Virus record (IMG/VR): IMGVR_UViG_3300032053_000041 | Location: 12,229 to 76,228 of that record | Source: a virus | DNA length: 64,000 bases | Reading direction: 5' to 3' (one strand) | Translations under genes and position numbers: made by a program | The notes under the pieces: generated by a model | The model's database searches: none | Told to the model about the DNA's origin: nothing | The model's input: only the letters and a program-made list of their open reading frames with translations | In this document: in pieces, positions 1-64,000 of the stretch | How positions within the stretch are numbered: the stretch's first letter is position 1 | Layout of the letters: each line of letters opens with the position of its first letter

Positions 1-51
1 CAAGTATCAATCTGATCTGGCTTCGAGTCACGGACGGCTTCGTGAACGATC

Positions 52-795
52 TCACTGGGAAGCCCTCCTCTTCTTCATCTTGCACATCGCTGGATCGCCG
101 TGGATGGTCCCCGTCACGAGGTTCCCACCAAGGGGCTGACCGGCCTCGATGATGGTCTGGCACCGGCAGCAGGGTAACGAAAATTTCGACGTGATGATGT
201 TCCCGTACTTCGAGGGGTGCCCCCCGTCGTCGGCGTACCGCATCTGCGGCCACTTGCCCTTGCCGGCGAAGTCGGGTGCCGGGTCGCGCCGGTAGTCCCC
301 TGCCCCGCGCTGCGGCTCGGGCTCGCGCCGCAGGTCGTAGCACGAGCGCAGGTCCGCCTGCGGCACCACGAAGCACGGCGGCCCCGCCGTCTCCTCCGCG
401 TTCCAGTACATGCTCCTCTTCGCGTCGCGACCGAGGAGCCAGCCGACGATCACGAACACCGGACTGTCGCGGTCGATGACCAGGACGAACACGTCGTCGT
501 CCAGATCATCCTCGTGCACATGTAGCCCGTCCGTCGCGAAGTGCTCCACGCGCACATGCAGTCCGGAAACGGTGAGGCTGAGCTTCCGCCAGACCTTCCA
601 CTCGCTCACGCTCTTGAACTCGCCGGACCACTCGCGGTTCATGGCGAGGGCGACAGCCTGCTCGGCGCAGGCTGTCTGTACGTCGAGCACCTCTGGCGTC
701 GTGGGGTTCCCTCGCGCTGCATGGCGCTCCCGCCCGATGAGAGTCGCGCGTGCGATCTTCTCGGGCGGGAGCTTCCCCTTCATGCGGCGGGCCAC
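52..795 (-). CDS. hypothetical phage protein
   Basis: 247-aa ORF, coupled to upstream ORF, C-terminal CxxC; no recognised family. Confidence 0.6.
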   Translation of the reverse strand: MARRMKGKLPPEKIARATLIGRERHAARGNPTTPEVLDVQTACAEQAVALAMNREWSGEFKSVSEWKVWRKLSLTVSGLHVRVEHFATDGLHVHEDDLDDDVFVLVIDRDSPVFVIVGWLLGRDAKRSMYWNAEETAGPPCFVVPQADLRSCYDLRREPEPQRGAGDYRRDPAPDFAGKGKWPQMRYADDGGHPSKYGNIITSKFSLPCCRCQTIIEAGQPLGGNLVTGTIHGDPAMCKMKKRRASQ

Positions 796-1205
796 TACTC
801 GATCACTTCACCGGTGCGCCGGTCGATGCTGCTCACTGCGCGCTGGTCCTCTTCCTCGGTTGGGCGCTGAGCAGCGGGCTGCGTCTCACTTGCCGCCGGC
901 ACTGCCGCAAGGGTTGTGCGCCGCCGTCTCTTTTGTAGCGAGACAGGTTTCGCTTCCTCGTGCGGCTGCACGAGCCCGCCGTCGTCTCGTTGTCGCTCTG
1001 TCGCTGACTCCGGAAACACGACTGGCATCTGGTGAATGAGCGCCCGCAGAGCTTCGGGAGGAAGCCTCACCTCGCACACAAGCTCCCCATCCGGATCGAG
1101 GTGGCGCAGGGTCGCTTCTCCATCCACAGATTTGGAAAGCTCGAATCGGTCCCGAGACAAACCCGTCACTTGAGCAATAAATGAAATCTTGTATGTCATC
1201 GTCAT
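795..1205 (-). CDS. hypothetical protein
   Basis: 136-aa ORF with purine-rich RBS, stop overlaps next start. Confidence 0.6.
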   Translation of the reverse strand: MTMTYKISFIAQVTGLSRDRFELSKSVDGEATLRHLDPDGELVCEVRLPPEALRALIHQMPVVFPESATERQRDDGGLVQPHEEAKPVSLQKRRRRTTLAAVPAASETQPAAQRPTEEEDQRAVSSIDRRTGEVIE

Positions 1206-1214
1206 CTTCCTTTT

Positions 1215-1877
1215 CTAAAGACCGCTCGGTGCCGTGCTCATAAGCTCGGCGTAGTCGAATTTCTTTCCGAGCGCGTCGCTGATGGTCACGCTCTTGGTAT
1301 CGTCGAGTCGAAGCAAAGTTCCGTTGTAGATGAGCGCGTGCTTCGGGACCGTGACCTCGCCGCGAGCGACCGACTTGCCTAGATCGGTGATCCGGTAGAA
1401 GCCGGTGCGCGAAGAGCCGTCGTCGCGCACTCCTTCTCGCTCTTCCAGAAGTCCCCACGCGACGAGCTTCGCCCAGTCCCCTCCTCGTGTCGTCGGACCG
1501 AGCTTGCAGACGCGGGACAAGTAGTCCGGGACATGAAAGTACTCCGAGCCACCTTCCTCTGTCGGCCGCTTGTAGATCATCACGAGTGCGTACGCCATCG
1601 AGGACGTGATGGTGCGCGCGTACACTTTGGCGAACTGCGTGCAGCACGGGCAGCTAGCTCCGTCCTGGACATGCGCCGTCAGCCACTGGCGCGCGTAGGA
1701 GAGCGTGACCGCGTCGAGAGATAATCCGAACTCGGTCCGCCTGAACCCGTCGTTACCTTCACGGAAGGTGACGAGCGGCATCTCGATCCCCACCCATCTC
1801 ATCGCGCGGATCGCTAACCAGAGTTTTACTCTACGCCAGAGTCCGTTGTTCGTCTTCAGGTTCGATGGTACCGTCAT
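1215..1877 (-). CDS. hypothetical protein, possible winged-helix DNA-binding
   Basis: CPCC motif then 'LVAWGLLE...GFYRITDLG', reminiscent of a wHTH wing. Confidence 0.5.
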   Translation of the reverse strand: MTVPSNLKTNNGLWRRVKLWLAIRAMRWVGIEMPLVTFREGNDGFRRTEFGLSLDAVTLSYARQWLTAHVQDGASCPCCTQFAKVYARTITSSMAYALVMIYKRPTEEGGSEYFHVPDYLSRVCKLGPTTRGGDWAKLVAWGLLEEREGVRDDGSSRTGFYRITDLGKSVARGEVTVPKHALIYNGTLLRLDDTKSVTISDALGKKFDYAELMSTAPSGL

Positions 1878-2062
1878 CGTGTCTGCTCCTTCTAGGTGGT
1901 GGGTTCAGACATGCGGGCCGCTCCTTCATGCTCGGGGCGGCCCGCGACTTTGTGGACCGCAGGCTGCCTCCTGGCTAGCCATCCGTCAAGCAGCGGCAGG
2001 ACACGAAATGTCCAGGGTTCGGCAGCGACATGTGCCGTCAGATAGAGCAAAAAGCACCGGGC

Positions 2063-2091
2063 TTGACGGTAGCGGCTAGCTTGGCTATCAG
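2063..2091 (+). promoter_or_regulatory. possible sigma70-like promoter
   Basis: TTGACG-N17-TATCAG in divergent intergenic region upstream of ORF 2167. Confidence 0.35.
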
Positions 2092-2166
2092 TGCTAGCCA
2101 GAGCATGCCGCTAGCGGTGGTTGCCTCCAGCAACATAAGCCCCTAGCGGCATGCTCGCTCAGGCAC

Positions 2167-3117
2167 ATGCTCCACAAGTCCTCCCCTCTCCGTGTCTCGG
2201 TGCGTCCGGACTTCGAGTCGCTCCTCGACGTCGCGACGCCGGCAGACGCTCCGGCGCGCACGGAGGACGGACGCCCGTGGGTGCGCTGGGCGAAGTACGG
2301 CTCGTACTCGGGCTGGTACGCCGTCGGCGCTCGGAAGCCGAAGCTCGTGGGCAAGCCGACGTTCTGGGAGGCCGTCTACTCCGTGGCGTGCGCATGTGCC
2401 GGGGGGAACGTCGACCAGGCGCACTGTTACGGCCGGGGCGTGCTCGGTCTCGGCGGTCTCGGTGTCACGATGCGCTCGGGCTACGCGCAGCTGCTGCTCC
2501 ACTCGTGTCTCTTGTCGAACCCGGCGCGTTACGTCGAGATCATGGCCCCAGTGATCCACGAGACGGGCATGTACACGAAGCTCTCGGGGAAGAGCCCGAG
2601 CGGCATCGCGCTCTGTGCGCTCGGGAAGTACGCACTGGCCGAGGACCAGATGCGCGCCCTCGTGATGATGGGCTCCGACGGGATGACCTGGACGACCGCG
2701 CAGAAGAAGCGGGCGAAGGTCTGGGTCTCGTGCTGTTCGGAGCTTCTGCGAGACGAAGCGATGGACAGGGCACAGCAGGCGTTCGCCGAGGAGGTGATGC
2801 CGGCACTCCTGACGGACGTGACGAAGGAGGCGATCAAGTGGCCGCGTCAGGGTCCGCGCGACTGGTGGCAGTACACGCACGAGCAGCAGATGCTCTGGGC
2901 GCTCACGCTTGTGCTGGTGCTGGAGGACGAGGAGCAGACGGAGCGCCTCGTGAGCGCTGCGCGGGCCGGGGCGCACGGGGACGAGGACTTCTCGGCGGCG
3001 GCCGTCCTGCGTGCTATCGCCGTTGAAGTGAACGAGCCCGGCTACGACGACATGTTCCGCGAGCGATGCTGGATGGCGGCGAAGAACCTGACGAGCCTGC
3101 TGGGGGTGACGCTGTGA
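2167..3117 (+). CDS. hypothetical protein
   Basis: 316-aa ORF with high GC3 codon pattern, TGATG coupling to next gene. Confidence 0.7.
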   Translation: MLHKSSPLRVSVRPDFESLLDVATPADAPARTEDGRPWVRWAKYGSYSGWYAVGARKPKLVGKPTFWEAVYSVACACAGGNVDQAHCYGRGVLGLGGLGVTMRSGYAQLLLHSCLLSNPARYVEIMAPVIHETGMYTKLSGKSPSGIALCALGKYALAEDQMRALVMMGSDGMTWTTAQKKRAKVWVSCCSELLRDEAMDRAQQAFAEEVMPALLTDVTKEAIKWPRQGPRDWWQYTHEQQMLWALTLVLVLEDEEQTERLVSAARAGAHGDEDFSAAAVLRAIAVEVNEPGYDDMFRERCWMAAKNLTSLLGVTL

Positions 3118-3551
3118 TGGCGCAGCCTACGGTGTGGCAGGACAATCACGGGTATGCCCAGCCCGCGCCGCGCCTCCAATGGGCGACGCACGCCTGTGCG
3201 TTCGACGTCGGTAAAGAACGCGCCTCATGGCTTCTTCAGCCGTACCAACAATTCCGTCCGAAGTATTTCCTGATCTCGACGCCGGGCTTCGTCGTCAACT
3301 CGCTCGATATGAACCGCGCTTACCGGCTGCTCAACGAGGTCGATGGAGACCTATATCTCGTGAGCGAATGGGATCGGCTGGAGCGCGAGTCGCAGCTGGA
3401 GCGGGTGCGTCTGCCGGGGTTCACGCTGAAACCCAGCGATCAGCTGAACCTGCAGGTGACGCTGCGGAACGCCGCGAATCTGGCACCAGGCAGGACAGTG
3501 CGGTTCAGCGCGATGATCGTCGGCGAAGAACTCGTGCAGGGGCCGTACTGA
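3117..3551 (+). CDS. beta-rich protein, possibly single jelly-roll-like
   Basis: start at ATG 3117; alternating hydrophobic strands (FRPKYFLI, FVVNSL, LNLQVTL, VRFSAMIVG). Confidence 0.4.
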   Translation: MAQPTVWQDNHGYAQPAPRLQWATHACAFDVGKERASWLLQPYQQFRPKYFLISTPGFVVNSLDMNRAYRLLNEVDGDLYLVSEWDRLERESQLERVRLPGFTLKPSDQLNLQVTLRNAANLAPGRTVRFSAMIVGEELVQGPY

Positions 3552-3721
3552 TGGCGCGGCTTATCGGTGTGCGCGCACGGGACTGGCGGGGGATCTGGCG
3601 CTGGCATCCGGCACCGCAGCCACTGGGACACATACCGTACGAATTGAAGCAGTGCCTCAACGCCATCGGGCTCGTGGCGCTGATGGCGGTCATTACGGAG
3701 GCTCTCGAAGGAGACAGATGA
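3551..3721 (+). CDS. small hypothetical protein
   Basis: coupled on both sides (TGATG / ATGA). Confidence 0.45.
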   Translation: MARLIGVRARDWRGIWRWHPAPQPLGHIPYELKQCLNAIGLVALMAVITEALEGDR

Positions 3722-4413
3722 ACAAGGACAAGCACCAGGCAGCGATCGACGCTCTCTCGGAACTCATGCGGAGTGAACTCGACGGCGACATGCGCGGGAG
3801 GTTCGCGTGCGTGAACCGGCTAGCTGTGCTCGCGCAGAAGCTCCAGGTCGAGATGAACCCGCGCCCCGAGGACATGGACGAGCGCGAGCAGGATGCGTAC
3901 GGCATAAACGTCATGGACCACGGCATCGTCAGGGGCGGCGGAGCTATGGGCGCAGCCATGTACGGTGGCGACCAGGCGCAGATGGCCCGCGAGATGCTCG
4001 CGATGATCGGCCCCGCGATGGGCGGCCTCCATAGCAACAACGAAGCGAAGAAGCGGGAGTCGATGGCTCGGGAACTGAACGAGCTACTCACGGCCAGGCG
4101 CATGCTGCAGATCGATCAGCAGCCAGACGCCGACGCTGTGGCAAAACTCACGAAACGGATCAACGCGCTCACGGATCTGGTGAGCCAGGAAGAAGAACAG
4201 GAGAATCCCCATGCACAAGCCCCAGAACTTCACGTGGTACCTGCCGTCGATGTACGGCGACATCAAGCTGGAGAAGATCACGGACAAGTCGACGCGCCTC
4301 ACGCTCGTCGGGCTCTCCCCGACGGAGAAGGAGGCCGTGAAGGCGCTCTTCGCGCGGGCGGTGAAGCCGGGGGCCTTCAAGAAGGTGTGGACATCGGAGA
4401 CGGCGCTGCGTGA
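3718..4413 (+). CDS. hypothetical helical protein
   Basis: RBS GGAG before ATG 3718; 3' end overlaps next ORF by ~200 bp. Confidence 0.55.
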   Translation: MNKDKHQAAIDALSELMRSELDGDMRGRFACVNRLAVLAQKLQVEMNPRPEDMDEREQDAYGINVMDHGIVRGGGAMGAAMYGGDQAQMAREMLAMIGPAMGGLHSNNEAKKRESMARELNELLTARRMLQIDQQPDADAVAKLTKRINALTDLVSQEEEQENPHAQAPELHVVPAVDVRRHQAGEDHGQVDAPHARRALPDGEGGREGALRAGGEAGGLQEGVDIGDGAA

Positions 4414-5071
4414 CGTCGATCTCGGTTCCCTGAAGGAGCAGATGCTCTCGCTCGACGCGCCGATCTCGCAGGTGCAGGACTTCCTGCAGAAGAAGCTGAA
4501 GCCGCACCGGAAGCAGGTGTCCGTGGTGCGCTTCGCAAGCGGGCGTCTCGAAGAGCTTTCCGAGGCGACGCTGCAGGTCATCGACGGCACCGCGGAGGAT
4601 GTGCCTGGGACGGTCGTGGAGGCTCAGGCGGTGGAGCCGGTCGTGGAGAAGAAGGAGAAGCCGGCACCCAGGAAGGAGGACAAGCCCGCGGTGGCGGCGA
4701 CGGTGGGGCAGCCGGCGCTCGGGTGCCCGGTACCGGAGTTCGACGAGGTCGAGATCCGGGCGACACGTGTCCTCAAAGCGTTCCTGACGCCGGAGCAGGT
4801 GGAGGACTTCGACCGGAGGCAGCAGTTCGTGGCCGTCGGCGCGGACACAGGCCACAGGTACCTGCTCACGTCGCGGCAGTCGCGGCACGCCTTCGAGCGG
4901 GCGAGCTTCCGATCGCTCTACGACATGGATGAGAGGCAGGCGCTCTGCGTACATGACTGGGAGGTCCCCGCGGCCGAGGAGCTTCTTGGGCTTTATCTGC
5001 ATGTGTCCCTGCCGGGACTGGAGGGCTTCGTTCGGTCCATGCCGGACCGAGACGGGGTGCTGCACCGGTGA
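4211..5071 (+). CDS. hypothetical protein
   Basis: 286 aa, RBS GGAG, strong coding bias. Confidence 0.7.
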   Translation: MHKPQNFTWYLPSMYGDIKLEKITDKSTRLTLVGLSPTEKEAVKALFARAVKPGAFKKVWTSETALRDVDLGSLKEQMLSLDAPISQVQDFLQKKLKPHRKQVSVVRFASGRLEELSEATLQVIDGTAEDVPGTVVEAQAVEPVVEKKEKPAPRKEDKPAVAATVGQPALGCPVPEFDEVEIRATRVLKAFLTPEQVEDFDRRQQFVAVGADTGHRYLLTSRQSRHAFERASFRSLYDMDERQALCVHDWEVPAAEELLGLYLHVSLPGLEGFVRSMPDRDGVLHR

Positions 5072-5445
5072 GCGACGAATCCGTCCCGCAGATGTTGCAC
5101 AATGCCCTCGCGCTGCTCAATCGCGAGTTTCCAGCCGCCAAGCTCGTCGAGGTCCGCTTGGAGTTCCGTAGCGGTGAGCGTCACGGCGCGACGTACGGCT
5201 GCGCACAAAACTGGACCAACGAACCGACCTGGACGCTACAGGTCAATAACGACCGCGAGTCCCATTCTGTGCTGAGTGAAGCGCTCGCCGTGCTTCGGGT
5301 AAAGCTCGCTCGCAAGGCGCAGGTGCCTGGGCTCGCCGATCGCGTCGCGACCATCCTTCGCGAGATCCCGGACGAGGGGTTCGAGAGGAATGACGTGCTC
5401 ATGGCCGCGCAGGTGATGCTGGAGAAGGAGCGCAGCGGACGATGA
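5068..5445 (+). CDS. hypothetical protein
   Basis: GTGA overlap with previous gene. Confidence 0.55.
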   Translation: MSDESVPQMLHNALALLNREFPAAKLVEVRLEFRSGERHGATYGCAQNWTNEPTWTLQVNNDRESHSVLSEALAVLRVKLARKAQVPGLADRVATILREIPDEGFERNDVLMAAQVMLEKERSGR

Positions 5446-5688
5446 ACCGAGAGTCGCTGGTCGTCGCTGGTTGTCTTCTCCTCTGCTGGTTCTTTGGCTT
5501 CGCGTGCGGAAAGGCGTAGGTGGCTGGAATGAAGCCCGACGCGGAACAGATTACGGAGCCGGTGACTATCACGCCGCCCGAGCCACCTTGGGTCGAGCCG
5601 TGCATGGCGTGCTCGCGGCCCATGCGATGCGACAAAGGACCGTCTGCGCTCTGGTGCTGGCGTTGCCGTTGTCGCTCGTGGCTAGGTG

Positions 5689-5724
5689 TCAGAGTCAGGA
5701 GCACACTCAGAGTCAGGAGCACAC
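5689..5724 (+). repeat. 18-bp perfect tandem duplication TCAGAGTCAGGAGCACAC x2
   Basis: read directly; lies 1 bp before the first RTGAAGCA site. Confidence 0.9.
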
Positions 5725-5725
5725 G

Positions 5726-6019
5726 ATGAAGCAAGGCACTCAGTCGGATAATTCAGGGGCGAGCTACCTGGATACGGAGAACGGCACGGTGCAGAACCTC
5801 GTCTACTGGCTCCGCGATCCGCTGGACGAGGAGACGCTGGCGGTGCTGTGCAGAGTAGAGCGCGGCACCCAGGGATTCAGGCGCGATCGGTTGAACGTGG
5901 CGTACCTTGTGAGCCGCGACTGCATCACGGCCGACTGCAACGCCGAGACGCTCGCGATCACGCCTACCGGTAGGGATGCTCTGGCATATTTCGGTGGAGA
6001 GAACAGGGCTCGTAGATGA
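5726..6019 (+). CDS. cassette 1 ORF, hypothetical
   Basis: starts MKQ in the site at 5726 and stops at the TGA of the site at 6016. Confidence 0.5.
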   Translation: MKQGTQSDNSGASYLDTENGTVQNLVYWLRDPLDEETLAVLCRVERGTQGFRRDRLNVAYLVSRDCITADCNAETLAITPTGRDALAYFGGENRARR

Positions 6020-6059
6020 AGCACGGTTGCACGGTAGATCCAACGGAACGGAGCATGTG

Positions 6060-6476
6060 ATGGCAGATCCCAAAGAGAACGCGCCGGTCGATTCTGAAGC
6101 GGTGGACCCGGGAACCCTGACGCTCTACCGGGCGCAGAGCGAGCAGCCGTGGACGGTGCCATATGGAAAGAACAAGTGGTGGGTGGTGAGCGAAGAGGGC
6201 CGTCTGAAGCACTGCCTGTCGCACGCTCAGAAGACGCTCGGGAAGATCGCTGCCATCGTCGAGAGCTTGGACCACGCGGACCGAGGCTGGCTCACCGACG
6301 ATGAGTGCGATCAGGTGGGCGACATGGCTGCGGACCTCGTAACGGTCGCGCTACAGGTGGGCACGACGGTTTCGCGCAGCGTCGCTCACGCCCTCGTCCG
6401 TCGCGTCGTCGCTAAGAACGGCAAGCTGTTCGATCTGACCGGAGGAACCTATGGCCGTGCGCTCATCTGCAAGTGA
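6060..6476 (+). CDS. cassette 2 cargo, possible MazG-like NTP pyrophosphatase fold
   Basis: all-helical, 'DMAADLV' resembles the MazG ExxD helix; weak. Confidence 0.35.
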   Translation: MADPKENAPVDSEAVDPGTLTLYRAQSEQPWTVPYGKNKWWVVSEEGRLKHCLSHAQKTLGKIAAIVESLDHADRGWLTDDECDQVGDMAADLVTVALQVGTTVSRSVAHALVRRVVAKNGKLFDLTGGTYGRALICK

Positions 6477-6563
6477 ACCGAAGGTGAGCGGGACACGTTC
6501 AGCGGACTCCCGCTCGGCAATGAAGCACGGATGCACGGCAGACCACGCGGAACGGAGCATGTG

Positions 6564-6935
6564 ATGGCAGATCCAAACGAGATGGGTACGGAGTCGGTGG
6601 TTTCCGGAGCCGCGGGGCCGGTCGATTCTGACGAGCCAAAGTCGCTGTGGACCGTTGTTGGGCTGTACGAACGGGGCAAGTACAACCGAGACACGTTCGT
6701 TTGCTACCTGAGCGGAATCACCGCGGAAGAAGCAAAGCGTTTTGCCGAAGAGGGCAACGCGGCACGTGGTGACAAGATAGAAGTGCTAGCGTGCGTCGCA
6801 GGGGGCGGTGTCGCTCACGTGTTTCAGCGTGCGGCCAGCCGATGCACATGCACGCCGTACAACCCGGAGCATGATTGTCCTGAGCACGGTCTTCAGGTGA
6901 GCGGGACTGAGAACGGATCGGAGGCTCGCAGATGA
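6564..6935 (+). CDS. cassette 3 cargo, hypothetical with C-terminal CxC...CxxH
   Basis: N-terminus similar to cassette 2 (MADP...PVDS); stops in site 6932. Confidence 0.5.
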   Translation: MADPNEMGTESVVSGAAGPVDSDEPKSLWTVVGLYERGKYNRDTFVCYLSGITAEEAKRFAEEGNAARGDKIEVLACVAGGGVAHVFQRAASRCTCTPYNPEHDCPEHGLQVSGTENGSEARR

Positions 6936-6987
6936 AGCATCCCCGAATCAGAAACCGTGCTCAGCGGAGCACGAGAGAGGCAATCCG

Positions 6988-7224
6988 GTGACCTCGGAAC
7001 GATCGGCGCGCGCGCTCAAGTGGCTCGACGATAGGTACGAGACTCGTTCCGCAGAGGAGCGACAAGCGATACTTCGGTTGGAGCCTGCTATCTTGGCGAT
7101 GTTGGTTGGGCATCATGCGCTAGGGGGCTTCGCCAGTGATGAAGCTCCAGCCATGGTCAACATAGTTCGTATCTGGTTGGAAACGAAGGTGAGCGCATCC
7201 GAAAAGACCCCGGTGCAACCGTGA
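6988..7224 (+). CDS. cassette 4 cargo, hypothetical
   Basis: coupled to a 19-aa leader ORF, stops in site 7221. Confidence 0.45.
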   Translation: MTSERSARALKWLDDRYETRSAEERQAILRLEPAILAMLVGHHALGGFASDEAPAMVNIVRIWLETKVSASEKTPVQP

Positions 7225-7424
7225 AGCAATCGAAGAAACTGATTGAGGTACACTCAGATCCGCGAACCTGTCTCTGCGGATGGGTCAGACCGGTGCGAGC
7301 CGGGTTCGCAAAAGACGAGATGGGAAACGAACCGATCGAGGTTCCAGAAAAACGGTTCTACTTTCTCTATGACTGCCCGCAGTGCGGCGCGCGGTGGAAC
7401 ATGCTTCTGGAACGGGTGGATTAG
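7221..7424 (+). CDS. cassette 5, small Zn-ribbon protein (copy 1)
   Basis: CxC...CPQC; near-identical copy at 8324. Confidence 0.6.
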   Translation: MKQSKKLIEVHSDPRTCLCGWVRPVRAGFAKDEMGNEPIEVPEKRFYFLYDCPQCGARWNMLLERVD

Positions 7425-7482
7425 GGAGCAACCGTGAAGCAACGTGTGTCGGAAACTACCCCAACAAGAAAGAGGCGATTCG

Positions 7483-7809
7483 TTGACCAAGAATCCGTTG
7501 TCGAAGCTCTACGGTGAGTGCCTCGTTGATCGAGCCGGCTCCCTTGAGGCTCGGGGGAAGGATCTTTTGATGAGTGAAGTTCGTGAGCGGGCGTTCGCGG
7601 AGTTCCTACGCCGCCATAACGATACGCTCGTAGCACTGGTGGCGACGCTCCCGAAGTGCGCTCGGGGCTGTCGCCGTCTGGCTACCACGACGGACGGTGA
7701 CGGGACGTACCACTGCGATCCTCATCGACCGCCGCGTGAACTTACGGTCAGCGTGGACCTGCCGTGGGCGAAGCTAGTTCGGGAAGAAAAGATTCCGGTG
7801 CAACCGTGA
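7483..7809 (+). CDS. cassette 6 cargo, Cys/His-containing hypothetical
   Basis: start uncertain (TTG 7483 or ATG 7569); stops in site 7806. Confidence 0.45.
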   Translation: MTKNPLSKLYGECLVDRAGSLEARGKDLLMSEVRERAFAEFLRRHNDTLVALVATLPKCARGCRRLATTTDGDGTYHCDPHRPPRELTVSVDLPWAKLVREEKIPVQP

Positions 7810-7928
7810 AGCATCTTGCAGACTGGATTCTTGACCAAGCCTCGCTGCTCGTGCCGTGCCTGTTCGCCGGGGCGTTCGTCGCTCTGATAGGTGGCGAGGT
7901 GTACGACCGAATCAGGGAGCAACCGTGA
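7806..7928 (+). CDS. cassette 7, 40-aa membrane peptide
   Basis: MKHLADWILDQASLLVPCLFAGAFVALIGGEVYDRIREQP, runs site-to-site. Confidence 0.45.
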   Translation: MKHLADWILDQASLLVPCLFAGAFVALIGGEVYDRIREQP

Positions 7929-7980
7929 AGCAGCAGGTACCGGCTGTCCGCAACGACCCCGACACGAAGGAGACAATCCG

Positions 7981-8148
7981 ATGAACCAGAAAACGAAGAA
8001 GTGCCGCGAAGAGCACCCGATCCTCTGCATCGACCCGGCGGGCGAGATTCCTCTTCGGTGCGGACTCCCGAAGGGCCACGGGGGGCTGCACGAGGACGAG
8101 CGAGAAACGGATGGCGCGAAGCCAGAGAAGACGGAGCCCGCGCCGTGA
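7981..8148 (+). CDS. cassette 8 cargo, small C/H-rich protein
   Basis: RBS GGAG, CGLPKGHGGLH motif, stops in site 8145. Confidence 0.45.
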   Translation: MNQKTKKCREEHPILCIDPAGEIPLRCGLPKGHGGLHEDERETDGAKPEKTEPAP

Positions 8149-8327
8149 AGCATCCTCGCCCCACCATCTCGGAACCCGCAGTTCTGAACTACGTGGTCTT
8201 TCACGCCGCCGATTGCCGCCGACTGCTCGACAAGTGGTGCCCGTGCGGCTGCGGAGCCGAGCAGCGAGCGCGAGACGCTCTCTATCGAGCGGTGGACGGA
8301 TGCTCAGACACTAGGAGACAACCATGA
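8145..8327 (+). CDS. cassette 9, small Cys-rich protein
   Basis: MKH start in site 8145, HxxxC...CPCGC, stops in site 8324. Confidence 0.45.
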   Translation: MKHPRPTISEPAVLNYVVFHAADCRRLLDKWCPCGCGAEQRARDALYRAVDGCSDTRRQP

Positions 8328-8527
8328 AGCAACCGAAGATACTGATTGAGGTACACTCAGATCCGCGAACCTGTCTCTGCGGATGGGTCCGACCGGTGCG
8401 AGCCGGGTTCGCAAAAGACGAGATGGGAAACGAACCGATCGAGGTTCCAGAGACACGGTTCTATTTTCTCTATGACTGCCCGCAGTGCGGCGCTCGGTGG
8501 AACATGCTTCTGGAACGGGTGGATTAG
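8324..8527 (+). CDS. cassette 10, small Zn-ribbon protein (copy 2)
   Basis: paralog of 7221..7424 with 3 aa differences. Confidence 0.6.
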   Translation: MKQPKILIEVHSDPRTCLCGWVRPVRAGFAKDEMGNEPIEVPETRFYFLYDCPQCGARWNMLLERVD

Positions 8528-8536
8528 GCGGCACCC

Positions 8537-8746
8537 GTGAAGCAGCATGACCAACCGAAGCCGCTCGTGCACTGGTGCGTGTTCAACGACGGGGAGCCGG
8601 TGTGCGGGGCGAAGATGCCGGAGCCGCCGACGAGAAAGCCGTTCTCGTGGCCCGACCACTACCCGCGGGTGGCGACGTCTCAGAAATATGTGACGTGCGA
8701 AGCCTGCAAGGAGCACTGCGCCGGTCCGAACAAGGCGAACCGGTGA
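8537..8746 (+). CDS. small Cys-rich protein after the last site
   Basis: MKQ start in site 8537; H..C, CG, CxxC. Confidence 0.5.
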   Translation: MKQHDQPKPLVHWCVFNDGEPVCGAKMPEPPTRKPFSWPDHYPRVATSQKYVTCEACKEHCAGPNKANR

Positions 8747-8764
8747 GCAAGAAGGAAGAGGAAC

Positions 8765-8968
8765 ATGAAGTTCAGTGAAGTGATCGCGGCGCTGGAGGAC
8801 GGGAAGAAGGTCAGGCAGTCCGGCATCGAGGGAGACTACTACCAGTTGGTCTCGCCGGGTCAGGGACTGAATCGCCAGTTGGTGTACGTGTATCAAGACG
8901 GCAGCTGGGAGAACGCGGAACTCAGATTCAGCGGTCACATGCGCAACGACTGGTCGGTGGTCGAGTGA
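8765..8968 (+). CDS. small phage protein, possibly DUF2829-like
   Basis: MKFSEVIAALEDGKKVR...NDWSVVE pattern. Confidence 0.45.
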   Translation: MKFSEVIAALEDGKKVRQSGIEGDYYQLVSPGQGLNRQLVYVYQDGSWENAELRFSGHMRNDWSVVE

Positions 8969-9243
8969 CGCACAAGGCGTGGAACGTGGTCGTCATCGAA
9001 ACGGAGCCGGAGACGGCGTGCGCGCGGTGCAAGAACAAGAAGGAGTGCCGCGACGTACTCGGTGATGGCACGAAGCTGTGCTTCAGCTGCGCAACGTCGG
9101 CTGAGAAGGAAGCGTACGGACGTCGGATGTTCGGGTCGCCTTCCACCGGCTTGCGCGAGACAGCCGACCGTCTCTTCGATGGCCTGAATGACAAGGAGAA
9201 GGAACTCGTCAAACGTAGGTTCGCCAAGAGGGAGGGGAAGTAG
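8965..9243 (+). CDS. small Zn-finger protein
   Basis: CxxC...CxxC. Confidence 0.55.
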   Translation: MTHKAWNVVVIETEPETACARCKNKKECRDVLGDGTKLCFSCATSAEKEAYGRRMFGSPSTGLRETADRLFDGLNDKEKELVKRRFAKREGK

Positions 9244-10044
9244 ATGAGCAGCACCGGTCGCGGCAGCGAGCGCGAGGAGAACGACGTCTACCTGACGCGC
9301 TACCCGCTCGCGCTCGCGATCTGCGAGAAGCTGAAGGCCGACGGCGTCATCGTCGCGCCGAGCGTGATGATGGAGCCGAGCGCGGGGGGAGGCTCCTTCG
9401 TCAGTGCGATGGCCGAGACATGGGCCCCGCGAACGCTGTACTGCAACGACCTCAACAGCGGTCTGATCTTGCCGGAGCACGAGGACCGTGCCCGGTTCTG
9501 CATCGAGCGCGCCCACCTGGGCCGTCACGAGAGCCACGGCAAGCTGATCTCGCTGGAGGGCGACTTCCTGCAGATCGAGCAGCGGAATGTGCCTGGGATC
9601 CAGGCCATCGTGGGCAATCCGCCATTCACCTTCGCGGAGCAGCATGTCCGTCATGCGATCTCGCTGCTTGCCCCTGGTGGAGCGCTCGCCTTCCTCCTTC
9701 CTGTGAACTTCCTCTCGGGCATCAAGCGTGTCGGCGGGCTCTATCGGGAGCACCCGCCCGAGTACGTGTACGTGATCGACAAGCGCCCGCAGTTCGTGGA
9801 CGGCTACCGGATCAACAAGCACGGCAAGCGCGTGAAGAAGGGGACCGACTCGAACGAGTACGGCGTCTTCGTGTGGAGGAAAGAGCGCCCCGAATTTGAA
9901 CCAGTGATCCGGTGGCTTCAGTGGTCGAAGTACTTGCAGAGGTTCAAGAACAAAGTCGAGAGGGTCGAGATCCAGGTAGGACAGAACGTGGACACGGACG
10001 ACGAGGACGTGGCAGGCTCCGCGACCGCAGGAGAGACAGAATGA
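9244..10044 (+). CDS. DNA amino-methyltransferase (N6-adenine type)
   Basis: motif I EPSAGGG, motif IV GNPPF. Confidence 0.85.
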   Translation: MSSTGRGSEREENDVYLTRYPLALAICEKLKADGVIVAPSVMMEPSAGGGSFVSAMAETWAPRTLYCNDLNSGLILPEHEDRARFCIERAHLGRHESHGKLISLEGDFLQIEQRNVPGIQAIVGNPPFTFAEQHVRHAISLLAPGGALAFLLPVNFLSGIKRVGGLYREHPPEYVYVIDKRPQFVDGYRINKHGKRVKKGTDSNEYGVFVWRKERPEFEPVIRWLQWSKYLQRFKNKVERVEIQVGQNVDTDDEDVAGSATAGETE

Positions 10045-10883
10045 ACCGACGACTTATCGCGTTGCTGCTTTCGCTCACGCTCGTTCTCGGAATACATGCC
10101 GCCGCCGCTGACCAGCGGAGTGGTCTGGAGCGCTGGCTATTCGCGACGGCGAACAAGCTGGAGCACTCATCGGCTCCAGGCGAAACGCGAGAGGACTACG
10201 AACGGCGGCTCGGTGGCATGTCCGCCGCGCTCGCTCGCGCCACGAAGCCCTACGCGAACGGGCAGGGCTGGACGACGACCGAGCTAGGACTCGCGATGCT
10301 GACGCTGTGGCACGCGGAGACGTTGTTTGATCAGCGTGTCCACGCTGGTATGCAGCACCCGAAGTGGACCCAGGACAAGGGGCGCGCCCGGTGCCTTGGT
10401 CAGATCCACGTCTCGCTCCTTGTGCCGCAGTCGGAATGGGAGAAGCTGGTCGGAACGGACGAGGGAGCGACGCAGATGTGCGCAGATGCAACGGCCCGGA
10501 TCTGGGTTGCGCAGGCCCGGCAGTGCGGCGTCTGGTACGGTCAGCGAGCCGATCGGAACAAGGTAGCGAAGGTCTTCGCGGCCTACGCGAGCGGCGGCAA
10601 CTGCCGCCCCGGAGAGCGCGACTGGGCGCGAGCAGACAAGTGGTTGGCCGGCATCGCGCAGCGACCGGATCGGAGCCCGGTGAAGGGCTATCGCCGGGCG
10701 GCCCCTGCCGAGATCCCGTCGAATGTGAAGGAGGACGCTCGAACGCTTGCGACCGAACTCGCTCCTCCCGGTGGCCACAAAGTCGGCGCGCAGTTTCCCG
10801 TGTGGGGCTCGTTTCTGTTGCTTGTCGAGAAGCACGCCGAGGGCAAACTCGGAGTTTCCGTTCTGATGAAGGAGAGCACGTAA
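10041..10883 (+). CDS. secreted lysozyme-like/SLT-like protein
   Basis: N-terminal signal peptide; HAET (catalytic Glu position), CLGQI (GLMQ-like), AAYASG (AYNAG-like). Confidence 0.5.
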   Translation: MNRRLIALLLSLTLVLGIHAAAADQRSGLERWLFATANKLEHSSAPGETREDYERRLGGMSAALARATKPYANGQGWTTTELGLAMLTLWHAETLFDQRVHAGMQHPKWTQDKGRARCLGQIHVSLLVPQSEWEKLVGTDEGATQMCADATARIWVAQARQCGVWYGQRADRNKVAKVFAAYASGGNCRPGERDWARADKWLAGIAQRPDRSPVKGYRRAAPAEIPSNVKEDARTLATELAPPGGHKVGAQFPVWGSFLLLVEKHAEGKLGVSVLMKEST

Positions 10884-11089
10884 TGTCACCCGAGAAGGCC
10901 GCGAAGAGGCACCCGCACTGCGGCGTGGAAGGGCACGGACCGGCACATCGGTTCGACGCGATCGACTGCTACGCCTGTATGGAGTGCGACGAGTGGCTCG
11001 AAGAGAAGTGCACCGAACCGGACTGTGCCTTCTGCAAGCAGCGCCCGGCTCGCCCGCCAGCGCCCGGCGCGGCCTCGTCACCTCCGTGA
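10883..11089 (+). CDS. small Cys-rich protein
   Basis: CxxC, CxxxxCxxC. Confidence 0.45.
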   Translation: MSPEKAAKRHPHCGVEGHGPAHRFDAIDCYACMECDEWLEEKCTEPDCAFCKQRPARPPAPGAASSPP

Positions 11090-11213
11090 GTCTCCTGTGC
11101 CGCAGGGCCTCCGAGCGCACTGATCGGCGCCGCGATCCCGGCCATCGCCTCCGGTTTTAGCGCAGAAACGCCCCTCCTTCCCACGGGCATACGATCGGGC
11201 TAGACTACGGCAC

Positions 11214-11744
11214 ATGTTCGGCAACGCCCCCAGCGTCTTCGACAACGTCGCCCCAGAACACAGGCCGGACTCCTCGGGTCCTCCTCTACATGATCAGATC
11301 GCCGGGGTTGGCGCAAGCCCGGACGGTCTCGGGGCCGGTCCGGGCGGCATGGGCGCGTACGCTCGACCGACGGCCGGGACCGGCGAGTACTTCGTGCCGG
11401 CAGACGGCATGGGCGCGTACGCCAGGCCCACCGGGATGGGCGGACAGATCGATTTCTTGGAGCCGGCCGATGCGTCCCCTGCCGCGGCGATGCGCTCGGC
11501 GGGCATCACGGCGCTCGTGGCGGCCGTTGCTTTCGGTGGCGGGCTCGCGTTCGGCGGCCCATGGGGCGGCGTGTCCGGGATCATGGTCTCGGGCTCGGCA
11601 TTCAACGTGTACCGCGCCCAGAAGTGGTGGGGCAGCGCGGACGCGAGCGAGAAGCACGAGGCCGTCGTGAGCGCGATGTTCGCGGCCATCGGCATCGCTG
11701 CTGGCGGGTACACCGCGTACCAGGCGTACCAGGCGAAGCGGTAG
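11214..11744 (+). CDS. membrane protein with GMGAYARPT repeats
   Basis: three hydrophobic segments, 2 internal repeats. Confidence 0.6.
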   Translation: MFGNAPSVFDNVAPEHRPDSSGPPLHDQIAGVGASPDGLGAGPGGMGAYARPTAGTGEYFVPADGMGAYARPTGMGGQIDFLEPADASPAAAMRSAGITALVAAVAFGGGLAFGGPWGGVSGIMVSGSAFNVYRAQKWWGSADASEKHEAVVSAMFAAIGIAAGGYTAYQAYQAKR

Positions 11745-11752
11745 GAGCACAC

Positions 11753-12631
11753 ATGGCAGGCGATGCGGCCCCGTCCGGGGCAACGATGGTCGACGCGCAG
11801 CTGACGAACGTGCGGGTGCTCAAGCCCGCGCCGAACTTCGAGCGGAACTACCAGGGCAAGTCAGCGATCATCCCCATCGCTTTCCCAGGGACACGTGATC
11901 CTCGTGCGGAAGAGAGCGCGCCCGGCTTCTCTCCGAATCTGATGAAGGGCATCGCGGTTCCGCAAGGCGCGAGGGTGCTCCTCCAGTTCCCGATCTGCTG
12001 GGCACCGCTCGGTACTTTCCCGAACGCGGTCAACCCCTTTCAGTTCTACAGCTACCGCCTCATCTGGCGGTACCAGAACCTCAACAGCTACAGGAACCCG
12101 GCCGCAAAGACGCGCCGAGCCCCGTACCACTTTCCCAGGCAGAGCCCTGGAGCGCCGGAGACAATCCTGGGCGTTCCTGTGCCCCGCGTGACCATTCCTG
12201 CGTCCTGGCATGTGGTTGCGTACCAGCAGACGGAACCGCTCACAGGTGCTGGCAGTCTCGTTGTCCGAATCGAGGACATCATTCCGCGGTTGGATTCGGT
12301 CGCGGATTTCGTGCAGCCTCTGCTGCCCGACGGACAACCCGGCGTCATTCAGCAGGGCGTCCTTGATCCGACCGCGACCGGGGGCGGACAGATGCCGATC
12401 TTCGCGCCCTTCTGGACAGACGCAGAGGGTGACGAACTGCTCATCCTCGCGAAACGTGTCGGGGCCACTGCCCTTCCTGGGGACGTCTGGGACTTCACGA
12501 GCGGGTACAACGGCGTGTCTCCGCCACCGCAGGGAGACCTCGCCTTCTCGAACATCTACGGCACGGGCGACGGGCGGCACGAGTCGTTCCGCGACCTCGG
12601 TATCTACATGCAGACCGGGACGACGCCCTGA
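11753..12631 (+). CDS. putative virion structural protein
   Basis: Pro/Gly/beta-rich, RBS GGAG. Confidence 0.5.
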   Translation: MAGDAAPSGATMVDAQLTNVRVLKPAPNFERNYQGKSAIIPIAFPGTRDPRAEESAPGFSPNLMKGIAVPQGARVLLQFPICWAPLGTFPNAVNPFQFYSYRLIWRYQNLNSYRNPAAKTRRAPYHFPRQSPGAPETILGVPVPRVTIPASWHVVAYQQTEPLTGAGSLVVRIEDIIPRLDSVADFVQPLLPDGQPGVIQQGVLDPTATGGGQMPIFAPFWTDAEGDELLILAKRVGATALPGDVWDFTSGYNGVSPPPQGDLAFSNIYGTGDGRHESFRDLGIYMQTGTTP

Positions 12632-12678
12632 GCGATTTCCACATGTCCGACAACTACAGCTAGAAAGAGAGCAAGCAC

Positions 12679-13134
12679 ATGCACAAGGGAGCCAGGATCA
12701 ACGGGGGAGACTACTTCGACGACATCGCGCAGCGCGAGGACGCGGGCGTGTTCGGGGGCCTCGGCGTCGAGGACTACGAGGGCATCAAGGAGTCGATCAG
12801 CCCCGACGGGCTCGTCATCCGGATGAACTGCCGGGTGTGCGGCAAGCAGCACGACGTCACCCTGGAGTGGCAGGAGCTTTTCATCGTCGGCAGCAACGGC
12901 CCTGGACTGTCGCCGATGATGCCGCCTGGGTGGACGTACAGCGAGAACAACGCGAAGCTCTACCCGACGAACATCCCGTGCTCCAAGTGCGGGGACAAGC
13001 TCTGCCCGCAGGTGACTCCAGACGAGGCGCGCGAGCGGGTGAACGATGCGGTTCAGCGAAGCATGATCCCGCCGCAGGCGCTCGCGGGCTGGAGGCATCA
13101 GGTGGCGATGTACCGCGGCCACCAAGGCGGCTGA
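12679..13134 (+). CDS. Zn-binding hypothetical protein
   Basis: two CxxC motifs. Confidence 0.6.
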   Translation: MHKGARINGGDYFDDIAQREDAGVFGGLGVEDYEGIKESISPDGLVIRMNCRVCGKQHDVTLEWQELFIVGSNGPGLSPMMPPGWTYSENNAKLYPTNIPCSKCGDKLCPQVTPDEARERVNDAVQRSMIPPQALAGWRHQVAMYRGHQGG

Positions 13135-13150
13135 CGTCCAGCCCCAGCAC

Positions 13151-13699
13151 ATGAGCGCGTGTCCCGAGATCCGCTCGCCCCTCACCGTCGAGGAGGCGGA
13201 GGCCGTCATCGAGCCTTACTTCCTCGCGGTGCGGGATGTGTTCGTCGGGAACGGGGCGACGAAGTGCAAGCGCGTGACGCTGGAGATCGCGCCGTGGATC
13301 CACGATTCGCCGCGGCACTTCGCGGCGACTGAGGAGAGCGGCAAGCTCATGGTCGTGTCCCCGGAGTTCGCGGAGCTTCCGGAGGACACGGTCATCGCGA
13401 TCCTGAGCCACGAGTTCGGGCACGCCGTCGACTTCCTGTACCCCGGTGAATACATGCTCGTGGACGACGGGGAGCTTGTGAAGATGCCGCGCGTGCCGCC
13501 GGGCAAGCTCGATCTGAAGGGCACGCAGGCGAGCGTGGCGAGGTCGCGTTCGTGGAGGGACCGGGACAAGGACACGATCGAGCGCACAGCGGACTCGATC
13601 GCTGAGATGTTCACGGGGCACCTCATCGGGTACTGCGGCCCGTGCGAGCTTCAGTGCTTCGATCGAGGGCACAGACCTCGGAGACCGGGACTGCGGTGA
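13151..13699 (+). CDS. zincin-like metallopeptidase
   Basis: HEFGH motif and downstream 'IERTAD' third-ligand helix. Confidence 0.65.
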   Translation: MSACPEIRSPLTVEEAEAVIEPYFLAVRDVFVGNGATKCKRVTLEIAPWIHDSPRHFAATEESGKLMVVSPEFAELPEDTVIAILSHEFGHAVDFLYPGEYMLVDDGELVKMPRVPPGKLDLKGTQASVARSRSWRDRDKDTIERTADSIAEMFTGHLIGYCGPCELQCFDRGHRPRRPGLR

Positions 13700-14415
13700 T
13701 GTACGGGAACGAGATTCTCACTACCGTCCACAACGGACGGTACGGCACCTGGCCGGTGTCGATAAATCCCACGTACACGAGGACGGTGTTCCTCTACCAG
13801 AGGCGCGATTACACATACGGCAACGAGCCGTCGCGCGAGACGTTGCGCCGTCAACTCGACGAGTTCAAGCGTCTCACAGAGACGACGCTGGAGCAGAAGC
13901 AACGGATCTCGCGCGAGCGAAACCGTCGCCATATCAGGAGCGCCAAGCTGTTCGCTCCGCCGCCGCTCGTCGAGACGATGTTCAGCAAGCCCACGTTCGT
14001 GCGCCGCGCGTGCGGCGGACGATGGAGAGTGAGGACACCATGATTGCGACGGTAACAGGGGACTCGCGGTGCCAAGAAGAGATCGCGCCAGGAGATCGGT
14101 ACCTTCTGTTGATCCCAGGGCTGCCGATCGAGCGCCAGCCGGATGTGGTCCATACGGTCGCTGAGATCAGCGACGGGTTCGTGCGTTGGGAAGAAGGGGG
14201 CCGCAGCGGAGTCGGGGTCATCCGGACTGGGCACTGGAGACGACTGCCATGACGCCGATGAAGTGCTCGAAGCACGAGCTACGACCTGGGGAGCTTGCGG
14301 ATTCGCCGCGGTACACGCGGGCGCTGCGAGAGTCACTGACCTGCTGGCGCTGTCGGCTGCTCGCTGTCAGGGCTTACGTCAAGTACTGGGTGGACACGAA
14401 CATCGATCTGATGCC

Positions 14416-14661
14416 CTAGTACCTACCGGTAGGGCTCGTCAGGCGTCCACGGGGCTGCTCGTCGAGGGCCTCGATGACGGCGACGCGCGTGGCGAGTTGC
14501 CCTACGTCGTGCTTGATCCCGTCCATGCCGTTGCGCAGGCGCTCCTCGCTCGCGAGGATCTCCTTGCGCAGCACTTGCTCGGACTTGAAGTAGAAGACGA
14601 GCATCGAGACGATCATCGCGCCGATCGTGAGCCCCATCTGCAGCCACGCCTGGGGCTCCAT
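14416..14661 (-). CDS. single-TM plus coiled-coil protein (holin-like)
   Basis: N-terminal hydrophobic helix then heptad 'VGQLATRVAVIE'. Confidence 0.45.
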   Translation of the reverse strand: MEPQAWLQMGLTIGAMIVSMLVFYFKSEQVLRKEILASEERLRNGMDGIKHDVGQLATRVAVIEALDEQPRGRLTSPTGRY

Positions 14662-15011
14662 GATCACCAGAACCTCTTGAGGTCGTTCATGGCGCGGCGT
14701 CGGGCCTCGCAGGGTGTGCACGGCTTCTGTCCCATGGCCCGAGCGATGGGTTTGGCCACCGCGGCGAAGGCGTCTCCGAGACGGAGGGAGCCCTTGGGGG
14801 CCTGGTGGGTCCGGTGGGCCTGGGCGAACGAGGCCACGTCATGTGACGAGCGCTGCAGCCCCCCGACGCCGCAGACCTCGCAGTAGACGTCGATGCCGTC
14901 CTGTCGGGTGCCGACCAGCACCCATTGGATCTCCGGCGAAAACCGCTGCATCCTGGGACACATGTTGGTGCAGCTTCCTCCGGCCGACAAGCCCTGTTAG
15001 CATGTGCCCCG

Positions 15012-15593
15012 ATGTCAACGGCCCCCTACGTCCTGGGAGGAATCGCCGGGTTGGCGCTCGTGAAGGCGCTGTTTCGGCCGCACCGAGCGGTCGTGCGGGA
15101 GGGCGGCGTGGCGGCATGTCCCGGACCGAACCGGTACCGGGTCTGTGATGCGAGCGTGGCCATTGACGCCGCCGCCGGGACGGACGTCTACGCGACGGCG
15201 AGCGGCCGCGTCGCGGCGCTCGGGGACCGGTTCGTCCACATCGCGGCACATGACGAGCCGGTGGTGCTCATGTACGACGGCGTGGTTCCTTCGCTGGTGC
15301 GGGAGGGACAGTACGTCGGTCGCGGGCAGAAGATCGGCGAGTCGAAGGGCCGCGTCTACCTCGGCGTCACGCAGTTCATGCCCGGCGGCAAGCTCGTGAA
15401 GATCGACCCGTCCTCGTGGCTCGCGTCGCGCGGGCAGAAGATCGCGGCGACGTACACGGGGCCTGGGACGGCGTGGTGCGAGCAGGGACGTCACATCGAG
15501 GTGCCGGCGAGCGCCGGGACGGCGTGCAACCTGTACGAGCCGGAGCGCGGCGGCTTCGCGCTGCTCCCGGTGACCGTCAGCGTGGAGAGGTAG
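15012..15593 (+). CDS. M23 peptidase-like protein, probably catalytically inactive
   Basis: GTDVYATASGRV...VREGQYVGRGQKIG; HxxxD and HxH absent; N-terminal TM. Confidence 0.6.
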   Translation: MSTAPYVLGGIAGLALVKALFRPHRAVVREGGVAACPGPNRYRVCDASVAIDAAAGTDVYATASGRVAALGDRFVHIAAHDEPVVLMYDGVVPSLVREGQYVGRGQKIGESKGRVYLGVTQFMPGGKLVKIDPSSWLASRGQKIAATYTGPGTAWCEQGRHIEVPASAGTACNLYEPERGGFALLPVTVSVER

Positions 15594-15596
15594 TCC

Positions 15597-16718
15597 ATGT
15601 CGAGATACGGCACGATCCTTGGCGGCTCAGCCAACGCGGTGTCCTTCATCGTTCAGGGCGCGACACCGGAAGCCCTGCTCGCCGCGTCTGGAGTGGCCTG
15701 GCTCGCGACGTTCGGGCCACTGCAGGATCCGGTCATCACGTCGATCGCGCTCACGGGCGCGGGCGACGGGCACATGTTCTTCCTGGAGGTCCAGGGCACG
15801 TCAGGCGTCAATGCAGAGGGCGGCCTCGATGCCACCACGATCAGCGCCCAGGGGTTCATTGGAGCGGAGGCCGAGGTACTGACGAAGGCACTTCAGGCTG
15901 TGCAGAACGCATCCCCTATCGTGGATGTGCAGATCGCGGGCTCCGCGAAGGGACAGAGGGTGCTCGGAATCGTGATCTCGGGGACGCTGCTCGGGGGCGG
16001 GGGCGGAGGAGGGTTCAACTACCCGAACCGGGTGGACTGTTCCGTGAACTCTGCCCACGTGCAGGATCCGTACGACGCTACCCCTGTGCTGCACGCGCAA
16101 TCGGGAGGGAACGTCGCTGGCGGCTATAACGGCGGCGGAGTCGGAAACAAGACCATCCTCGGCTACCGCGTTGGCGACTTGCTGCCTCTCTCGCAGCTGG
16201 TCAGCGTCGAATACACGTGGCTCGATCTGAATCCGGCGACGAGTGGGCTGCCTGTCTACGCCAACTTCGTCATCGCCTTAAACGGTCTTCTTGGCTCCGC
16301 GATCTACAAGATCGGAGTCATCGATCCGGCATCCCCGGCAGCGCTCGCCAACGGATCCACGGTCGTTAACCCTGACGGATCTCGTACGACCACGTGGCTT
16401 GCCGCCAGTATGAACCTGCTTCTCGTGAACGCCCTGGCCTCTCCTGGCTTCGCGGTCGGTCCTCCGTTCGTTGCTCCTACCGTGTCTCTTGCTCCGTTGC
16501 CACCGGCAGGAAACTGGCCGAGCAACAGCTACTCGCTCGCGGCCATCCTGGCTGCATACCCCGGAGCGACGCTTGCGGAGGCGTCGAGCCTCGACGGGGG
16601 GCTCCCCAAGGCCCCGAACAAAACGCCGGCCTTCATGCTGGTCACCGGAGACTCGACCAACCAGATCATTAGAGCCTTCAAGCTCTCGGACGTGAAGTTC
16701 AACGGGGTCCGCGTATGA
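15597..16718 (+). CDS. putative virion/fibre protein with N-terminal GDGH...AKG domain
   Basis: N-domain shared with 22175, 23722, 24196; poly-Gly linker. Confidence 0.55.
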
Positions 16719-16897
16719 GCTACACGCCGGTCACGAACAACCCGATCGACGACACCACGCCGGAGCCAACAATGGGCCCTACGTCTGCGCGCCCGTTGTT
16801 CCCTGCGGTGACGCAGATGTACTTCGACACGACGCTGGACGAACCGATCTGGTGGAACGGATCCGGTTGGATCAACGCGATGGGAGCCTCGGTATGA
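16715..16897 (+). CDS. small fibre-associated protein
   Basis: 'RP...YFDTTL..PIWWNG..W.NA.G' motif typical of phage fibre knob segments. Confidence 0.55.
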
Positions 16898-17502
16898 CCG
16901 TTCGTGACAAGACCGGGACATCTGGCCGCGGCACGCCGCGCGTGCCGCCGGCCGGCGGTGGCGGTCCGCCTGGGCCGCAGGGGCCGCAGGGACCGCAGGG
17001 AGACGTCGGGCCGCAGGGACCGCAGGGAGACGTCGGGCCGCAGGGACCGCAGGGAGACGTCGGGCCGCAGGGACCGCAGGGAGACGTCGGGCCGCAGGGA
17101 CCGCAGGGACCGCAGGGAGCCTCGAACGGGTTTATCTTCTGGGGCGCTGGCACCCTCGCTCTCACCGCGGTGACACGCTTCCTGCGTCCCGGCTACCAGA
17201 GCGGGCTCGCTCCGACGACCAGCGTTCGCATGCCCATCACGCGAGCGGGCACGCTGCAACGGTTGTTCGTTCGCTGCCGCGTCGCTGGAGCGGGAGTGAA
17301 CAACATCACCTACACCGTGCTCCTGAACGGAGTGGCCACTACGCTTGCCGTGTCAATGCTGCCGACTGCCGTGTCCGCGTCGAACGTCGTGAACACGGTA
17401 GCCGTGGCTGCTGGAGACTTCGTCGAGCTTCAAGTCACGAAGGCCGGCGTCATCGTCACGACTCCGACAGACGTCGAAGTCGCCTTTGAGGAGGCCGCCT
17501 AA
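16894..17502 (+). CDS. collagen-like fibre protein
   Basis: (GPQ/GDV)n triple-helix repeat plus beta C-domain. Confidence 0.8.
16972..17118 (+). repeat. 27-bp tandem repeat x4 (GGGCCGCAGGGACCGCAGGGAGACGTC) plus partial units
   Basis: read directly; encodes collagen. Confidence 0.9.
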
Positions 17503-18560
17503 TGGGAACGCATCGCTTTCAGCTGGACAGCATCAACGCGACCGAGGTCGGCAACCTCTCCGAGCCGGGACTCGTGGCGACATCGCTTGCTGCGCGTCCG
17601 CAGATCGACGTCACGCTCGCGAACGATGCGTTCCTGCCGGATCTGACAGAGGCGATGGCTCAGTTCGGGTACTCGTTCGTCGCGAGCGCTCCGACGACGC
17701 CTCGTGCGACGTCGAACCTGCTCGTGGACATGAGCGACCCAGGCGCGACCACCACGGTCGCTCCGGCTGGCACGATGCGAGCACGATACGACAACACGCA
17801 GAAGGCGCTCGTCATGTCCGTGGACGGCGGAGCGTACTTCCCGCTCGGGGTGAACCCCCCGAACGGGGCGAGCTTCTTCGAGGACTTCCTTTCGTCCAAC
17901 GGCACCGTGTTCGGGAACACGAACTGGATCAGCGTCATCAGCGGTACCGGTTCCGCCGTTACTGTGGGCCCCGGAGTCGCCCCAGCGGTGATCGACGGGG
18001 CCCACCAAGGAATACTACTACTGAACACTGGCACTACCGCCACTGGTCGTGCCGCCGCGAGGCAAGCCGCTGCGGCTGCGCCGTGCTACTCCAACGTCGC
18101 CGCAGCCGGCGGAAACACCCGGATAGAGTTTCTCGTGTCGCGGGTTGATGCACTGTCCGACGGTGTTAATAACTACGCGACCATGTTCGGGTGGTCCGAC
18201 GCTGCCACTACCGGGTTCGGGGCCAACTGTGCGCTGCTGTGCCACGATCCGGCAACCAGTCTGACCAACTGGGTAGTCAAGACTCTCGGTGGTGGATCGC
18301 CTGTCACGGCGGCTACGGCAATCCCCATCTCGGCCGCTGGAGCATGGGACAAGCTCACGATCGACATCTCGGCATCTCTCGGGGTGAGGTACTTTGTGAA
18401 CGGGGTGCTCGCCGCGACGCATGCTCTCACGGCCGCTCCGCCCTCCGCCGCTACTCCGTGGACTCCAATCGCCAAGATCGAGAAGTCATTGGCCCTCCTC
18501 GCCCGCCGCGTGGCCGTTGATTATTCCTCCTGGAGCTTCAGACTTTCAGCTGCGAGGTGA
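17502..18560 (+). CDS. putative fibre/receptor-binding protein, lectin-like C-domain
   Basis: FFEDF...W...VRYFVNGVL...VDY pattern (ConA-like, inferred). Confidence 0.5.
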   Translation: MGTHRFQLDSINATEVGNLSEPGLVATSLAARPQIDVTLANDAFLPDLTEAMAQFGYSFVASAPTTPRATSNLLVDMSDPGATTTVAPAGTMRARYDNTQKALVMSVDGGAYFPLGVNPPNGASFFEDFLSSNGTVFGNTNWISVISGTGSAVTVGPGVAPAVIDGAHQGILLLNTGTTATGRAAARQAAAAAPCYSNVAAAGGNTRIEFLVSRVDALSDGVNNYATMFGWSDAATTGFGANCALLCHDPATSLTNWVVKTLGGGSPVTAATAIPISAAGAWDKLTIDISASLGVRYFVNGVLAATHALTAAPPSAATPWTPIAKIEKSLALLARRVAVDYSSWSFRLSAAR

Positions 18561-18562
18561 AC

Positions 18563-18868
18563 ATGTCGCTGATCTATCTTTCCGCAATCAAGATCCGAGC
18601 CGATGGCTCAACCATCAGGTCCGACAACTGCACGGGTTCACGCACGGGTCTTGGTGAGTACACGATCGACCTCGGTAGTGACATGGGCCCAGAGGAGGCG
18701 CTCTTCGTGGTGCAGCCGATGAACGGCTCCATTCTCGACTATCTGTTCCACCAGACGACGCTGCAACCAGATGGGAGCACCGTCATCGTCAAGTTCTCGG
18801 CCCCGGCCGGCTTCGCGCTCGACAGCGCGTTCGGGCTCATCGCATACAAGTTTCAGGACGATCTGTGA
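18563..18868 (+). CDS. small beta protein (fibre accessory)
   Basis: TGLGEYTI motif, paralogous to next ORF. Confidence 0.55.
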   Translation: MSLIYLSAIKIRADGSTIRSDNCTGSRTGLGEYTIDLGSDMGPEEALFVVQPMNGSILDYLFHQTTLQPDGSTVIVKFSAPAGFALDSAFGLIAYKFQDDL

Positions 18869-19176
18869 TCTCCCTCTGGTGCGCCTGCAAGGCCGATCCT
18901 GCCGGGAACATTCTCGCGAGCGAGAACGTCGTCGGTGTGACCCAATCCGGGACCGGTATCTACCGCGTCCAGATGGTGAACTCCCTCGGTCCGTACGAGT
19001 GCAGCGCGGGGGCCGTGCCCTGGTACGTCGTTCCGTCGGCGGTCCCGATGGTGCGCTTCGTCTGCGGCGTGGACCCCGCTTTCCCCGACATCATCATCGT
19101 GAACGGCTTCGCCGGGATCCCTCCGGTCGCGTCAGACGGCCCGTTCGACCTCATCGTGTGGAGGTTCGCCCCGTGA
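18865..19176 (+). CDS. small beta protein (fibre accessory)
   Basis: SGTGIYRV motif, paralog of previous ORF. Confidence 0.55.
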   Translation: MISLWCACKADPAGNILASENVVGVTQSGTGIYRVQMVNSLGPYECSAGAVPWYVVPSAVPMVRFVCGVDPAFPDIIIVNGFAGIPPVASDGPFDLIVWRFAP

Positions 19177-20780
19177 GCGTGAGGCGAGCGCCTAGACGAC
19201 TTCGTCGGAATGTGCCGGAGGGGATGCACGTCTGGTTCCTGGAGGGGAGGTACGACGATCACGACTTCACGGGGTACATCCTCACGAAAGAGGACTCGCG
19301 CTACTGGGAGGTGACCGACGAAGCGAAGAACTGGAGCGTGGGGAGAACAAACTCGCGGGGCGAGGTGATCTCTCCTCCGCACCACCCGCCAGTCCCTTGG
19401 TACCGAGCCGCGCGAGTGGAGCCGGGGGACGAGAGGTACCCGGCCTACGCGGAGGAACTGATCCCTGGACGAGTCAGGATCGCGACATGGGAATGGAGGA
19501 TCAGGCCGTCAGAAACTCGCCCCGAATACCGATCAGCCACGGAAGGAGGGAGATACAAGAGTCTGCTCGCCGGACAGTTTCTCGGGATCGTCGTGAACCC
19601 GAAGCTGCTGAAGCCAGCGCTGGCCGTAATGCAGCACGACAGCCACGTGCACATCCTCCGCATGGACCGGGCAGGGTTCCCGGACGAAGGTAACGGGAGC
19701 TACCAGCACGGTTGCTATGACGACTTCAGCAGCGCGGGCTACGGCTGGCCTTGCGACGTATCGGGATGCGTGCGGGTACACACCGCTCAGGGCGTGAGGA
19801 CGAAAGGCGCCGCCTACGGCACGGCTCTCTACACGTCGCTGGTGCTCGGGGCACACCTGCAGATCATGCCAGGGGAGTACGAATCGGACTGCGTCTCATC
19901 CGGCGACATCGACGGTGTCGGCCGCTCGACAGAGGCTCAGAAGTGGTGGCGAGACAACTCGCCCCCGTTCCGCAACTACGCCGAAGCGCACAAGCACGAG
20001 GGAGACACCGACGGCGGCGGCGACGACGGCGACGAAGAATGGGAACAGGTCGCGGAAAACGAAGTGGATCTAGTGGGCCAACTCGGGCAGCACGTGGTCG
20101 GTAGGATCGTCGAACCGGAGGAGGACGCGGACCTGGATGATCTGGATCTCACCGAAGAACTGAAGCGGTTCGTTCTAGGTAAACACGTTGGCGATTGGGA
20201 CGACGAGGTGACATATGTAAACACCATCCGTGTCGACGTGGCTGTCAAGGAAGACCCCCACGGCGATCGGCACTTCAAGGTCGTGAAGGCGCGAGAGATC
20301 AACGTCGACTTGCGCGGCTCGCGCCCGCCCGAGAGCGAGCACGGCTCTTACGGGGCCACGGGCAAGTACAACATCCTGCGGTACAGCGCCGCGCTGCGCT
20401 CCGGTCTGATCATCGCCGCGGCGGCGCCGGACACAGAACTTTGCGAGGTCGCCCCCGCCGATCTATGGAAGGAGATCCTGGAGGACCGCATCCAGATCGA
20501 CGAGGCGTACCTGGAGCCGATCCTCGGGCTCGACGTGCGTGATCTTCCTGTCGAGTCGATCCACCTGCTCGGCGTCATCGCGCAGGAGGCGGGGGCCACC
20601 AACGAGCAGCTGGCTCAGCTACGTCTCCGATGGGAACTCGGGCTCGATCCGAACGTAGCGGTACGGCAGCTGCAGCTGCTCCCGAATCAGTCCCGATCCA
20701 AGGCTACGGCCGCGCTCGCGGAAGCGGCGGAAGCTCGGGAGAAGTTCGGCTGGGCCCGCTGGGAGAACGACGATGGCTAG
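19173..20780 (+). CDS. GNAT-like domain protein (paralog 1)
   Basis: VRVHTAxGV..KG..YGTALY...S.EAQKWW. Confidence 0.5.
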   Translation: MSVRRAPRRLRRNVPEGMHVWFLEGRYDDHDFTGYILTKEDSRYWEVTDEAKNWSVGRTNSRGEVISPPHHPPVPWYRAARVEPGDERYPAYAEELIPGRVRIATWEWRIRPSETRPEYRSATEGGRYKSLLAGQFLGIVVNPKLLKPALAVMQHDSHVHILRMDRAGFPDEGNGSYQHGCYDDFSSAGYGWPCDVSGCVRVHTAQGVRTKGAAYGTALYTSLVLGAHLQIMPGEYESDCVSSGDIDGVGRSTEAQKWWRDNSPPFRNYAEAHKHEGDTDGGGDDGDEEWEQVAENEVDLVGQLGQHVVGRIVEPEEDADLDDLDLTEELKRFVLGKHVGDWDDEVTYVNTIRVDVAVKEDPHGDRHFKVVKAREINVDLRGSRPPESEHGSYGATGKYNILRYSAALRSGLIIAAAAPDTELCEVAPADLWKEILEDRIQIDEAYLEPILGLDVRDLPVESIHLLGVIAQEAGATNEQLAQLRLRWELGLDPNVAVRQLQLLPNQSRSKATAALAEAAEAREKFGWARWENDDG

Positions 20781-22131
20781 CAGGAAGCGCGCAGGCGGGT
20801 GGTTCTGGTACCTGATGGGACACGACCCGGATCATCACCCCATCGCTGGCATAGCTAAGACCGCCGCGCGTGCTACGCGCATGTCCTTGCTGGACAGAAT
20901 CAACAAGGAGTTCAAGAGCCGCAAGCCCCCGATCGTCTGGACCGATGCGATCCTGCTCGAACACATCCCTGCGAAAGACGCGGCAACCGCAGAGGGCCTG
21001 AACGTCGGTGACGTCGCGATCACGAAGTACGAGTGGCGGCTCACCGCGCCATCGGCGGTGCGCAGAGGGGAGTCGTTCGGTGCTGGTGTCCCCACTGGTG
21101 TGCCAAAGTTTTTCGGGGAAGCGATCGGTGCGTCGCTCGGGATCGTCGTGAACCCGAAGCTGATGAAGCCAGCCATCGTGGTGAACTACACAATGCCGCG
21201 CGTGGCGGTCTACCGGATGGACAGGGCGGACTATCCGTACGAAGGAGAAGGCTGGTACGAGAACGGTTGCTTCAACGACCTTGCCGGAGAGCGCGGCGAC
21301 GGCGGCTACTACGAGGAAGAGTACGGGGGAGGCTACTACGAGCAGCGAGACGGAGAGGAAGAAGAGAGCGAGTACGAGGGGAACAGGCAGGGAGCAACTC
21401 CGGGGCACATGTGGACGTGTCACGAGAGCCACTGCGTGCGCGTGCACACCGCCGCGGGTGTGACGAAGGATGAAAAGAGCAAGGGATGGGGCGTGGCCCT
21501 GTACACGGGACTGCTGCTCGGCGCTCACTTCAACTCGGTGCTGGAGATCGAGGACGACATCGCGAATTGCATCTCCTCCGGGGAAGTCGTCGGGATGAGG
21601 CGCCCGGACGCTGGCAGATCCGACGACGCGGCTGCCTGGTGGGACAGGCAGAACCGTCGGGGGCTGACTGAGAGGAGCGTGAAAACGAGGCGCATCTCCA
21701 GCAGGAAAGAAGTGAAGATCATCGTCGACACATACAGCTACGACTCCGCGATCGACAACGGCATGGTGATCGCGACTCTGGGCGGCGCAGTCGAGAGGCT
21801 CGATCCGGAGTACCTGTGGCAGCGAGCCAGGGACGGCGAGTTAGAAACCGACGACATCTCCCTCGGCGCGATCCTCGGGCTCGACGTACGTGATCTTCCC
21901 CTCGACACGATGAATCTCCTCGGGATACTGGCCGAGAAGGGGGGAGCGACGGCGGAGCAGCTTGACCATCTGCGCCTCCGCTGGGAACTGGGCCTCGATC
22001 CGAACGCCGCCGTCCGACAGCTGCGCCTTCTGCCGAATCCTGCGCGCCGAGACGCGGAGGTAGCCGTCGCCGAGGCACAGGAAGCGCGAGATAGATTCGG
22101 TTGGTCGCGGTGGGCGGACGACGTAGACTAG
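20773..22131 (+). CDS. GNAT-like domain protein (paralog 2)
   Basis: VRVHTAAGV..KGWGVALY...SDDAAAWW; C-domain shared with 19173. Confidence 0.5.
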   Translation: MASRKRAGGWFWYLMGHDPDHHPIAGIAKTAARATRMSLLDRINKEFKSRKPPIVWTDAILLEHIPAKDAATAEGLNVGDVAITKYEWRLTAPSAVRRGESFGAGVPTGVPKFFGEAIGASLGIVVNPKLMKPAIVVNYTMPRVAVYRMDRADYPYEGEGWYENGCFNDLAGERGDGGYYEEEYGGGYYEQRDGEEEESEYEGNRQGATPGHMWTCHESHCVRVHTAAGVTKDEKSKGWGVALYTGLLLGAHFNSVLEIEDDIANCISSGEVVGMRRPDAGRSDDAAAWWDRQNRRGLTERSVKTRRISSRKEVKIIVDTYSYDSAIDNGMVIATLGGAVERLDPEYLWQRARDGELETDDISLGAILGLDVRDLPLDTMNLLGILAEKGGATAEQLDHLRLRWELGLDPNAAVRQLRLLPNPARRDAEVAVAEAQEARDRFGWSRWADDVD

Positions 22132-22174
22132 CTCGGCTAACCGGGGTATTCTCCGCGCGGTAAGGAGCACCATC

Positions 22175-22669
22175 ATGTCGATCAGCACATTCGTTCTCTC
22201 TCCGCCGGGCTTCACACAGAACACGATCACTCGCTTCGTGCAGTCGTCCGAGCCGGGGGACATCGAAGCCGGTATCGCTGCGGCGGTGGCCGAGATCGTG
22301 GCGCTGAACGTGACGATCACGCCCCCGGATGAGAAGTACGGCATCGCCGCGGTGGATCTCGCCGGTGGCGGCGACGGCCACACGTTCGTGGCGCAGATCA
22401 CGTTCACGACGAACCAGGCGAACTTCCTCTACGGCGTGGTGCTCGGAGCCTCGATACCGTCGTTCATTCTCTCGACGGTGCATGCCGGCGCGTACCTGGC
22501 GTCGGACAAGGACGCGCTCGCTATCGCACAGCAGGCCACATACGACCGGATGCGGGCTTTCGATCCGGGTCCGGGCAAGCAGTACACCGTCATCGCGAAC
22601 TCGTTCGCTGGCGCAGCGAAGGGCACCCGCTTCATGGGGCTCGTGGTCGGCTTCGAGGGGACTCCCTGA
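22175..22669 (+). CDS. GGGDGHTF/KGTRF family protein
   Basis: shared motifs with 3 other ORFs. Confidence 0.65.
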   Translation: MSISTFVLSPPGFTQNTITRFVQSSEPGDIEAGIAAAVAEIVALNVTITPPDEKYGIAAVDLAGGGDGHTFVAQITFTTNQANFLYGVVLGASIPSFILSTVHAGAYLASDKDALAIAQQATYDRMRAFDPGPGKQYTVIANSFAGAAKGTRFMGLVVGFEGTP

Positions 22670-22671
22670 TC

Positions 22672-23121
22672 ATGGCGACGACGAGGGGGAACGCCCAAGA
22701 TGCGAGGTACTACGTGTGGGAGATGTCTGTTCGCGACCGGAAGCAGCCGCTCCGTCAGGTGAACAAGTCGCCGCTCTTGCTGGAGAAGGCGAAGCAGCTG
22801 GCTCGCATCGGCGCGCAGAAGGGAAAGCACGATCGCGCGGTGACGACGAGCCCGACGTCGCCGAAGGGCTTCCGGATCGTGGCGCAGTACGCGGCCGGGG
22901 CCGGCAAGGACGTCGCCATCATGTACCGACGCGGCTCGGGCGGCGGCACGCGGCGCAAGAAGGTCGCTCGGGAGAACGCTTCCTCGGAGGACAGCGCGCC
23001 GGATCCGGTGAGAGGCGTCACACTGACCGAGGAGGAGTTCGTCGTTCAGGAAGCCGTACCCAGCGAACCCGAGGAGCCGGAAACCGAATCGCACCGACAT
23101 GTGTCGGCTGACGAGGTGTAG
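22672..23121 (+). CDS. hypothetical basic/acidic protein
   Basis: 149-aa ORF within the operon. Confidence 0.5.
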   Translation: MATTRGNAQDARYYVWEMSVRDRKQPLRQVNKSPLLLEKAKQLARIGAQKGKHDRAVTTSPTSPKGFRIVAQYAAGAGKDVAIMYRRGSGGGTRRKKVARENASSEDSAPDPVRGVTLTEEEFVVQEAVPSEPEEPETESHRHVSADEV

Positions 23122-23124
23122 CTC

Positions 23125-23634
23125 GTGACGAAGGGCCTCACGCCCTGGATGGAGCAGAAGGTCGCCGACCTTCTCGCGTACGGCAGAAGCATCGGCATCG
23201 AGGCTCGCGTCTCCGAGGGCTTCAGGACGTGCGCCAGGCAGAACGCCATCTACGCGGGCGGGAGCAGCACCGCGACGGGCGTGAGTGGATGCCATTCCTG
23301 GCACGTCTGGGGCCGCGCCGCGGACCTGCTCATCGACGGCGGTACCCGCGCCGACTACGCAGCCCTGGCGGCCGAATGGAAGCGCTGGGGCGGGATTTGG
23401 GGCGGGGACTGGACCTCCCCCGCGGACGACTGGGGTCACTTCGAGTGGCACCCGGACATCCCGGACATCCACGACCTGTGCCCCCGCGGCGCGGGCGCGG
23501 AGGCATGTCCTGACCCGAACGAGCCCTGGCCCGAAGACCGGCCTCTGTGGGCGCGTCCGGGGGTCAGGCTCCTCGGAGGAGCCCTCCTGGCGGCCGGCGG
23601 CATGTACCTGGCATATTCCCTCGTGAGACGGTAG
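23125..23634 (+). CDS. M15-family peptidoglycan peptidase with C-terminal TM
   Basis: EGFRT..RQ, SWH..GRAAD, WGGDW, DWGHFE. Confidence 0.85.
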   Translation: MTKGLTPWMEQKVADLLAYGRSIGIEARVSEGFRTCARQNAIYAGGSSTATGVSGCHSWHVWGRAADLLIDGGTRADYAALAAEWKRWGGIWGGDWTSPADDWGHFEWHPDIPDIHDLCPRGAGAEACPDPNEPWPEDRPLWARPGVRLLGGALLAAGGMYLAYSLVRR

Positions 23635-23721
23635 GCTCCTGGGGTTCCCGCCGCGCCTCTGCCGGTGGGGAGTCTCGTCACATGCCCGCGCCTCGGCCGG
23701 GAGGAAAAGGAAGCCACAGCC

Positions 23722-24165
23722 ATGTTCATCCCGTCAACCACGCTCGTAGACACTGAAACGAACCGTTACGACTACCTCCAGGCCACCGAGGCGTCCGTCA
23801 TGGAGGACTTGTTCACAAAGTACATCGCAGCGCTGGACGCTGCGAACAATGTACCGAGCAATCCGCAGCTGGGCATCCTCGACGTCGACATCGCGGGCGG
23901 CGGCGACGGCCACACGTTCGTGCTTCGCATTCTGGTGTCGGAGGCCGTGAGCATGGCTGGCTGGTCGGTCGCCCAACTGCCGAATGTGAACGGCAGATTC
24001 TGGATGGGCTCCGATGCGGAAGCGTTGGAGGCGTACCAGGAGGCGGCGATTGCCTCGCTGCTCGCGATCACCGGAGTGGCAACCAATGTCGCTGTCGGCA
24101 CCGCTGGCGCAGCGAAGGGCACGCGCTTCATGGCGTTCATCGCCGCTGTCTCGCCCCCCCAGTGA
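23722..24165 (+). CDS. GGGDGHTF/KGTRF family protein
   Basis: shared motifs. Confidence 0.65.
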   Translation: MFIPSTTLVDTETNRYDYLQATEASVMEDLFTKYIAALDAANNVPSNPQLGILDVDIAGGGDGHTFVLRILVSEAVSMAGWSVAQLPNVNGRFWMGSDAEALEAYQEAAIASLLAITGVATNVAVGTAGAAKGTRFMAFIAAVSPPQ

Positions 24166-24195
24166 TCTGAACAGAAAGAAAAAGGAAACAAGAAC

Positions 24196-25083
24196 ATGAA
24201 CTACGGAATCATCACGAACCCAAGCGCCGCTCAGGTCCAAGCCGTTCAGAGCGCCGATCCGACGGATCTGCAGAATCTCGTCAACGCCGCCCTCTTGGCG
24301 GTCGTCTTCCCGTCCGCCATCACAAACATCACGCTTGCCGGTGGCGGCGACGGACACACGTTCGTCGTTCTCATCGAGTCAGCGCCGCTTGGTGCCGCTC
24401 AAGGAGGGCTACCTGGCAGTGTTTTTGGCTTTGCTGGAGCCCAAGTGCGCTGCTACCTGGCTGGCACAGGCGAGGATCTGGAGGTGGCTAAAGCTGCGTC
24501 CGGCTTGCCTGCTCCCATTCCGGCATTTCCGCCGAATGGACCGATCCCCTACGTGCTGTCCGACGAGCAGGTCGCCGGGAGCAGCAAGGGCACTCGCTTC
24601 ATGGGCATGACGGTGTTCGCCGCGTCGAGCCTGCCTATTCCTTTGGGTGCGCCGATCGCGCAGGCGACACTGACCAACGGCGCGCTCGTCGCTGGCGATA
24701 ACTTTCTCAATCTCGCCTTCGTGCCGACTCCGCCAAGCAACGGTTTCTTCATCCCCCTGCCTGGAGTTTTGCAGTACGTTGGAGGCGTCGCCATCGAAGC
24801 CCTCGCAGATGTGAGCGTCGTCGTTACGGGCACCGGCGTACTCCCGGCACTGGTGAGCGTCCAACTCGTGCAGGATCCGCTCACTACCGCCGTCGTGCTG
24901 GCGACCGAAACGGTCCAGCTATTCTCTGCAGCTGACAACGAGGAAGCCGTTTCGTTCCCGTCGCTCGCTTTTCTGCAGCCCGCCGGCATATCGCCTGCCT
25001 CCTCGACACTCGGTGTCCGAATCCAGGCACCGGCGGGCTTCGCGGGCACCGCGAGCGGCTACCTGCGCGTCGCGGCTCGGTAG
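24196..25083 (+). CDS. GGGDGHTF/KGTRF family protein with extra beta C-domain
   Basis: shared motifs. Confidence 0.65.
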   Translation: MNYGIITNPSAAQVQAVQSADPTDLQNLVNAALLAVVFPSAITNITLAGGGDGHTFVVLIESAPLGAAQGGLPGSVFGFAGAQVRCYLAGTGEDLEVAKAASGLPAPIPAFPPNGPIPYVLSDEQVAGSSKGTRFMGMTVFAASSLPIPLGAPIAQATLTNGALVAGDNFLNLAFVPTPPSNGFFIPLPGVLQYVGGVAIEALADVSVVVTGTGVLPALVSVQLVQDPLTTAVVLATETVQLFSAADNEEAVSFPSLAFLQPAGISPASSTLGVRIQAPAGFAGTASGYLRVAAR

Positions 25084-25164
25084 TAAAAAGCGTCGCCCGC
25101 TCATCTCTGACCCAACCGAGAGGGGGATCCGGTCGGGCCAGGGAGCGGGCGACGCCTCAGTGTA

Positions 25165-25494
25165 CTACGGAAGCCGGAGCGACAGCCACACGTCGCGATT
25201 GACGAGCCCAGCAAGGTCAAGAGCGAGGACCCCGTCCTTCTTCGCTGACGTGACCGGCACCAGCACCTGCTGCCCGTAGAAGTCCTTCAGCACGATCACT
25301 TCGGCCTCCGGGTGTACGCCCACGACGCGGCATCGGAGCCCCACCACTTCACGGGAGACACGGGCGTGCCTGACTCGCGAGACGTGAGGTCGAATCACCG
25401 AGACCGTCACCACCTCGCGCCCCCGGCGAACGGGGACCTTTCGCTTCTTGGCGGCGGGACGCTTCTGGGGCTTCCGGGGGCGGGCTGTCGTCAC
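25165..25494 (-). CDS. hypothetical basic protein
   Basis: coupled to upstream ORF. Confidence 0.5.
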   Translation of the reverse strand: MTTARPRKPQKRPAAKKRKVPVRRGREVVTVSVIRPHVSRVRHARVSREVVGLRCRVVGVHPEAEVIVLKDFYGQQVLVPVTSAKKDGVLALDLAGLVNRDVWLSLRLP

Positions 25495-25649
25495 GGTCGC
25501 TTCTCCTTGGCCTGCTCGATCAGGGAGATCACCGTACCCTGCATGCCACCCGTCGCGCCACTCGCGATCCTGACTGCTGCCATGCGCCGGAGCTTCTCGT
25601 AGAGGTCTGGGGGCAGCCGGAGGAAGACGCCTCTGCGTCCACGGGACAT
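25491..25649 (-). CDS. possible ribbon-helix-helix regulator
   Basis: VFLRLPPDLYEKLRRMA. Confidence 0.45.
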   Translation of the reverse strand: MSRGRRGVFLRLPPDLYEKLRRMAAVRIASGATGGMQGTVISLIEQAKEKRP

Positions 25650-25727
25650 ACCCTTGACGGGCGACTTCTTCTTGGCTGCTGATGGCACGTGCCGGAGGCT
25701 AGCAGAGCTAGCCGAGCTAGCCAAGGG

Positions 25728-25994
25728 TCAAGGCTTCTTCGGGTCGACCGCCCTCATGGCCATCTGCGAGATCCCCTTGACATGCTCCACAGGGGTTTTA
25801 TCCGGGTCGTGGGAGAGCTTTGCTGTGAGGCGCATGCGGGCGATGCGTAGGTCAAGCTGTACCTGGGGGAGTGTCTCGACCTCCTCACGAAGTTCTTCGA
25901 GCGTTGTCAGGATCCCGTCGCGATCGATCTTACCGAGGAGCGTCTCTGCCCTCTGCAGAGCGTCGATAGCCTCCTTGATGTCAGCGTCCGTCAT
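25728..25994 (-). CDS. hypothetical protein
   Basis: 88-aa helical ORF. Confidence 0.5.
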   Translation of the reverse strand: MTDADIKEAIDALQRAETLLGKIDRDGILTTLEELREEVETLPQVQLDLRIARMRLTAKLSHDPDKTPVEHVKGISQMAMRAVDPKKP

Positions 25995-26004
25995 GTTCCC
26001 GACA

Positions 26005-26574
26005 TCAGGTCAGCCACCGCCAGATGGCCCCTGCCCACCCGGCGTAGCCGGCGGCGTTCGGGTGGAGGTGATCGGGCGAGCGGGGGATGTCCAGCTGCTC
26101 GCTCTCGAAGTAGTACGGCACAGACTCACGAATCATGTCCGACACGCCCTGGCGCGGGAACGGAAGCTCGGGCGGTCCGATCCAGACGATCTCAGCACCG
26201 GTCGCGATGAGCTTGTCGAGAAGCGCATGGAAGGCGTCCTCCTCACGGTCCACAGCGCCGGGGGATGTGGCCTCGTCGTTCGTCCCGAGGCTCACCAGGA
26301 TGAGCGTTGGCTGGAAGGACGCGAGCGTCGCGTCGAGCCACGGGTCTGTGTCCCACTGGTTGATCCGGGTGCCGACGATCCCCTTGCCGGTATATGCCTC
26401 CACGCCGGCCTCGTTGGCGAGTTGCTTTAGCTGCGGGTTCAGGCCGACCGCGAGGGAGTCCCCGAACAGAAGTACGCGAGACTTCTCGTTGATCTTCGGC
26501 CGACGGGAGGCGACCGCCACGAGTCCGATCCCGCCCGCGATCAGGATGCCCCCGAGGAGCCACCGCTTGTCCAT
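26005..26574 (-). CDS. SGNH/GDSL hydrolase with N-terminal TM
   Basis: FGDSL, LGTND, DHLHP. Confidence 0.85.
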   Translation of the reverse strand: MDKRWLLGGILIAGGIGLVAVASRRPKINEKSRVLLFGDSLAVGLNPQLKQLANEAGVEAYTGKGIVGTRINQWDTDPWLDATLASFQPTLILVSLGTNDEATSPGAVDREEDAFHALLDKLIATGAEIVWIGPPELPFPRQGVSDMIRESVPYYFESEQLDIPRSPDHLHPNAAGYAGWAGAIWRWLT

Positions 26575-26622
26575 CGGACCGGGATGGTAGCACGGCAGCA
26601 CATGCCGTAGAATCCCGCCAGG

Positions 26623-27435
26623 ATGCGCCCCCTCATCGAACTGGTCTACGAGAGCGCCCACGGCCAGCCAGTATCTCACTGCTACGGCAGCGACTGCGGG
26701 ATCGTGGAGCCGGCCTGTTCTGGCAACACGTGCGTCTACGAGGACCCGGACTGGGGGCGCTTCGAGGTCCCGCTTTCCGGCCTCGGTGCCTACGCGAACC
26801 CCTGCGGCGGCCTGCGTTGGGACACGCAGGACGACGGTCTCATCGCCGTGGAGGGTCAGGGTACGCCCGCGTTCGAGCCTGGAACGCTCCGGTTCAAGCA
26901 GATGGAGCAGACCTGGGCGAACTGGGGCAACCTGATCCTAGACGCAGCCGGTGAGCACGGCGTCCCGCCGCAGTGGGTCCTCGCCGTCATGTGCCAGGAG
27001 ACCGGGCTCTGGTCCGGTAACGCGACCGAGCAGGCGAGCAAGGTCTCGTACGACGGCGGCGTCGGGCTCATGCAGATCACGGACAAGAGCCTCGGGAACC
27101 CGCAGGACATGCTGGACCCGGCGACGAACGTCTCCGTCGGAGCCCGGCTCCTGGGCAAGCTCTCGCGCGCACGCAACGGGCAGCTGCCCGAGGTCGCAGC
27201 GAACTACAACGCCGGTGGCGTGCGGTGCGGCGCGTCGGGCAACCCGTGGGGCATGGTGATGACCGGGGACTACGTCGGGAACGTGATCCGGTGGAACAAC
27301 TCCGCCGTCATGTACCTAGACATGAGCCCGCGCCGTGGGAAAATGCTAGCCGGGCTAGCCATCGGCGCTGTCGGGCTGTACGCTGCCGCGGTGATCGCAG
27401 GACTCGCGATGATGCCGAGGTGGTTGCGGCGATGA
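26623..27435 (+). CDS. lytic transglycosylase (SLT) with C-terminal TM
   Basis: QET, GLMQI, YNAG. Confidence 0.85.
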   Translation: MRPLIELVYESAHGQPVSHCYGSDCGIVEPACSGNTCVYEDPDWGRFEVPLSGLGAYANPCGGLRWDTQDDGLIAVEGQGTPAFEPGTLRFKQMEQTWANWGNLILDAAGEHGVPPQWVLAVMCQETGLWSGNATEQASKVSYDGGVGLMQITDKSLGNPQDMLDPATNVSVGARLLGKLSRARNGQLPEVAANYNAGGVRCGASGNPWGMVMTGDYVGNVIRWNNSAVMYLDMSPRRGKMLAGLAIGAVGLYAAAVIAGLAMMPRWLRR

Positions 27436-28673
27436 TGTACTACGAACCGAACGCTCCCATCGACCGCCTCCGCTGGGTGGCGAAGACGTACGAGCACATG
27501 CCGGTCGTGACGTACGAGACGATCCGGGTCGCGCTGAACACGCTCGGGCTCGATCACCTCTACATGGAGAACGCACTGTTCGACGGAACCGGAGATGGGA
27601 CGTGGGGGGCCGCGAGCGGACACTACGAGAGTATGTCGAGGGCGCACTTCGGGTTCGCGCGTGGCGGGCGGGGCGCTCTTACTGCGCAGCGGGTCTCGGA
27701 ACTTCTCACGATGCTGGAGCCGGAGCTTCCGTCCGACACGGAGTACGACTTCCTCTTCCCTTGGGTCGCCGCGCAGCTAGGACCGATCGCGAAGCGGACG
27801 CAGCGCGCCTGGAAACAGGAGCAGGAGGGTCGCATCACGCATGCTCACGTGATGCACTGGTACGACGAAGCCCCGCTCTTCATCGACATGTCCGACGCTC
27901 TTCGACAGCGCGGCGCCGCCATCGCTCAGTGGGCTCTCGCGAATCGCATCGATCTCGGTAGGGTGACGGCCGCCGAGGCGATCGGGGCCGCGAAGAACTT
28001 CAAGGTCGTCGTCCGTGTCCCGCAGGGCCCCGTCGTCTTCGACTTCGGCGATGGGTGGACTGTGCAGGAGCTTCCGCCGGAAGCGCTCGAAGCCGAGGGC
28101 AAGGTGATGCAGCACTGCGTCGGCACGTACTGCGAGCAGGTGCGCGCGGGCGAGACCGTGATCTACAGCCTTCGTGATCCGCAGGGGCAGCCGCATGTGA
28201 CCATGGAGGTGGCTCCCGATGTGCCGGGCCTGGCCGAGTCGATGTCTCAATTCGGGTATCCCACAGGGAGATTCCAGCAGATTTACGGCAAGCAGAACGA
28301 GCCACCGAAGGACGAGTACGCCGCGAGGGTACGTGCGTTCATTCGGGACAAGTTCAACGGGGAGCTTGGGGCGATGCTTATGACGGGTGCAGACCCGAAG
28401 AGTTTGGATCTGCGAGGCGCGAACCTGACCGGCGCGGACCTGTTCCGCGCGAACCTGAACGGCGCGGACCTGACCGGCGCGGACCTGAGCGACGCGAATT
28501 TGAGCGACGCGAATCTGAGGTACGCGAACCTGACCGGCGCGAACCTGACCGGCGCGAACCTGTTCCACGCGGCCCTGACCGCCGCGAACCTGACCGGCGC
28601 GGATCTGACCGGCGCGAACCTGTTCCGCGCGGACCTGACCGGCGCGCGTACAGAAGGGACGACCGGCCTGTGA
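27432..28673 (+). CDS. PcfJ-like domain plus pentapeptide-repeat protein
   Basis: EGKVMQHCVGTY...IYSLRD; C-terminal (ANLTG/ADLTG)n. Confidence 0.8.
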   Translation: MMYYEPNAPIDRLRWVAKTYEHMPVVTYETIRVALNTLGLDHLYMENALFDGTGDGTWGAASGHYESMSRAHFGFARGGRGALTAQRVSELLTMLEPELPSDTEYDFLFPWVAAQLGPIAKRTQRAWKQEQEGRITHAHVMHWYDEAPLFIDMSDALRQRGAAIAQWALANRIDLGRVTAAEAIGAAKNFKVVVRVPQGPVVFDFGDGWTVQELPPEALEAEGKVMQHCVGTYCEQVRAGETVIYSLRDPQGQPHVTMEVAPDVPGLAESMSQFGYPTGRFQQIYGKQNEPPKDEYAARVRAFIRDKFNGELGAMLMTGADPKSLDLRGANLTGADLFRANLNGADLTGADLSDANLSDANLRYANLTGANLTGANLFHAALTAANLTGADLTGANLFRADLTGARTEGTTGL

Positions 28674-28849
28674 CCTACGAGTACGAGTGCACCGCCTGCA
28701 AGCACACGTGGGAGGCCGAGCAGAAGATCACGGCGAAGCCGCTGCGCGTGTGCCCGCTCTGCGGGAAGAGCGCGGCGAAGCGTCTGATCTCCGGCAAGGG
28801 AGCGTTCGTGTTGAACGGCGAAGGCTGGTTCAAGAGCGGCGGATATTAG
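28670..28849 (+). CDS. FmdB-family zinc-ribbon protein
   Basis: translated by hand: MTYEYECTACKH...CPLCG...RLIS...F.L.G.GW. Confidence 0.75.
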   Translation: MTYEYECTACKHTWEAEQKITAKPLRVCPLCGKSAAKRLISGKGAFVLNGEGWFKSGGY

Positions 28850-28853
28850 TACT

Positions 28854-29288
28854 ATGCTGAAAGCGATCATCATGCGCGGGCTTCCCGGATGCGGGAAGAG
28901 CACGCTGGCCGCGGACCTGGCGCGTGAGGAACCGTTGGAGGTCTTCTCGACCGACGACTACTTCGGCGACCCGTACACATTCGACCCGAGCAAGATCGGT
29001 GAGGCACATTCCTGGAACCTGCGTCGCTGGATCGAGGCGGCGCAGCGAGGCGTGAGCAACATCGCGTGCGCGAACACGAACATCCACGTCTCAGAGATCG
29101 CTCCGTACTGGGCGACGGCAGCGGCCTACGGCTACGAGCCGGTGATCATGCAGCTGGACTGTGACCCAGAGGTCTCCATCGCGCGGAACGTCCACAACGT
29201 ACCGGAGCACGTCATTCGGAGCATGTACGCGAAGATGCCACAGGAGGAGAAGTCCCTGCCGCCCTGGTGGACCCTGGAGCATGTATGA
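28854..29288 (+). CDS. AAA_33/polynucleotide-kinase-like P-loop protein
   Basis: GLPGCGKST, STDDYF, NTN, RNVHNVP. Confidence 0.8.
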   Translation: MLKAIIMRGLPGCGKSTLAADLAREEPLEVFSTDDYFGDPYTFDPSKIGEAHSWNLRRWIEAAQRGVSNIACANTNIHVSEIAPYWATAAAYGYEPVIMQLDCDPEVSIARNVHNVPEHVIRSMYAKMPQEEKSLPPWWTLEHV

Positions 29289-29548
29289 CCGACGACGTGA
29301 AAGCGTGGCTCGCCGAAGCCGCCCCTGACGCCCTCCTCGCCGACGGCTTCGAGGACGCGATCCTCGGCATCGTCGAGCGCGTGGGGCAGCCAGCGATCGT
29401 GATCTACGACCGCGAGAAGTGCATCGAGATCCTCATGGCCGACGGCACAGACCGGGACGAGGCCGAAGAATATTTTGAATTTAACACCAGTGGCGCGTGG
29501 GTCGGGAACGCGACCCCAGGCTTCCTTGTGCGGCTGCCGGGGGCGTAA
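29285..29548 (+). CDS. hypothetical phage protein
   Basis: ADGFEDAILG...EYFEFN..GAWVG. Confidence 0.6.
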   Translation: MTDDVKAWLAEAAPDALLADGFEDAILGIVERVGQPAIVIYDREKCIEILMADGTDRDEAEEYFEFNTSGAWVGNATPGFLVRLPGA

Positions 29549-30069
29549 TGACCCGCGGCGTTCGTATCCCGCTGACCCAGGGCCTCTACGCGCTGGTCGA
29601 CGCCGTGGACGCGCCGATGGTCCGCGAGTTCACCTGGCATGTGAAGACGAAGTCGTCGCAACCGGACAAGGTCTACGCGCAGACCACGTTCCGCACGCGC
29701 GACGGCGAGAAGCGATCCATCGTGCTACATCGACTGATCGCCGATGTCGCCCCCGGCAAGCTCGTGGATCATGTGTCCGGCGACACGCTTGACTGCCGAC
29801 GGAAGAACCTTCGCATCACGTCTGCGCGAGGGAACGCCACGAACATCACGCACTCTGCGAACCAGCGTCGCGGAGGCTACAAGGGCGTGAGTTACAACAA
29901 GAACGCCGGCAAGTGGGAGGCACATATCGCCGCTGGTGCCGTGAGGGAGAGCGGACGGAAGAGCAAGATCCACCTGGGCCTGTTCGACGACCCGAAGAAG
30001 GCCGCCAAGGCATATGACGCGGCTGCGCGGGAGTGCTACGGGGAGTTCGCGTCGCTCAACTTCCCGTGA
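29548..30069 (+). CDS. HNH-AP2 homing endonuclease
   Basis: VDH..GDTLDCRRKNLR; YKGV...W.A.I...HLGLF...AAKAYD. Confidence 0.85.
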   Translation: MTRGVRIPLTQGLYALVDAVDAPMVREFTWHVKTKSSQPDKVYAQTTFRTRDGEKRSIVLHRLIADVAPGKLVDHVSGDTLDCRRKNLRITSARGNATNITHSANQRRGGYKGVSYNKNAGKWEAHIAAGAVRESGRKSKIHLGLFDDPKKAAKAYDAAARECYGEFASLNFP

Positions 30070-30674
30070 GCGGCGAGCAGCTTGGTCGCGCTCTCGTGGA
30101 ACAGAGCCGTGACCGCGTACACGCTGCCCATGCGGATCTTGCTCTGGAGGATCTCCAGCACCTCTGGGTCGGTCGTGAGCCTCCTCCCTGCGTTCCAGCC
30201 GCCATCCCAGGAGTGCTGCCCCGTGTTCGGCATGAACGCAGCGCGCTCGGTCATCAGCATCGTGAGGTCGGCCTGCTTGATGATCTTCTTCTGCCCGTAC
30301 GTCAGAGGCGGCAGTCCGCACGCTGCCAGGATTGTTTCATGCACGGACCGCTCGATGCTGTCGAACCACGTGCGACCGTCGCCTTCGGACTCGCGCATCG
30401 CCCACTTCATCGGCGCTGACACGTCCCCCACGTACGCCTCTGCGGCGTCGTGCAGCAGCGCGTGGGCGAGCAGCAGCTTGTCGTCCGGGTACTCGCGCTC
30501 CACGAGCCGAAGCACATGCAGAGAATGTTCCCCGACCGAGTAGCACTCCGACGTGTGTCCCGTGAACCGGTTGATCCGCGCGAGGGCGTGAGCGATGTCC
30601 GCCAGGTCTACCTGATCGGACTTCGGTTCGAGCAGATCGAAGCGCTTGCCGCTGAAGGTCTCGATCCAGGTCAT
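30036..30674 (-). CDS. HD-domain phosphohydrolase (YfbR-like)
   Basis: RFTGH..YSVGEHS, LLHDAAEAY.GD. Confidence 0.85.
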   Translation of the reverse strand: MTWIETFSGKRFDLLEPKSDQVDLADIAHALARINRFTGHTSECYSVGEHSLHVLRLVEREYPDDKLLLAHALLHDAAEAYVGDVSAPMKWAMRESEGDGRTWFDSIERSVHETILAACGLPPLTYGQKKIIKQADLTMLMTERAAFMPNTGQHSWDGGWNAGRRLTTDPEVLEILQSKIRMGSVYAVTALFHESATKLLAAHGKLSDANSP

Positions 30675-30846
30675 GTGTCGGCTCCCTGGTAGACGAGCGC
30701 GAGCACGGTCGCGCCAGCCGCCGCCGCTCGCTCCTTGGCCTCCGCGTCGGCCTGGTCCGGCGTGTGCGCCGCGAGAGGCACGTCGAACGACGCCGTTTCG
30801 CCCTGTTTGAGCAGCCGTGCCGCCCAGTCCTGATGCTCCAGTTTCT

Positions 30847-31110
30847 TCATGTGCTCTCCTGCTGCGTGATGCAGCGCTGCTGGATGTCGGTACACAAGGC
30901 CCACATTTCTTCTTCCGAGGTGACTTTGTCGCTGCGGGTCAGCACTGCGAACACAAACTTGGACACTTCGTCGTCCACAATCTCGTGAACGGCACGCGCC
31001 GAGAGTCGCGGAAACTGAATCCGCGCGAGTCGCCTAATTTCGGACACAGAGGGAGCGAGCAGTGTGCGCGCCTTGGTGATCCATTCTTTCTCGTCAGGCT
31101 GATTCAACAT
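30847..31110 (-). CDS. hypothetical protein
   Basis: ORF in minus-strand operon; start uncertain. Confidence 0.4.
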   Translation of the reverse strand: MLNQPDEKEWITKARTLLAPSVSEIRRLARIQFPRLSARAVHEIVDDEVSKFVFAVLTRSDKVTSEEEMWALCTDIQQRCITQQEST

Positions 31111-31314
31111 GTGTCTCGGCCCCTTCCTACTTGTTGTGGTTAGACGCGCCACTGGCAAACTCCTTCACTGCTCGCCAGAACGCGATCGTGTCCGGGTCCG
31201 TGCAGGTGGCTAGCAGGTGCTCGACCGTTGCCGCGAACTCGCCAGGGCTCCTGCGTAGCTGTGCCTGCATCTGCTCGGCCGTGACCTTGACCAGCAGCGT
31301 TGACTGCTTCGGTG

Positions 31315-32109
31315 TCATGTGTCCACGTACCCCGGAGGCAGGCACAGGACCGTCTCGGCGCTGCTAAGCGCCATCAGGGCGACGACATCCAGCGGCTCGC
31401 TCGGGTGTCCGCTGTGGCGCGCATGCCGCAGCGAGTAGCCGGAGCTAACCAGGGCCTCATACATTCCCCGGTGCCCGTCGCTCCTGGCATGTTCCAGGAA
31501 CATGATGGGGTGGAGTTTGAGAAGCTCGGTGGCCCCAGCGAGCACCTGTGGCTCGAAGCCCTCGACATCGATCTTGATGATGATCGCGCCAGGGGCGTCG
31601 ATGAGCGACCATGAGGACTTCCCCCGGAAGACGACGTCGTCGAGCCGAACGACTTTGCAGGCGTCGTCGCAGACCGCTGGTGCCTGCCAACGCAGCGGCA
31701 CGACATGTGCGCCACCCATCTCCTCCGGATTCACGACAAGCTCCATCGTGCCCTCCTCTGCCCCGCACGCCGCCTCCGTCAGCGTCACCCAGTCCTTGTA
31801 GCCGTTGACCATAATGGTCTTGCGCAGGAGCGCCGCCATCCTCGGATTCGGCTCGAACGAGAACACATGCCCTGCGCCGAGCCCGCAGGCCAGGAGCGTG
31901 TACCAGCCGACGTTTGCGCCGACGTCGATGAACGTGCAGCCCTTGTGCTTCTGCAGGAATGTAGCCATGCAGTTCGTGACCCAGGGCTCCCAGTCGCCTT
32001 CCAGCATGATGTGCGGCGCGAGAGACACGTCCCGCGTGTCCACGTAAATCTTCGCCCCCCACTTCGTCGTGGCCAGGGCGGTGTAGTCCCCGCAGTAGAT
32101 GGCGGTCAC
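31315..32109 (-). CDS. FkbM-family SAM methyltransferase
   Basis: DVGANVG, FEPNP, IKIDVEGFE. Confidence 0.85.
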   Translation of the reverse strand: MTAIYCGDYTALATTKWGAKIYVDTRDVSLAPHIMLEGDWEPWVTNCMATFLQKHKGCTFIDVGANVGWYTLLACGLGAGHVFSFEPNPRMAALLRKTIMVNGYKDWVTLTEAACGAEEGTMELVVNPEEMGGAHVVPLRWQAPAVCDDACKVVRLDDVVFRGKSSWSLIDAPGAIIIKIDVEGFEPQVLAGATELLKLHPIMFLEHARSDGHRGMYEALVSSGYSLRHARHSGHPSEPLDVVALMALSSAETVLCLPPGYVDT

Positions 32110-32492
32110 GATCGAGCCTTCCGCTTGGGAGCCACGCGCTTCTTCGAGTCGCGCCGCGGCTTCGACGCGGTGGCCGGCGGATACGTCCACTCCTTGATGA
32201 TTGCCTCGGTCGCTATGATCAAGCTCTCGTTCGGGATGGCTGCGGCCAGCGAATGCGCCAAGCCGATGTCCGTGATGTTCTTCCCATCCGGTTCTGGTCG
32301 GTTTGCCAGTACCAGTTCGATGCCGCGCGCCGCCGCCAGCAAAGCCGCAAGCGTTGAGGCTGGCGCTGTCGTGGCGCTCCCAGCCGCACGCAGCACGTTT
32401 ACAAACGTGTCGAATGTCGTCTCGTGATCAGCGAAGCCCGGCACGCAGAGCTTCGGTGTCCTCTTCTTCGCAGCCTTCTTCTTGGTCGCCAT
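32106..32492 (-). CDS. hypothetical protein
   Basis: MATKKK start with RBS. Confidence 0.5.
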   Translation of the reverse strand: MATKKKAAKKRTPKLCVPGFADHETTFDTFVNVLRAAGSATTAPASTLAALLAAARGIELVLANRPEPDGKNITDIGLAHSLAAAIPNESLIIATEAIIKEWTYPPATASKPRRDSKKRVAPKRKARS

Positions 32493-32494
32493 GC

Positions 32495-32842
32495 TCACTT
32501 CCTTTCCAGCGTCTTCCGGCGCTTCAGTTCTCGATCCGCGCAGCAGCGCACGCAGAGCCCGAGCTTGTCCGCGCACTCGTTGCACAGGCGCGGGACGCCC
32601 GTGTTCGCGTGGCAGTCCTCCTTGCCGCACGACCAGCAGTTCCAGTCGGTGAACGCCTGCCCGGCAAAGCTGCTCCGGTAGAAGCACCAGCGGCACTCAC
32701 GGTCCTTCTGGCGCGCCTCGCGCCGCGAGTCTGTGCGGCACTCCTCGGTGCGACGCTCCGTTTCCGCGATGTACGCGAGATGCCGCTCCGTGGTGCTCTG
32801 TACCATGTACAGGTCGAGCGGTTTTGGTGGTGACGCCTTCAT
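32495..32842 (-). CDS. Cys-rich Zn-finger protein
   Basis: four CxxC. Confidence 0.6.
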   Translation of the reverse strand: MKASPPKPLDLYMVQSTTERHLAYIAETERRTEECRTDSRREARQKDRECRWCFYRSSFAGQAFTDWNCWSCGKEDCHANTGVPRLCNECADKLGLCVRCCADRELKRRKTLERK

Positions 32843-33222
32843 CCGGTCCTCCTCTTTCCTTGTTGTGGCTTCTGTGCCTCGTACATCTCGTCGAACGAAT
32901 CGAACACCGGCGCGTCCATGTCGAGCTTGCGCGGGTCGTACATGCCCAGGCGCTCCGCGATGCGCGTCATCTGTGACGAGCGCCCGAGCTTCTCCAGCAG
33001 GATGAGCGCCCCCGCGCAGTGGATCTCTCCGCCGTGCGGAATGTACGGGGCCCCATTGAACTCGTCCTCGTCGTCATGTGACGTGGTCTTGTGACAGGGG
33101 AACTCGGAGCGCACGAGCGAGCACTCGATCTCGCGGATACGTGCCGGCACGAGATACGGCTTGATGTCGCTCCTGAACGGGCAGTTCACGCACGGCGTCG
33201 TGAGCGAGTACGGTCCTTTCAC
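32839..33222 (-). CDS. Cys-cluster phage protein
   Basis: PCxxCPFR, FPCH, CAGA. Confidence 0.6.
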   Translation of the reverse strand: MKGPYSLTTPCVNCPFRSDIKPYLVPARIREIECSLVRSEFPCHKTTSHDDEDEFNGAPYIPHGGEIHCAGALILLEKLGRSSQMTRIAERLGMYDPRKLDMDAPVFDSFDEMYEAQKPQQGKRRTG

Positions 33223-33880
33223 GTGACGCTCCGCGTGACGTCGAAGACGTGGAACACGAGCGTGTAGACGAGCGTCGGGTGGTCGTGGATCTCACTGTTG
33301 TACGGGTCGGCCCCGATGATGACGGGTTCGCCCGGTGTCTTGCAGTAGACGTTGGAGCACTTGCTGTTGAGCCACTCGTCCTTCGTGAAGGTGCGCTCGC
33401 TCCTGTTGCCACTGCGCTTGAACACTGCCTTCGGCATGTGGCTACTCCGGGAACCACTCACACCGTAGTGCGCCGCGCCTGCGCAGTGCCTCGATCACGC
33501 CCTCGTCGCCGTCCGCTTCGAGCAGCGCTTCCGCGCGAGCCACCTTGGCGTCCATGCGCTCCATCGCAGCGAGGATGGCGCTCTCGGTGAGCAGCACTCG
33601 TGCGTCCCCCGGCTCGGGCATTGGCCCGTCGTCGCTCTCGTACACGAGCTTCATCGCGTCCTCCTTCCGTTCTCCCATGTCAGACACCGCCGACATGCCC
33701 GCGCGGTCGCAGGCAACGCGCGCTGAACCTGCCCCGAGAGCATCCCGCGCATGCCACATACGGGTCGCGCGTTGGCGACGAGCCCGTACGCCGGCTCTGC
33801 CATGAGCAGGTGCATCACACCCGTCTCGTCGCCGTGTCGCCCACGCGACTTGCCCGAGCACCAGCCCAGCACCTCGCGCG

Positions 33881-34378
33881 TCACGGTGCTCCTCCGTACG
33901 CCGGCAGCATCGCCGGCATGTTCCCTGTGCTGTACGCCTCGGCGATGCGAGGCGAGATCGTCTCCTGCACGGTGCGCCCGTCTGGCAGAAGTATGTCCGC
34001 CATGAACTCGCGCTCCAGCGTGGACGAGCCGTCCGCGATCAGTTCGAGCTTGGCCTTCACACAGAGCAGGAGCCCGCGCCACCGCTGGCGCTCCGTCTGC
34101 ACGACCTGTGTGCGCAACCACTTGTCCCGTTGCGAGGCGTTCCACGCGCGCCAGCCACGCGGCGGGTCCGCCTCGGACTGTGCCCGCAGCGCGGCGTACG
34201 TCGGGAAGTTCATGGACAGCTTCACCTGCCGACCCCCGAGCGCGAAGATCACGACCGCGAGCCCGCGTATCTCGTCGTTCATCAGGGCGCGCTGATGTGC
34301 CCCAGACTTCCCGAGCAGCGCGTCGAGCGCTCCCTTCGACCGCTCGACACTCACACCTGTGTTTGCTGCGTAGCGCAT
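33881..34378 (-). CDS. hypothetical phage protein
   Basis: YA..T.VS.ERS...WR.L.L.VKAKLE. Confidence 0.65.
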   Translation of the reverse strand: MRYAANTGVSVERSKGALDALLGKSGAHQRALMNDEIRGLAVVIFALGGRQVKLSMNFPTYAALRAQSEADPPRGWRAWNASQRDKWLRTQVVQTERQRWRGLLLCVKAKLELIADGSSTLEREFMADILLPDGRTVQETISPRIAEAYSTGNMPAMLPAYGGAP

Positions 34379-34389
34379 GGTTCCTCCTC

Positions 34390-34914
34390 TCACTCCAGGG
34401 TAAACGGGTTGCTGTCTCTTTGTTCTGGCGCCTTCCAGGTCTTCGCCGCCTCGGCGTCCCGATCGATCAGAGCCTTCCGCTGCCACGCATCGTCGCAGAG
34501 CGCGAGAATCACCTTGTCAGAGACGTCCTCGTAGCACTGGCTAGCCACCGTGTACAGATTCGGTGTGACGTCCTCGATCCTCTGCCCCTTCCTTCGGAGG
34601 TAGTTGATCACTTCCTTGTCGATCGCGACGGAGCGGCGGTACTCCGCCAGGTCTTCCGCCGACACATGCTTTCCACGGTCGGCGTAGTCGCCCGAGATCA
34701 CGATCGGATCTCCGGTCCACGAGCCGATGAGCGGGCTCTCGCTGCGTAGATCCCCCTCGCCTCGCCCGTTGCCGTCTGCGAGCAGGACCGCGAGGCCCAT
34801 CATGGTCCCGGCGCCAGTGACTCCGAACTCCAAGAGCTTGAGCCCGTCGCCGAACTTGCGCGCGTTGAGGTACTGTCGCTTCCTCGTGTTCACCACGAGG
34901 TAATGCTGGCCCAT
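34390..34914 (-). CDS. hypothetical phage protein
   Basis: MGQ.Y.VVN...GLKLLE...G.W.GD. Confidence 0.65.
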   Translation of the reverse strand: MGQHYLVVNTRKRQYLNARKFGDGLKLLEFGVTGAGTMMGLAVLLADGNGRGEGDLRSESPLIGSWTGDPIVISGDYADRGKHVSAEDLAEYRRSVAIDKEVINYLRRKGQRIEDVTPNLYTVASQCYEDVSDKVILALCDDAWQRKALIDRDAEAAKTWKAPEQRDSNPFTLE

Positions 34915-34918
34915 GTAC

Positions 34919-35218
34919 CTACGCCGCCTTCTGTGCGGCCGACAGGATCTCGGACAGCGAGCGCTCAGCGAACGCCTTCGCGGCGGCGAGCGTGGAGGAA
35001 TGTGTCTCGTCGTGGATCACGCCGTCGCTCCAAAGCTCGTAGTACGGCGCGGCGTTCTCCTTCGCGGGTCGATGCACGATCATCAGGAACATGTCGGCGC
35101 TCTTCGCGCCCCACACAGTCCCGGCTCCCGGTCCGCTCGGCAGCTTGCCTTCGATCCAGCGCAGCTTGCGCGGCTGCGCCTTCTTCGTCTTCGCCTTCGT
35201 TGCCTTGGTCTTCGCCAT
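34919..35218 (-). CDS. hypothetical protein
   Basis: RBS GGAGG, Lys-rich N-terminus. Confidence 0.55.
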   Translation of the reverse strand: MAKTKATKAKTKKAQPRKLRWIEGKLPSGPGAGTVWGAKSADMFLMIVHRPAKENAAPYYELWSDGVIHDETHSSTLAAAKAFAERSLSEILSAAQKAA

Positions 35219-35258
35219 GATGCTCAGTCCTCCTTCGGTTACGGGTTGAATGTGACGC

Positions 35259-36380
35259 TCAGTCGAGCGAGAAGAGCGACGCCGTGTCCACCGGCTCGCG
35301 GTCGCGGCGGCTGGTGATCTGCTCGACCGGCGGCGGCATGTGCTCGGGCGGGCTCGCTGGTACGCTCGGGCTCGCTGGTACGCATCGCCAGACGTTGCCG
35401 TGCCCCAGAGACATGCTGGTCCATGGAGCCTTGGGGCCAGCCAGTTGCCTGAAGTACACACGGGGGCCTTCTGGGCCAGCCGCCGCAGCGCCGGTCACGA
35501 GGAACACGGTCGCTGGGCCGTTGTCGTTGCCGTGCAGCGTGTCGCCGACGCGGACGGGAGTGCGCGCGGCGTCGTAGCCGAGCACGGTCCCGTCGATGCG
35601 AAGGCTTTGCAGCAGGCAGGTGGGGGCATGTAGCGACTGCCCCTCGAACATGGTGACGCCGCAGTGAAAGCACGTCTTTTTCGGGCAGGGGGCATCGTTC
35701 AGCGCTCGGAGCCCCTCCGCCAGCATGTCCGCCACGTGGCCGATGACGGGCTCGCGGGTCGCGTCGTACGGGGCATGGAACACGGGGTTGCTGTCACCGT
35801 CGCCCTGCCACATGTACCCGGCTCCGCTCGGACCGCACACGACGTACATGTCCCCCGACGACCGAACCACGTCGCCGACACGCAGGCCGCCGGGCAGGAG
35901 GAGAGACGGAGCCTGTGACGGCGAGCCAGCGGGAGCGGGCGGCGGCGCCTTGCAGAGCGCCGCCAGAGCGTCACCGATGTACTCGCCGATGTTGAGGCAG
36001 ACGTGTGCCTCCTTCACCTCGTCCATGGTGAACTTGCCGGTGGCAAACAGGAAGTCCAGCACCTCCTTGCCGCTGTAGCCCACGACATGTGACGGCAGAG
36101 CCGGAGCCCACCGCTGCATGTTCGCCCTGAGCGCCCGGAAGACGTTGGCGCGTTGCTTGTCGGTCAGCGCGGACGATCCGTTGCTGTACCCGTAGTGCCG
36201 GTCACATGACCAGTTCCCGTCCTTGATGACGAAGTGCGTGTCCTTCGGCCAGTGGGGCGCACGTATCCAGCCTCGCCGCCGGGTCTGCAGCCGGGTCGGC
36301 AGCGGACTGTTCACGTCGGCTGTGAGCACGTACTCACCGTCGGAGCGGGAACGGGCCTTGTCGAATATCTCGCTAGACAT
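35259..36380 (-). CDS. hypothetical multidomain protein
   Basis: RBS GGAGG; repeated 'RVGD' SH3-like starts. Confidence 0.6.
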   Translation of the reverse strand: MSSEIFDKARSRSDGEYVLTADVNSPLPTRLQTRRRGWIRAPHWPKDTHFVIKDGNWSCDRHYGYSNGSSALTDKQRANVFRALRANMQRWAPALPSHVVGYSGKEVLDFLFATGKFTMDEVKEAHVCLNIGEYIGDALAALCKAPPPAPAGSPSQAPSLLLPGGLRVGDVVRSSGDMYVVCGPSGAGYMWQGDGDSNPVFHAPYDATREPVIGHVADMLAEGLRALNDAPCPKKTCFHCGVTMFEGQSLHAPTCLLQSLRIDGTVLGYDAARTPVRVGDTLHGNDNGPATVFLVTGAAAAGPEGPRVYFRQLAGPKAPWTSMSLGHGNVWRCVPASPSVPASPPEHMPPPVEQITSRRDREPVDTASLFSLD

Positions 36381-36398
36381 GTGTCCTCCGTGGATGGG

Positions 36399-36809
36399 TT
36401 AGAGCGTGAACAGGTCGGACGGGTTGCGCTCGCCTGACTCGGGCGCCGCGTCGTCCTCGTCGGCGTCGAGGGAGAACTTCGCTGCAGCCTGCTCGGGCGT
36501 CTCAGCGAGTCGATCTTCCTCGGTGATCGTCGTCACACGCCGGTCGCGCACCTCTTTGATCGCGAGGGACAGGCGCTCGTCGTCGAGCTTGATCATGGTG
36601 CCGCGCGCTGCGGCACGTGCCTCGTACACTTGCAGCTTGCTCGTCTGGTCGAACAGGGCTCGCAGGGCGTCACGCACGCCTTCCTGCGTCAAGTCCGCCC
36701 TGGCGAGTCCGCCGGACTGTGCGATTGCGGCCACGAGCGCCTTGGCGCACTCCATCACGTTGAGCACGTGCATGGCTTGGATCTGGTCGTCTCTTCCGAA
36801 TGGGGGCAT
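36399..36809 (-). CDS. hypothetical helical protein
   Basis: directly downstream of 21-bp motif. Confidence 0.55.
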   Translation of the reverse strand: MPPFGRDDQIQAMHVLNVMECAKALVAAIAQSGGLARADLTQEGVRDALRALFDQTSKLQVYEARAAARGTMIKLDDERLSLAIKEVRDRRVTTITEEDRLAETPEQAAAKFSLDADEDDAAPESGERNPSDLFTL

Positions 36810-36832
36810 CGGTGTCTCTCTTTCTCCTGCCG

Positions 36833-36853
36833 TACTTGGCCAGGAACAGGGGT
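36833..36853 (-). promoter_or_regulatory. 21-bp phage promoter-like motif
   Basis: ACCCCTGTTCCTGGCCAAGTA. Confidence 0.65.
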
Positions 36854-36855
36854 GG

Positions 36856-37278
36856 TCAGAGCCAGTCGAGTTTGTCGAAGACGGAGGGACCGACCGCCGC
36901 TGGCGTGGGCCGCCCAGCCGCGCCCATGCGGGCCTGGCGGTACGCCTCCTGATCGCACGTCGCGACATATCCATGCGGCACGGACGAACGAGCAGGCGTG
37001 ATCAGGACGGCGTTGTTCTGCGAAATGCTCCAATTCCCGTCGGAAGACAGAATATACGTGCCGGGATCGTCGTTGAGGTCGTCTGCGCCGACGATGCGTA
37101 TATCGTCCGCGCGCATCACAAAGCCGGTGATTTTGTCCATGAGCCAGTCGCCTTGGTAGAGCGTGGCTCCGTTGCAGTCCCGCACGTAGACGCTGACCCC
37201 GTCGCAGTCCCGCGTCATCAGCAGCGTGCGCTGCGGAGGCGCGGTGGGGCTGTTGCTGTCCGTCTCCCAGTTCGGCAT
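36856..37278 (-). CDS. paralog of the C-domain of the SWIM protein
   Basis: YQGDWL...TGFVMRA; ends GPSV...LDWL like 37286 ORF. Confidence 0.6.
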   Translation of the reverse strand: MPNWETDSNSPTAPPQRTLLMTRDCDGVSVYVRDCNGATLYQGDWLMDKITGFVMRADDIRIVGADDLNDDPGTYILSSDGNWSISQNNAVLITPARSSVPHGYVATCDQEAYRQARMGAAGRPTPAAVGPSVFDKLDWL

Positions 37279-37285
37279 GTGCCTC

Positions 37286-37798
37286 CTAGAGCCAGTCGAG
37301 GTTGGTGAGCACTGACGGGCCGTCAAGCGGCGCCGTCGGCATGTGTACGGGCCTTCCGAGCATGGCATGGCGGTACGTCTCCCTGTCGCATCGAGCGATC
37401 TTCGCGTCCGGGTGTTCCGGCTCCCCTGCGGGGATGAATAGCAGCGCTCGCGCGGCCGGGATGTTCCACATGCGGTCAATGGCCTGGAAATCGTGCCCTC
37501 CGTCCATGTACGCGGCGCGCATTACGAAGCCGGTGTTGATGTCGCGGAGCCAGTCGCCCTGGTAGATGTCGGTGCGATTGACGCCGACCCCGAGATAGAC
37601 GCCCGCGGCCGGGCTCGAACGCACCACCACACGTCGCTTGGCCGTCGCTAGGTAGCGTTCCAGGTGCTTGCACGACTTCGGTGACGCCTTGCTGAACTTC
37701 CAGCCGGTGCAATCACAGTACGGCGTGCCGTCACGAGCTTCGATGATGCGATGCTCGCTGCCGTTCGAGCCGGGGACCGTCGCTAGAACCGTGGTCAC
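37286..37798 (-). CDS. SWIM zinc-finger protein
   Basis: CDC...CKH. Confidence 0.7.
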   Translation of the reverse strand: MTTVLATVPGSNGSEHRIIEARDGTPYCDCTGWKFSKASPKSCKHLERYLATAKRRVVVRSSPAAGVYLGVGVNRTDIYQGDWLRDINTGFVMRAAYMDGGHDFQAIDRMWNIPAARALLFIPAGEPEHPDAKIARCDRETYRHAMLGRPVHMPTAPLDGPSVLTNLDWL

Positions 37799-38970
37799 AG
37801 TACGGATCCCACGAACTTCTTCGCCCCGTCAACGGACGTCATGTCCGCGTCGGTCAGGTGGATGTACTCGGAGGCGCGATCCTTGAGGTCACCGTAGAAC
37901 GGCGTGTCGATTGCGATGCTCCACAGGCGGGTTCCCGCTTTACGCATCTCTTCGAGCGCTTCCCCGACACGTGACCCGCCGTCGCCGCCGTCCGAGACGA
38001 GCACGACGTCTGCGCCACGGTGGCCCAGAGCAGCAAGGTTCGCAACCTCGTCCACGCCCACCATGAGAGCGCGGCCAATGTCCGTGCCTCCGTCGAGGAA
38101 TGTGTGCTGCGCTCGCACGACGCCCGCCTTGTCGCCAGGCTTCAGCACGACCGCTTTCGTCGCCGTGCTGAAGTGAACCACGACCACCGCGCGTTTCTCT
38201 TCCCACGCGATGCGGGTCAGAGCGGTCATCGCGGCCTTGGCCCACTCGTCGCGGCTGCCGTTCATGGAGCCCGACTCGTCGAGAGCAATCACGAGCGGTC
38301 CCCGCGACTTCTTGTCGCGACCGGCACGCTCAAACTGCAGCGCTCGGCGCTCGGCGATCTGGCCGAACAGGTGCCGCCGCGTCGGATCCGTGCCGAGCAT
38401 GGCATATTCCTGCGGAAGCAGGACGGCGACGTCGCCGCCCGTCTCCGTGCCGATCACCTCTTCGGGGATACCGGCGACACGCTGCGCTTTCGCGCCCTTT
38501 AGCGCCTGGTACATGCGCCCGGCCAGCATGGCGATCCGACGCATCTTCTCGGGATCGGGGCGCATCTCCTGCACCGCGCGGAGTATGAGCCACGAGCCAG
38601 AGCTATCGGCGCCGAGCCCGTGCTCGATGTGCCCGCCCTGGTCGGCGAGAGCGCGGAACCGCTCCCACCCGGCCTCGGCGATCTTCCGCGCTTCGTAGGG
38701 CGAGCGGGGGTAGCGCGGCGGCACGCCAGCGTCGGCATGTGCCTCGACGTGACACTGCAGAGCGAACGCCGCCGCGATGTCCTCGGTCGCGAGCAGCACC
38801 GCGTATTCCACCGGCATCGTGTCGGCCACGGCCAGCGTGACCATGGCGTCGCCAGTGGCGCCGAGCCCGGTGACTCCGGCATATATCTCGACGGCGAGCG
38901 GTTCGTTCGCGTCGGTGACGATTTCGGCGACCATCGAGTGCCGCCGCTTGGCTTGCTTGAATGTCAGCAT
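37795..38970 (-). CDS. VWA domain protein (ViaA-like)
   Basis: MIDAS DESGSM, GGTD, VSDG. Confidence 0.85.
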   Translation of the reverse strand: MLTFKQAKRRHSMVAEIVTDANEPLAVEIYAGVTGLGATGDAMVTLAVADTMPVEYAVLLATEDIAAAFALQCHVEAHADAGVPPRYPRSPYEARKIAEAGWERFRALADQGGHIEHGLGADSSGSWLILRAVQEMRPDPEKMRRIAMLAGRMYQALKGAKAQRVAGIPEEVIGTETGGDVAVLLPQEYAMLGTDPTRRHLFGQIAERRALQFERAGRDKKSRGPLVIALDESGSMNGSRDEWAKAAMTALTRIAWEEKRAVVVVHFSTATKAVVLKPGDKAGVVRAQHTFLDGGTDIGRALMVGVDEVANLAALGHRGADVVLVSDGGDGGSRVGEALEEMRKAGTRLWSIAIDTPFYGDLKDRASEYIHLTDADMTSVDGAKKFVGSVL

Positions 38971-39049
38971 GTGTCCGTGCCCTTCGTTGCGTTGCGTTGC
39001 GTTTGCAGTCCGCGCCCCGGCTCGAACCGGCGGCGCTTCGTACCCGTTG

Positions 39050-39132
39050 CGGGCTACTCGCTGGATCGTACCGTCGGCACATTCCAGCGAGTAGCCCGGT
39101 CACGGCGGCTGGGAAGCGCCCGCCGTGACCGG
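39050..39132. other. tandem long hairpins between AAA+ and VWA genes
   Basis: 16-bp perfect IR 39050-65/39083-98 and 13-bp IR 39096-108/39120-132. Confidence 0.75.
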
Positions 39133-39142
39133 GGAGAGAGTG

Positions 39143-40324
39143 TTACGGGCGGAGCCCGAGACTGCCGCTCGCTTTGCAGTCGTCATATGCCTGGCTCAGT
39201 TCGAGCAGGTAGCTCTTGGCGCGGTCCTTGACCCGTTGCGGCACCTTGCCGCCGAACCGCGCCTTAATGTCGCGGCCCCCTGCTTCCATCTGGTCGCAGA
39301 GTGCGGACGCTCGCTCGTTGAAGTCCGACTGTCCCTTCGCGGCGTGGTAGGCGTCGAGCAGCCGTTCCACAATCGTGCGAATCTCGCCGATCATGCCCTT
39401 GTTGACGGTGCCGATCGCCGTCTCGACGGCGGGCCTGTCGTCCGGCCGCCGCCAGAGCACATTCCGCAAAAAGTCCACGTGGTCGAGTTCGACCGTGGCC
39501 GACCCGTCGAGCCAGGCGAACGCTTGCAGGATCTTGACGCACTTGAACATGCGCCGGTCGGACACGTAGATCCCGGCGCCTTTCAGTGCATCCTGCACAT
39601 TCAGCAGCGCCTCGAACACGAGCGGATCGAACACGAGGGTTCGGGCGGCGTCATGTGCCGCCGTAATCTCCGCGATGGAGACCGGCTGCAGCCGGATCGG
39701 CTGGCGAGGCACGGCAGCAGCCTCGACGAAAGCGAGCCTCGCGGCCCGCTTCGCAATCGGCTCGACCCAGAACCGGACGAGCAGGCGGTCTTCGAGCGCA
39801 GCCACGCTCTCGTCCTCGCCGAACTCGTTCGAGGCGCCGACGAACGTAATGAGCGGGGACACATAGCCGCCCCGCACGTTCCGCTCATTGAGCCAGCCGA
39901 GCAGCGAGTTGAGAAACCCGCCGCTCGCCTTGAAGCACTCGTCACCGAAAGCGAAGTGCGCCTCAGTGATCTTGCCGTCCGTCTTGTAGACGTAGGCGCC
40001 GTTCGTGAACGCCTGGACGTCCAGGAACGCGAGGTGATCCGCCTCGGTGGACTGGCGGGTGAACAGATCCTCCCGGTACGTGCCGGTGAACTGCGACGCC
40101 CACGTCCGCACCAAGTCAGACTTGGCCGTGCCGGGGGGGCCGACGAGCACGCCGTGCTCTTGCGAGGTGGCGCAGACGTCCAGCGCAACCAAGATGTCGG
40201 CTCGCTCGTGGAACACGGCGGCGATCACCTTGCGGTTGGCGAGCAGACGTCGGCGGACGTCCGCCAGGTCGATGGCGGGGGGCTCGGTGTCGTGAATCAT
40301 GTGCATGGCGCTTCCCAGGGTCAT
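39143..40324 (-). CDS. MoxR/RavA-family AAA+ ATPase
   Basis: GPPGTAKS, FGDECFKA, GASN, ALEDR. Confidence 0.85.
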   Translation of the reverse strand: MTLGSAMHMIHDTEPPAIDLADVRRRLLANRKVIAAVFHERADILVALDVCATSQEHGVLVGPPGTAKSDLVRTWASQFTGTYREDLFTRQSTEADHLAFLDVQAFTNGAYVYKTDGKITEAHFAFGDECFKASGGFLNSLLGWLNERNVRGGYVSPLITFVGASNEFGEDESVAALEDRLLVRFWVEPIAKRAARLAFVEAAAVPRQPIRLQPVSIAEITAAHDAARTLVFDPLVFEALLNVQDALKGAGIYVSDRRMFKCVKILQAFAWLDGSATVELDHVDFLRNVLWRRPDDRPAVETAIGTVNKGMIGEIRTIVERLLDAYHAAKGQSDFNERASALCDQMEAGGRDIKARFGGKVPQRVKDRAKSYLLELSQAYDDCKASGSLGLRP

Positions 40325-40357
40325 GTTCGGGTTTCCGTTCGGGGTGAGGGTTCCGGC

Positions 40358-40771
40358 CTACTTGACCGGGAACAGGGGTACGGCGACGCTCGCCGCTGAG
40401 ATCAATCGGGTCACGGCGACGATTCGGCCGTCCGTGTCTCGGATGGCGCCGTCGGCGGGGCCTGTGCCGGGTGACACGACGTCGCGCCGGTCGACTCGTC
40501 CCGCCACAAGGCCCGACACGATGTAGACCGTGCTTGCATGTGGCGGCGGGAGCCCTTCCACGTCGCCCCACTCGGGGGATCCGTAGATCGGCACGGGGCC
40601 GGTGTCGTCCACAAGCACGCCGGGGGTGCTTGCAACGCGGCACACGGTGCCGTTCGGGGGGATCGTGACGTCGATCCCGTTGCGGCGCAGCACGACGGGG
40701 TGCGGCGTCAGGTTCACCAGGGTACGGCCCTGGCTGGTGGCGGCGGGGTGGAGTGAAGCGGGGTGAGTCAT
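40358..40771 (-). CDS. phage protein of NLTPH type
   Basis: LVNLTPH...YIVS.LV...R.DV..P. Confidence 0.65.
   Translation of the reverse strand: MTHPASLHPAATSQGRTLVNLTPHPVVLRRNGIDVTIPPNGTVCRVASTPGVLVDDTGPVPIYGSPEWGDVEGLPPPHASTVYIVSGLVAGRVDRRDVVSPGTGPADGAIRDTDGRIVAVTRLISAASVAVPLFPVK
40359..40379 (-). promoter_or_regulatory. 21-bp phage promoter-like motif
   Basis: ACCCCTGTTCCCGGTCAAGTA upstream of AAA+ gene. Confidence 0.6.
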
Positions 40772-40776
40772 GGCCC

Positions 40777-40797
40777 TACTTGGCCAGGAACAGGGGT
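40777..40797 (-). promoter_or_regulatory. 21-bp phage promoter-like motif
   Basis: ACCCCTGTTCCTGGCCAAGTA, 5 nt from ATG. Confidence 0.65.
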
Positions 40798-40912
40798 CAT
40801 CGTTTGGCTCGGTTTTGGTCTACGTTACGATAAACGCGGCATTGGGTAACGATAGGACCGGTATCGGTACGATAACTACACTTATGTTAACGTCAGCAGA
40901 ACGGCCCCGGCG

Positions 40913-40933
40913 ACCCCTGTTCCTAGCCAAGTA
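40913..40933 (+). promoter_or_regulatory. 21-bp phage promoter-like motif
   Basis: ACCCCTGTTCCTAGCCAAGTA, 4 nt from ATG. Confidence 0.65.
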
Positions 40934-40937
40934 GGGC

Positions 40938-41534
40938 ATGAACCACCCCGCCGTTTCCGCCGCCCCTGCCGCTCGCCCCGCCCCTCTCGCCCCGTTCGCC
41001 GTCGGCGGACGCATCGTCTACGCCGCCACCGAGGCGGAGGCGGTCAAGCTCCTGGCTCTCCGCCTCCCCATCGAGGCGGCACATGCCGCCAAGTGTGCGG
41101 CGGAAGCGGCGGCACAGGCTGCCAAGGCGGCGGAGCGCAAGGCGGCCCGCAAGGCGGCCCGAGTGGCGGCGGCACATGCCGAGGCCAGCAAGGCGGCGGC
41201 AAGCGCCGCCTTCGACACGGAGTGGGCAGCGCTCCTCTCGGCGGAAGAGCGCCAGAACGCCGCCAAGGCGGCGTCCCTGTACTGGGTGACCGGCGAGGGC
41301 GAGCGCCCCAAGCTCTCGGCGGTGGCCGAGAGCACGTGGAGTGTGCTGGTGGTGGGCCTGCCCCGCCGGACGCTGACGGCCCGCAACCGGCCCGGCTTCG
41401 GTGCCGACGGCAACCCGGCCATCGGCCAGGGTAGCCGCACTCGGCCCGGTCAGAACGTGGGCCTGGCCCACGAGGCGAGCGCCGAGCGGCCCTACGCCGT
41501 GACCTACAACGCCACGGCCCCGGTGGGCCTGTGA
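40938..41534 (+). CDS. Ala-rich hypothetical protein
   Basis: first gene of rightward arm. Confidence 0.55.
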   Translation: MNHPAVSAAPAARPAPLAPFAVGGRIVYAATEAEAVKLLALRLPIEAAHAAKCAAEAAAQAAKAAERKAARKAARVAAAHAEASKAAASAAFDTEWAALLSAEERQNAAKAASLYWVTGEGERPKLSAVAESTWSVLVVGLPRRTLTARNRPGFGADGNPAIGQGSRTRPGQNVGLAHEASAERPYAVTYNATAPVGL

Positions 41535-41543
41535 GCCTCAACG

Positions 41544-41564
41544 ACCCCTGTTCCTCGCCAAGTA
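41544..41564 (+). promoter_or_regulatory. 21-bp phage promoter-like motif
   Basis: ACCCCTGTTCCTCGCCAAGTA. Confidence 0.6.
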
Positions 41565-41599
41565 AGCCGAACGTCAACCCCGAACCGGAGCAACGCAAC

Positions 41600-42745
41600 A
41601 TGTCCAACCCGTCCGACCCCACGTCCACCCCCGGCGAGCAGATCGCCGCTGACGCCGCATCGCAAGGCGGCACGTTGCTGGCCTACCAAGTGGGCCTGCT
41701 CTACCCGAGGTTCCGGGGCGTCCCCCGCGAAGCGCTCGCCGAGGTTTTCGAGCGGCACGACTTCACCCGCATCGCCAAGCGGCTGCGCTCCATCACGGAG
41801 CGGACGGCGCTGGCCCACGTCTGCGGTCGGCCCGGTGACGTGGCCAGCCGTGGCCTGCACATGGTGTCCGTCAAGCAGACGGACGGCGACCATCTGCAGG
41901 CATGGGTGATCTGCAAGGCCGCCGAGGTTGGCCGCGAGGACGTCGAGCACATGGCCGGTGCTCGCGTCTTCTCGTGCCCCGCCGGGATCTTCGCCGCCGG
42001 TCCCGTTGTCGGGGTCGAGGATCCCACGTGCCGTGCCCTCGCTGACGAACTCGCCGCCAGGGCGCAGTTGCTCGCCTCGACGTGCGACACCGCCACGGTG
42101 AGCCGGGCATGTGGCGACGCCTTGGGGCAGGTCACGGCCTACCAGTTTCTCAGCAAGGGCAGCTACATCCTGCGAGCCGGTGACCCCGGCGCGCAGCGGA
42201 TCGCCGCGCTCTACCGGGATCTGCGAGCGTCGTTCTACGACGACGTGCGCCGGGCTGGCCTGCAGGCTGGCGTCGCCGAGGTCATGGGCCACGCCGGGGG
42301 CGGCGGCGGGAATGTGCTCGCCGTGAGCGACGCCATTATCACGGACGCCGAGAAGCAGGTGGCCGCGCTCGAAGCGCAGTGGTCGAAGGACCAGGGCGCG
42401 AAGGGGCACACGCTCGCCAGGCACCGCAACGCGGCACAGGCCGTGCTCGACGGGCTCCGCCCACTCCGCGCTTTGCTCGGCACATCGGCCGACCGCCTGG
42501 AGCGGCTGACCGAGGCACTCGTCAAGGGCTACGGCAACGCCCAGACGGCGGCGGATCTGACGCTGCCCGACTGGGTCCGCGACGAGTGCGAGGCGCTCCG
42601 CGACGCTGGCGCCGATGACGAGCCCGTCACTGGCCCGGCCATCCCGGCGCCGGTTGCGGCGCCCGAGGCGGACGAGGCGCCCGAGGCGCCCGAGGCGCCC
42701 GAGGACGCGGCGGTCAAGAGCCCGTTCGACCTGGACGACATGTGA
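41600..42745 (+). CDS. hypothetical protein with acidic tail
   Basis: 381 aa, PEA repeats, ends SPFDLDDM. Confidence 0.65.
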   Translation: MSNPSDPTSTPGEQIAADAASQGGTLLAYQVGLLYPRFRGVPREALAEVFERHDFTRIAKRLRSITERTALAHVCGRPGDVASRGLHMVSVKQTDGDHLQAWVICKAAEVGREDVEHMAGARVFSCPAGIFAAGPVVGVEDPTCRALADELAARAQLLASTCDTATVSRACGDALGQVTAYQFLSKGSYILRAGDPGAQRIAALYRDLRASFYDDVRRAGLQAGVAEVMGHAGGGGGNVLAVSDAIITDAEKQVAALEAQWSKDQGAKGHTLARHRNAAQAVLDGLRPLRALLGTSADRLERLTEALVKGYGNAQTAADLTLPDWVRDECEALRDAGADDEPVTGPAIPAPVAAPEADEAPEAPEAPEDAAVKSPFDLDDM

Positions 42746-43047
42746 CGGCCACGCGGGCTGACCGCCGCCCCGGATACGCCGGGACGGCGGAAGCCTGCAG
42801 CACATACCGGAGATTCACCATGCACACGACGCACACGACTGAAACAACGCCGCTCGACTTCGAGGCGGCTCGCTCGCTCATCTACAAGCTCGGAGTGCGA
42901 GGCGCCCGCCGCGCCGTGCTTCGCATGGCGTCGCGAACACATGCGCCCAAGGCGCAGCGACGCGCTGCGATCCGCTCGGTCACGGTCTGCGCTGCGACCG
43001 AGTGACGTCACATGCCCCGGCTCGGATTCGAGTCGGGGCGCGGCTCC

Positions 43048-43097
43048 CCGTCGCCCCGTTGGGGGCGCGGCCGGTTCGATCCCGACGCGACGGGCCA
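43048..43097 (+). ncRNA. tRNA-like mini-structure (acceptor stem, T-arm, CCA)
   Basis: CCGTCGC/GCGACGG 7-bp stem, G-CCA end, GCCGG-TTCGATC-CCGAC T-arm; no D or anticodon arm. Confidence 0.4.
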
Positions 43098-43103
43098 CTG
43101 ATG

Positions 43104-43124
43104 ACCCCTGTTCCTGACGAAGTA
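43104..43124 (+). promoter_or_regulatory. 21-bp phage promoter-like motif
   Basis: ACCCCTGTTCCTGACGAAGTA. Confidence 0.6.
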
Positions 43125-43141
43125 CGTCGAAAGGCAATCCC

Positions 43142-43459
43142 ATGAGCAACGACAACACCCGAGACGACGGCGACCAGTTCGCCATGAACGTGACCGACGC
43201 CGTGCTGGCGATCCTTCGCGCCACGGTCGAGCACACCGACGGCCCCGGCCAGGCGCTCTATGCCCTGACGTCGGCGGTCGCCGCGCTGCAGCAGTTCATC
43301 CTGCGGCACGATCCGCAGGCCGACGATCTGATCGTGTCCATGAACAGCGCCGTGGAGAACATGCCCGCCGAGCTTGGCGCGGGGATCTTCGCTCAGGTGC
43401 TCCGCGAGGCGCAGGCCGCTCGTGAGCCGCACCCGACGCGCTTCTACGGGGAGGCGTGA
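43142..43459 (+). CDS. hypothetical protein
   Basis: follows motif. Confidence 0.55.
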   Translation: MSNDNTRDDGDQFAMNVTDAVLAILRATVEHTDGPGQALYALTSAVAALQQFILRHDPQADDLIVSMNSAVENMPAELGAGIFAQVLREAQAAREPHPTRFYGEA

Positions 43460-43611
43460 GCACATGCTGAAAGTAGCCGACAAACATCGCCTGCTCGCCG
43501 CCGCGGGCTTCGAGCCTCCCAAGCGTCGCCCCGGCCCGTTCTCGGGCCACTGGTTCGTCCCTCGCGCGTTCTGTCCCGAGCTTGGAACGACGGGGATCGA
43601 TGAGATCGCCA

Positions 43612-43935
43612 CCGGCAAGATGCTGCCGTTCGACGAGGCGTGGCGGCGCTACGAAGCAAAGGAGAGCATATGACCACCGTCAAGGCACAAGCCGACGTCT
43701 ACCGCATCCCGGTCGGGACGCGCCTCACGGTGCGCTGGTCGTTCAACGGCAAGGTCGCCGCCCGCACGTACCTGCGGAAGCAGGGCACGTCTGCCGTGTT
43801 CGCCACGCCCGAGGGTCGCGACACGTTCCTTAACCTGCGGGGCGCGACGGTCAGTCAGACCGAGCGCGGCTTCAACGTCTCTTGGCCGGGTGACCCCGGC
43901 GCGACTGCCTGCGAGTACACGTTCACCACGGAGGA
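43612..43935 (+). repeat. ~320-bp direct repeat copy 1 (copy 2 at 44464-44786)
   Basis: near-identical sequence encoding MTTVKAQADVYRIP... ORF. Confidence 0.9.
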
Positions 43936-43945
43936 AGGCACATGA
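43670..43945 (+). CDS. hypothetical beta protein (copy 1)
   Basis: RBS GGAG; duplicated. Confidence 0.6.
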   Translation: MTTVKAQADVYRIPVGTRLTVRWSFNGKVAARTYLRKQGTSAVFATPEGRDTFLNLRGATVSQTERGFNVSWPGDPGATACEYTFTTEEGT

Positions 43946-44521
43946 AGTTCACGTTCGTCTACAGTCTGTACGTCACGGTCGACGCACCCGACGAGGACGC
44001 CGCCGAGGAAGCGGTCGAGGCCAAGCTCGACGAGATCGCGCTTCTCCCTCTCGACCATTCCGACTGCTTCCGCAGCGCCCTGGAACACGTCGACACGCTC
44101 ACGGAGGACACATGACCGCGCGTTCGAGTCGCGCCGCGCCGACCTACCGCATCATCCGACTCTTCCGGGAGGACTACCCGCGCAAGCGGCTGCAGGGCGG
44201 CCTGACGCTCGCAGAGGCACAGGCCCACTGCACCGACCCCGAGACGTCCAGCAGCACATGCACCAACGCCGAGGGTAAGCGGCTCACCGAGCAGCGCGGC
44301 CCCTGGTTCGACGCTTACGAGGAGGAGTGAACATGAACGCAGCCGTGGCCGACGTGTACGACTACGACACGAACGACTGCCTGGAGGGCTTCCCGTCCGA
44401 GGCTCTCGTCGAGGCTAGCCGTGCGGCTGATCCGACCGGCGCGGTCGCCGCGTTCTTCGACGTCCGGCAAGATGCTGCCGTTCGACGAGGCGTGGCGGCG
44501 CTACGAAGCAAAGGAGAGCAT

Positions 44522-44794
44522 ATGACCACCGTCAAGGCACAAGCCGACGTCTACCGCATCCCGGTCGGGACGCGCCTCACGGTGCGCTGGTCGTTCAACG
44601 GCAAGGTCGCCGCCCGCACGTACCTGCGGAAGCAGGGCACGTCCGCCGTGTTCGCCACGCCCGAGGGGCGCGACACGTTCCTGAACCTGAAGGGCGCGAC
44701 GGTCACGGCGACCGAGCGCGGCTTCAACGTCTCGTGGCCGGGTGACCCCGGCGCGACTGCCTGCGAGTACACATTCACGGAGGAAAACACATGA
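44522..44794 (+). CDS. hypothetical beta protein (copy 2; in frame with upstream ORF from 44327)
   Basis: duplicate of 43670..43945. Confidence 0.6.
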   Translation: MTTVKAQADVYRIPVGTRLTVRWSFNGKVAARTYLRKQGTSAVFATPEGRDTFLNLKGATVTATERGFNVSWPGDPGATACEYTFTEENT

Positions 44795-45096
44795 GCACAC
44801 GAGCACAGATTCAAGTCGAGGGTTCCAAGGTTCTCGTCTACAAGCACAGCGACGGCTACCCGGACGGGGAGCACGGTGTGCTGGCGTGGCTGACGCCGTT
44901 CGTCGCGAGCTTCATGCAGCGTCGCGGGTTCGATCCGGACTACATGACGGCACGGATCGTCGTGGCGGGCATCGCCAGTGACGGAGCGGAGGCGGACCCG
45001 ACGCTCGGATGGGGCGTCGACACCGAGATCCACGGCGACATCGCGTACCTCTACACGGTGAAGCGCGACGGTTCCATCGACGTCAAGGAGATGTGA
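44791..45096 (+). CDS. hypothetical phage protein
   Basis: MSTRA.I...Y.H.DGYP. Confidence 0.65.
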   Translation: MSTRAQIQVEGSKVLVYKHSDGYPDGEHGVLAWLTPFVASFMQRRGFDPDYMTARIVVAGIASDGAEADPTLGWGVDTEIHGDIAYLYTVKRDGSIDVKEM

Positions 45097-45975
45097 GGCA
45101 CATGAAGCAGTACAAGGTGTGGGTAGAGATCGAGGAATGTGACGAGGAAGCCGACGTCTACGTGACCGTGTCGGCGTTCCCGGTATGTGTCGGCGTGTTC
45201 GGCACGCTCGACGAGGCCGATGACGCCGTCGCGGCGCTCACGGGTCAGAGCACGAAGTGAGCACATGATCGCAGCAATCATCATCGCGGAGATCCGCCGA
45301 GCCGAGCAGGAGGATCGCATCCTGGCCGAGTGCGACGCGCTTGATCTGGCGCTCGCGGAGGCGTTCGCCTTCGACGAGGCAAGCGGCGCGTTCGCCTTCG
45401 ACACGGAGGAATGTGCCGACGAGGACGCCGAGCTTCGCAAGGCCGCGCTCAGCAGGGGGCAGACGTGAGCAAGCTCTGCCCGAAGTGCCTGGGCAACAAG
45501 ATCCCAGGCGTGTTCCGGCAGGACGACTGCACATGCCCTACGGTGAAACAGGTGAACTGGTCCCACGTCAGGGCTCTCCGAGAGGAGGCCGCCGCCGCTG
45601 GCGACGGCGAACAGGTGGCCGTCTGCGACCGCGCGCTTGACGGCGACGAGGATGCTTACCTCGCGTGTGTCGAGGTGATCCGGCACGCCGCCATGAGAGC
45701 AAAGGAAGACACATGAACGCGCACGGCTTCGACTTCCTGATGGGCTGTATCTTCGGCTCCGTCATCATCCCGTGGTTCACGCGCATGTTCACGAACGACG
45801 GATGGCACCTTGCTCCGAGGAAGAAGCCGCCCATCGGCGAGGAAGTGCTCGCGTACATCCCGCGCAGTGGGCGGTACGCGAACGTCGTGTATCGCGGCCC
45901 CGCCGTGGACGGAGACATCCCCGAGAACTGTCACATGTACTGGCGCCCGATGCCGAGACCACCAATGGAGGACAC

Positions 45976-46299
45976 ATGATCATGCAGCGCAACGACGACC
46001 CCAAGACGTTCACCGAGGCGTGCATGAACACGCCCATCGGCGGCCCCGATCCGAAGCGCGTCCTGTGGGCGCACGCAATCAACGACCCCGACGTGCTGCT
46101 CGACTGCCCAGGCACATGCCTGAAGAGCATCGAGCGCGATCCGCAGAGCGGGTACTTTCCGAAGCACCACGGGATCCTCGTGACCTACAGCGAGAAGCTC
46201 GACTACGTGCTCGTTCGCGGGCACTCGTCACCGGTCTCTCCGGCATGTGTCTGGACCGGCACGGTCGCCGAGTACGAAGCCATGTGGAAGGTGGACTGA
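45976..46299 (+). CDS. hypothetical protein
   Basis: RBS GGAGG, ATGA coupling. Confidence 0.5.
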   Translation: MIMQRNDDPKTFTEACMNTPIGGPDPKRVLWAHAINDPDVLLDCPGTCLKSIERDPQSGYFPKHHGILVTYSEKLDYVLVRGHSSPVSPACVWTGTVAEYEAMWKVD

Positions 46300-46600
46300 T
46301 GGACACTCAAGCTGCAGAGCCGCTCCGACTGCTGGCGTTCGTTCGCCCCGAACTGGACCAAGGCCCCGTGCTCTACGCCGAGGGCGAGTGGTCTATGCTC
46401 CTGCGTGGACGCGGCTCGTGGGACATCGGCGACATGAACATGCCGATGCCGCAGCGCATGGGGCTGATGGTGTTCGAGGGCTGGCACGAGACGTCGCCGA
46501 CGGACCCGACCGAGCTTTCGTTCGTCGGCGCGTGGCGCGAGATGACGCACTGGGAACTGTGCCGAGCGCGGTTCGGACTGACGCCGTTTCCGAGCGAATG

Positions 46601-46621
46601 ACCCCTGTTCCTGACGAAGTA
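46601..46621 (+). promoter_or_regulatory. 21-bp phage promoter-like motif
   Basis: ACCCCTGTTCCTGACGAAGTA followed by RBS. Confidence 0.6.
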
Positions 46622-46825
46622 CGGAGAGGAAACCATGACCAAGGTCAAGATGAGTAGGAAGGCAAACGACTGCCTGCGAGCGCTTGTCGCAGAGAAGGCG
46701 CACGCGCAGTTTGGAGCGGAGGAGGCCGCGAGCATCCTCGTGCTCCACGACTCGCTCGTGGACGTCACACCCCTAACAATCGGCAGACTGATCAGGCTGC
46801 CGAGCCCGAAGAAGAGGAGCCCGCG

Positions 46826-47467
46826 GTGAGCAAGAAGAAGATGAAGAAGAAGGCGGCGCGTCGCAAGGCGCGTCCGGTGGACGCTGCCGAGGCCAAGCTA
46901 CAGGTCGAGGTCGCGGAGGTACGTGCCAGCGTCGATGACGAGGCGGCCCCGGTGTGCGCCTTCGCTGGCTGCTACGCCGAGGTGCCGGGCTACGGCGACC
47001 ACTGCGTGAAGCACATGCCGTCGGAACCGCACGTCGTGAGCGATCCGAGCGCCGCCGAAGAGATCGCCGCGAGCGACAACATCGTGATCCGCGAGGCGGT
47101 CGCGAAGCCGAAGTCTGCGCCCTACGTGCCGCCGCCCCCGTGCGAGCGGCCTGTGCTACCGAAGCTGGCCAACCATCCAGACCTTGAGTTCCACACCCCG
47201 CCGGGACGCCGGGGCATGTACTGCGACGTCGCGTTCGCCATGCTGCTGGACGACGCCGACTGCGTCGGCAGCGTCATCGTGCGGCGAGTACAGGATCGTC
47301 TTGCTTCGCAGACCAGCTACATGCTGGCCGGTATCGGCGACCTGGACACGATTCAGGACACCGAGATCGCCAGCCACTACTGGCACGAGGTCACGGACGA
47401 GGAACATGCCAGCATCGCGGCATACGACCCGGACCCTGCGGAGCCGATGCCAATGGAGAACACATGA
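46826..47467 (+). CDS. hypothetical protein
   Basis: 213-aa ORF, coupled. Confidence 0.55.
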   Translation: MSKKKMKKKAARRKARPVDAAEAKLQVEVAEVRASVDDEAAPVCAFAGCYAEVPGYGDHCVKHMPSEPHVVSDPSAAEEIAASDNIVIREAVAKPKSAPYVPPPPCERPVLPKLANHPDLEFHTPPGRRGMYCDVAFAMLLDDADCVGSVIVRRVQDRLASQTSYMLAGIGDLDTIQDTEIASHYWHEVTDEEHASIAAYDPDPAEPMPMENT

Positions 47468-47754
47468 CCGAACCCGTCACATTCCCGTTCTTTGCCCCCG
47501 GCCGGATCGTCGCGACCCCTGGCGCGATGGCGAAGCTCACACCCGAGGACATGGCCGCTGCGCTGAAGCGCCACGGGAGCGGGGATTGGGGCACGTGCGA
47601 CGCCGAGGACAAGCACGCGAATGACATGGCCCTGCTCGACGGCGGGCGCGTGCTCTCTGTTTATCCGCTACCGGGCGACGCGAAAGAATCCTTCTGGATC
47701 ATCACCGAGGCGGATCGCTCCGCCACCACCTTCCTACTACCCGAGGAGTATTGA
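47464..47754 (+). CDS. mobile-element-associated conserved protein
   Basis: G.IVATPGA...RH..GDWG...WIITEADRS.TT.LLPEEY. Confidence 0.7.
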   Translation: MTEPVTFPFFAPGRIVATPGAMAKLTPEDMAAALKRHGSGDWGTCDAEDKHANDMALLDGGRVLSVYPLPGDAKESFWIITEADRSATTFLLPEEY

Positions 47755-47756
47755 AC

Positions 47757-48653
47757 ATGAACAAAGACACGATCGACGTTTTCTACTCGGACGACATGGC
47801 GTCGACCGAGCGTGTGAGCCCGAGCGCACGCAAGCCCGCAATCGTCGCGGAGGCGCTTCGGAAGTACGGACACGTGGAGTTCCACGAGCCGACTCCGCTG
47901 AAGCCCGCGCAGTTCCATGTGGCGCACGATCCGCAGTACGTGACGGGCGTGCTCTCGCTGCGAGCCGCCAACGGGTTCGGCACATTCTCCGCCGACGTGG
48001 CGCGTAGTCTGCCGTACACGAACGGCGCGATGCTCGACGCCGCGCGACTGGCGCTGCAGACGAGGCGCCCGACCGCCGCTCTGTGCTCGGGATTCCACCA
48101 CGCGGAGTACGCCGAGGGCGGCGGCTTCTGCACGTTCAACGGGCTGATGATCGCCGCGCTCACGCTGCTCAAGGAAGGCGCGGTCAAGAAGGTCGCGATC
48201 ATCGACTGCGACCAGCACTACGGCAACGGCACCGACAACATCTTGGGGCATGTACCGAAGAGGCTGGCGGACGGCATCTTCCATCTGACGTTCGGCGAAT
48301 ACTTCCGTAGGTCGCACGAGGAACCGATGTACCTCGCGCTGATGCGCGGACTGCCCGCGATCTTCGAGATGGAGAAGCCTGACCTGATTCTGTACCAGGC
48401 CGGAGCCGACGCTCACCGCGACGACCCGCTCGGCGGCGTGCTCTCGACGCACAGCATGTACCTCCGTGATCTCTACCTGTTCGACGCGGCGCTGAAAGCT
48501 GACATCCCTGTTGCGTGGAACCTCGCGGGGGGATACCAGGAGGAGAAGGACGGGAGCATCCCGAAGGTGGTCGCGCTGCACATAGGCACGTTCGAGGCGG
48601 CGCGTGCCGTGCTGCGGCAGGCACTTGCCGCGAAGTCAGCGGTCTCAGCCTGA
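47757..48653 (+). CDS. Zn-dependent histone deacetylase family (AcuC/HDAC-like)
   Basis: GFHHA, GFCTFN, DCDQHYGNGT, QAGAD, GGY. Confidence 0.9.
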   Translation: MNKDTIDVFYSDDMASTERVSPSARKPAIVAEALRKYGHVEFHEPTPLKPAQFHVAHDPQYVTGVLSLRAANGFGTFSADVARSLPYTNGAMLDAARLALQTRRPTAALCSGFHHAEYAEGGGFCTFNGLMIAALTLLKEGAVKKVAIIDCDQHYGNGTDNILGHVPKRLADGIFHLTFGEYFRRSHEEPMYLALMRGLPAIFEMEKPDLILYQAGADAHRDDPLGGVLSTHSMYLRDLYLFDAALKADIPVAWNLAGGYQEEKDGSIPKVVALHIGTFEAARAVLRQALAAKSAVSA

Positions 48654-48671
48654 ACCAAGGAGCATCGGAGC

Positions 48672-49283
48672 ATGTCCATCCAGCAGTACCTAGCGATGAG
48701 CCTCGCGATGCGCGAGGGCTGCGGCATCCCTGAGCGAGTCAAGAACATGCCCTACTCCGGCTTCGAGGACTTCGCACTGAAGGAAGGGCGCGCGTACGAG
48801 AAGGCCCCGCTCTCTGCGGAGCAGCGCAAGTATGTGCAGGCGTGCGCGAAGCTCTGGGGGAACCCGCTGGAGGTCAAGCAGTGCTTCTACAATTCGCAGA
48901 TGCTCATGCTATTCGCGGACGACGAGAAGCGGCTGACCTACTGCGAGGGCTACGGCTGGCGGTTCATTCCGTGTATGCACGGATGGCTCGTGCTCGACGG
49001 CAAGCATGTGATCGACACGACGTGGCGCATGGACAAGCCCATGGGCCGCGGAGCGCTCGCGAACCGAGTGCTCGGCACATGGAACGACGAGCGCGCGTAC
49101 TTCGGCGTGACGTTCTCGCGAGAGTACGTGCGCCGGTACGTGCTCGACCGCGAGCACGGAGGCTCACTGATCGACGACTTCAAGGGGGACTACCCGCTGC
49201 TCACCGGAGCAACGAAGCCGGAAGAATGGCGAGCGCCGACACATGCCGAGCGTGAGCCCGGCGGACTGTCGGCGACGGGCTGA
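48672..49283 (+). CDS. transglutaminase/papain-like C-H-D protein
   Basis: CFYNS...EG...HGW...VIDTT. Confidence 0.5.
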   Translation: MSIQQYLAMSLAMREGCGIPERVKNMPYSGFEDFALKEGRAYEKAPLSAEQRKYVQACAKLWGNPLEVKQCFYNSQMLMLFADDEKRLTYCEGYGWRFIPCMHGWLVLDGKHVIDTTWRMDKPMGRGALANRVLGTWNDERAYFGVTFSREYVRRYVLDREHGGSLIDDFKGDYPLLTGATKPEEWRAPTHAEREPGGLSATG

Positions 49284-49565
49284 ACAAAGGAAGGAACACA
49301 TGACGGAAAAGAACCCGAGGCAGTACAACAGAATGAACGTGCAGAAGCACGGCACGCCGCGCGTAGCGAAGTTCTTCGCCGCTGGCGACTCGCCCCCGTG
49401 CCCCTACTGCGGGTGTCTGTGCCTCGCTCAGTGCGAGGTCGACGTCGAGGATTCGAGGCTCACGACCGGCCACGGCAAGGGCGTGTATCTGGGGTGCCCG
49501 GCGTGCCCGTGGGCTGGACCGATGGCGACGATGGCTGTTCCGAAGCCGCAGACGAAGGAGAGCAC

Positions 49566-50177
49566 ATGACGACCGAGGACGGTTCGAGCCGGGGCGCGGA
49601 CACCGAGGCAGGCGGAGTGAACGCCGAGGAAGCCAAGGCTGCAGCGTCCGGTATCGTGGATGTGATGAAAGCGGCTCTGGAAGCTGCCGTGGAAGCGGCC
49701 CCGAGACCGGAGTGGGCCTTGGCTGGCTTGCTGCTGGCCGTGCGCTCGCTTCGGACGGCGCTGCCGATCGTGCTCCCGCTGACCGAGGGCTCCATCCCGG
49801 CAACCCTGGACTTCGTGCGCGACACGTACGTGGGCGAGGCGAAGCAGGCATGTGTCGCTGTGACCACGTCCATCCTGAATGCGCGTTGCGCGCACGCTCC
49901 TGCAGAGCAGGAGGACTACGAGGCGGTGGTGCGCGAAGCCGCCAGCTGCATCGACATGTTCCAGCGCGGCTCCGCAGTGAATCATCCCGTGACCATGCTC
50001 GTTGTCCTGTATGCGGCGAGACAGATCGCGCTCGCTCTGCTGAAGCAGCAGCACCCGGACGAGTACGAGCACATGTGCCTCGTTGCGAAGGCGATGGAGA
50101 ACGCGGTCAAGCCGAAAGCGATCGAGATCGTGTCCGTCCCGGCCAACACACACTTCACGAAGGGAGGCGACGCTTGA
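49566..50177 (+). CDS. hypothetical helical protein
   Basis: RBS GGAG, coupled. Confidence 0.55.
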   Translation: MTTEDGSSRGADTEAGGVNAEEAKAAASGIVDVMKAALEAAVEAAPRPEWALAGLLLAVRSLRTALPIVLPLTEGSIPATLDFVRDTYVGEAKQACVAVTTSILNARCAHAPAEQEDYEAVVREAASCIDMFQRGSAVNHPVTMLVVLYAARQIALALLKQQHPDEYEHMCLVAKAMENAVKPKAIEIVSVPANTHFTKGGDA

Positions 50178-50558
50178 CCGTGTCCGCCAAGGACGCCCGC
50201 ACCGGCACGCGCTACCGGCTCACTCGCGACCCTGGTCAGAGCTACTACGTGATCTGCAGCCCGACACAGGTGCGCACGCTGGAGAAACGTGTAGTCGGCA
50301 AGGATCAGCGCGGGATGCGTCCAGAGGACCGCAAGCTCGCGCAGGCGGTCGCTGTGTGTCAAGCGCATGGACATGTGCTCGCGACGCGGTGGACCCGGTT
50401 CGTGGACGACTCCGGCAAGCGCCGCGAGATGCGCGCCTACGTCGCCTTCCCCCCGGACTACCCCTTGCGCGAGGTGTCCAAGCCACCAAGTTACGGATCG
50501 GGGAAGCGCAAGGCGAAGTCCGGCACATGCGCCGACACCGAGGAAGGAGCGACATCGA

Positions 50559-50861
50559 ATGACAAAGAAGAAGCAAACGAAAGCCGAGCAGCTAGCTGAA
50601 CAGGACGCGAAGGCGCAGGCTGACGAACTTGCGAGGATCATCGGATGCACGTGCGATCTACTCGATCGGTTGCTGGCGGCGGCGAAGCCGCAGTTACCAG
50701 CCGACACAGAGCCCATCGTCGAGCGAATGAAGGCGTACCTCGACAGGCGGAACCTCACGGCGGAAGATCCGTCGTGGATCACGAAGATGCGCAGGACCGT
50801 GACGAGCTACAGGACACAACGTGCTCGCCTCAGTGGTGAGGACATGTTCAAGCTCGACTGA
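50559..50861 (+). CDS. hypothetical protein
   Basis: MTKKKQ start, ends DMFKLD. Confidence 0.5.
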   Translation: MTKKKQTKAEQLAEQDAKAQADELARIIGCTCDLLDRLLAAAKPQLPADTEPIVERMKAYLDRRNLTAEDPSWITKMRRTVTSYRTQRARLSGEDMFKLD

Positions 50862-50994
50862 GGCAGGAGGACGAAGTGAAGAAACAGCTACCCATCGCGT
50901 TCCAGGGCGCGGTGTACCAGTGCGGCATGTGTGGCGTACAATCGACCGATCCGAGCAAGCTCTGCCTGCCGGTGCGAAAGAAGAGGGGTGTCAC

Positions 50995-51390
50995 ATGATT
51001 CAGCAACAGCTACCGATCGACTGGGACCGTCAGGACAAGCGCGAGAGCGCCAAGGCACGTGACAGCGGCATCGAGCGTGTTGCTCGGGGCTCCGGCGAGT
51101 GGCAAGTCGAAGCGTTGGCCGCGATCCGCTCGGTCGCCCGGTCGCAGATCGAAGTCACCACGGATGACGTGTGGCGCACACTGGGCCGCGACCCTGACGT
51201 GGAGGGGCGCGCGATGGGGGCCGCGATGCGTGTGGCGGCGAAACTCGGGCTCGTCCAGAAGACGGACACGACTCGCAAGAGCGTGCGCGTCGCCTGTCAC
51301 CGGCGCGACCTGCGGGTGTGGCGGTCACTCATTCACGGCGGGGGACGGACGCTCGTCGAGGTGCTCGCGAACGACACGGAGGGCACATGA
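50995..51390 (+). CDS. hypothetical phage protein, possibly wHTH
   Basis: TTDDVW...RAMGA.M..A...G...WRS. Confidence 0.55.
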   Translation: MIQQQLPIDWDRQDKRESAKARDSGIERVARGSGEWQVEALAAIRSVARSQIEVTTDDVWRTLGRDPDVEGRAMGAAMRVAAKLGLVQKTDTTRKSVRVACHRRDLRVWRSLIHGGGRTLVEVLANDTEGT

Positions 51391-51622
51391 TGGCCGGGAA
51401 GTTGTACAAGTGCTGGTACGACGACAACGAGGAGGATGACGATCCGGTGTCCATCGCCGCGAGCGACCCGAGGGGGGCAGCGGAACAGTTCGTCGAGCGC
51501 GACTGGGAGGGCGGCGCGGAGTGGTACTTCGTGATGGTCCGCGACGGGGAAGACGTGTCCCGATGGAAGGTGACCGTGGAGACGACGACGGAGTTCACCG
51601 CGCGCCGATCGAAGGAGAAGAC

Positions 51623-52216
51623 ATGACCGTGCGGAGACTGCCCATCGCCGCCATCCTGGGAGCATGTGCCCTGGCCTGCGGAGGGAGCGAGTTCAGCGGG
51701 GGCGCCGACCTGCATGACCTGGCTGACTCCGGCTCAGGATCCGCAGGCACATATTCTCAGGACGGAGGTGGGACAGGCGGTGTCACACCTGCGTCCGGCT
51801 CCGGCGGGACACATGCCGCAGCGGGCGGCGCGGGCCGGGCAGTCACCGGTGGTCATTCCGCTGTGGGCGGAACCGTGAACGAGTCAGGGGGCAGTCCCGC
51901 GGCAGGCGGCGGGGTAGGTACCGGTGGGTCCGTGGGGCACGCCGACGGCGGCGCACCTCCGGCTTCTGGTGGTTCTAGTGGCTCTGGTGGAGCCCTGGCG
52001 ACTGGTGGGGCTCCGGCCGCCACGGGGGGCGCCGGAGGCGCCGGGGGCCAGGAACCGGCCTGGCTGCACGCCTGCGGGCCATCGATCACGTGCCAAGACC
52101 CCGTCACATGCCCGCTGGGGGGAGTGTGTTGCATCGGTCCGGACCCTGGGTACTACACCGGGTGCGGATGTCTGGTGCTGAATCCGTTACCTGGAGCGGC
52201 CACCGTCTGCCGCTAG
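51623..52216 (+). CDS. Gly/Ser-rich lipoprotein with Cys-rich C-terminus
   Basis: lipobox LAC-G, GGxGG linker, multiple Cys. Confidence 0.65.
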   Translation: MTVRRLPIAAILGACALACGGSEFSGGADLHDLADSGSGSAGTYSQDGGGTGGVTPASGSGGTHAAAGGAGRAVTGGHSAVGGTVNESGGSPAAGGGVGTGGSVGHADGGAPPASGGSSGSGGALATGGAPAATGGAGGAGGQEPAWLHACGPSITCQDPVTCPLGGVCCIGPDPGYYTGCGCLVLNPLPGAATVCR

Positions 52217-52644
52217 GGCAGCGCTCTCAAGTACGCCTGGAAGGCCCGGTTGGAGAGCGCTTGGACGCCCAGATCGTCCGTGCGGCGGCTTCGGACCAGG
52301 GCCAGGATCTCCTCCCCGGAATCTCCCCCGGTCAGGTAGAGGGCCAGCGCGGCGACCAGAGCCGATCGGTTCCGCCCCATCCGGCATGTGACGAGAACAC
52401 GCCTACCCGCGCGCAGGTCGCGCGCCACCGCCTGAGCGGCTGCCCAGGCAGTCGCCAGGTCGCGGTCGGTGGGCCGGGACGAGTCGTCGAAGGGGAAGTG
52501 CCGGACCCGGACTCCAGGGAACATGTCTGCGGCGGGCTGGTACTCGTCGGCCGTGAACACGATCACGTCGATCTGGCCGACATAGTCCCCAGGCGAGGGA
52601 GCCGACCCGACCCACAGGCTTTTGGCTATTCGACTGGCGGACAC
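52213..52644 (-). CDS. dual-specificity protein phosphatase
   Basis: CX5R loop TCRMGRNRS, acid loop PFDD. Confidence 0.85.
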   Translation of the reverse strand: MSASRIAKSLWVGSAPSPGDYVGQIDVIVFTADEYQPAADMFPGVRVRHFPFDDSSRPTDRDLATAWAAAQAVARDLRAGRRVLVTCRMGRNRSALVAALALYLTGGDSGEEILALVRSRRTDDLGVQALSNRAFQAYLRALP

Positions 52645-52703
52645 GTCCGCAAGCTACCCGAACCCGGCTAGAAACGGAACGCCGAACAGTTTAGGGTAAC
52701 GGT

Positions 52704-55700
52704 ATGCCGAGGCCGAACCGACCGGAACTGGCCGTGCTCCGGGGCAAGACCGGCCCCGAGTCGCTGACTCAGTGGACCGAGGCGTTCGCGGGCGGCGATC
52801 CCGACACGGCTGGGCGGTACGCCGCTGTGATCGCGCGCTTCACCGGAAGGCCCGAGCCTGGCGCGACCTACGAGCCGTACATGGGTGTGTACTCGCCCGC
52901 AACGCGGCGCGCGTACGCCTACGCGCTGACCGAGTTCTTCGAGTGGATCGCCTCGAAGTACGGACGGATCATCCCGCCGCCGCAGGTCACCCGCAAGGAC
53001 GCGGAGGACTATGTCCAGTGGCTCACGGCGCGGCCGTACACGCTCGAAGGCGAGCGCCTCCGCGATGGCGACCAACAGGAGCGCCTGGCGCTGTACGAGA
53101 TCGTGCGCGATCTCGGTTCGGCAGACGTGCTCAGCATCGCGGCGAAGATCCCTCCGTGGCTAGCCGCGGCACATTCCTCGCGCTCGGACACGACCAAGAT
53201 CGATCGCGTGTGGCTCACCAAGGAGCTTGGTCGGATGGTCCTACACGATCTGCTCGTGCGGTCGCCGACGATAGATGAGCTTCGTCGCGAGGACGCGCGC
53301 ATCGGGATCAGCGTCTTCACCGTGCTGCTGCCGATCAACGGACGGGTACGCGAGATGCCGCTCGACGAGGTTTTTTCGTACACGTTGCCCAAACCGCGCG
53401 CCGTGTCCCGAGGGACGGTCTCCGTGCGCCTCGCGGCGCTCACGTCTTTCTGGAATGTGCTGGCGACCGGCGAGAACATGGCCGGGCAGGGCGCGCTGCT
53501 CCAGTACAACGTCTTCGCCGATCTCGCTGGGCGCGTGCGCAAAGGCATGGCCGCCGAGAGCAAGGTGGCCGCCTCGCGACGCGGGAGACTCACGCCACAG
53601 ATGGTCGAGCGGCTTCTGCAGGCCGTGGACGGCCCGTCGCTCGCGGAGAAGCGCGACGCCGCGCTGCTCTGGTTCCTGGTCCTGACAGGCGCGCGGCTCA
53701 CCGAGGCTACTCGCGTGCGACGCGACCGACCGCCCGCCGCAGAGGCGCAGCGGTGGCCAGGCTGGTACGACGGCCGCGCGAACCCGCCGACCGTCGAACT
53801 GGTGCGCAAGGGAGGCCATCGGCAGCGGCTTCCGTATCCGCCCTACGCGCTCAAGGCGCTCAACTCCTTCCAGTCGGAGCTTTCCAAGCATGTGCCGCTC
53901 GCGGGCACACAGAGCGAGGATCCCGCCTCGCAGCACTACCTGCAGCCGACGTCGCCAGCATGGCGCTACAAGATGCTCGCCGAGGAGCCGGACGCGCCAC
54001 TGTTCCCGTCGGTGAACTTCTGGGGGGCCAACTCGACGCACAACTACCAGGAGTTCAAACCGAACGCGAACGTGCGCCCCGACTACAGGCGCGCGATGAC
54101 GCGGCACGGAGTCGACGCGATGCTGAAGCGCGTCGCGAAGAAAGCCGGTTTCAGCAACGAGGAGACAGCGCTGGTACACGGTCACGCCTTCCGTCACTTC
54201 GCCGCGACGGCGATGGCGAAGCAGGGCAAGCCGCTGCGCGAGATCCAGCACATTCTGGGACACGGCTCAGTCACCACCACCGAGCGCTATGTCGAGGCCG
54301 AAACACGTCCCGAGGCGCTCTCCGGACAGAACGAGATTCTCGACTACATCTCGACTGGGGTCGTGCGCGAGCCCCCGGCACCTGCGGAGCCAGAGCCACC
54401 GAGGCAGCCTCCGGTACGTGCGCCACGCCCGGTGGTCGAGACGTACGGCGTACCCGCGCCCCCGGCGGAACGACCGCGGGCTCCAAAGCCCAAGCGGGAG
54501 AGAGTGGCGGCGCTACCGCCGGAGGAGAAGGTGCTACCGGCACAGTCCCCGCAGGTGAACCCCGAGGCCGTCGTGCCCATCAACGACCGCCTGGTGGCGC
54601 TGGTCCCAGAAGGTCCCATGCCCCCGCCTGGCTCCGAGATTCGCGGGAACATATCGCCGCCGTCGCCATGGTGGGGCTACGCGGGCAGAGGACCGCTGAA
54701 GCCCGGTCAGTCTCAGGAGGACCGTGCCGCCTGGCAGGAGAAGATCGAGTTCACGTTTGCCGAGCGCAGAACGAAAAGAGGCAAGCAGGGCGCGACCTTG
54801 TACACGAAAGATGGCGGCGTGGAGATGGTGCAAGGGAACGGGTGGCTCGCCAAGCACTACGACCCGTGGCCCATCAACTACGGGCTCGGCTCAAGTTCGC
54901 TGTTGCCGTGGTTCGCTCGTGGCACCGCAACCGCCAACGGCGAGGTGAAGGCCGACGTCAGACGGACGAAGCTCGACCCACCGAATATCGTTGTGGTGCC
55001 GCCTATTCCCGTGCTCTCGCTGCAGCAGATGGACCCATCGGTGATGCAGACGCACTCGAAGCTGCTCTGGCAGAAGGTCGACGGGATGCGTACGCGATGG
55101 CTGACGACTTCGCCGTCGCGCGCCTTCGGGCTCGACCGCTGGTGGGGAGCCTTCCTGAAGATTCAGGTCGGCTTACTGAATGGCACACAGCAGAAGTTCC
55201 GTTGGCAGCCGTTCGGGGCTCAAGCGATTCTCGGAGAGGAGATCCATTCACATGACGAGGAGTACATCGTCAAGTGGCTGGAAACCAACGCCGAGCGCTA
55301 CACGGCCACAGTACGTGCCTTCGAGGAGATCGCGCGTCTCGAAGGCAAGTCCGAGACCGAGCGGTCCGAGTGGATCCAGTTCCGCGAAACATGGCGTGAC
55401 GCGGGCATCACCGACGTCAGCCCGGCACAGACCCTCCCGGACTGGTTCATCGTGGATGACCCGATTCACGATATCTACGAAAACGACCCGGAGGAGTGGG
55501 AGTGGTTCGCGAAGTGGCTCGGGGCCGTCACGGGGCAGAAGCTCACCCCGGAGCGCGAGGAGGCACTCAAGACCGAAGTGGCCATCACAGAGAACGATCA
55601 ATCGATCCGGATCCAGCAGGCGCGTCTGCTGTTGCAGACGTATTACGACACGGTGAGCGCGCTTCGTGGACTGAGTGGCGAGGCTCGCACCAGTGAGCGC

Positions 55701-57002
55701 GCCACGCTGAAGTTCCTGACGGATCAGCTACGCGACGAGTACGGCGTGCCCGACCCTGTGCAGATGCTCAAGGAGGGTAAGCTGAAGAAGCGTCAGCGGC
55801 GTGAGGCCAGCATCGAGCAGTTGCTCGCCATGGCCTTCCCGTCTGTGCCTGTCACGGAGGTCGATCCGAACATGCTCAAGAGCAGGATGTTCGACGCGGA
55901 CACGCTGCGCCTCGACATGACGAACAAGACCATCTCGCACACGCCGGAGTTCCGGAAGCACTTCGCTGAGTGGTACGACGGACGCGACTCCGAGTGCGTG
56001 GTGCGCCGCGCCGCCAGAGGTATGTGGGAGCACGTGAAGCGGCACGGGATCCCGATTGAGCGCGGAGGGGAGCGCTCGTCCGAGTACAGCCTGCTCTACT
56101 CCGTGATGCTCTCGTACATGGCGTGGATCTTCCCGTGCCCTGAAGAGATCGAGCGGCGCATGGCGGAGGAGGGTCTGGCTGGACAGGAAGCGAAGCTCAT
56201 CTGGCTGAACGGCGTTCGCAGCACGAGCCAGCGCATGATGATCTCTACACGTGACCAGGACGAGGACGCCTTGCGCGCGGTAGGTGCCGAAAACGGACTG
56301 GACCCCAAGAGCGCGGACGAGGTCATCGAAGCTGGCCTGGTCGTAGATTCAGTGCGCGCCGAGGTGGCTCTACCAAGCCAGGAGATCACGGATGCCGTGG
56401 CGCGAAGCGCGGTGAAGTCCGGACAGGTCGTCACGAGAGGCGGGACAGTGGTTGTTCGCCGGCCGAGCGCTCGTCAGCTGCTCGCTATGGATGAACCAAG
56501 ACAGGAGGAGCAGCCCGCAGCCGAGCCAGAGCCGGTTTTCTCCGCTCCAGTCGAGCCGACGGCACAGACCCCAGGAGTCCTGGCGTCGGGAAGGCCCACC
56601 GTGCTGCGTCGTCGCGCCGGTGAACGGCCGAAGCGGGCCCCGGAGACCGCTCGACGCTACGAGGAGAAGGAAGCGGAAGACTTGGAATTGCTTCAGCGAG
56701 GAGGTCCAGAGTGGTTCGCGACGGTGCGAGGGGATCAGCCCCAGGAGCGAGAGGAGGAAAGGGAGGGGATCGGCAGCTTGAGCGAGCAGGCCGATGAACA
56801 GTTGTACGGCGGCACGGACGGGGGCGAGCAGTCCGATGAGCAGTTCGCCGAGGGACTGGAGTTCAACCCGAGGCGTAAACCTGCTGGCGTCAGGTACATG
56901 ACGCTCGGCGCGTACATGGCCGGAGCCCAGTACGTCGCCAACGCGGAGAGCGTTCTTCCGAGCGCGATCCGCATGATGTCGGCGATGTCGCTGCCGTTCT
57001 AG
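52704..57002 (+). CDS. giant tyrosine recombinase/integrase (1432 aa)
   Basis: SAM-like 'SPATRRAY...EFFEW' and 'TVSVRLAALTSFW'; catalytic R (TGAR), K (RKGG), HAFRH, LGH, TTERY; ~900-aa C-terminal extension. Confidence 0.9.
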   Translation: MPRPNRPELAVLRGKTGPESLTQWTEAFAGGDPDTAGRYAAVIARFTGRPEPGATYEPYMGVYSPATRRAYAYALTEFFEWIASKYGRIIPPPQVTRKDAEDYVQWLTARPYTLEGERLRDGDQQERLALYEIVRDLGSADVLSIAAKIPPWLAAAHSSRSDTTKIDRVWLTKELGRMVLHDLLVRSPTIDELRREDARIGISVFTVLLPINGRVREMPLDEVFSYTLPKPRAVSRGTVSVRLAALTSFWNVLATGENMAGQGALLQYNVFADLAGRVRKGMAAESKVAASRRGRLTPQMVERLLQAVDGPSLAEKRDAALLWFLVLTGARLTEATRVRRDRPPAAEAQRWPGWYDGRANPPTVELVRKGGHRQRLPYPPYALKALNSFQSELSKHVPLAGTQSEDPASQHYLQPTSPAWRYKMLAEEPDAPLFPSVNFWGANSTHNYQEFKPNANVRPDYRRAMTRHGVDAMLKRVAKKAGFSNEETALVHGHAFRHFAATAMAKQGKPLREIQHILGHGSVTTTERYVEAETRPEALSGQNEILDYISTGVVREPPAPAEPEPPRQPPVRAPRPVVETYGVPAPPAERPRAPKPKRERVAALPPEEKVLPAQSPQVNPEAVVPINDRLVALVPEGPMPPPGSEIRGNISPPSPWWGYAGRGPLKPGQSQEDRAAWQEKIEFTFAERRTKRGKQGATLYTKDGGVEMVQGNGWLAKHYDPWPINYGLGSSSLLPWFARGTATANGEVKADVRRTKLDPPNIVVVPPIPVLSLQQMDPSVMQTHSKLLWQKVDGMRTRWLTTSPSRAFGLDRWWGAFLKIQVGLLNGTQQKFRWQPFGAQAILGEEIHSHDEEYIVKWLETNAERYTATVRAFEEIARLEGKSETERSEWIQFRETWRDAGITDVSPAQTLPDWFIVDDPIHDIYENDPEEWEWFAKWLGAVTGQKLTPEREEALKTEVAITENDQSIRIQQARLLLQTYYDTVSALRGLSGEARTSERATLKFLTDQLRDEYGVPDPVQMLKEGKLKKRQRREASIEQLLAMAFPSVPVTEVDPNMLKSRMFDADTLRLDMTNKTISHTPEFRKHFAEWYDGRDSECVVRRAARGMWEHVKRHGIPIERGGERSSEYSLLYSVMLSYMAWIFPCPEEIERRMAEEGLAGQEAKLIWLNGVRSTSQRMMISTRDQDEDALRAVGAENGLDPKSADEVIEAGLVVDSVRAEVALPSQEITDAVARSAVKSGQVVTRGGTVVVRRPSARQLLAMDEPRQEEQPAAEPEPVFSAPVEPTAQTPGVLASGRPTVLRRRAGERPKRAPETARRYEEKEAEDLELLQRGGPEWFATVRGDQPQEREEEREGIGSLSEQADEQLYGGTDGGEQSDEQFAEGLEFNPRRKPAGVRYMTLGAYMAGAQYVANAESVLPSAIRMMSAMSLPF

Positions 57003-57292
57003 TAGTTCGTGTCGACGCCGAGGCGCTGCCAGAAGCGCTTGCCCGCTCGCTCTGCGAAGTAATACCGCACGACCGCGCGATAGGGCGGGGGCTTCAGATG
57101 CAGCAGATCATCGTACGGGCGGCGGTCCAGGATTCTGCCACCGTCTGCGACCAAGTTCATTTCGGTCACCCACCCTTCGCGCTCCAGAACCCAGGCGGTG
57201 CCATTCCAAGAGTAGACGTAGTCGTACGCCGTTGCCTCGTTGAACGGCGCCTCCACGAAAGCAGCCGGGACGAGTCCCACTGCTCGGTACAT
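56999..57292 (-). CDS. hypothetical protein
   Basis: 97-aa ORF. Confidence 0.5.
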   Translation of the reverse strand: MYRAVGLVPAAFVEAPFNEATAYDYVYSWNGTAWVLEREGWVTEMNLVADGGRILDRRPYDDLLHLKPPPYRAVVRYYFAERAGKRFWQRLGVDTNY

Positions 57293-57293
57293 G

Positions 57294-57740
57294 TCAGCGA
57301 ACCGTGAAGTTCGAGGCGAGATCCTCGAAGAAGAGGTCTCCAGACTTCACAAGCAGGTACTCTGGGCCAGGAGGGAACCCACCCGGCGGAGGCGGAGACT
57401 GGTCGAGCGGGCGGCGGCGGTAGATCCCCACGACGGTGCCGACGTACTCACGGGATGTGCCGCCAGCGGGGTCACCCTGGACAGGGCCGCTCGGGGCAAT
57501 CCGCAGGACGGTCTTACCGCGGAACTTGTCGCGCGTCGCCTGAGAGGCCGTCTCGACCACATCGAGGTTCAGAGCGGCGTCGGTGGCGGCCACGTAGGCC
57601 ACGGGAGGCGCTGCGGTGTCCCACAGGACAGTCACCGAGTTGGGAGCCGCCGCCGTCGTGACGATGCCGTAGTGCGTGGGCTGCGGCTGGATCGGAGCGC
57701 CCTGCGGGATGCGCGGCGAGACGATGTTGTTGAGGGCCAT
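57294..57740 (-). CDS. hypothetical protein, paralog of 57744
   Basis: S.EY.G.VV..Y motif shared. Confidence 0.6.
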   Translation of the reverse strand: MALNNIVSPRIPQGAPIQPQPTHYGIVTTAAAPNSVTVLWDTAAPPVAYVAATDAALNLDVVETASQATRDKFRGKTVLRIAPSGPVQGDPAGGTSREYVGTVVGIYRRRPLDQSPPPPGGFPPGPEYLLVKSGDLFFEDLASNFTVR

Positions 57741-57743
57741 GGT

Positions 57744-58160
57744 TCAGCGATCCTCCAGGACGTGTACATCTGCGGCCGCAAGCTCGTAGTACATGCCGTT
57801 CGAGAGCGACCGGATCAGCACTCGCGTCGAGCCGACACCGATGTCGTACACGTCCACGACGCGCCCGATGTACTCGTCGGAGTACGGTACGAAGGCGGTT
57901 GTTGCCGTCGCGGCAACGGCGACACCAACGACGACCTTGTCCAGATAGATGTTCGCGATCAACGAAGGCGTCGCCACGATCTCGTCGAGGAACGTGTCGT
58001 TGGTCGTCAGTAGCCGACCGTCTTCCATCAGCGCGACCACGACCGGAGCAGCGTAGCTCTGCACCACCCCGACGAGCGGCGGCTGCGGATTCACGGAGCC
58101 AGAGGACAGTCCCAGCCCAGCGAGCTTGACGCGGGCGCGTACACCGGGAGCGAACGCCAT
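57744..58160 (-). CDS. hypothetical protein, paralog of 57294
   Basis: S.EY.G.VV..Y motif shared. Confidence 0.6.
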   Translation of the reverse strand: MAFAPGVRARVKLAGLGLSSGSVNPQPPLVGVVQSYAAPVVVALMEDGRLLTTNDTFLDEIVATPSLIANIYLDKVVVGVAVAATATTAFVPYSDEYIGRVVDVYDIGVGSTRVLIRSLSNGMYYELAAADVHVLEDR

Positions 58161-58169
58161 CCCCAGAGG

Positions 58170-58832
58170 CTACTGGGCGTCGCCTGTCGGGTCAAGAAGC
58201 GCAGGAAGTCCCATGTTATAGCGGTCTTCGTCGTCGAACATCATCCCGGCCTGCACCAGAGGGATGCCCGCGTGCCCCCCGCTCAGCGCCTCCATGACCA
58301 GGCCCCTGACGATGAGCGTGGCCTGTGTCCCGCGCCCGATCGCTCTGCGCATCAGAGCGCGCTTCGCTCCCTGCGGGATCACCGCGGCCTCCTTCAAGCA
58401 GTGCGCTCGGTAGCCGCGGAGACGCTTCCCCTTCCAGACCCATGTCTTCAGCGGCTGCGGCTCATGCGTCCCGAGCAAGTACTCGTGAATCAAGCTACGC
58501 AGAAGCGCCGGACCATGTACGCCGCGCCGCTCGCACTCCTCCTTCCACGCGGCGAACACGTCCGGCGGCATCCAGAGCAGGTACTGGTACAAGCGAGCAG
58601 AGTCGTCGATCACTCGCTGCAGGTGTCTGTTCCTCCGATTCGACATCGGAGGAGCGAGTCCCTTCTCGTGCAGAGCCACACGCGCCTGTGCCCTCACCTC
58701 CAGCAGCAGGTCGGGGTCTACGCCCAGCTGCTTCGCGAGCGGGTCGATCTCGTCGTCCGAGAGCCGGATGGTGGCGTACCTCATCCCGAGGAGGCGCGCG
58801 GCCAGCCACTCCCGGAACGCCTGGGACTTCAC
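58170..58832 (-). CDS. possible tandem RHH regulator
   Basis: two strand-helix-helix-like units (LLRSLIHEYL; IVRGLVMEAL). Confidence 0.4.
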   Translation of the reverse strand: MKSQAFREWLAARLLGMRYATIRLSDDEIDPLAKQLGVDPDLLLEVRAQARVALHEKGLAPPMSNRRNRHLQRVIDDSARLYQYLLWMPPDVFAAWKEECERRGVHGPALLRSLIHEYLLGTHEPQPLKTWVWKGKRLRGYRAHCLKEAAVIPQGAKRALMRRAIGRGTQATLIVRGLVMEALSGGHAGIPLVQAGMMFDDEDRYNMGLPALLDPTGDAQ

Positions 58833-58834
58833 GA

Positions 58835-59176
58835 CTACTGCGTGACGATCCGCGACTGATGGATGTGCGTGCAGTACACGACATCGGCAGGCTTGAGCGC
58901 GACCATCGCGAAGTCACTCCCGTGGCCGGTCGGCATCTGGACGACGAGCATCACGCCTCCGCACCCGTCCGGCTCCACATGCAGCACACCGCTCAGCACG
59001 GGCACTGCGCGCACGCCGCCGGACGACTCGTCCTGCGTCGCCTGGTAGGCATACGTGCAGCCGATGTACGGCTCCCGCAGCTGCATCATCACCGGCTTCT
59101 CGTTGAAGGCGAACCACCCCGTAGGACGCTCGCCGACGTTCTCGTTTACCTGCTCTGCTTGTGCTTCACCGGACAT
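58835..59176 (-). CDS. hypothetical protein
   Basis: 113-aa ORF in operon. Confidence 0.55.
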   Translation of the reverse strand: MSGEAQAEQVNENVGERPTGWFAFNEKPVMMQLREPYIGCTYAYQATQDESSGGVRAVPVLSGVLHVEPDGCGGVMLVVQMPTGHGSDFAMVALKPADVVYCTHIHQSRIVTQ

Positions 59177-60287
59177 GTTTCTCTGCCTCCTGTATCATGC
59201 GCCGGATCGCCGGCACGTTCTTGTTTTCCCAAGACCACGCGGACGCGATGGCCTCTGCGTTTTGCTCTGCGCGTTCCGCGAGGGACTCCCAGGCCACGAA
59301 CGCCGACGCCAGCGCGTCCCGGATCGCCATCTGCGTGACGATCGGAGCCATCGAACCAGGGAAGTCGTCCATCGGGGCGAGCGCGTGGTGCTCGACGATG
59401 ACGGTCCCAGGCGGCCTGATCCCGAGGTACTCGGCGTGGCCGGTACATGCCGTAGCGATGATCGGAACGCCGCAAGCCAGCGCCTCCAGGGGGACCATGC
59501 CGAAGCCTTCCCCTCGCGACGGCTGACAGACGGCGTGCATCGAGCCGTACATGCCTGCGACTCCGGCCTGGTCGTAGACGAGCCCTGGGGACACCTGGAT
59601 GTCGTCGTCGCCCAGGTTGAGATCCTCGCACCACCAGCGGAGCTTGGACATGTGCTGTGGGTTCATCGCCACGAACAGCTTGGCGCTCTTGGGCAGGAAG
59701 CCCTCCAACTTCGCCTGCTTCCAGGCGCGGAGCAGGAGCTTCGTGCCCTTGCGCTCCGTCTCACTGCTCGTCATGTGCAGCACGTTGAACTGCCCGAGTC
59801 GAAAAGACGTCCGCGCGGCGTCGCGCGCCTCCCGGTCGATCTTGTGTACCTCTGGAGAGACCCCGTGCGGGGCCACGACCACCGGCATGGTGGCTGGCGC
59901 CGCACGACGGAGCACGGCAGCAGCCCATGCGCTCGGGGCAAGGAGACCGCCGGTTAGCAGCCCGCGAGGCAGCACGTCGGACGGAGCCAGCAGCGCCTCC
60001 ATCAGCCCCTTCGGGAGACTCTCGCTGTTCGGGGCGAGCAGGAGCCAGTGTGAGCGGTGCGAGCCCATGCGGTGCGCCTGCATGAGCCCCATCGGAGCCC
60101 CGATGTTCAGGGACACCGGGGCGTCCGGCCCGAGCGCCTCCTCCCATTCGTCCGCGTCGCGGTCGATGGGGCAAAAGCCCGCGAACTCGCCAGCCGCTTC
60201 CAACGCCCGGCACATGCCCCGAGTGACCTGCGGGAACGAGTGCTCTCCTCGCGAGTGACCGTAGATGCGGACGCGGGGCTCGCTCAC
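59166..60287 (-). CDS. glycosyltransferase family 4 (GT-B)
   Basis: RKG, PSRGEGFGMVPLEALACGVPII. Confidence 0.85.
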   Translation of the reverse strand: MSEPRVRIYGHSRGEHSFPQVTRGMCRALEAAGEFAGFCPIDRDADEWEEALGPDAPVSLNIGAPMGLMQAHRMGSHRSHWLLLAPNSESLPKGLMEALLAPSDVLPRGLLTGGLLAPSAWAAAVLRRAAPATMPVVVAPHGVSPEVHKIDREARDAARTSFRLGQFNVLHMTSSETERKGTKLLLRAWKQAKLEGFLPKSAKLFVAMNPQHMSKLRWWCEDLNLGDDDIQVSPGLVYDQAGVAGMYGSMHAVCQPSRGEGFGMVPLEALACGVPIIATACTGHAEYLGIRPPGTVIVEHHALAPMDDFPGSMAPIVTQMAIRDALASAFVAWESLAERAEQNAEAIASAWSWENKNVPAIRRMIQEAEKHVR

Positions 60288-60685
60288 GCTCGTGCCTTCA
60301 CCTGGCGGAGCTTGCCCTGCGTGTGAATCCATCCCAGGAAGTTGAACACGGCGAAGTTCGTGTTCGGCATCTCGTGCTGCATGAGTCCGCTGCGCCGCAG
60401 GAGCTTCTGCTTCACAGGCTCCGGCATGAGTCGCTTGGCCTCGACGCGCTTCATCGCATCGACGAAGGCGTCACTGAACACAGGTCCGGTTGGGTCAGCC
60501 ATGTCGTCCTCTGTCTCCGGCGATGTACGTCGCCAGTTCCGCCACCGCATCGATCAGGTAGTTCAATGCTTCCTCTTGACCATCGCCGTCGATGCCCATG
60601 CAGGACCTAGCGCGGTTGAGCGACTTGAATATATCCACCATGTCCTCCGGCGGGATCCAGTCGCGGCTGTCGGGCTGCTTGTCCT

Positions 60686-61315
60686 TCATCGCAACCCAGT
60701 TGGTTTACAAGGAAGTCCGCCGAACGGAACCGTGTACGTTTCCTCGCCCGGTGACCCGCCCCACTTTCGGATGAAGTGCTCGTGACTCCGCACGGAGCCC
60801 CGCCTGATGACCCACGCCTCCGAAGAGGTGCGCAGCGTCAGCGAGCGGTCGTGCTTGTACGGCGCATCCACCACGATCGGTTCGATACCCGCAAGCGATG
60901 CTCGTCTCGCGTAGTCCAAGTCCTCGTAGTAGGCCGGCCAGAACTGCTCGTCGTACCAGCCGATCCTGGCGACAGCTTCCGACGTCTGCGCGAACAGATC
61001 CCAGCCGGCCGGCGAGAGAGCGAGGCACGACTTTGCGATAGCCTCGACGAACCGAGCGAATGTGTCCTGCTCGAACTCGATGTCGTCGTTGGAGATCACC
61101 ATCGTCTCGCCGCTCCGAAGAAGCATGTTCCACGAGGCGGCAACGCCGAGGTTCCTGCCTGGTCGGATCAGTTCGACGTTCTGCGCCTTCGGCTCGTACC
61201 CTCCGCCGTTGTCGATGATGACGTACCCGTCGGGCTTCTCGCTGCCACGTTCCGCAGACGCGATCAGCCGATCGAGCGCCTCGTAGCAGCAGAGCGTGGG
61301 GACGCCCAGCCTCAC
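60686..61315 (-). CDS. glycosyltransferase family 2 (GT-A)
   Basis: IIDNG, NLGVAASWN, SNDD, YYEDLDY. Confidence 0.85.
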   Translation of the reverse strand: MRLGVPTLCCYEALDRLIASAERGSEKPDGYVIIDNGGGYEPKAQNVELIRPGRNLGVAASWNMLLRSGETMVISNDDIEFEQDTFARFVEAIAKSCLALSPAGWDLFAQTSEAVARIGWYDEQFWPAYYEDLDYARRASLAGIEPIVVDAPYKHDRSLTLRTSSEAWVIRRGSVRSHEHFIRKWGGSPGEETYTVPFGGLPCKPTGLR

Positions 61316-62670
61316 CCGAACCCCCCTGCCGCCATGAGTTTCTCGTACGCCTCCGGGAACCGCTCCTCGATCCGTTTCGCCATCATGTCCCCGACGGCCC
61401 CGAACCCGTACTTTCGGTAGAACTCCGGTGGGTGAATGCGGCGCTGCGGCGGCTGCGCTTCGCGCAAAGACAAACGGAGAGAAAGGACGTCGCACTTCGC
61501 CCAGCGCGCGTTCGACTCCCATCCGTACCCCGGATGCACGGGCTCCATCGGCACGAAACCGGTCCAGACGCCGCTGTCTCCGTCGCCGGCAAAGTCCGCC
61601 GGACCGCCCCAGCCCGTGTAGACCATGCGGTTGCCGGCGCAGCGCGCATCGAACGCCGGGATGTCCCACGCCTCCGCGTGCGAGCACGTGACGTAGATGT
61701 TGTTGTCCCGGTGCAGCTGCGCGATCTTCTCGTCCGGGATCTTCTTCGACAGCACGCGAACGCGCTTGCCGTAGTTCCGCCGCGTCCAGCCCTTCGCCTG
61801 TACCTTTGGATCGGCGAGCCACTTCGCGATGGACTCCTCCACGGACGGGTAGTTCTCCCAGGAGCCCCACTCGTACGTCTTGATGAAGAGCGACGTCCGC
61901 TCCTTCGGCGAGAACTCCTGCAGGAACGCCCCGAGGAGAGCGTCGTAGTTCTTCCGTGGCTCCCACTTGCCGATGGCGTAGAACCGCTTCCCATCCGGCA
62001 CAGTCTCCGAACCGCGGGGCGCGGACACCTGGCAGGCGAGGCTCGTGTCCGGATCGTAGGGCATCGGGATCGCGTAGACGCGCTCGACACCTGCTCGCTT
62101 GAAGATGTCCACGCACCACTCGCCGTGGACCCATGTCTCCGCGCAGCGGTTCAAGACCTCCACGATGGCGGGGGCCACCGTCGTGCGCTCCCACGGCGTG
62201 TAGACGATGGTTGACCGGTAGACCCCGACCTCGTTCGAGAACCCGGACATCCGAGCGCCCGCGGGGGCGACCGTGTTCTCCAGGAACGTCGAGCCGTGGA
62301 TCACGAGTTGGCGAATCGCCACCGACACAGACCCCACGGACGTGTCGCGCATGTACCCGACGCTCGCGCGGACGCCAGGGTCCACGTCGTCCTCCATCAT
62401 AAACTTCGGTCTGTGCAGACGCCGAAGCATCACCGGGAGCCCCGTGCGCGCCAGGGCCTTTGCCTGAGCGCGCCCGTGCCGGGCCAGCCCGTCCTCCAGG
62501 ACGTCCCAGCCCGCCTGGAACTCGATGCCGCACGGAAGCAGAGCGTCTGTGCCGGGGGCCACGACGGGGCGGGCAAGCTCTTCATCGGTGGGAGCCTGCG
62601 CTGCTCCGTCGCCGTCCAAGACGGAAGACGGGGAGCGGAAGGCAGCTAGCTGTTCAGTGAGTTCCGACAT
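61312..62670 (-). CDS. glycosyltransferase family 4-like
   Basis: KWEPRKN, SHAEAWDIPAFDA. Confidence 0.8.
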   Translation of the reverse strand: MSELTEQLAAFRSPSSVLDGDGAAQAPTDEELARPVVAPGTDALLPCGIEFQAGWDVLEDGLARHGRAQAKALARTGLPVMLRRLHRPKFMMEDDVDPGVRASVGYMRDTSVGSVSVAIRQLVIHGSTFLENTVAPAGARMSGFSNEVGVYRSTIVYTPWERTTVAPAIVEVLNRCAETWVHGEWCVDIFKRAGVERVYAIPMPYDPDTSLACQVSAPRGSETVPDGKRFYAIGKWEPRKNYDALLGAFLQEFSPKERTSLFIKTYEWGSWENYPSVEESIAKWLADPKVQAKGWTRRNYGKRVRVLSKKIPDEKIAQLHRDNNIYVTCSHAEAWDIPAFDARCAGNRMVYTGWGGPADFAGDGDSGVWTGFVPMEPVHPGYGWESNARWAKCDVLSLRLSLREAQPPQRRIHPPEFYRKYGFGAVGDMMAKRIEERFPEAYEKLMAAGGFG

Positions 62671-62676
62671 GTGCTC

Positions 62677-62952
62677 TCAGTTCAGGCCCGGGTCACGCTT
62701 CGGCTTTTTGCTCTTGCTATTTCGCTGCTCCTTTTCGCGAATAACTTGATCGAGCGCCGAACGCAGCATCTTCTGGTACGCGGGGGTCATCAGGTTCTTC
62801 GACAGCGTGTCGAACATCGCGAACACGTGCTCCAGTGAGAGCGTGACTGTCACCGTCCCCTGGGCCATCTTGCTCTTCGCCCACGGCGCCGGCTTGCCGA
62901 TGCGGTGCACCGTGCGCTTGCTCTTCTTCGAGACCTTCTTCTTTGTTGCCAT
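62677..62952 (-). CDS. basic hypothetical protein
   Basis: MATKKK start. Confidence 0.5.
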   Translation of the reverse strand: MATKKKVSKKSKRTVHRIGKPAPWAKSKMAQGTVTVTLSLEHVFAMFDTLSKNLMTPAYQKMLRSALDQVIREKEQRNSKSKKPKRDPGLN

Positions 62953-62982
62953 CACTTCGTCTCCTGTTCCTGTGCACACGAG

Positions 62983-63294
62983 CTACTTCGTGTGCGTTCC
63001 CTCGACCTCGCGTGCCTCGCGATCTGCCGTGCGCTTCTGCAGCCACAGCAGCGCCGTCTCCAGGTGCGTGAGCGCGATGGCGTTCTCACGGCACGAGAAC
63101 TTCGACGCCTGGTAGAATGCGATGCGCTGGATGGTCGCCTGCACGACGCCCTCCACGAACGCGCCGTTCGGCTTCTGACGGTCGTCGCCACGTCCGAGTG
63201 GGCCATCCTGCCAGTCGATAACGAGGCCCGTACCTCGCACGGTGCCGCCGGTCGGGTTGCCGTTGTCGTCCTTGTTGTTCTTGCACTCGATCAT
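62983..63294 (-). CDS. Acb2/Tad1-like helical hairpin protein
   Basis: Q.GP...NG...E...RI..YQ..F.CREN.IALTHLETALLWL..R. Confidence 0.55.
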   Translation of the reverse strand: MIECKNNKDDNGNPTGGTVRGTGLVIDWQDGPLGRGDDRQKPNGAFVEGVVQATIQRIAFYQASKFSCRENAIALTHLETALLWLQKRTADREAREVEGTHTK

Positions 63295-63298
63295 GGGC

Positions 63299-63595
63299 TC
63301 ACTCCTCCTCGATCACGCCGAGCACGTCGTCTTCAGCCATGAAGATCAAGTCCTCGTCGCCGCGGCTCTCGACCTCCGAGCCGCTGTACTTGCCGAACAC
63401 GATGCGGTCACCGACCTTCAGCGTCGTCTCGATGAAGTGCCCATGCGCGGACATCTTCCCGCGCCCCGCCGCGACCACGGTGCCCTTCGTGAGCTTGTCC
63501 TTCGCCGAGTCGGGGATGACGATGCCTCCCTTGGTCACGTCGGTTGGAGGGTCACGGCGAACTTGAACAAGATTGTTGAGCGGTCTGATCTTCAT
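63299..63595 (-). CDS. groES: co-chaperonin GroES
   Basis: IRPL....V, TKGGIVIPDSAK.K...G.VVAAG.G, GD.IVF.KYSG.E. Confidence 0.9.
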   Translation of the reverse strand: MKIRPLNNLVQVRRDPPTDVTKGGIVIPDSAKDKLTKGTVVAAGRGKMSAHGHFIETTLKVGDRIVFGKYSGSEVESRGDEDLIFMAEDDVLGVIEEE

Positions 63596-63740
63596 GTGTT
63601 TTCCTTCTGTTCCTGTGCTGCGGAGGTTCGGGCTCACCGCCGCAGTACAGCGGGTCCATCCCCAGAATCTCTCGTACCGCGTCCACCATTCGGCGGGTCT
63701 GCTTCGTCTCCTCCGGAAGCCGCTGCGACAACACCATCGC

Positions 63741-63998
63741 TCAGACTTCCTCGACTTTGCTGTCCGCGATCTTCACCGCCCACGTGCAGCCGAAGTTCGA
63801 GCAACGCAGAATCTCGTCCTGTGCGTTGATCGTTCCGCAGATCCGAATCCCCATCATCTGATTGTGGAACGGGTCGAACACCGGCACGACCTCGCCCGCA
63901 CGCTTCGTGTCGAGTTGCCATCGCCTGTGCGACTTCTTCACCATGATCTGTGCCGAGCCGTGCGGCTCTCCGCGTTCCAGGCACTTCGGACAGACCAT
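63741..63998 (-). CDS. Zn-binding hypothetical protein (may extend past the window edge)
   Basis: CxxC...C...C..C. Confidence 0.45.
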   Translation of the reverse strand: MVCPKCLERGEPHGSAQIMVKKSHRRWQLDTKRAGEVVPVFDPFHNQMMGIRICGTINAQDEILRCSNFGCTWAVKIADSKVEEV

Positions 63999-64000
63999 CG

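What the first reader, a model, noticed from the sequence alone, without database searches (positions are those of the whole stretch)
5726..8746. Integron/shufflon-like gene-cassette array in a phage, joined by a fixed RTGAAGCA octamer
Seen: RTGAAGCA occurs 11 times in ~2.8 kb (5726, 6016, 6520, 6932, 7221, 7434, 7806, 7925, 8145, 8324, 8537), always in the same orientation and always at a gene junction. It cuts the DNA into 119-504 bp units, each carrying one small, mostly Cys-rich or membrane ORF, and the region looks less GC-rich than its flanks. I noticed only two other plus-strand copies in the rest of the window (45102, ~47006). Known: integrons and pdif arrays build such tandem cassettes by site-specific recombination, but no attC (GTTRRRY hairpin) or XerCD dif consensus is present. 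Inference: an undescribed cassette capture/shuffling system.
Basis: partly seen in the sequence, partly recalled or inferred. Interest (0 to 1): 0.92.

Follow-up and report, generated by a model that had tools for sequence, protein, structure and literature searches.

The report
Adaptor-joined gene cassettes in phages
A run of small, unrelated phage genes is stitched together by copies of one ~100-base joint with a fixed RTGAAGCA core holding the stop of one gene and the start of the next; related phages swap genes at this joint, but I found no integron-type machinery.

Summary
RTGAAGCA occurs 11 times, co-oriented, in window 5726-8544; the 76-kb phage contig has 13 plus-strand copies. The octamer is the near-invariant core of a ~100-nt intercistronic element: an SD-like box, an RTGA stop/start overlap, then a ~57-nt leader. 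The leader is often a 19-codon mini-cistron with an internal SD, and its stop overlaps the real start.

The same element forms co-oriented arrays in about 17 uncultured viral contigs, including phages that share almost no genes with this one. Three close relatives (window, L001, G006) carry three different cassette sets in the same slots. Cassette c9 is 98.4% identical in G006 but sits elsewhere with new neighbours. Sediment-metagenome contigs break at the cores. So cassette shuffling at the core is supported.

Integron, shufflon and pdif membership all fail: no hairpin, no inverted arms, no shared recombinase. Equally exact swaps occur at bare RTGA without the core.

Best reading (about 0.5): a portable translational-coupling adaptor, like a natural bicistronic design, that also serves as the exchange point. 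This resembles T4 PeSL and cluster-K SAS. Core-specific recombination (about 0.2) is not excluded.

This scan noted a similar adaptor array on another phage genome (e1-5694883).

The parts
5442..5519 (+). First variable gene, a 25-aa hydrophobic ORF. Its ATG overlaps the stop of the conserved 125-aa gene (ATGA at 5442-5445). This is the left edge of the hypervariable slot.
   Evidence: Homology with L001 ends exactly after ..CGATGA at 5445. ORF listed.
5529..5729 (+). Cassette c0 with a degenerate core, ATGAAGCC. The in-frame leader MKPDAEQITEPVT..PPEPP is followed by a Cys-rich body.
   Evidence: ORF. Leader resembles the MKQPDTATPTEPVT family. A metagenome contig diverges at 5535.
5689..5724 (+). 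Perfect 18-nt tandem duplication carrying the SD-like CAGGAGCACAC box just before junction J1.
   Evidence: the repeat finder family D7. Also present in L003.
5726..6019 (+). J1 core (ATGAAGCA, 5726-5733) plus cassette c1, a 97-aa ORF that starts at the core.
6016..6476 (+). J2 core, a 14-codon leader mini-ORF (6016-6060, MKHGCT type), then cassette c2 (ATG 6060-6476, 138 aa). The leader stop overlaps the gene start (TGATG).
   Evidence: c2 matches phrog_27761, function unknown.
6520..6935 (+). J3 core, a 14-codon leader (6520-6564), then cassette c3 (6564-6935, 123 aa). The leader is 85-87% identical to the J2 leader; the gene bodies are unrelated.
   Evidence: (D4).
6932..7224 (+). J4 core, a 19-codon leader (6932-6991) ending ..GAGAGGCAATCCG-GTGA, then cassette c4 (GTG 6988-7224, 78 aa).
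   Evidence: The same leader precedes different genes in L007 and L020.
7221..7424 (+). J5 core plus cassette c5, a 67-aa CxC..CPxC zinc-ribbon-like ORF that starts at the core.
   Evidence: It is a paralogue of c10 at 95%, with homology bounded by the cores.
7434..7809 (+). J6 core, a 27-codon leader ORF (7434-7517), then cassette c6 in another frame (open 7444-7809; true start uncertain).
7806..7928 (+). J7 core plus cassette c7, a 40-aa hydrophobic peptide.
   Evidence: A metagenome contig spans exactly 7804-7932.
7925..8148 (+). J8 core, a 19-codon leader (7925-7984), then cassette c8 (ATG 7981-8148, 55 aa).
   Evidence: This is the best profile hit in the genome. A metagenome contig spans 7926-8152.
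8145..8327 (+). J9 core plus cassette c9, a 60-aa Cys-rich ORF. This cassette is found elsewhere in relative G006 (98.4%) and in L010 (83%).
8324..8527 (+). J10 core (ATG) plus cassette c10, a 67-aa copy of c5.
   Evidence: (D1).
8537..8746 (+). J11 core plus cassette c11, a 69-aa Cys-rich ORF.
8765..8968 (+). Last variable gene, 67 aa, with a borderline Tad2-like (Thoeris anti-defence) match. Its stop overlaps the GTG of the conserved 92-aa gene (GTGA at 8965-8968), which is the right edge of the slot.
   Evidence: Pfam PF11195, E 3.1e-5, 24.9 bits against a cut-off of 25. Homology with L001 and G006 resumes at 8964/8965.
9244..10044 (+). DNA methyltransferase gene just downstream. Context only.
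   Evidence: phrog_799, E 9.5e-35.

Best explanation
RTGAAGCA is the core of a portable intercistronic adaptor of about 100 nt, used by several lineages of uncultured GC-rich sediment/soil phages to string small accessory genes into one translationally coupled operon.

How it is built. The upstream half supplies an SD-like box: GGWGCAACC, or GGAGGCnCGnAG in the ATG type. The RTGA holds the upstream gene's stop (TGA) overlapped with a start (RTG). AAGCA opens a leader of about 57 nt. That leader takes one of two forms. It can be a short cistron, typically 19 codons, that contains a second SD and whose stop overlaps the real start of the cargo gene. Or it can be fused in frame to the cargo.

How it probably works (inferred). 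Ribosomes that finish one gene restart at the core, translate the leader, and so deliver an open, standard start region to whatever gene follows. This is the logic of engineered bicistronic designs.

Consequence (shown). Because every cassette is bracketed by the same adaptor, cassettes are exchanged, duplicated and moved between positions and between phages at the core.

Mechanism of exchange (inferred). Short-homology or illegitimate recombination at the invariant core, followed by selection for intact coupling, rather than a dedicated recombinase.
For: Register with translation:
- The core's TGA ends an upstream frame open for at least 50 codons at 71% of 104 junctions, against 25-29% in controls.
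- The first base R belongs to the last sense codon of the upstream gene (..CC|G or ..AG|A).

Leader design:
- 38 of 108 junctions start a short ORF, and 17 of those are exactly 19 codons.
- These have GAGAGG/GGAG 8-13 nt before a start codon that overlaps the leader's stop.
- The leader's 3' box (GGAGgCAATCC-RTGA) repeats the box upstream of the core.

The peptide is irrelevant:
- The base after the core is free, giving Q or H.
- The smaller leader families show no third-position bias; totals over all families are 34/34/38, and the largest family is saturated.
- The same 125-aa protein exists without the leader in the window and L001, and with an in-frame leader in G006, at 89% identity.

Operon-like layout:
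- No promoter or terminator excess inside the array.
- No conserved RNA fold and no Rfam family.

The partner is probably host-encoded:
- Arrays occur in phages that share almost no genes.

Exchange happens:
- The window, L001 and G006 hold three different cassette sets in the same slots.
- Cassette c9 is 98.4% identical in G006, with homology running from core to core.
- c5 and c10 are duplicated core to core.
- Shared segments begin -9 to +1 nt from the core start and end 0 to +3 nt from the core end.
- Metagenome contigs end at the cores, and one joint fuses J2 to J7 through the shared 7 nt.

A core is not needed for exact swaps:
- Bare RTGA boundaries occur at window 5071, 5445 and 8965, and at the 3' end of the recombinase cassette.

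Bicistronic-design logic: bioRxiv 10.1101/2023.02.09.527918 and PMC5995908. Translational coupling review: PMC12548453.
Against: - No expression or ribosome data exist. No RNA runs hold this stretch.
- AAGCA is more strictly conserved than the SD box itself. That is unusual for a purely ribosomal signal and suggests a sequence-specific reader.
- Hybrid junctions join unlike left and right halves with only 7 nt of identity. A single 179-bp cassette has also moved across a conserved gene. A core-targeted recombinase or a circular intermediate explains these more easily than general recombination does.
- NTGA overlap at leader ends is weak evidence alone, because three of the four possible preceding bases give a start codon by chance.
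- About two-thirds of junctions have no separate leader cistron.
Confidence: 0.5

Rival explanations
1. A phage cassette system that works like an integron. TGAAGCA is the crossover core of a tyrosine recombinase: the Cre-like 314-aa enzyme carried as a cassette in some arrays, and/or the giant 1432-aa recombinase of G000 and G001. The enzyme excises cassettes as circles and reinserts them at other cores.
For: - The 7-8-nt core is near-invariant and more conserved than its flanks.
- All sites within an array are in direct orientation.
- Exchange points lie at the core, including hybrids with only 7 nt of identity.
- Cassette c9 has been relocated from core to core.
- Tyrosine recombinases are present in all four large genomes examined.
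- A Cre-like recombinase sits 56 nt after a core, between the ATG-type and GTG-type runs, in G002 and L172. It is also linked to arrays in G003 and L173.
- The MKHGCT-type leader (CGGWTGCACG) is the reverse complement of the GTG-type left box.
Against: - Individual junctions have no inverted arms: 2.4 of 11 complementary positions, against 2.8-2.9 in controls.
- No conserved hairpin.
- No one recombinase family is shared. G000 and G001 lack the Cre-like enzyme, and G002 and G003 lack the giant one.
- A 72%-identical Cre-like homologue sits in a contig with no array.
- The recombinase behaves as cargo, bounded like any other cassette.
- Exact swaps also occur at bare RTGA.
- Relative L001, which has no array, keeps no empty core site.
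- The core is locked in register with the stop and start codons. A DNA recombination site would not need that.
Confidence: 0.2
2. The core and its flanks are the binding or cleavage site of a sequence-specific regulator that controls all cassettes together. Candidates are a translational repressor, an RNase acting on the mRNA (in the manner of T4 RegA or RegB), or a DNA-binding repressor of the stoperator kind. Shuffling would then be a by-product of the shared sequence.
For: - AAGCA is invariant at the nucleotide level beyond what the SD shows.
- The sites have one orientation and are confined to one class of non-structural genes.
- The authors of the SAS/ESAS paper suggest protein or RNA partners for a comparable motif (PMC3203893).
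Against:
- The sites are in strict codon register.
- I could not run any direct test.
Confidence: 0.12
3. Each junction is a phage-specific or alternative-sigma promoter, with boxes at about -40, -20 and -9 and a start near the RTG. Every cassette would then be its own, possibly leaderless, transcription unit, as with PeSL early promoters.
For: - Three semi-conserved boxes (GGTGAGCG, GAAAGAC, GGTGCAACC) sit upstream of an invariant core.
- PeSL is a precedent (PMC2839356).
Against: - No sigma-70-like sites.
- The boxes read as SD plus RTGA units in codon register.
- Upstream genes run through the boxes and stop inside the core.
- Spacing between the boxes varies.
- No RNA polymerase or sigma factor is shared.
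Confidence: 0.05
4. There is no exchange system. The array is a tandemly duplicated, diverged paralogue family that kept its start region.
For: There are two paralogous pairs inside the array: c5/c10, and the leaders of c2/c3.
Against: - Cassette bodies are unrelated in sequence and length.
- The same adaptor occurs in unrelated phages.
- Close relatives differ by whole cassettes.
- The c5/c10 copies are not part of a block duplication.
Confidence: 0.03

Closest known systems
PeSL (promoter-early stem-loop) cassettes in hyperplastic regions of T4-type phages (Arbiol et al. 2010, PMC2839356; Comeau et al. 2014, PMC4122927)
   Same: Both are short conserved motifs repeated between small, mostly ORFan, non-essential genes in a hypervariable phage region. 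In both, insertions, deletions and replacements between close relatives are bounded by the motif, so the motif acts as the exchange point for modular shuffling.
   Different: A PeSL is a sigma-70 promoter plus a terminator stem-loop, and acts in transcription. This element has neither. It is a stop/start overlap with a leader cistron, in codon register. Mini-circles were shown for PeSL and could not be tested here. Exact identity between junctions here is only 8-17 nt.
Start-associated sequences (SAS/ESAS) of cluster K mycobacteriophages (Pope et al. 2011, PMC3203893)
   Same: Both are asymmetric repeats in one orientation at the translation starts of non-structural genes. Both contain an SD, sometimes overlap the upstream stop, precede genes of different families, and have no experimentally shown function.
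   Different: SAS is a 13-bp box 3-7 bp upstream of the start and is confined to one phage cluster. Here the invariant part includes the start codon and the next 5 nt, sits within a ~100-nt element with a leader cistron, is clustered in arrays, crosses unrelated phage lineages, and marks cassette breakpoints.
Integrons and attC cassette arrays (IntI, attI, attC; CALINs)
   Same: Both are tandem, co-oriented, mostly one-gene promoterless cassettes of diverse, largely unknown function. Both have a short conserved core at each boundary, and content that varies between relatives.
   Different: There is no attC-like folded site, no IntI-type integrase and no attI platform next to an integrase. The core here is in codon register, and swaps also occur without the core. 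See the membership test.
Engineered bicistronic designs (BCD) and natural translational coupling (bioRxiv 10.1101/2023.02.09.527918; PMC5995908; review PMC12548453)
   Same: A short, efficiently initiated leader cistron contains the SD of the second cistron and ends in a stop that overlaps the second start. This gives expression that is independent of the cargo sequence.
   Different: BCD is a laboratory device. A natural element of this design that is mobile and re-used many times at cassette boundaries has not, to my knowledge, been described. The function here is inferred from anatomy only.
Shufflons (Rci / sfx) and pdif modules (XerC/D)
   Same: Both have short repeated sites that delimit small DNA segments which get rearranged. 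Rci sites also have a 7-bp core and only one conserved arm (from my own knowledge).
   Different: Shufflons invert segments between inverted sites, whereas all sites here are direct. pdif sites are 11-6-11 dif-like inverted arms in alternating orientation, and none are present here.

Membership tests
Integron | attC sites: imperfect inverted repeats that fold into a hairpin at each cassette 3' end | tested here: not met
   RNAalifold on 81 junctions, and on the GTG and ATG subsets, gives no consensus pairs. Single-sequence z-scores are about 0 for 10 of the 11 window junctions.
Integron | IntI-type integrase next to the array | tested here: not met
   The array-borne recombinase scores 19.9 bits on TIGR02249 (integron integrase) against a cut-off of 265. 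Its best solved relatives are Cre. The window has no recombinase within 40 kb of the array.
Integron | attI insertion site retained at the head of the array, including in empty platforms | tested here: not met
   Relative L001 lacks the array and has no core at the slot, only ATGA and GTGA overlaps.
Integron | Co-oriented, mostly promoterless single-gene cassettes whose content varies between relatives | tested here: met
Shufflon | Sites in inverted orientation that allow segment inversion by Rci | tested here: not met
   All profile-confirmed junctions are co-oriented within every array. The nearby minus-strand octamer in G001 does not match the profile.
pdif / Xer modules | dif-like 11-6-11 sites with inverted XerC and XerD arms | tested here: not met
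   No arm complementarity around cores of 6, 7 or 8 nt: mean 2.4-3.0 of 11, equal to controls.
PeSL cassettes | Sigma-70-type early promoter within the motif | tested here: not met
   0 promoter-like sites in 3500-10500, against 0.7 expected. The scan covers only the sigma-70 consensus.
PeSL cassettes | Stem-loop terminator within the motif | tested here: not met
   (4 terminator-like sites against 5.0 expected, none at the junctions).
PeSL cassettes | Differences between close relatives are bounded by the motif | tested here: met
PeSL cassettes | Mini-circles formed by recombination between neighbouring motifs | not testable with these tools
   Only assembled contigs of the runs were available.
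SAS (cluster K start-associated sequences) | Asymmetric conserved motif with an SD at gene starts, in one orientation, in non-structural genes | tested here: met
   The sequence, length and phage group all differ, so this is an analogy, not membership.
Bicistronic design / coupled leader cistron | Short leader ORF with its own start context | tested here: met
   38 of 108 junctions have one, 17 of them exactly 19 codons. The other junctions have the leader fused in frame.
Bicistronic design / coupled leader cistron | Second SD inside the leader, and a leader stop that overlaps the cargo start | tested here: met
   GAGAGG/GGAG lies 8-13 nt before NTGA in nearly all 19-codon leaders. 31 of 38 short leaders end in NTGA and 1 in a TAG-ATG stop/start overlap.
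Bicistronic design / coupled leader cistron | Leader translation is needed for cargo expression | not testable with these tools
   No RNA or ribosome data.

The most novel reading that the evidence does not exclude
These arrays are a phage-borne cassette capture system that works like an integron but is built differently. An unstructured, asymmetric site has a TGAAGCA crossover core that doubles as the stop/start junction. It would be served in trans by simple tyrosine recombinases: the Cre-like enzyme that rides as a cassette, or the 1432-aa enzyme of G000 and G001. Cassettes would move as circles between phages.
Probability: 0.2. Interest if true: 0.9.

Novelty: new variant of a known kind. 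Interest (0 to 1): 0.66.

Why it matters
Phage accessory regions, which hold anti-defence and host-takeover genes, are the fastest-changing parts of phage genomes. How new genes get inserted and are expressed at once is largely unexplained outside T4's PeSL.

This element suggests a general answer for one group of environmental phages: a standard plug that supplies stop, ribosome site, start and a leader cistron, so that any cargo is expressed, and that is also the point where cargo is swapped.

It gives three practical things:
- A search handle, the core plus its profile, for finding hundreds of unknown small phage genes as discrete units. The neighbourhood here holds a borderline Tad2-like hit and a DNA methyltransferase.
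- A natural counterpart of bicistronic expression designs that can be tested directly.
- A clear, testable question: is an 8-nt core enough for cassette exchange, or is a recombinase involved?

Tried and rejected
- **Structured RNA or attC-like hairpin.** RNAalifold and single-sequence folds gave no structure. No Rfam match.
- **"11-7-11" inverted-arm site.** Not present within junctions. Complementarity exists only between junction types: the MKHGCT-type leader against the GTG-type left box, in 7 of 81 junctions. This remains unexplained.
- **lox-like site near the Cre-like gene.** No inverted repeat is shared by the three loci. Uninformative.
- **Serine recombinases.** None in the four genomes. 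RecT and ERF: none. YqaJ: only in G003. So no phage-encoded general recombination system is shared.
- **Cultured-phage relatives.** No comparable array in 50,697 phage records.
- **Cellular genomes.** They look like chance single hits with no arrays. Absence from prophages is therefore not shown.
- **Upstream-only short profile search.** It returned nothing and the script failed. I replaced it with flank-anchored regex counts.
- **Four-base (UGAA) or suppressor tRNA reading of the junction.** No tRNA in the window. The other array genomes have none with a UCA or UUCA anticodon.
- **Protein-level clustering of cassettes.** Mostly singletons. The large "A" cluster was held together by the shared leader peptide.
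- **Pfam/PHROG annotation of cassettes.** Nearly all ORFans.
- **Coverage gaps and "goes back" joints in the laid contigs.** Not interpretable as circles or deletions.
- **Host identity.** Not determined.
- Corrected.

Full report
**Observation.** RTGAAGCA occurs on the plus strand at the 11 stated positions between 5726 and 8537. The window holds 15 copies on both strands against 2.55 expected, and no shuffle of 100 reaches 15. The window is part of a single 76,228-bp viral contig that has 13 plus-strand copies in all. A profile built from 81 junctions matches only the 11 array sites in the whole genome, so the copies at 45102 and 47006 are chance octamers. GC in the array is 0.58-0.63 against about 0.65 elsewhere.

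**Anatomy.** I aligned 85 clustered junctions from this and other contigs. The octamer is the invariant centre of an element of about 100 nt.
- Upstream lie a GGTGAGCG box at about -40 and a GAAAGAC box.
- An SD-like box abuts the core: GGWGCAACC in GTG-type junctions, GGAGGCnCGnAG in ATG-type junctions.
- RTGA is a stop/start overlap. The TGA closes an upstream frame open for at least 50 codons at 71% of 104 junctions, against 25-29% in controls.
- The first base R is the last base of the upstream gene's final codon.
- Downstream of the core lies a ~57-nt leader. The leaders form one large nucleotide family plus two small ones.
- In 38 of 108 junctions the leader is a separate short ORF, and 17 of these are exactly 19 codons. 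It carries GAGAGG/GGAG 8-13 nt before a start codon that overlaps its own stop, and the cargo gene begins there.
- Elsewhere the same leader is fused in frame to the cargo (MKQPDTATPTEPVT..PPP type), or the cargo starts at the core.
- In the window, J2, J3, J4, J6 and J8 have leader cistrons of 14, 14, 19, 27 and 19 codons.

The constraint is on nucleotides, not on a peptide. The base after the core is free. The smaller leader families show no third-position bias, with totals of 34/34/38 over all families and the largest family saturated. When I anchor on the flanks alone, the 8-mer in between is almost always RTGAAGCA. There is no conserved fold, no Rfam family, and no promoter or terminator excess.

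**Distribution.** A scan of IMG/VR for the 17-mer GGWGCAACCGTGAAGCA returned 28 loci. About 17 contigs carry co-oriented arrays of 3-9 or more junctions. In whole records:
- G001 (140 kb) has three arrays.
- G002 (96 kb) has 14 junctions, and the array wraps around the contig ends.
- G003 (58.6 kb, with direct terminal repeats) has 7.

ATG-type junctions come before GTG-type junctions in each array. G000 and G001 share many genes. G002 and G003 share almost none with them. So the element crosses phage lineages.

I found no comparable array in cultured phage records. The array's DNA is held by 24 sediment-metagenome runs from 2019-2020, filed under 24 study codes; these may be one campaign.

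- L001 has flanks 97% and 81% identical to the window. In place of window 5446-8963 it has 545 bp with two other genes. The breaks fall exactly at ..CGATGA| and |GTGACGCACAAG.
- G006 has flanks 90-94% identical. Its contig starts at a core, and it has cores at 1, 222, 434, 613 and 1238.
- G006 carries window cassette c9 at 98.4% identity, with homology from 2 nt before one core to 9 nt after the next. Both neighbours are different.
- In G006 that cassette lies upstream of the 125-aa gene, which in the window and L001 is coupled directly to the 286-aa gene.
- In G006 the 125-aa gene itself carries an in-frame leader. The protein is 89% identical with or without it.
- Inside the window, c5 and c10 are 95% identical from core to core and have different neighbours.
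- Across all arrays, shared segments begin -9 to +1 nt from the core start and end 0 to +3 nt from the core end.
- In the laid metagenome contigs, pieces end at the cores: 5725-6023, 6519-6939, 7804-7932, 7926-8152, and one starting at 8324. One joint fuses J2 to J7 through the shared 7 nt. Loose ends show other neighbours before 6016, 6519, 7919 and 8146, and other gene bodies after the leaders.

I read the contig ends as assembly branch points caused by alternative neighbours. That is an inference.

**Is it a site-specific system?** Several tests fail.
- No hairpin.
- No inverted arms around a 6-8-nt core within junctions.
- All sites are direct.
- No serine recombinase.

Tyrosine recombinases occur in all four large genomes, but from different families. 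A 314-aa Cre-like enzyme sits 56 nt after a core in G002, G003, L172 and L173. It behaves as cargo. Nucleotide homology between these otherwise unrelated contigs starts at TGAAGCA and stops at its stop codon, which is a bare RTGA followed by three different genes. A 72%-identical homologue lies in a contig with no array. G000 and G001 have arrays without it.

Exact swaps at bare RTGA (window 5071, 5445 and 8965, and the recombinase 3' end) show that precise gene-boundary exchange in these phages does not need the core.

Some points still favour a core-targeted process:
- The core is more invariant than the SD box.
- Hybrid junctions share only 7 nt.
- Cassette c9 has been relocated.
- The MKHGCT-type leader is the reverse complement of the GTG-type left box.

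**Cargo and context.** Window cassettes have no Pfam hits and one PHROG of unknown function. Of 71 cassette proteins from other arrays, only a few match anything: HTH regulators, a D12 adenine methyltransferase, a pentapeptide-repeat protein, a double zinc ribbon and two DUFs. The last variable gene in the window (8765-8968) is a borderline Tad2-like match, and a DNA methyltransferase follows it. This looks like an accessory, possibly anti-defence, operon. That is an inference.

**Verdict.** The best-supported reading is a portable translational-coupling adaptor. It standardises the expression of acquired genes, following the logic of bicistronic designs (10.1101/2023.02.09.527918, PMC5995908, PMC12548453), and it is also the exchange point for cassette shuffling.

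The closest natural analogues are T4-type PeSL (PMC2839356, PMC4122927) and cluster-K SAS (PMC3203893). It differs from both in sequence, in the level at which it acts, and in its spread across lineages. Literature searches found no description of it. I class it as a new variant of a known kind.

Earlier notes of this scan describe a similar "leader-junction adaptor" array in another uncultured soil phage (e1-5694883). That is an unchecked AI note, not independent evidence.

**Limits.** There are no expression data and no raw reads. The host is unknown. The junction set was seeded with the exact octamer, which I only partly offset with flank-anchored counts.

Noticed in passing
window 52704-57002 (+): A 1432-aa protein whose first ~530 residues hold a tyrosine-recombinase domain (PF00589, E 4.8e-17) followed by a ~900-aa extension. 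A 50%-identical homologue lies in G001 at 121285-125124, about 1.2 kb downstream of that genome's third small junction array. It is absent from G002 and G003.
   Followed up: partly
window 8765-8968 (+): A 67-aa protein with a borderline match to the Tad2-like Thoeris anti-defence domain (PF11195, 24.9 bits against a cut-off of 25). It lies directly after the last cassette and before a DNA methyltransferase.
   Followed up: no
window 6016-6033 and 6520-6537, compared with 7797-7806 and 7211-7221: The first 10 nt of the MKHGCT-type leader (CGGWTGCACG) are the reverse complement of the GTG-type left box (GGTGCAACCG). This holds for 7 of 81 junctions. A circle excised between such an ATG-type junction and a GTG-type junction would carry a perfect 10-7-10 palindrome. 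It could be chance; I have no explanation.
   Followed up: partly
window 6482-6511: An 8-bp GC-rich stem (GAGCGGGA ... TCCCGCTC) in the 44-nt non-coding gap before J3. It overlaps the GGTGAGCGGGAC box that recurs upstream of ATG-type junctions.
   Followed up: no
window 5689-5724: A perfect 18-nt tandem duplication of an SD-containing box immediately upstream of J1. It is also present in relative L003.
   Followed up: no
L047:19516-19591 (+), which is G001 79516-79591: ARAGORN calls a tRNA with a four-base anticodon (taat) next to a tRNA-Leu(aag) in the 140-kb array-bearing phage G001.
   Followed up: no
L009 and L013 (IMG/VR contigs, overall GC 0.43-0.44): Typical GC-rich junctions and cassettes sit inside otherwise AT-rich contigs. 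This is either transfer of the module into low-GC phages or a chimeric assembly.
   Followed up: no
G002 contig ends (L176 / L174; 95794-96018 against 3-224): The Cre-like recombinase gene spans the contig ends, with an imperfect (96-97% amino-acid identity) terminal repeat of about 225 nt. This suggests a circularly permuted assembly or an internal duplication in the gene.
   Followed up: partly
L001:10405-10770 and L178:1726-2089: A DUF4259 protein and a 61-63-aa partner occupy the variable slot in both L001 and G006, but not in the window. They look like a two-gene module that travels together.
   Followed up: no

Follow-up and report, generated by a model that had tools for sequence, protein, structure and literature searches.

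Tyrosine recombinases are well-understood DNA enzymes that are used in genome engineering, and almost all of them are 300-450 aa long. The core sites loxP, FRT and dif share one format, in which inverted arms surround a short spacer (11-6-11 in the dif site of the Xer proteins). Cre, from phage P1, is the single recombinase of a large element and has its role in cyclisation and multimer resolution at loxP, a site with 13-bp dyad arms and a spacer of 8 bp. The site of TnpI, from Tn4430 and Tn5401, consists of a core dyad with extra binding motifs, and binding also regulates tnpI expression. The integron integrases (IntI) carry an insertion before the HxxR motif and are obligately associated with a cassette array (the attI/attC system). 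In the PeSL cassettes of T4-type phages, short conserved regulatory motifs flank small variable genes and mediate their modular shuffling (PMC2839356, PMC4122927).

The recombinase analysed here lies in a window of 64,000 nt (the whole stretch of DNA analysed) and is encoded by an ORF that is uninterrupted over 1432 codons (Table 1), with a GC3 of 0.82, as in genuine genes of the same 65% GC sequence. The protein collection contains a 100% identical copy and 31 full-length homologue clusters with 38-71% identity. Pfam PF00589 matches the protein with an E of 4.8e-17 (62.7 bits, cut-off 27.1), and weak SAM-like N-terminal matches fall on residues 63-111. The catalytic order of the superfamily (R, K, HxxR, H/W and the Tyr nucleophile) is present, R331, K369, H494, R497, H520 and Y529 being invariant in 29 homologues. 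An AF2 model of residues 1-560 (pLDDT 78.7) has the two-domain clamp fold, with a helical core-binding and a catalytic domain, and its top Foldseek matches are XerD, Cre, XerA and XerH (probability 1.0), lambda Int and IntI4 also reaching probability 1.0. The best NCBIfam matches are likewise the XerA, XerC and XerD models, at 65-73 bits, far under their cut-offs of 220-335 (72.8 vs 220, 66.6 vs 335 and 64.7 vs 330, respectively). The Xer proteins, with the same domain plan and the same R-K-HxxR-H-Y set, are thus its best matches in sequence and fold, although they are of about 300 aa, whereas this protein carries two large insertions, continues for about 890 aa beyond the recombinase domains at its C-terminus, is alone in most genomes, without a second Xer paralogue, and sits on a mobile element. 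The ORF product is an intact tyrosine recombinase of three to four times the usual size, as a sequence-only reading had claimed, and its catalytic residues and modelled fold predict that it is a catalytically competent enzyme of the Xer/Cre type.

Both insertions described in that reading were recovered. In the HMM alignment, profile positions 57-113 pair with residues 47-100 of XerA, but its residue 144 is reached only at position 298 (profile positions approximate the residue numbering of the recombinase), so that about 140 extra residues split the core-binding domain. Between K369 and H494 there are 125 residues, compared with 72 between K172 and H244 of XerD, which leaves about 53 extra residues before HxxR. 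The integron integrases have their insertion in the same interval, and this was the likeness to which the sequence-only reading had pointed; the comparison is weak, what the two share being the position of the insertion, and the integrase models TIGR02249 and PRK15417, whose curated cut-offs cover the additional domain specific to IntI, score only 33.2 bits vs 265 and 21.4 vs 435. No relevant publication came up in literature searches for giant or large tyrosine recombinases, and tblastn of the recombinase against INPHARED phages and PLSDB plasmids gave no match.

Table 1. Features of the window, with positions, strand and the basis of, or a remark on, each entry.
Feature	Position	Strand	Basis or remark
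Whole recombinase gene	52704..57002	+	1432 codons plus stop
Residues 1-545, predicted Xer/Cre-type tyrosine recombinase (core-binding and catalytic domain, two insertions)	52704..54338	+	Pfam, AF2, Foldseek, HMM alignment
Residues 546-650, Pro-rich linker, poorly conserved	54339..54653	+	composition, alignment consensus
Residues 651-1170, conserved Trp-rich domain, ~520 aa	54654..56213	+	
Residues 1171-1384, acidic stretch, predicted disordered, length variable	56214..56855	+	pLDDT, composition, homologue lengths
Residues 1385-1432, strongly conserved ~45-aa tail	56856..56999	+	alignment of 28 homologues
Dual-specificity-phosphatase-like gene, divergent, always adjoining the recombinase	52213..52644	-	PHROG 10650, E 9e-10
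Half-site TTAGGGTAACG	52691..52701	+	ends 2 nt 5' of recombinase ATG
Two candidate dyads, 41-42 bp apart, same half-site	40820..40894	.	candidate core sites or operators
Divergent control centre, dyads between 26-nt inverted repeats (40773-40798 and 40912-40937), start codons abutting each side	40773..40937	.	
Array of 11 RTGAAGCA junctions	5726..8544	+	examined for proposed link to recombinase

The extension begins with the linker, which contains 25.7% Pro, followed by the Trp-rich domain (4.2% Trp), whose predicted fold is a small beta-rich part and then long helices, and which has the conserved motifs HYDPWPxNYG, LLPWFARG, PPLPV..Q, TIxHTxEF, SECVxRRAARxMWE and PCPxxIE. These parts agree with the Pro-rich linker and the large Trp-rich helical region of the sequence-only reading, to which an acidic stretch and a tail are now added. 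The acidic stretch has a pLDDT below 50 and is much shorter in the relatives G001-G003 (homologue lengths of 1251-1294 aa vs 1432 here). The consensus of the tail is (D/E)(D/E)LxxN...RYxT...Y(V/I)ANAE..LPSxLRMMAAMTLxF, and this peptide was found in none of the other proteins of five genomes. No clear match to the C-terminal module came from Pfam, a PDB sequence search, Foldseek or a structure search other than Foldseek. Its model retrieved only background or a generic helical hairpin from Foldseek PDB, Foldseek BFVD and VIA-align wide, the PDB sequence profile search gave no hit below E 0.05, ESM Atlas gave no usable match, and Pfam scans of all 10 members of set A4 showed no recurrent family. 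As judged from the alignments and the model, the extension contains a folded module, about 520 aa long and specific to this family, for which these searches detected no relative, in line with what had been proposed from the letters.

The fusion is ancient and constant: the module is always joined to a recombinase, in 168 clusters at 50% identity that are nearly all 1100-1600 aa long, and PF00589 was found at the N-terminus of 8/8 distant members sampled. In IMG/VR, homologues were found by an alignment-based scan, a scan with the single recombinase sequence having given nothing. The protein founds a large family, as yet uncharacterised, on virus-like elements of 110-140 kb. In the related IMG/VR records of this size the gene is single-copy and syntenic (26-71% identity), in a conserved order of phosphatase, recombinase and then a convergent block. 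The assemblies of the relatives are circular and have direct terminal repeats of 123-127 bp. Comparative sequence data mark the recombinase as a single-copy core gene of this clade. The phosphatase-like gene, syntenic in G001-G004, also matches Pfam DSPc (E 4e-5, under its cut-off). PHROGs and Pfam named, among about 45 neighbouring genes, this DSP-like phosphatase, glycosyltransferases, GroES, a MoxR-VWA pair, an FkbM methyltransferase, an HD protein, DnaB and DnaC-like proteins, and nothing else; the DnaB and DnaC-like replication genes are carried by the relatives too. In 5-6 complete relatives, Terminase_6N, TerL_ATPase, Terminase_6C, Phage_portal, HK97 capsid, Phage_sheath_1, FtsK_SpoIIIE, VirB4 and ParB_N all gave no hit, and PHROGs found no virion protein among the 10 largest proteins of G001. 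By these profile searches, the elements, filed as viruses in IMG/VR, have none of the tailed-phage, conjugation or partition hallmarks tested.

The best named PHROGs matches of the recombinase are 'integrase' families, it is the sole tyrosine recombinase in most relatives, and G004 has a second, ordinary integrase of 318 aa, so that site-specific integration is not foreign to the clade. It could be a lysogeny integrase acting at an attP for the host chromosome, with the C-terminal module replacing the arm-binding and accessory functions of lambda-type enzymes and the dyads serving only as operators or promoters. This reading is unlikely, since, unlike typical lysogeny modules, the gene belongs to the syntenic core and is conserved over deep divergence, and its synteny is more in keeping with a core function in maintenance than with a lysogeny module that can be swapped. 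In addition, no att candidate adjoins the gene, the tRNA scan of the window found none (the Rfam scan was also empty), the relatives assemble as free circles, and 185,579 species genomes gave just three matches, all on MAG contigs (2.8, 48 and 123 kb), the two larger of which are element-sized. A tyrosine-recombinase fold with large extra domains is also the architecture of the protelomerases TelK and TelN, and the enzyme could by that analogy be a telomere resolvase making hairpin ends. This is very improbable: Xer and Cre match best, no telomere-resolvase family matched in Pfam, NCBIfam or Foldseek, no long perfect palindrome lies near the gene (40000-64000, arm distance within 200 nt), the dyad spacers are asymmetric and non-palindromic, and the relatives are circular assemblies instead of hairpin-ended linear molecules.

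The sequence-only reading had offered two substrates for the enzyme, a cassette array elsewhere in the window or the genome itself. The window has 15 occurrences of the motif RTGAAGCA where 2.55 are expected, and 11 of the 15 make up the array, 44 kb from the recombinase. On the first idea, the recombinase would be an integron-like enzyme that inserts, excises and shuffles micro-cassettes at RTGAAGCA cores. As regards proximity, the arrays of G001, G002, G003 and G006, which consist of promoterless micro-cassettes with a short invariant core, lie 1.2-3.9 kb upstream of the recombinase gene on the same strand, and in G002 the best full site is the junction closest to the gene. Cassettes are exchanged exactly core-to-core: cassette 9 of G000 is 98.4% identical to a cassette of G005 over 186/186 bp, in genome backgrounds of 65-82%, and two copies of one cassette inside G000 share 95.5% identity over 220/220 bp. 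Left and right flanks of different junctions are reverse-complementary around a 7-bp core at 10/11 positions, and the ends of contigs G005 and G006 fall inside arrays. Co-occurrence, however, fails in both directions. RTGAAGCA clusters are missing from G004 (96% complete) and the complete G007, as well as from the fragments G008 and G009, all of which have a homologue, and a count of the 8-mers after start codons in G004 and G007 revealed no array with another core. Conversely, arrays with the same 17-nt junction are present in 12 other IMG/VR contigs without any relative of the recombinase, including the complete G016, G018, G021 and G022; in G021 and G022 there is not a single PF00589 gene. 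The recombinase does not appear to be dedicated to the RTGAAGCA array, and the obligate association of gene and array seen in integrons does not hold here.

In a further difference from the integron system, the junctions are stop/start overlaps with conserved translation signals, and the conserved module around them extends over about 80 nt, with a ribosome-binding site and the first codons. No G000 junction bears both arms, so that excision would not regenerate a full site, and another patch of high identity between G000 and G005 has ends that are not at cores. Homologous exchange at short conserved regulatory modules explains the shuffling without a dedicated enzyme, as in the PeSL cassettes (PMC2839356, PMC4122927). 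These are the closest known analogue of the array, not of the enzyme, although RTGAAGCA overlaps stop and start codons and is common to unrelated elements. An integron-like role of the recombinase is improbable. A broader version, in which it would drive a phage-borne integron-like system at nearby cores in most of its clade, a shared cassette pool would populate unrelated co-infecting elements in trans or by homology, and the C-terminal module would replace attC folding in capture or synapsis, is equally doubtful.

A better candidate target, from motif comparisons, is the half-site at the start of the gene and the two dyads of the control centre (CTACGTTACGATAA-8-TTGGGTAACGATAG and ATCGGTACGATAA-CTACAC-TTATGTTAACGTC). 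The dyads have the format 13-6/7-13, with 13-bp arms and asymmetric spacers (CTACAC, CTGTGC and CGTCAC, none palindromic), similar to that of dif. The pair is found at the same syntenic place in G001, G002, G003 and G007, and is degenerate in G004 and G005. The motif CGTTA[CA][CG][AG][TC]AA is confined in G001, G002 and G004 to two loci, one at the start of the recombinase gene and one in the control centre, with a one-mismatch variant at the recombinase start in G000 and G003. The half-site motif lies 2-4 nt 5' of the start codon in G001-G006 and L064; in G007 the motif co-varies at both loci and its half-site at the gene is inverted. The proposed layout of dyads and half-site resembles that of TnpI, but there the internal resolution site immediately precedes the gene, and TnpI lacks a large extension; the likeness is one of layout and not of sequence.

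The reading preferred here, tentatively and with less than even confidence, is the second of those offered earlier, that of a resolvase. The recombinase would act on the element's own DNA, like Cre at loxP or a multimer-resolution system, so that multimers arising in replication or recombination, or an incoming genome with terminal redundancy, become unit circles. Crossover would take place at one of the two dyads of the control centre. The single half-site overlaps the presumed promoter and the start of the recombinase gene, so that the enzyme, or another binder of the motif, may set the enzyme level. The C-terminal module and the tail would be accessory, serving synapsis, direction control or attachment to the particle or a partner, with the module joined through the flexible Pro-rich linker and the conserved terminal peptide tethered behind it. 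In favour of resolution of the element's own DNA are the circular assembly, the DnaB/DnaC-like genes and the fact that the complete genomes G001, G002, G003 and G007 have no PF00589 gene besides the recombinase. A ParB-type partition gene, sought as support for a plasmid-like state, was not found. Cre is likewise a single recombinase of a large, circularly assembling DNA and is among the top fold matches, but this enzyme is four times larger, its elements lack a detected plasmid-partition gene, and its candidate site has two dyads, with spacers of 6-7 instead of 8 bp. The control centre is 12 kb upstream of the gene in the window (9-15 kb overall and 29 kb in G007), a distance that speaks against the dyads as core sites; many recombinases adjoin their sites. 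The degenerate left arms in G004 and G005 speak against them as well.

The dyads also stand in a divergent promoter region, paired four helical turns apart, a classic layout of repressor operators. TAGGGT of the half-site can be read as a -10 hexamer of the form TAnnnT (positions -12 to -7 from the A of the ATG), and eight relatives have TAnnnT at -12 to -7 (or -13 to -8), as expected for a leaderless promoter, so the half-site may simply be the promoter of a leaderless mRNA. Under this alternative, possible but not likely, the recombinase works on a target elsewhere, a separate early regulator uses the half-site and the TTATGGTAACG dyads as its operators and -10 elements, and the gene belongs to an immediate-early regulon. 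Against it, the four control-centre half-sites of G001 lose the TA of the hexamer and keep GGTA(A/G)CG, the inverted half-site of G007 is tolerable for a binding site but never for a promoter, and 32-33 bp is long for a repressor operator. Moreover, the repeat motif of the control centre recurs, facing outward, at 36829 (-) and 41546 (+), and these copies flank the dyads, which are then not needed as early promoters.

The recombinase is a convenient marker gene for the clade of 110-140 kb circular elements, and if the candidate 32-33 bp dyads were confirmed as its substrate, it would provide a site-specific recombination system that is new and orthogonal. In at least 168 sequence clusters, an intact Xer/Cre-like core is permanently linked to the folded module of about 520 aa. 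Because purifying selection has kept this fusion over deep divergence, the module probably adds a function that has not been described for tyrosine recombinases, such as control of synapsis or direction, partner docking or packaging.

The open reading frame at 52704-57002 (+) comprises 1432 open codons, and its third-position GC of 0.82 is like that of other real genes in this sequence of 65% GC (gene calls are approximate, made with a simple GC3 filter). Its product is matched by PF00589 (Pfam, E 4.8e-17), with weak SAM-like core-binding matches at residues 63-111, and residues 232-547 match PHROGs 'integrase' families. The top NCBIfam models are XerA, XerC and XerD, all far under their cut-offs, and the integron integrase model reaches 33 bits against a cut-off of 265. 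Across 29 aligned full-length homologues, R331, K369, H494, R497, H520 and Y529 never vary. When the protein was aligned by profile with XerA and XerD, box I fell at 292-336 and box II at 461-530. Residues 1-560 were modelled with AlphaFold2 (pLDDT 78.7), and Foldseek matched this model to XerD, Cre, XerA, XerH, lambda Int and IntI4 with probability 1.0. These data identify an intact Xer/Cre-type tyrosine recombinase, which is predicted to be active. Such an enzyme, with two insertions, a Pro-rich linker and a Trp-rich region, had been described in a sequence-only reading, and all these features were confirmed: the core-binding domain holds ~140 extra residues, and the interval from the catalytic Lys to HxxR is longer by ~53 (taking K172 and H244 as the catalytic residues of XerD). 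To that description can be added an acidic stretch of variable length and a conserved tail of 45 residues (see table).

Conservation of the C-terminal region equals that of the catalytic core, and dozens of its Trp, Pro, Tyr and Arg residues are invariant. In a model of residues 640-1432, the first ~475 residues are predicted with confidence, long helices coming after a small beta-rich part. The sequence-only reading had called this extension unknown, and no relative of it was found: Foldseek searches of the model against PDB and BFVD returned nothing, and neither did a PDB sequence profile search, the ESM Atlas or Pfam scans of ten members. Its fold is graded as 'no match found' and not as a new fold. 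A search of 1.84 billion cluster representatives with a profile built from the domain retrieved 168 clusters (154 at E <= 1e-10), nearly all of 1100-1600 aa and with the domain beginning near residue 600-800. The short proteins that contain it, where the domain begins at residue 1-2 of the match, look like fragments, and the C-terminal module was not found outside recombinase fusions among the matches of this search. PF00589 is N-terminal in all eight distant family members sampled, which, together with the uniform cluster lengths and domain position, indicates that the fusion is old and constant. This recombinase gene stands as the core gene of a large family in which the novel extension is a fixed part. 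The tail opens with a nearly universal (D/E)(D/E)LxxN, often contains Y(V/I)ANAE and closes with LPSxLRMMAAMTLxF, and the disordered linker that tethers it varies by >150 residues in length among relatives. A tail tethered in this way has the anatomy of a docking peptide, and its motif may mark a processing or targeting signal.

Features of the recombinase and of its candidate target motif (nucleotide positions are those of the window)
Feature	Position	Description
Linker	residues 546-650	25.7% Pro
Trp-rich domain	residues 651-1170	4.2% Trp
Acidic disordered stretch	residues 1171-1384	length variable
Conserved tail	56856-56999	last 45 residues
Half-site	52691-52701	single copy at recombinase start (G000, source record of the window)
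Two candidate dyads	40820-40894	dyad 1 40820-40855, dyad 2 40863-40894; 13-6-13 or 13-7-13, 41-42 bp apart
Pseudo-palindromic control centre	40773-40937	start codon, 26-nt repeat, dyad 1, dyad 2, 26-nt repeat, start codon

The source record (76,228 bp) is estimated to be 56% complete, and nine related loci were found on IMG/VR contigs, several of which are 111-140 kb long and rated complete. Several complete relatives have direct terminal repeats of 123-127 bp, which means that their assemblies are circular. The neighbourhood of the recombinase is conserved among relatives, with a divergent dual-specificity-phosphatase-like gene 59 bp away, a convergent downstream block (four genes without assignment, glycosyltransferases and GroES) and, upstream, a same-strand block of 9-15 kb containing small, poorly conserved genes. 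A DnaB-like helicase (PHROG 19, E 6e-99) adjoins a DnaC-like loader (PHROG 50, E 7e-54) upstream of the window (L041, G000 8627-10989), and from these matches the pair is probably the element's own replication module. A 470-aa transposase-like gene in the relative G001 (22748-24160; L012:2748-4160; PHROG 2262, E 2e-13) indicates that insertion sequences invade these elements. Terminase (three Pfam models), portal, HK97 capsid, sheath, FtsK-type ATPase, VirB4 and ParB were not detected in the whole records of 5-6 complete relatives (among G001-G005 and G007), and no virion protein was recognised among the ten largest proteins of G001. The 'virus' label therefore rests on IMG/VR, and they are treated here as virus-like circular elements of unsettled nature, viral or plasmid-like. 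The recombinase is the sole PF00589 gene in G001, G002, G003 and G007, and G004 has one further such gene, an ordinary 318-aa integrase. That the recombinase itself serves as a lysogeny integrase is considered unlikely.

The window contains 15 RTGAAGCA sites (2.55 expected), of which 11 are clustered at 5726-8544 (+), and this array is real. Same-strand clusters are also present in G001 (6 sites), G002 (8 + 3), G003 (5), G005 (5) and G006 (4). The junction is a conserved module of ~80 nt (GGTGAGCG, then GAAAAGACC, then GGTGCAACC-GTGAAGCA, then conserved first codons) in which a gene's end, a ribosome-binding site and the following gene's start are combined. These modules fall in two classes, ATG-type and GTG-type, and their left and right flanks are related as reverse complements. 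Cassette 9 of G000 and its G005 counterpart are 98.4% identical over exactly 186/186 bp, core to core, with unrelated flanks and a genome background of 65-82% identity; another cassette is duplicated within G000, its copies being 95.5% identical, also core to core. Cassettes thus move as units. A patch of 365 bp (G000 17309-17673, window 5081-5445; G005 761-1125) is 94% identical, lying within an array cassette in G005 and upstream of the first core in G000; its ends are not at cores, so mosaic exchange reaches beyond them.

An IMG/VR scan with the 17-nt junction GGTGCAACCGTGAAGCA identified 16 further contigs (loci L043-L061), of which 12 carry 3-8 sites on one strand. Shared cassettes can be recognised in several of them (e.g., one beginning GTGAAGCAgtgggtaacggctgtc in G002, L052 and L055), and many junction-bearing contigs end inside arrays. 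RTGAAGCA arrays are, then, not confined to the window's element. Two contigs of ~43% GC (L044 in G011 and L047 in G014) carry a short GC-rich piece with genuine junctions beside AT-rich DNA, reflecting either chimeric assembly or cassette transfer into unrelated elements.

The recombinase had been proposed as a candidate enzyme for this array. The nearest core is 1.2-3.9 kb upstream of the recombinase start in G001, G002, G003 and G006, and core-to-core exchange, the ending of the G005 and G006 contigs within arrays and the reverse-complement flanks would agree with that role. The proposed link did not survive the comparison of genomes, however, as homologues occur without arrays and arrays without homologues: the enzyme is present and an RTGAAGCA cluster absent in G004 (96% complete), G007 (complete), G008 and G009, and none of the 16 further junction contigs encodes a relative of the protein. 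Four of the junction contigs are rated complete: in G016 and G018 the recombinases are all of ordinary type (262-410 aa), and G021 and G022 lack PF00589 genes altogether. In addition, homologous exchange at short regulatory modules of this kind is known in the PeSL cassettes of T4-type phages (PMC2839356, PMC4122927), and such exchange requires no dedicated recombinase. This two-way dissociation, the outcome that the sequence-only reading had set as refuting its own proposal, and the possibility of PeSL-like exchange make it very unlikely that the recombinase is the enzyme of the array, a role kept above zero by proximity in four genomes and by the reverse-complement flanks.

When five genomes were screened for 12-mers inverted about spacers of 5-9 bp, an unusually AT-rich dyad common to G002 and G003 emerged. 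Its motif, TTAT(G/C)(G/T)TAACG(T)C, occurs at just two loci per genome. The half-site ends 2-4 nt before the recombinase start codon in G000, G001-G006 and one MAG contig. The dyads sit at the middle of the element's main strand switch; a 26-nt inverted repeat lies on either side of them, and each repeat adjoins, at its outer end, one of two divergent start codons. The flanking repeat is a multi-copy, outward-facing motif, and if it serves as the early promoter or leader, promoter function is not required of the dyads. Beside the control centre, the leftward early block (first gene 40358-40771) includes a MoxR-type AAA+ ATPase (bpMoxR, E 3.5e-36) followed by a VWA-domain protein (37795-40324, -). 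Conservation of the control centre extends from G000 to G007, and its role may be that of operator region, origin or recombination site. The enzyme of G007 is only 35% identical; there the dyad arms read ACGTT(T/G)CCATAA instead, each of the two dyads is a perfect 12-6-12, and the gene's half-site shows the corresponding change but lies inverted. The recombinase gene and the control centre have a specific DNA motif in common. G007 (L065-L070) also carries a 16-bp palindrome, TGCTAGCATGCTAGCA, at five places (5668, 9866, 27689, 84810 and 96088), with GG..CC flanks at two sites and one copy behind TTGACA, together with a spaced pair and four single TGCTAGCA sites related to it; it resembles a scattered, G007-specific operator or promoter motif.

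The loxP, FRT, rox and dif sites consist of arms around an asymmetric short spacer, a format matched by the dyads (13-bp arms, asymmetric 6-7 bp spacer), which makes them credible candidate core sites for the recombinase. TnpI has an autoregulatory site on its own gene, and by this parallel the half-site is a credible autoregulatory site. A promoter or operator reading of the motif is equally concrete, as in eight relatives the half-site positions a TAnnnT hexamer at -12 to -7 relative to the start codon, where a leaderless mRNA would have it, and dyads paired within a divergent promoter region form a classic operator layout. Two observations speak against a pure promoter: the four central half-sites of G001 lose the TA yet keep GGTAACG, and the half-site in G007 is inverted. 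That the dyads are purely regulatory and the recombinase has its target elsewhere appears doubtful. A protelomerase is extremely improbable given the Xer/Cre similarity, the asymmetric dyad spacers, the circular assembly of the relatives and the fact that no long palindrome was found. It is tentatively proposed that the recombinase acts on the element's own DNA, at the dyads of the control centre, where it would produce or maintain unit circles, and that it would be autoregulated through the half-site on its own gene.
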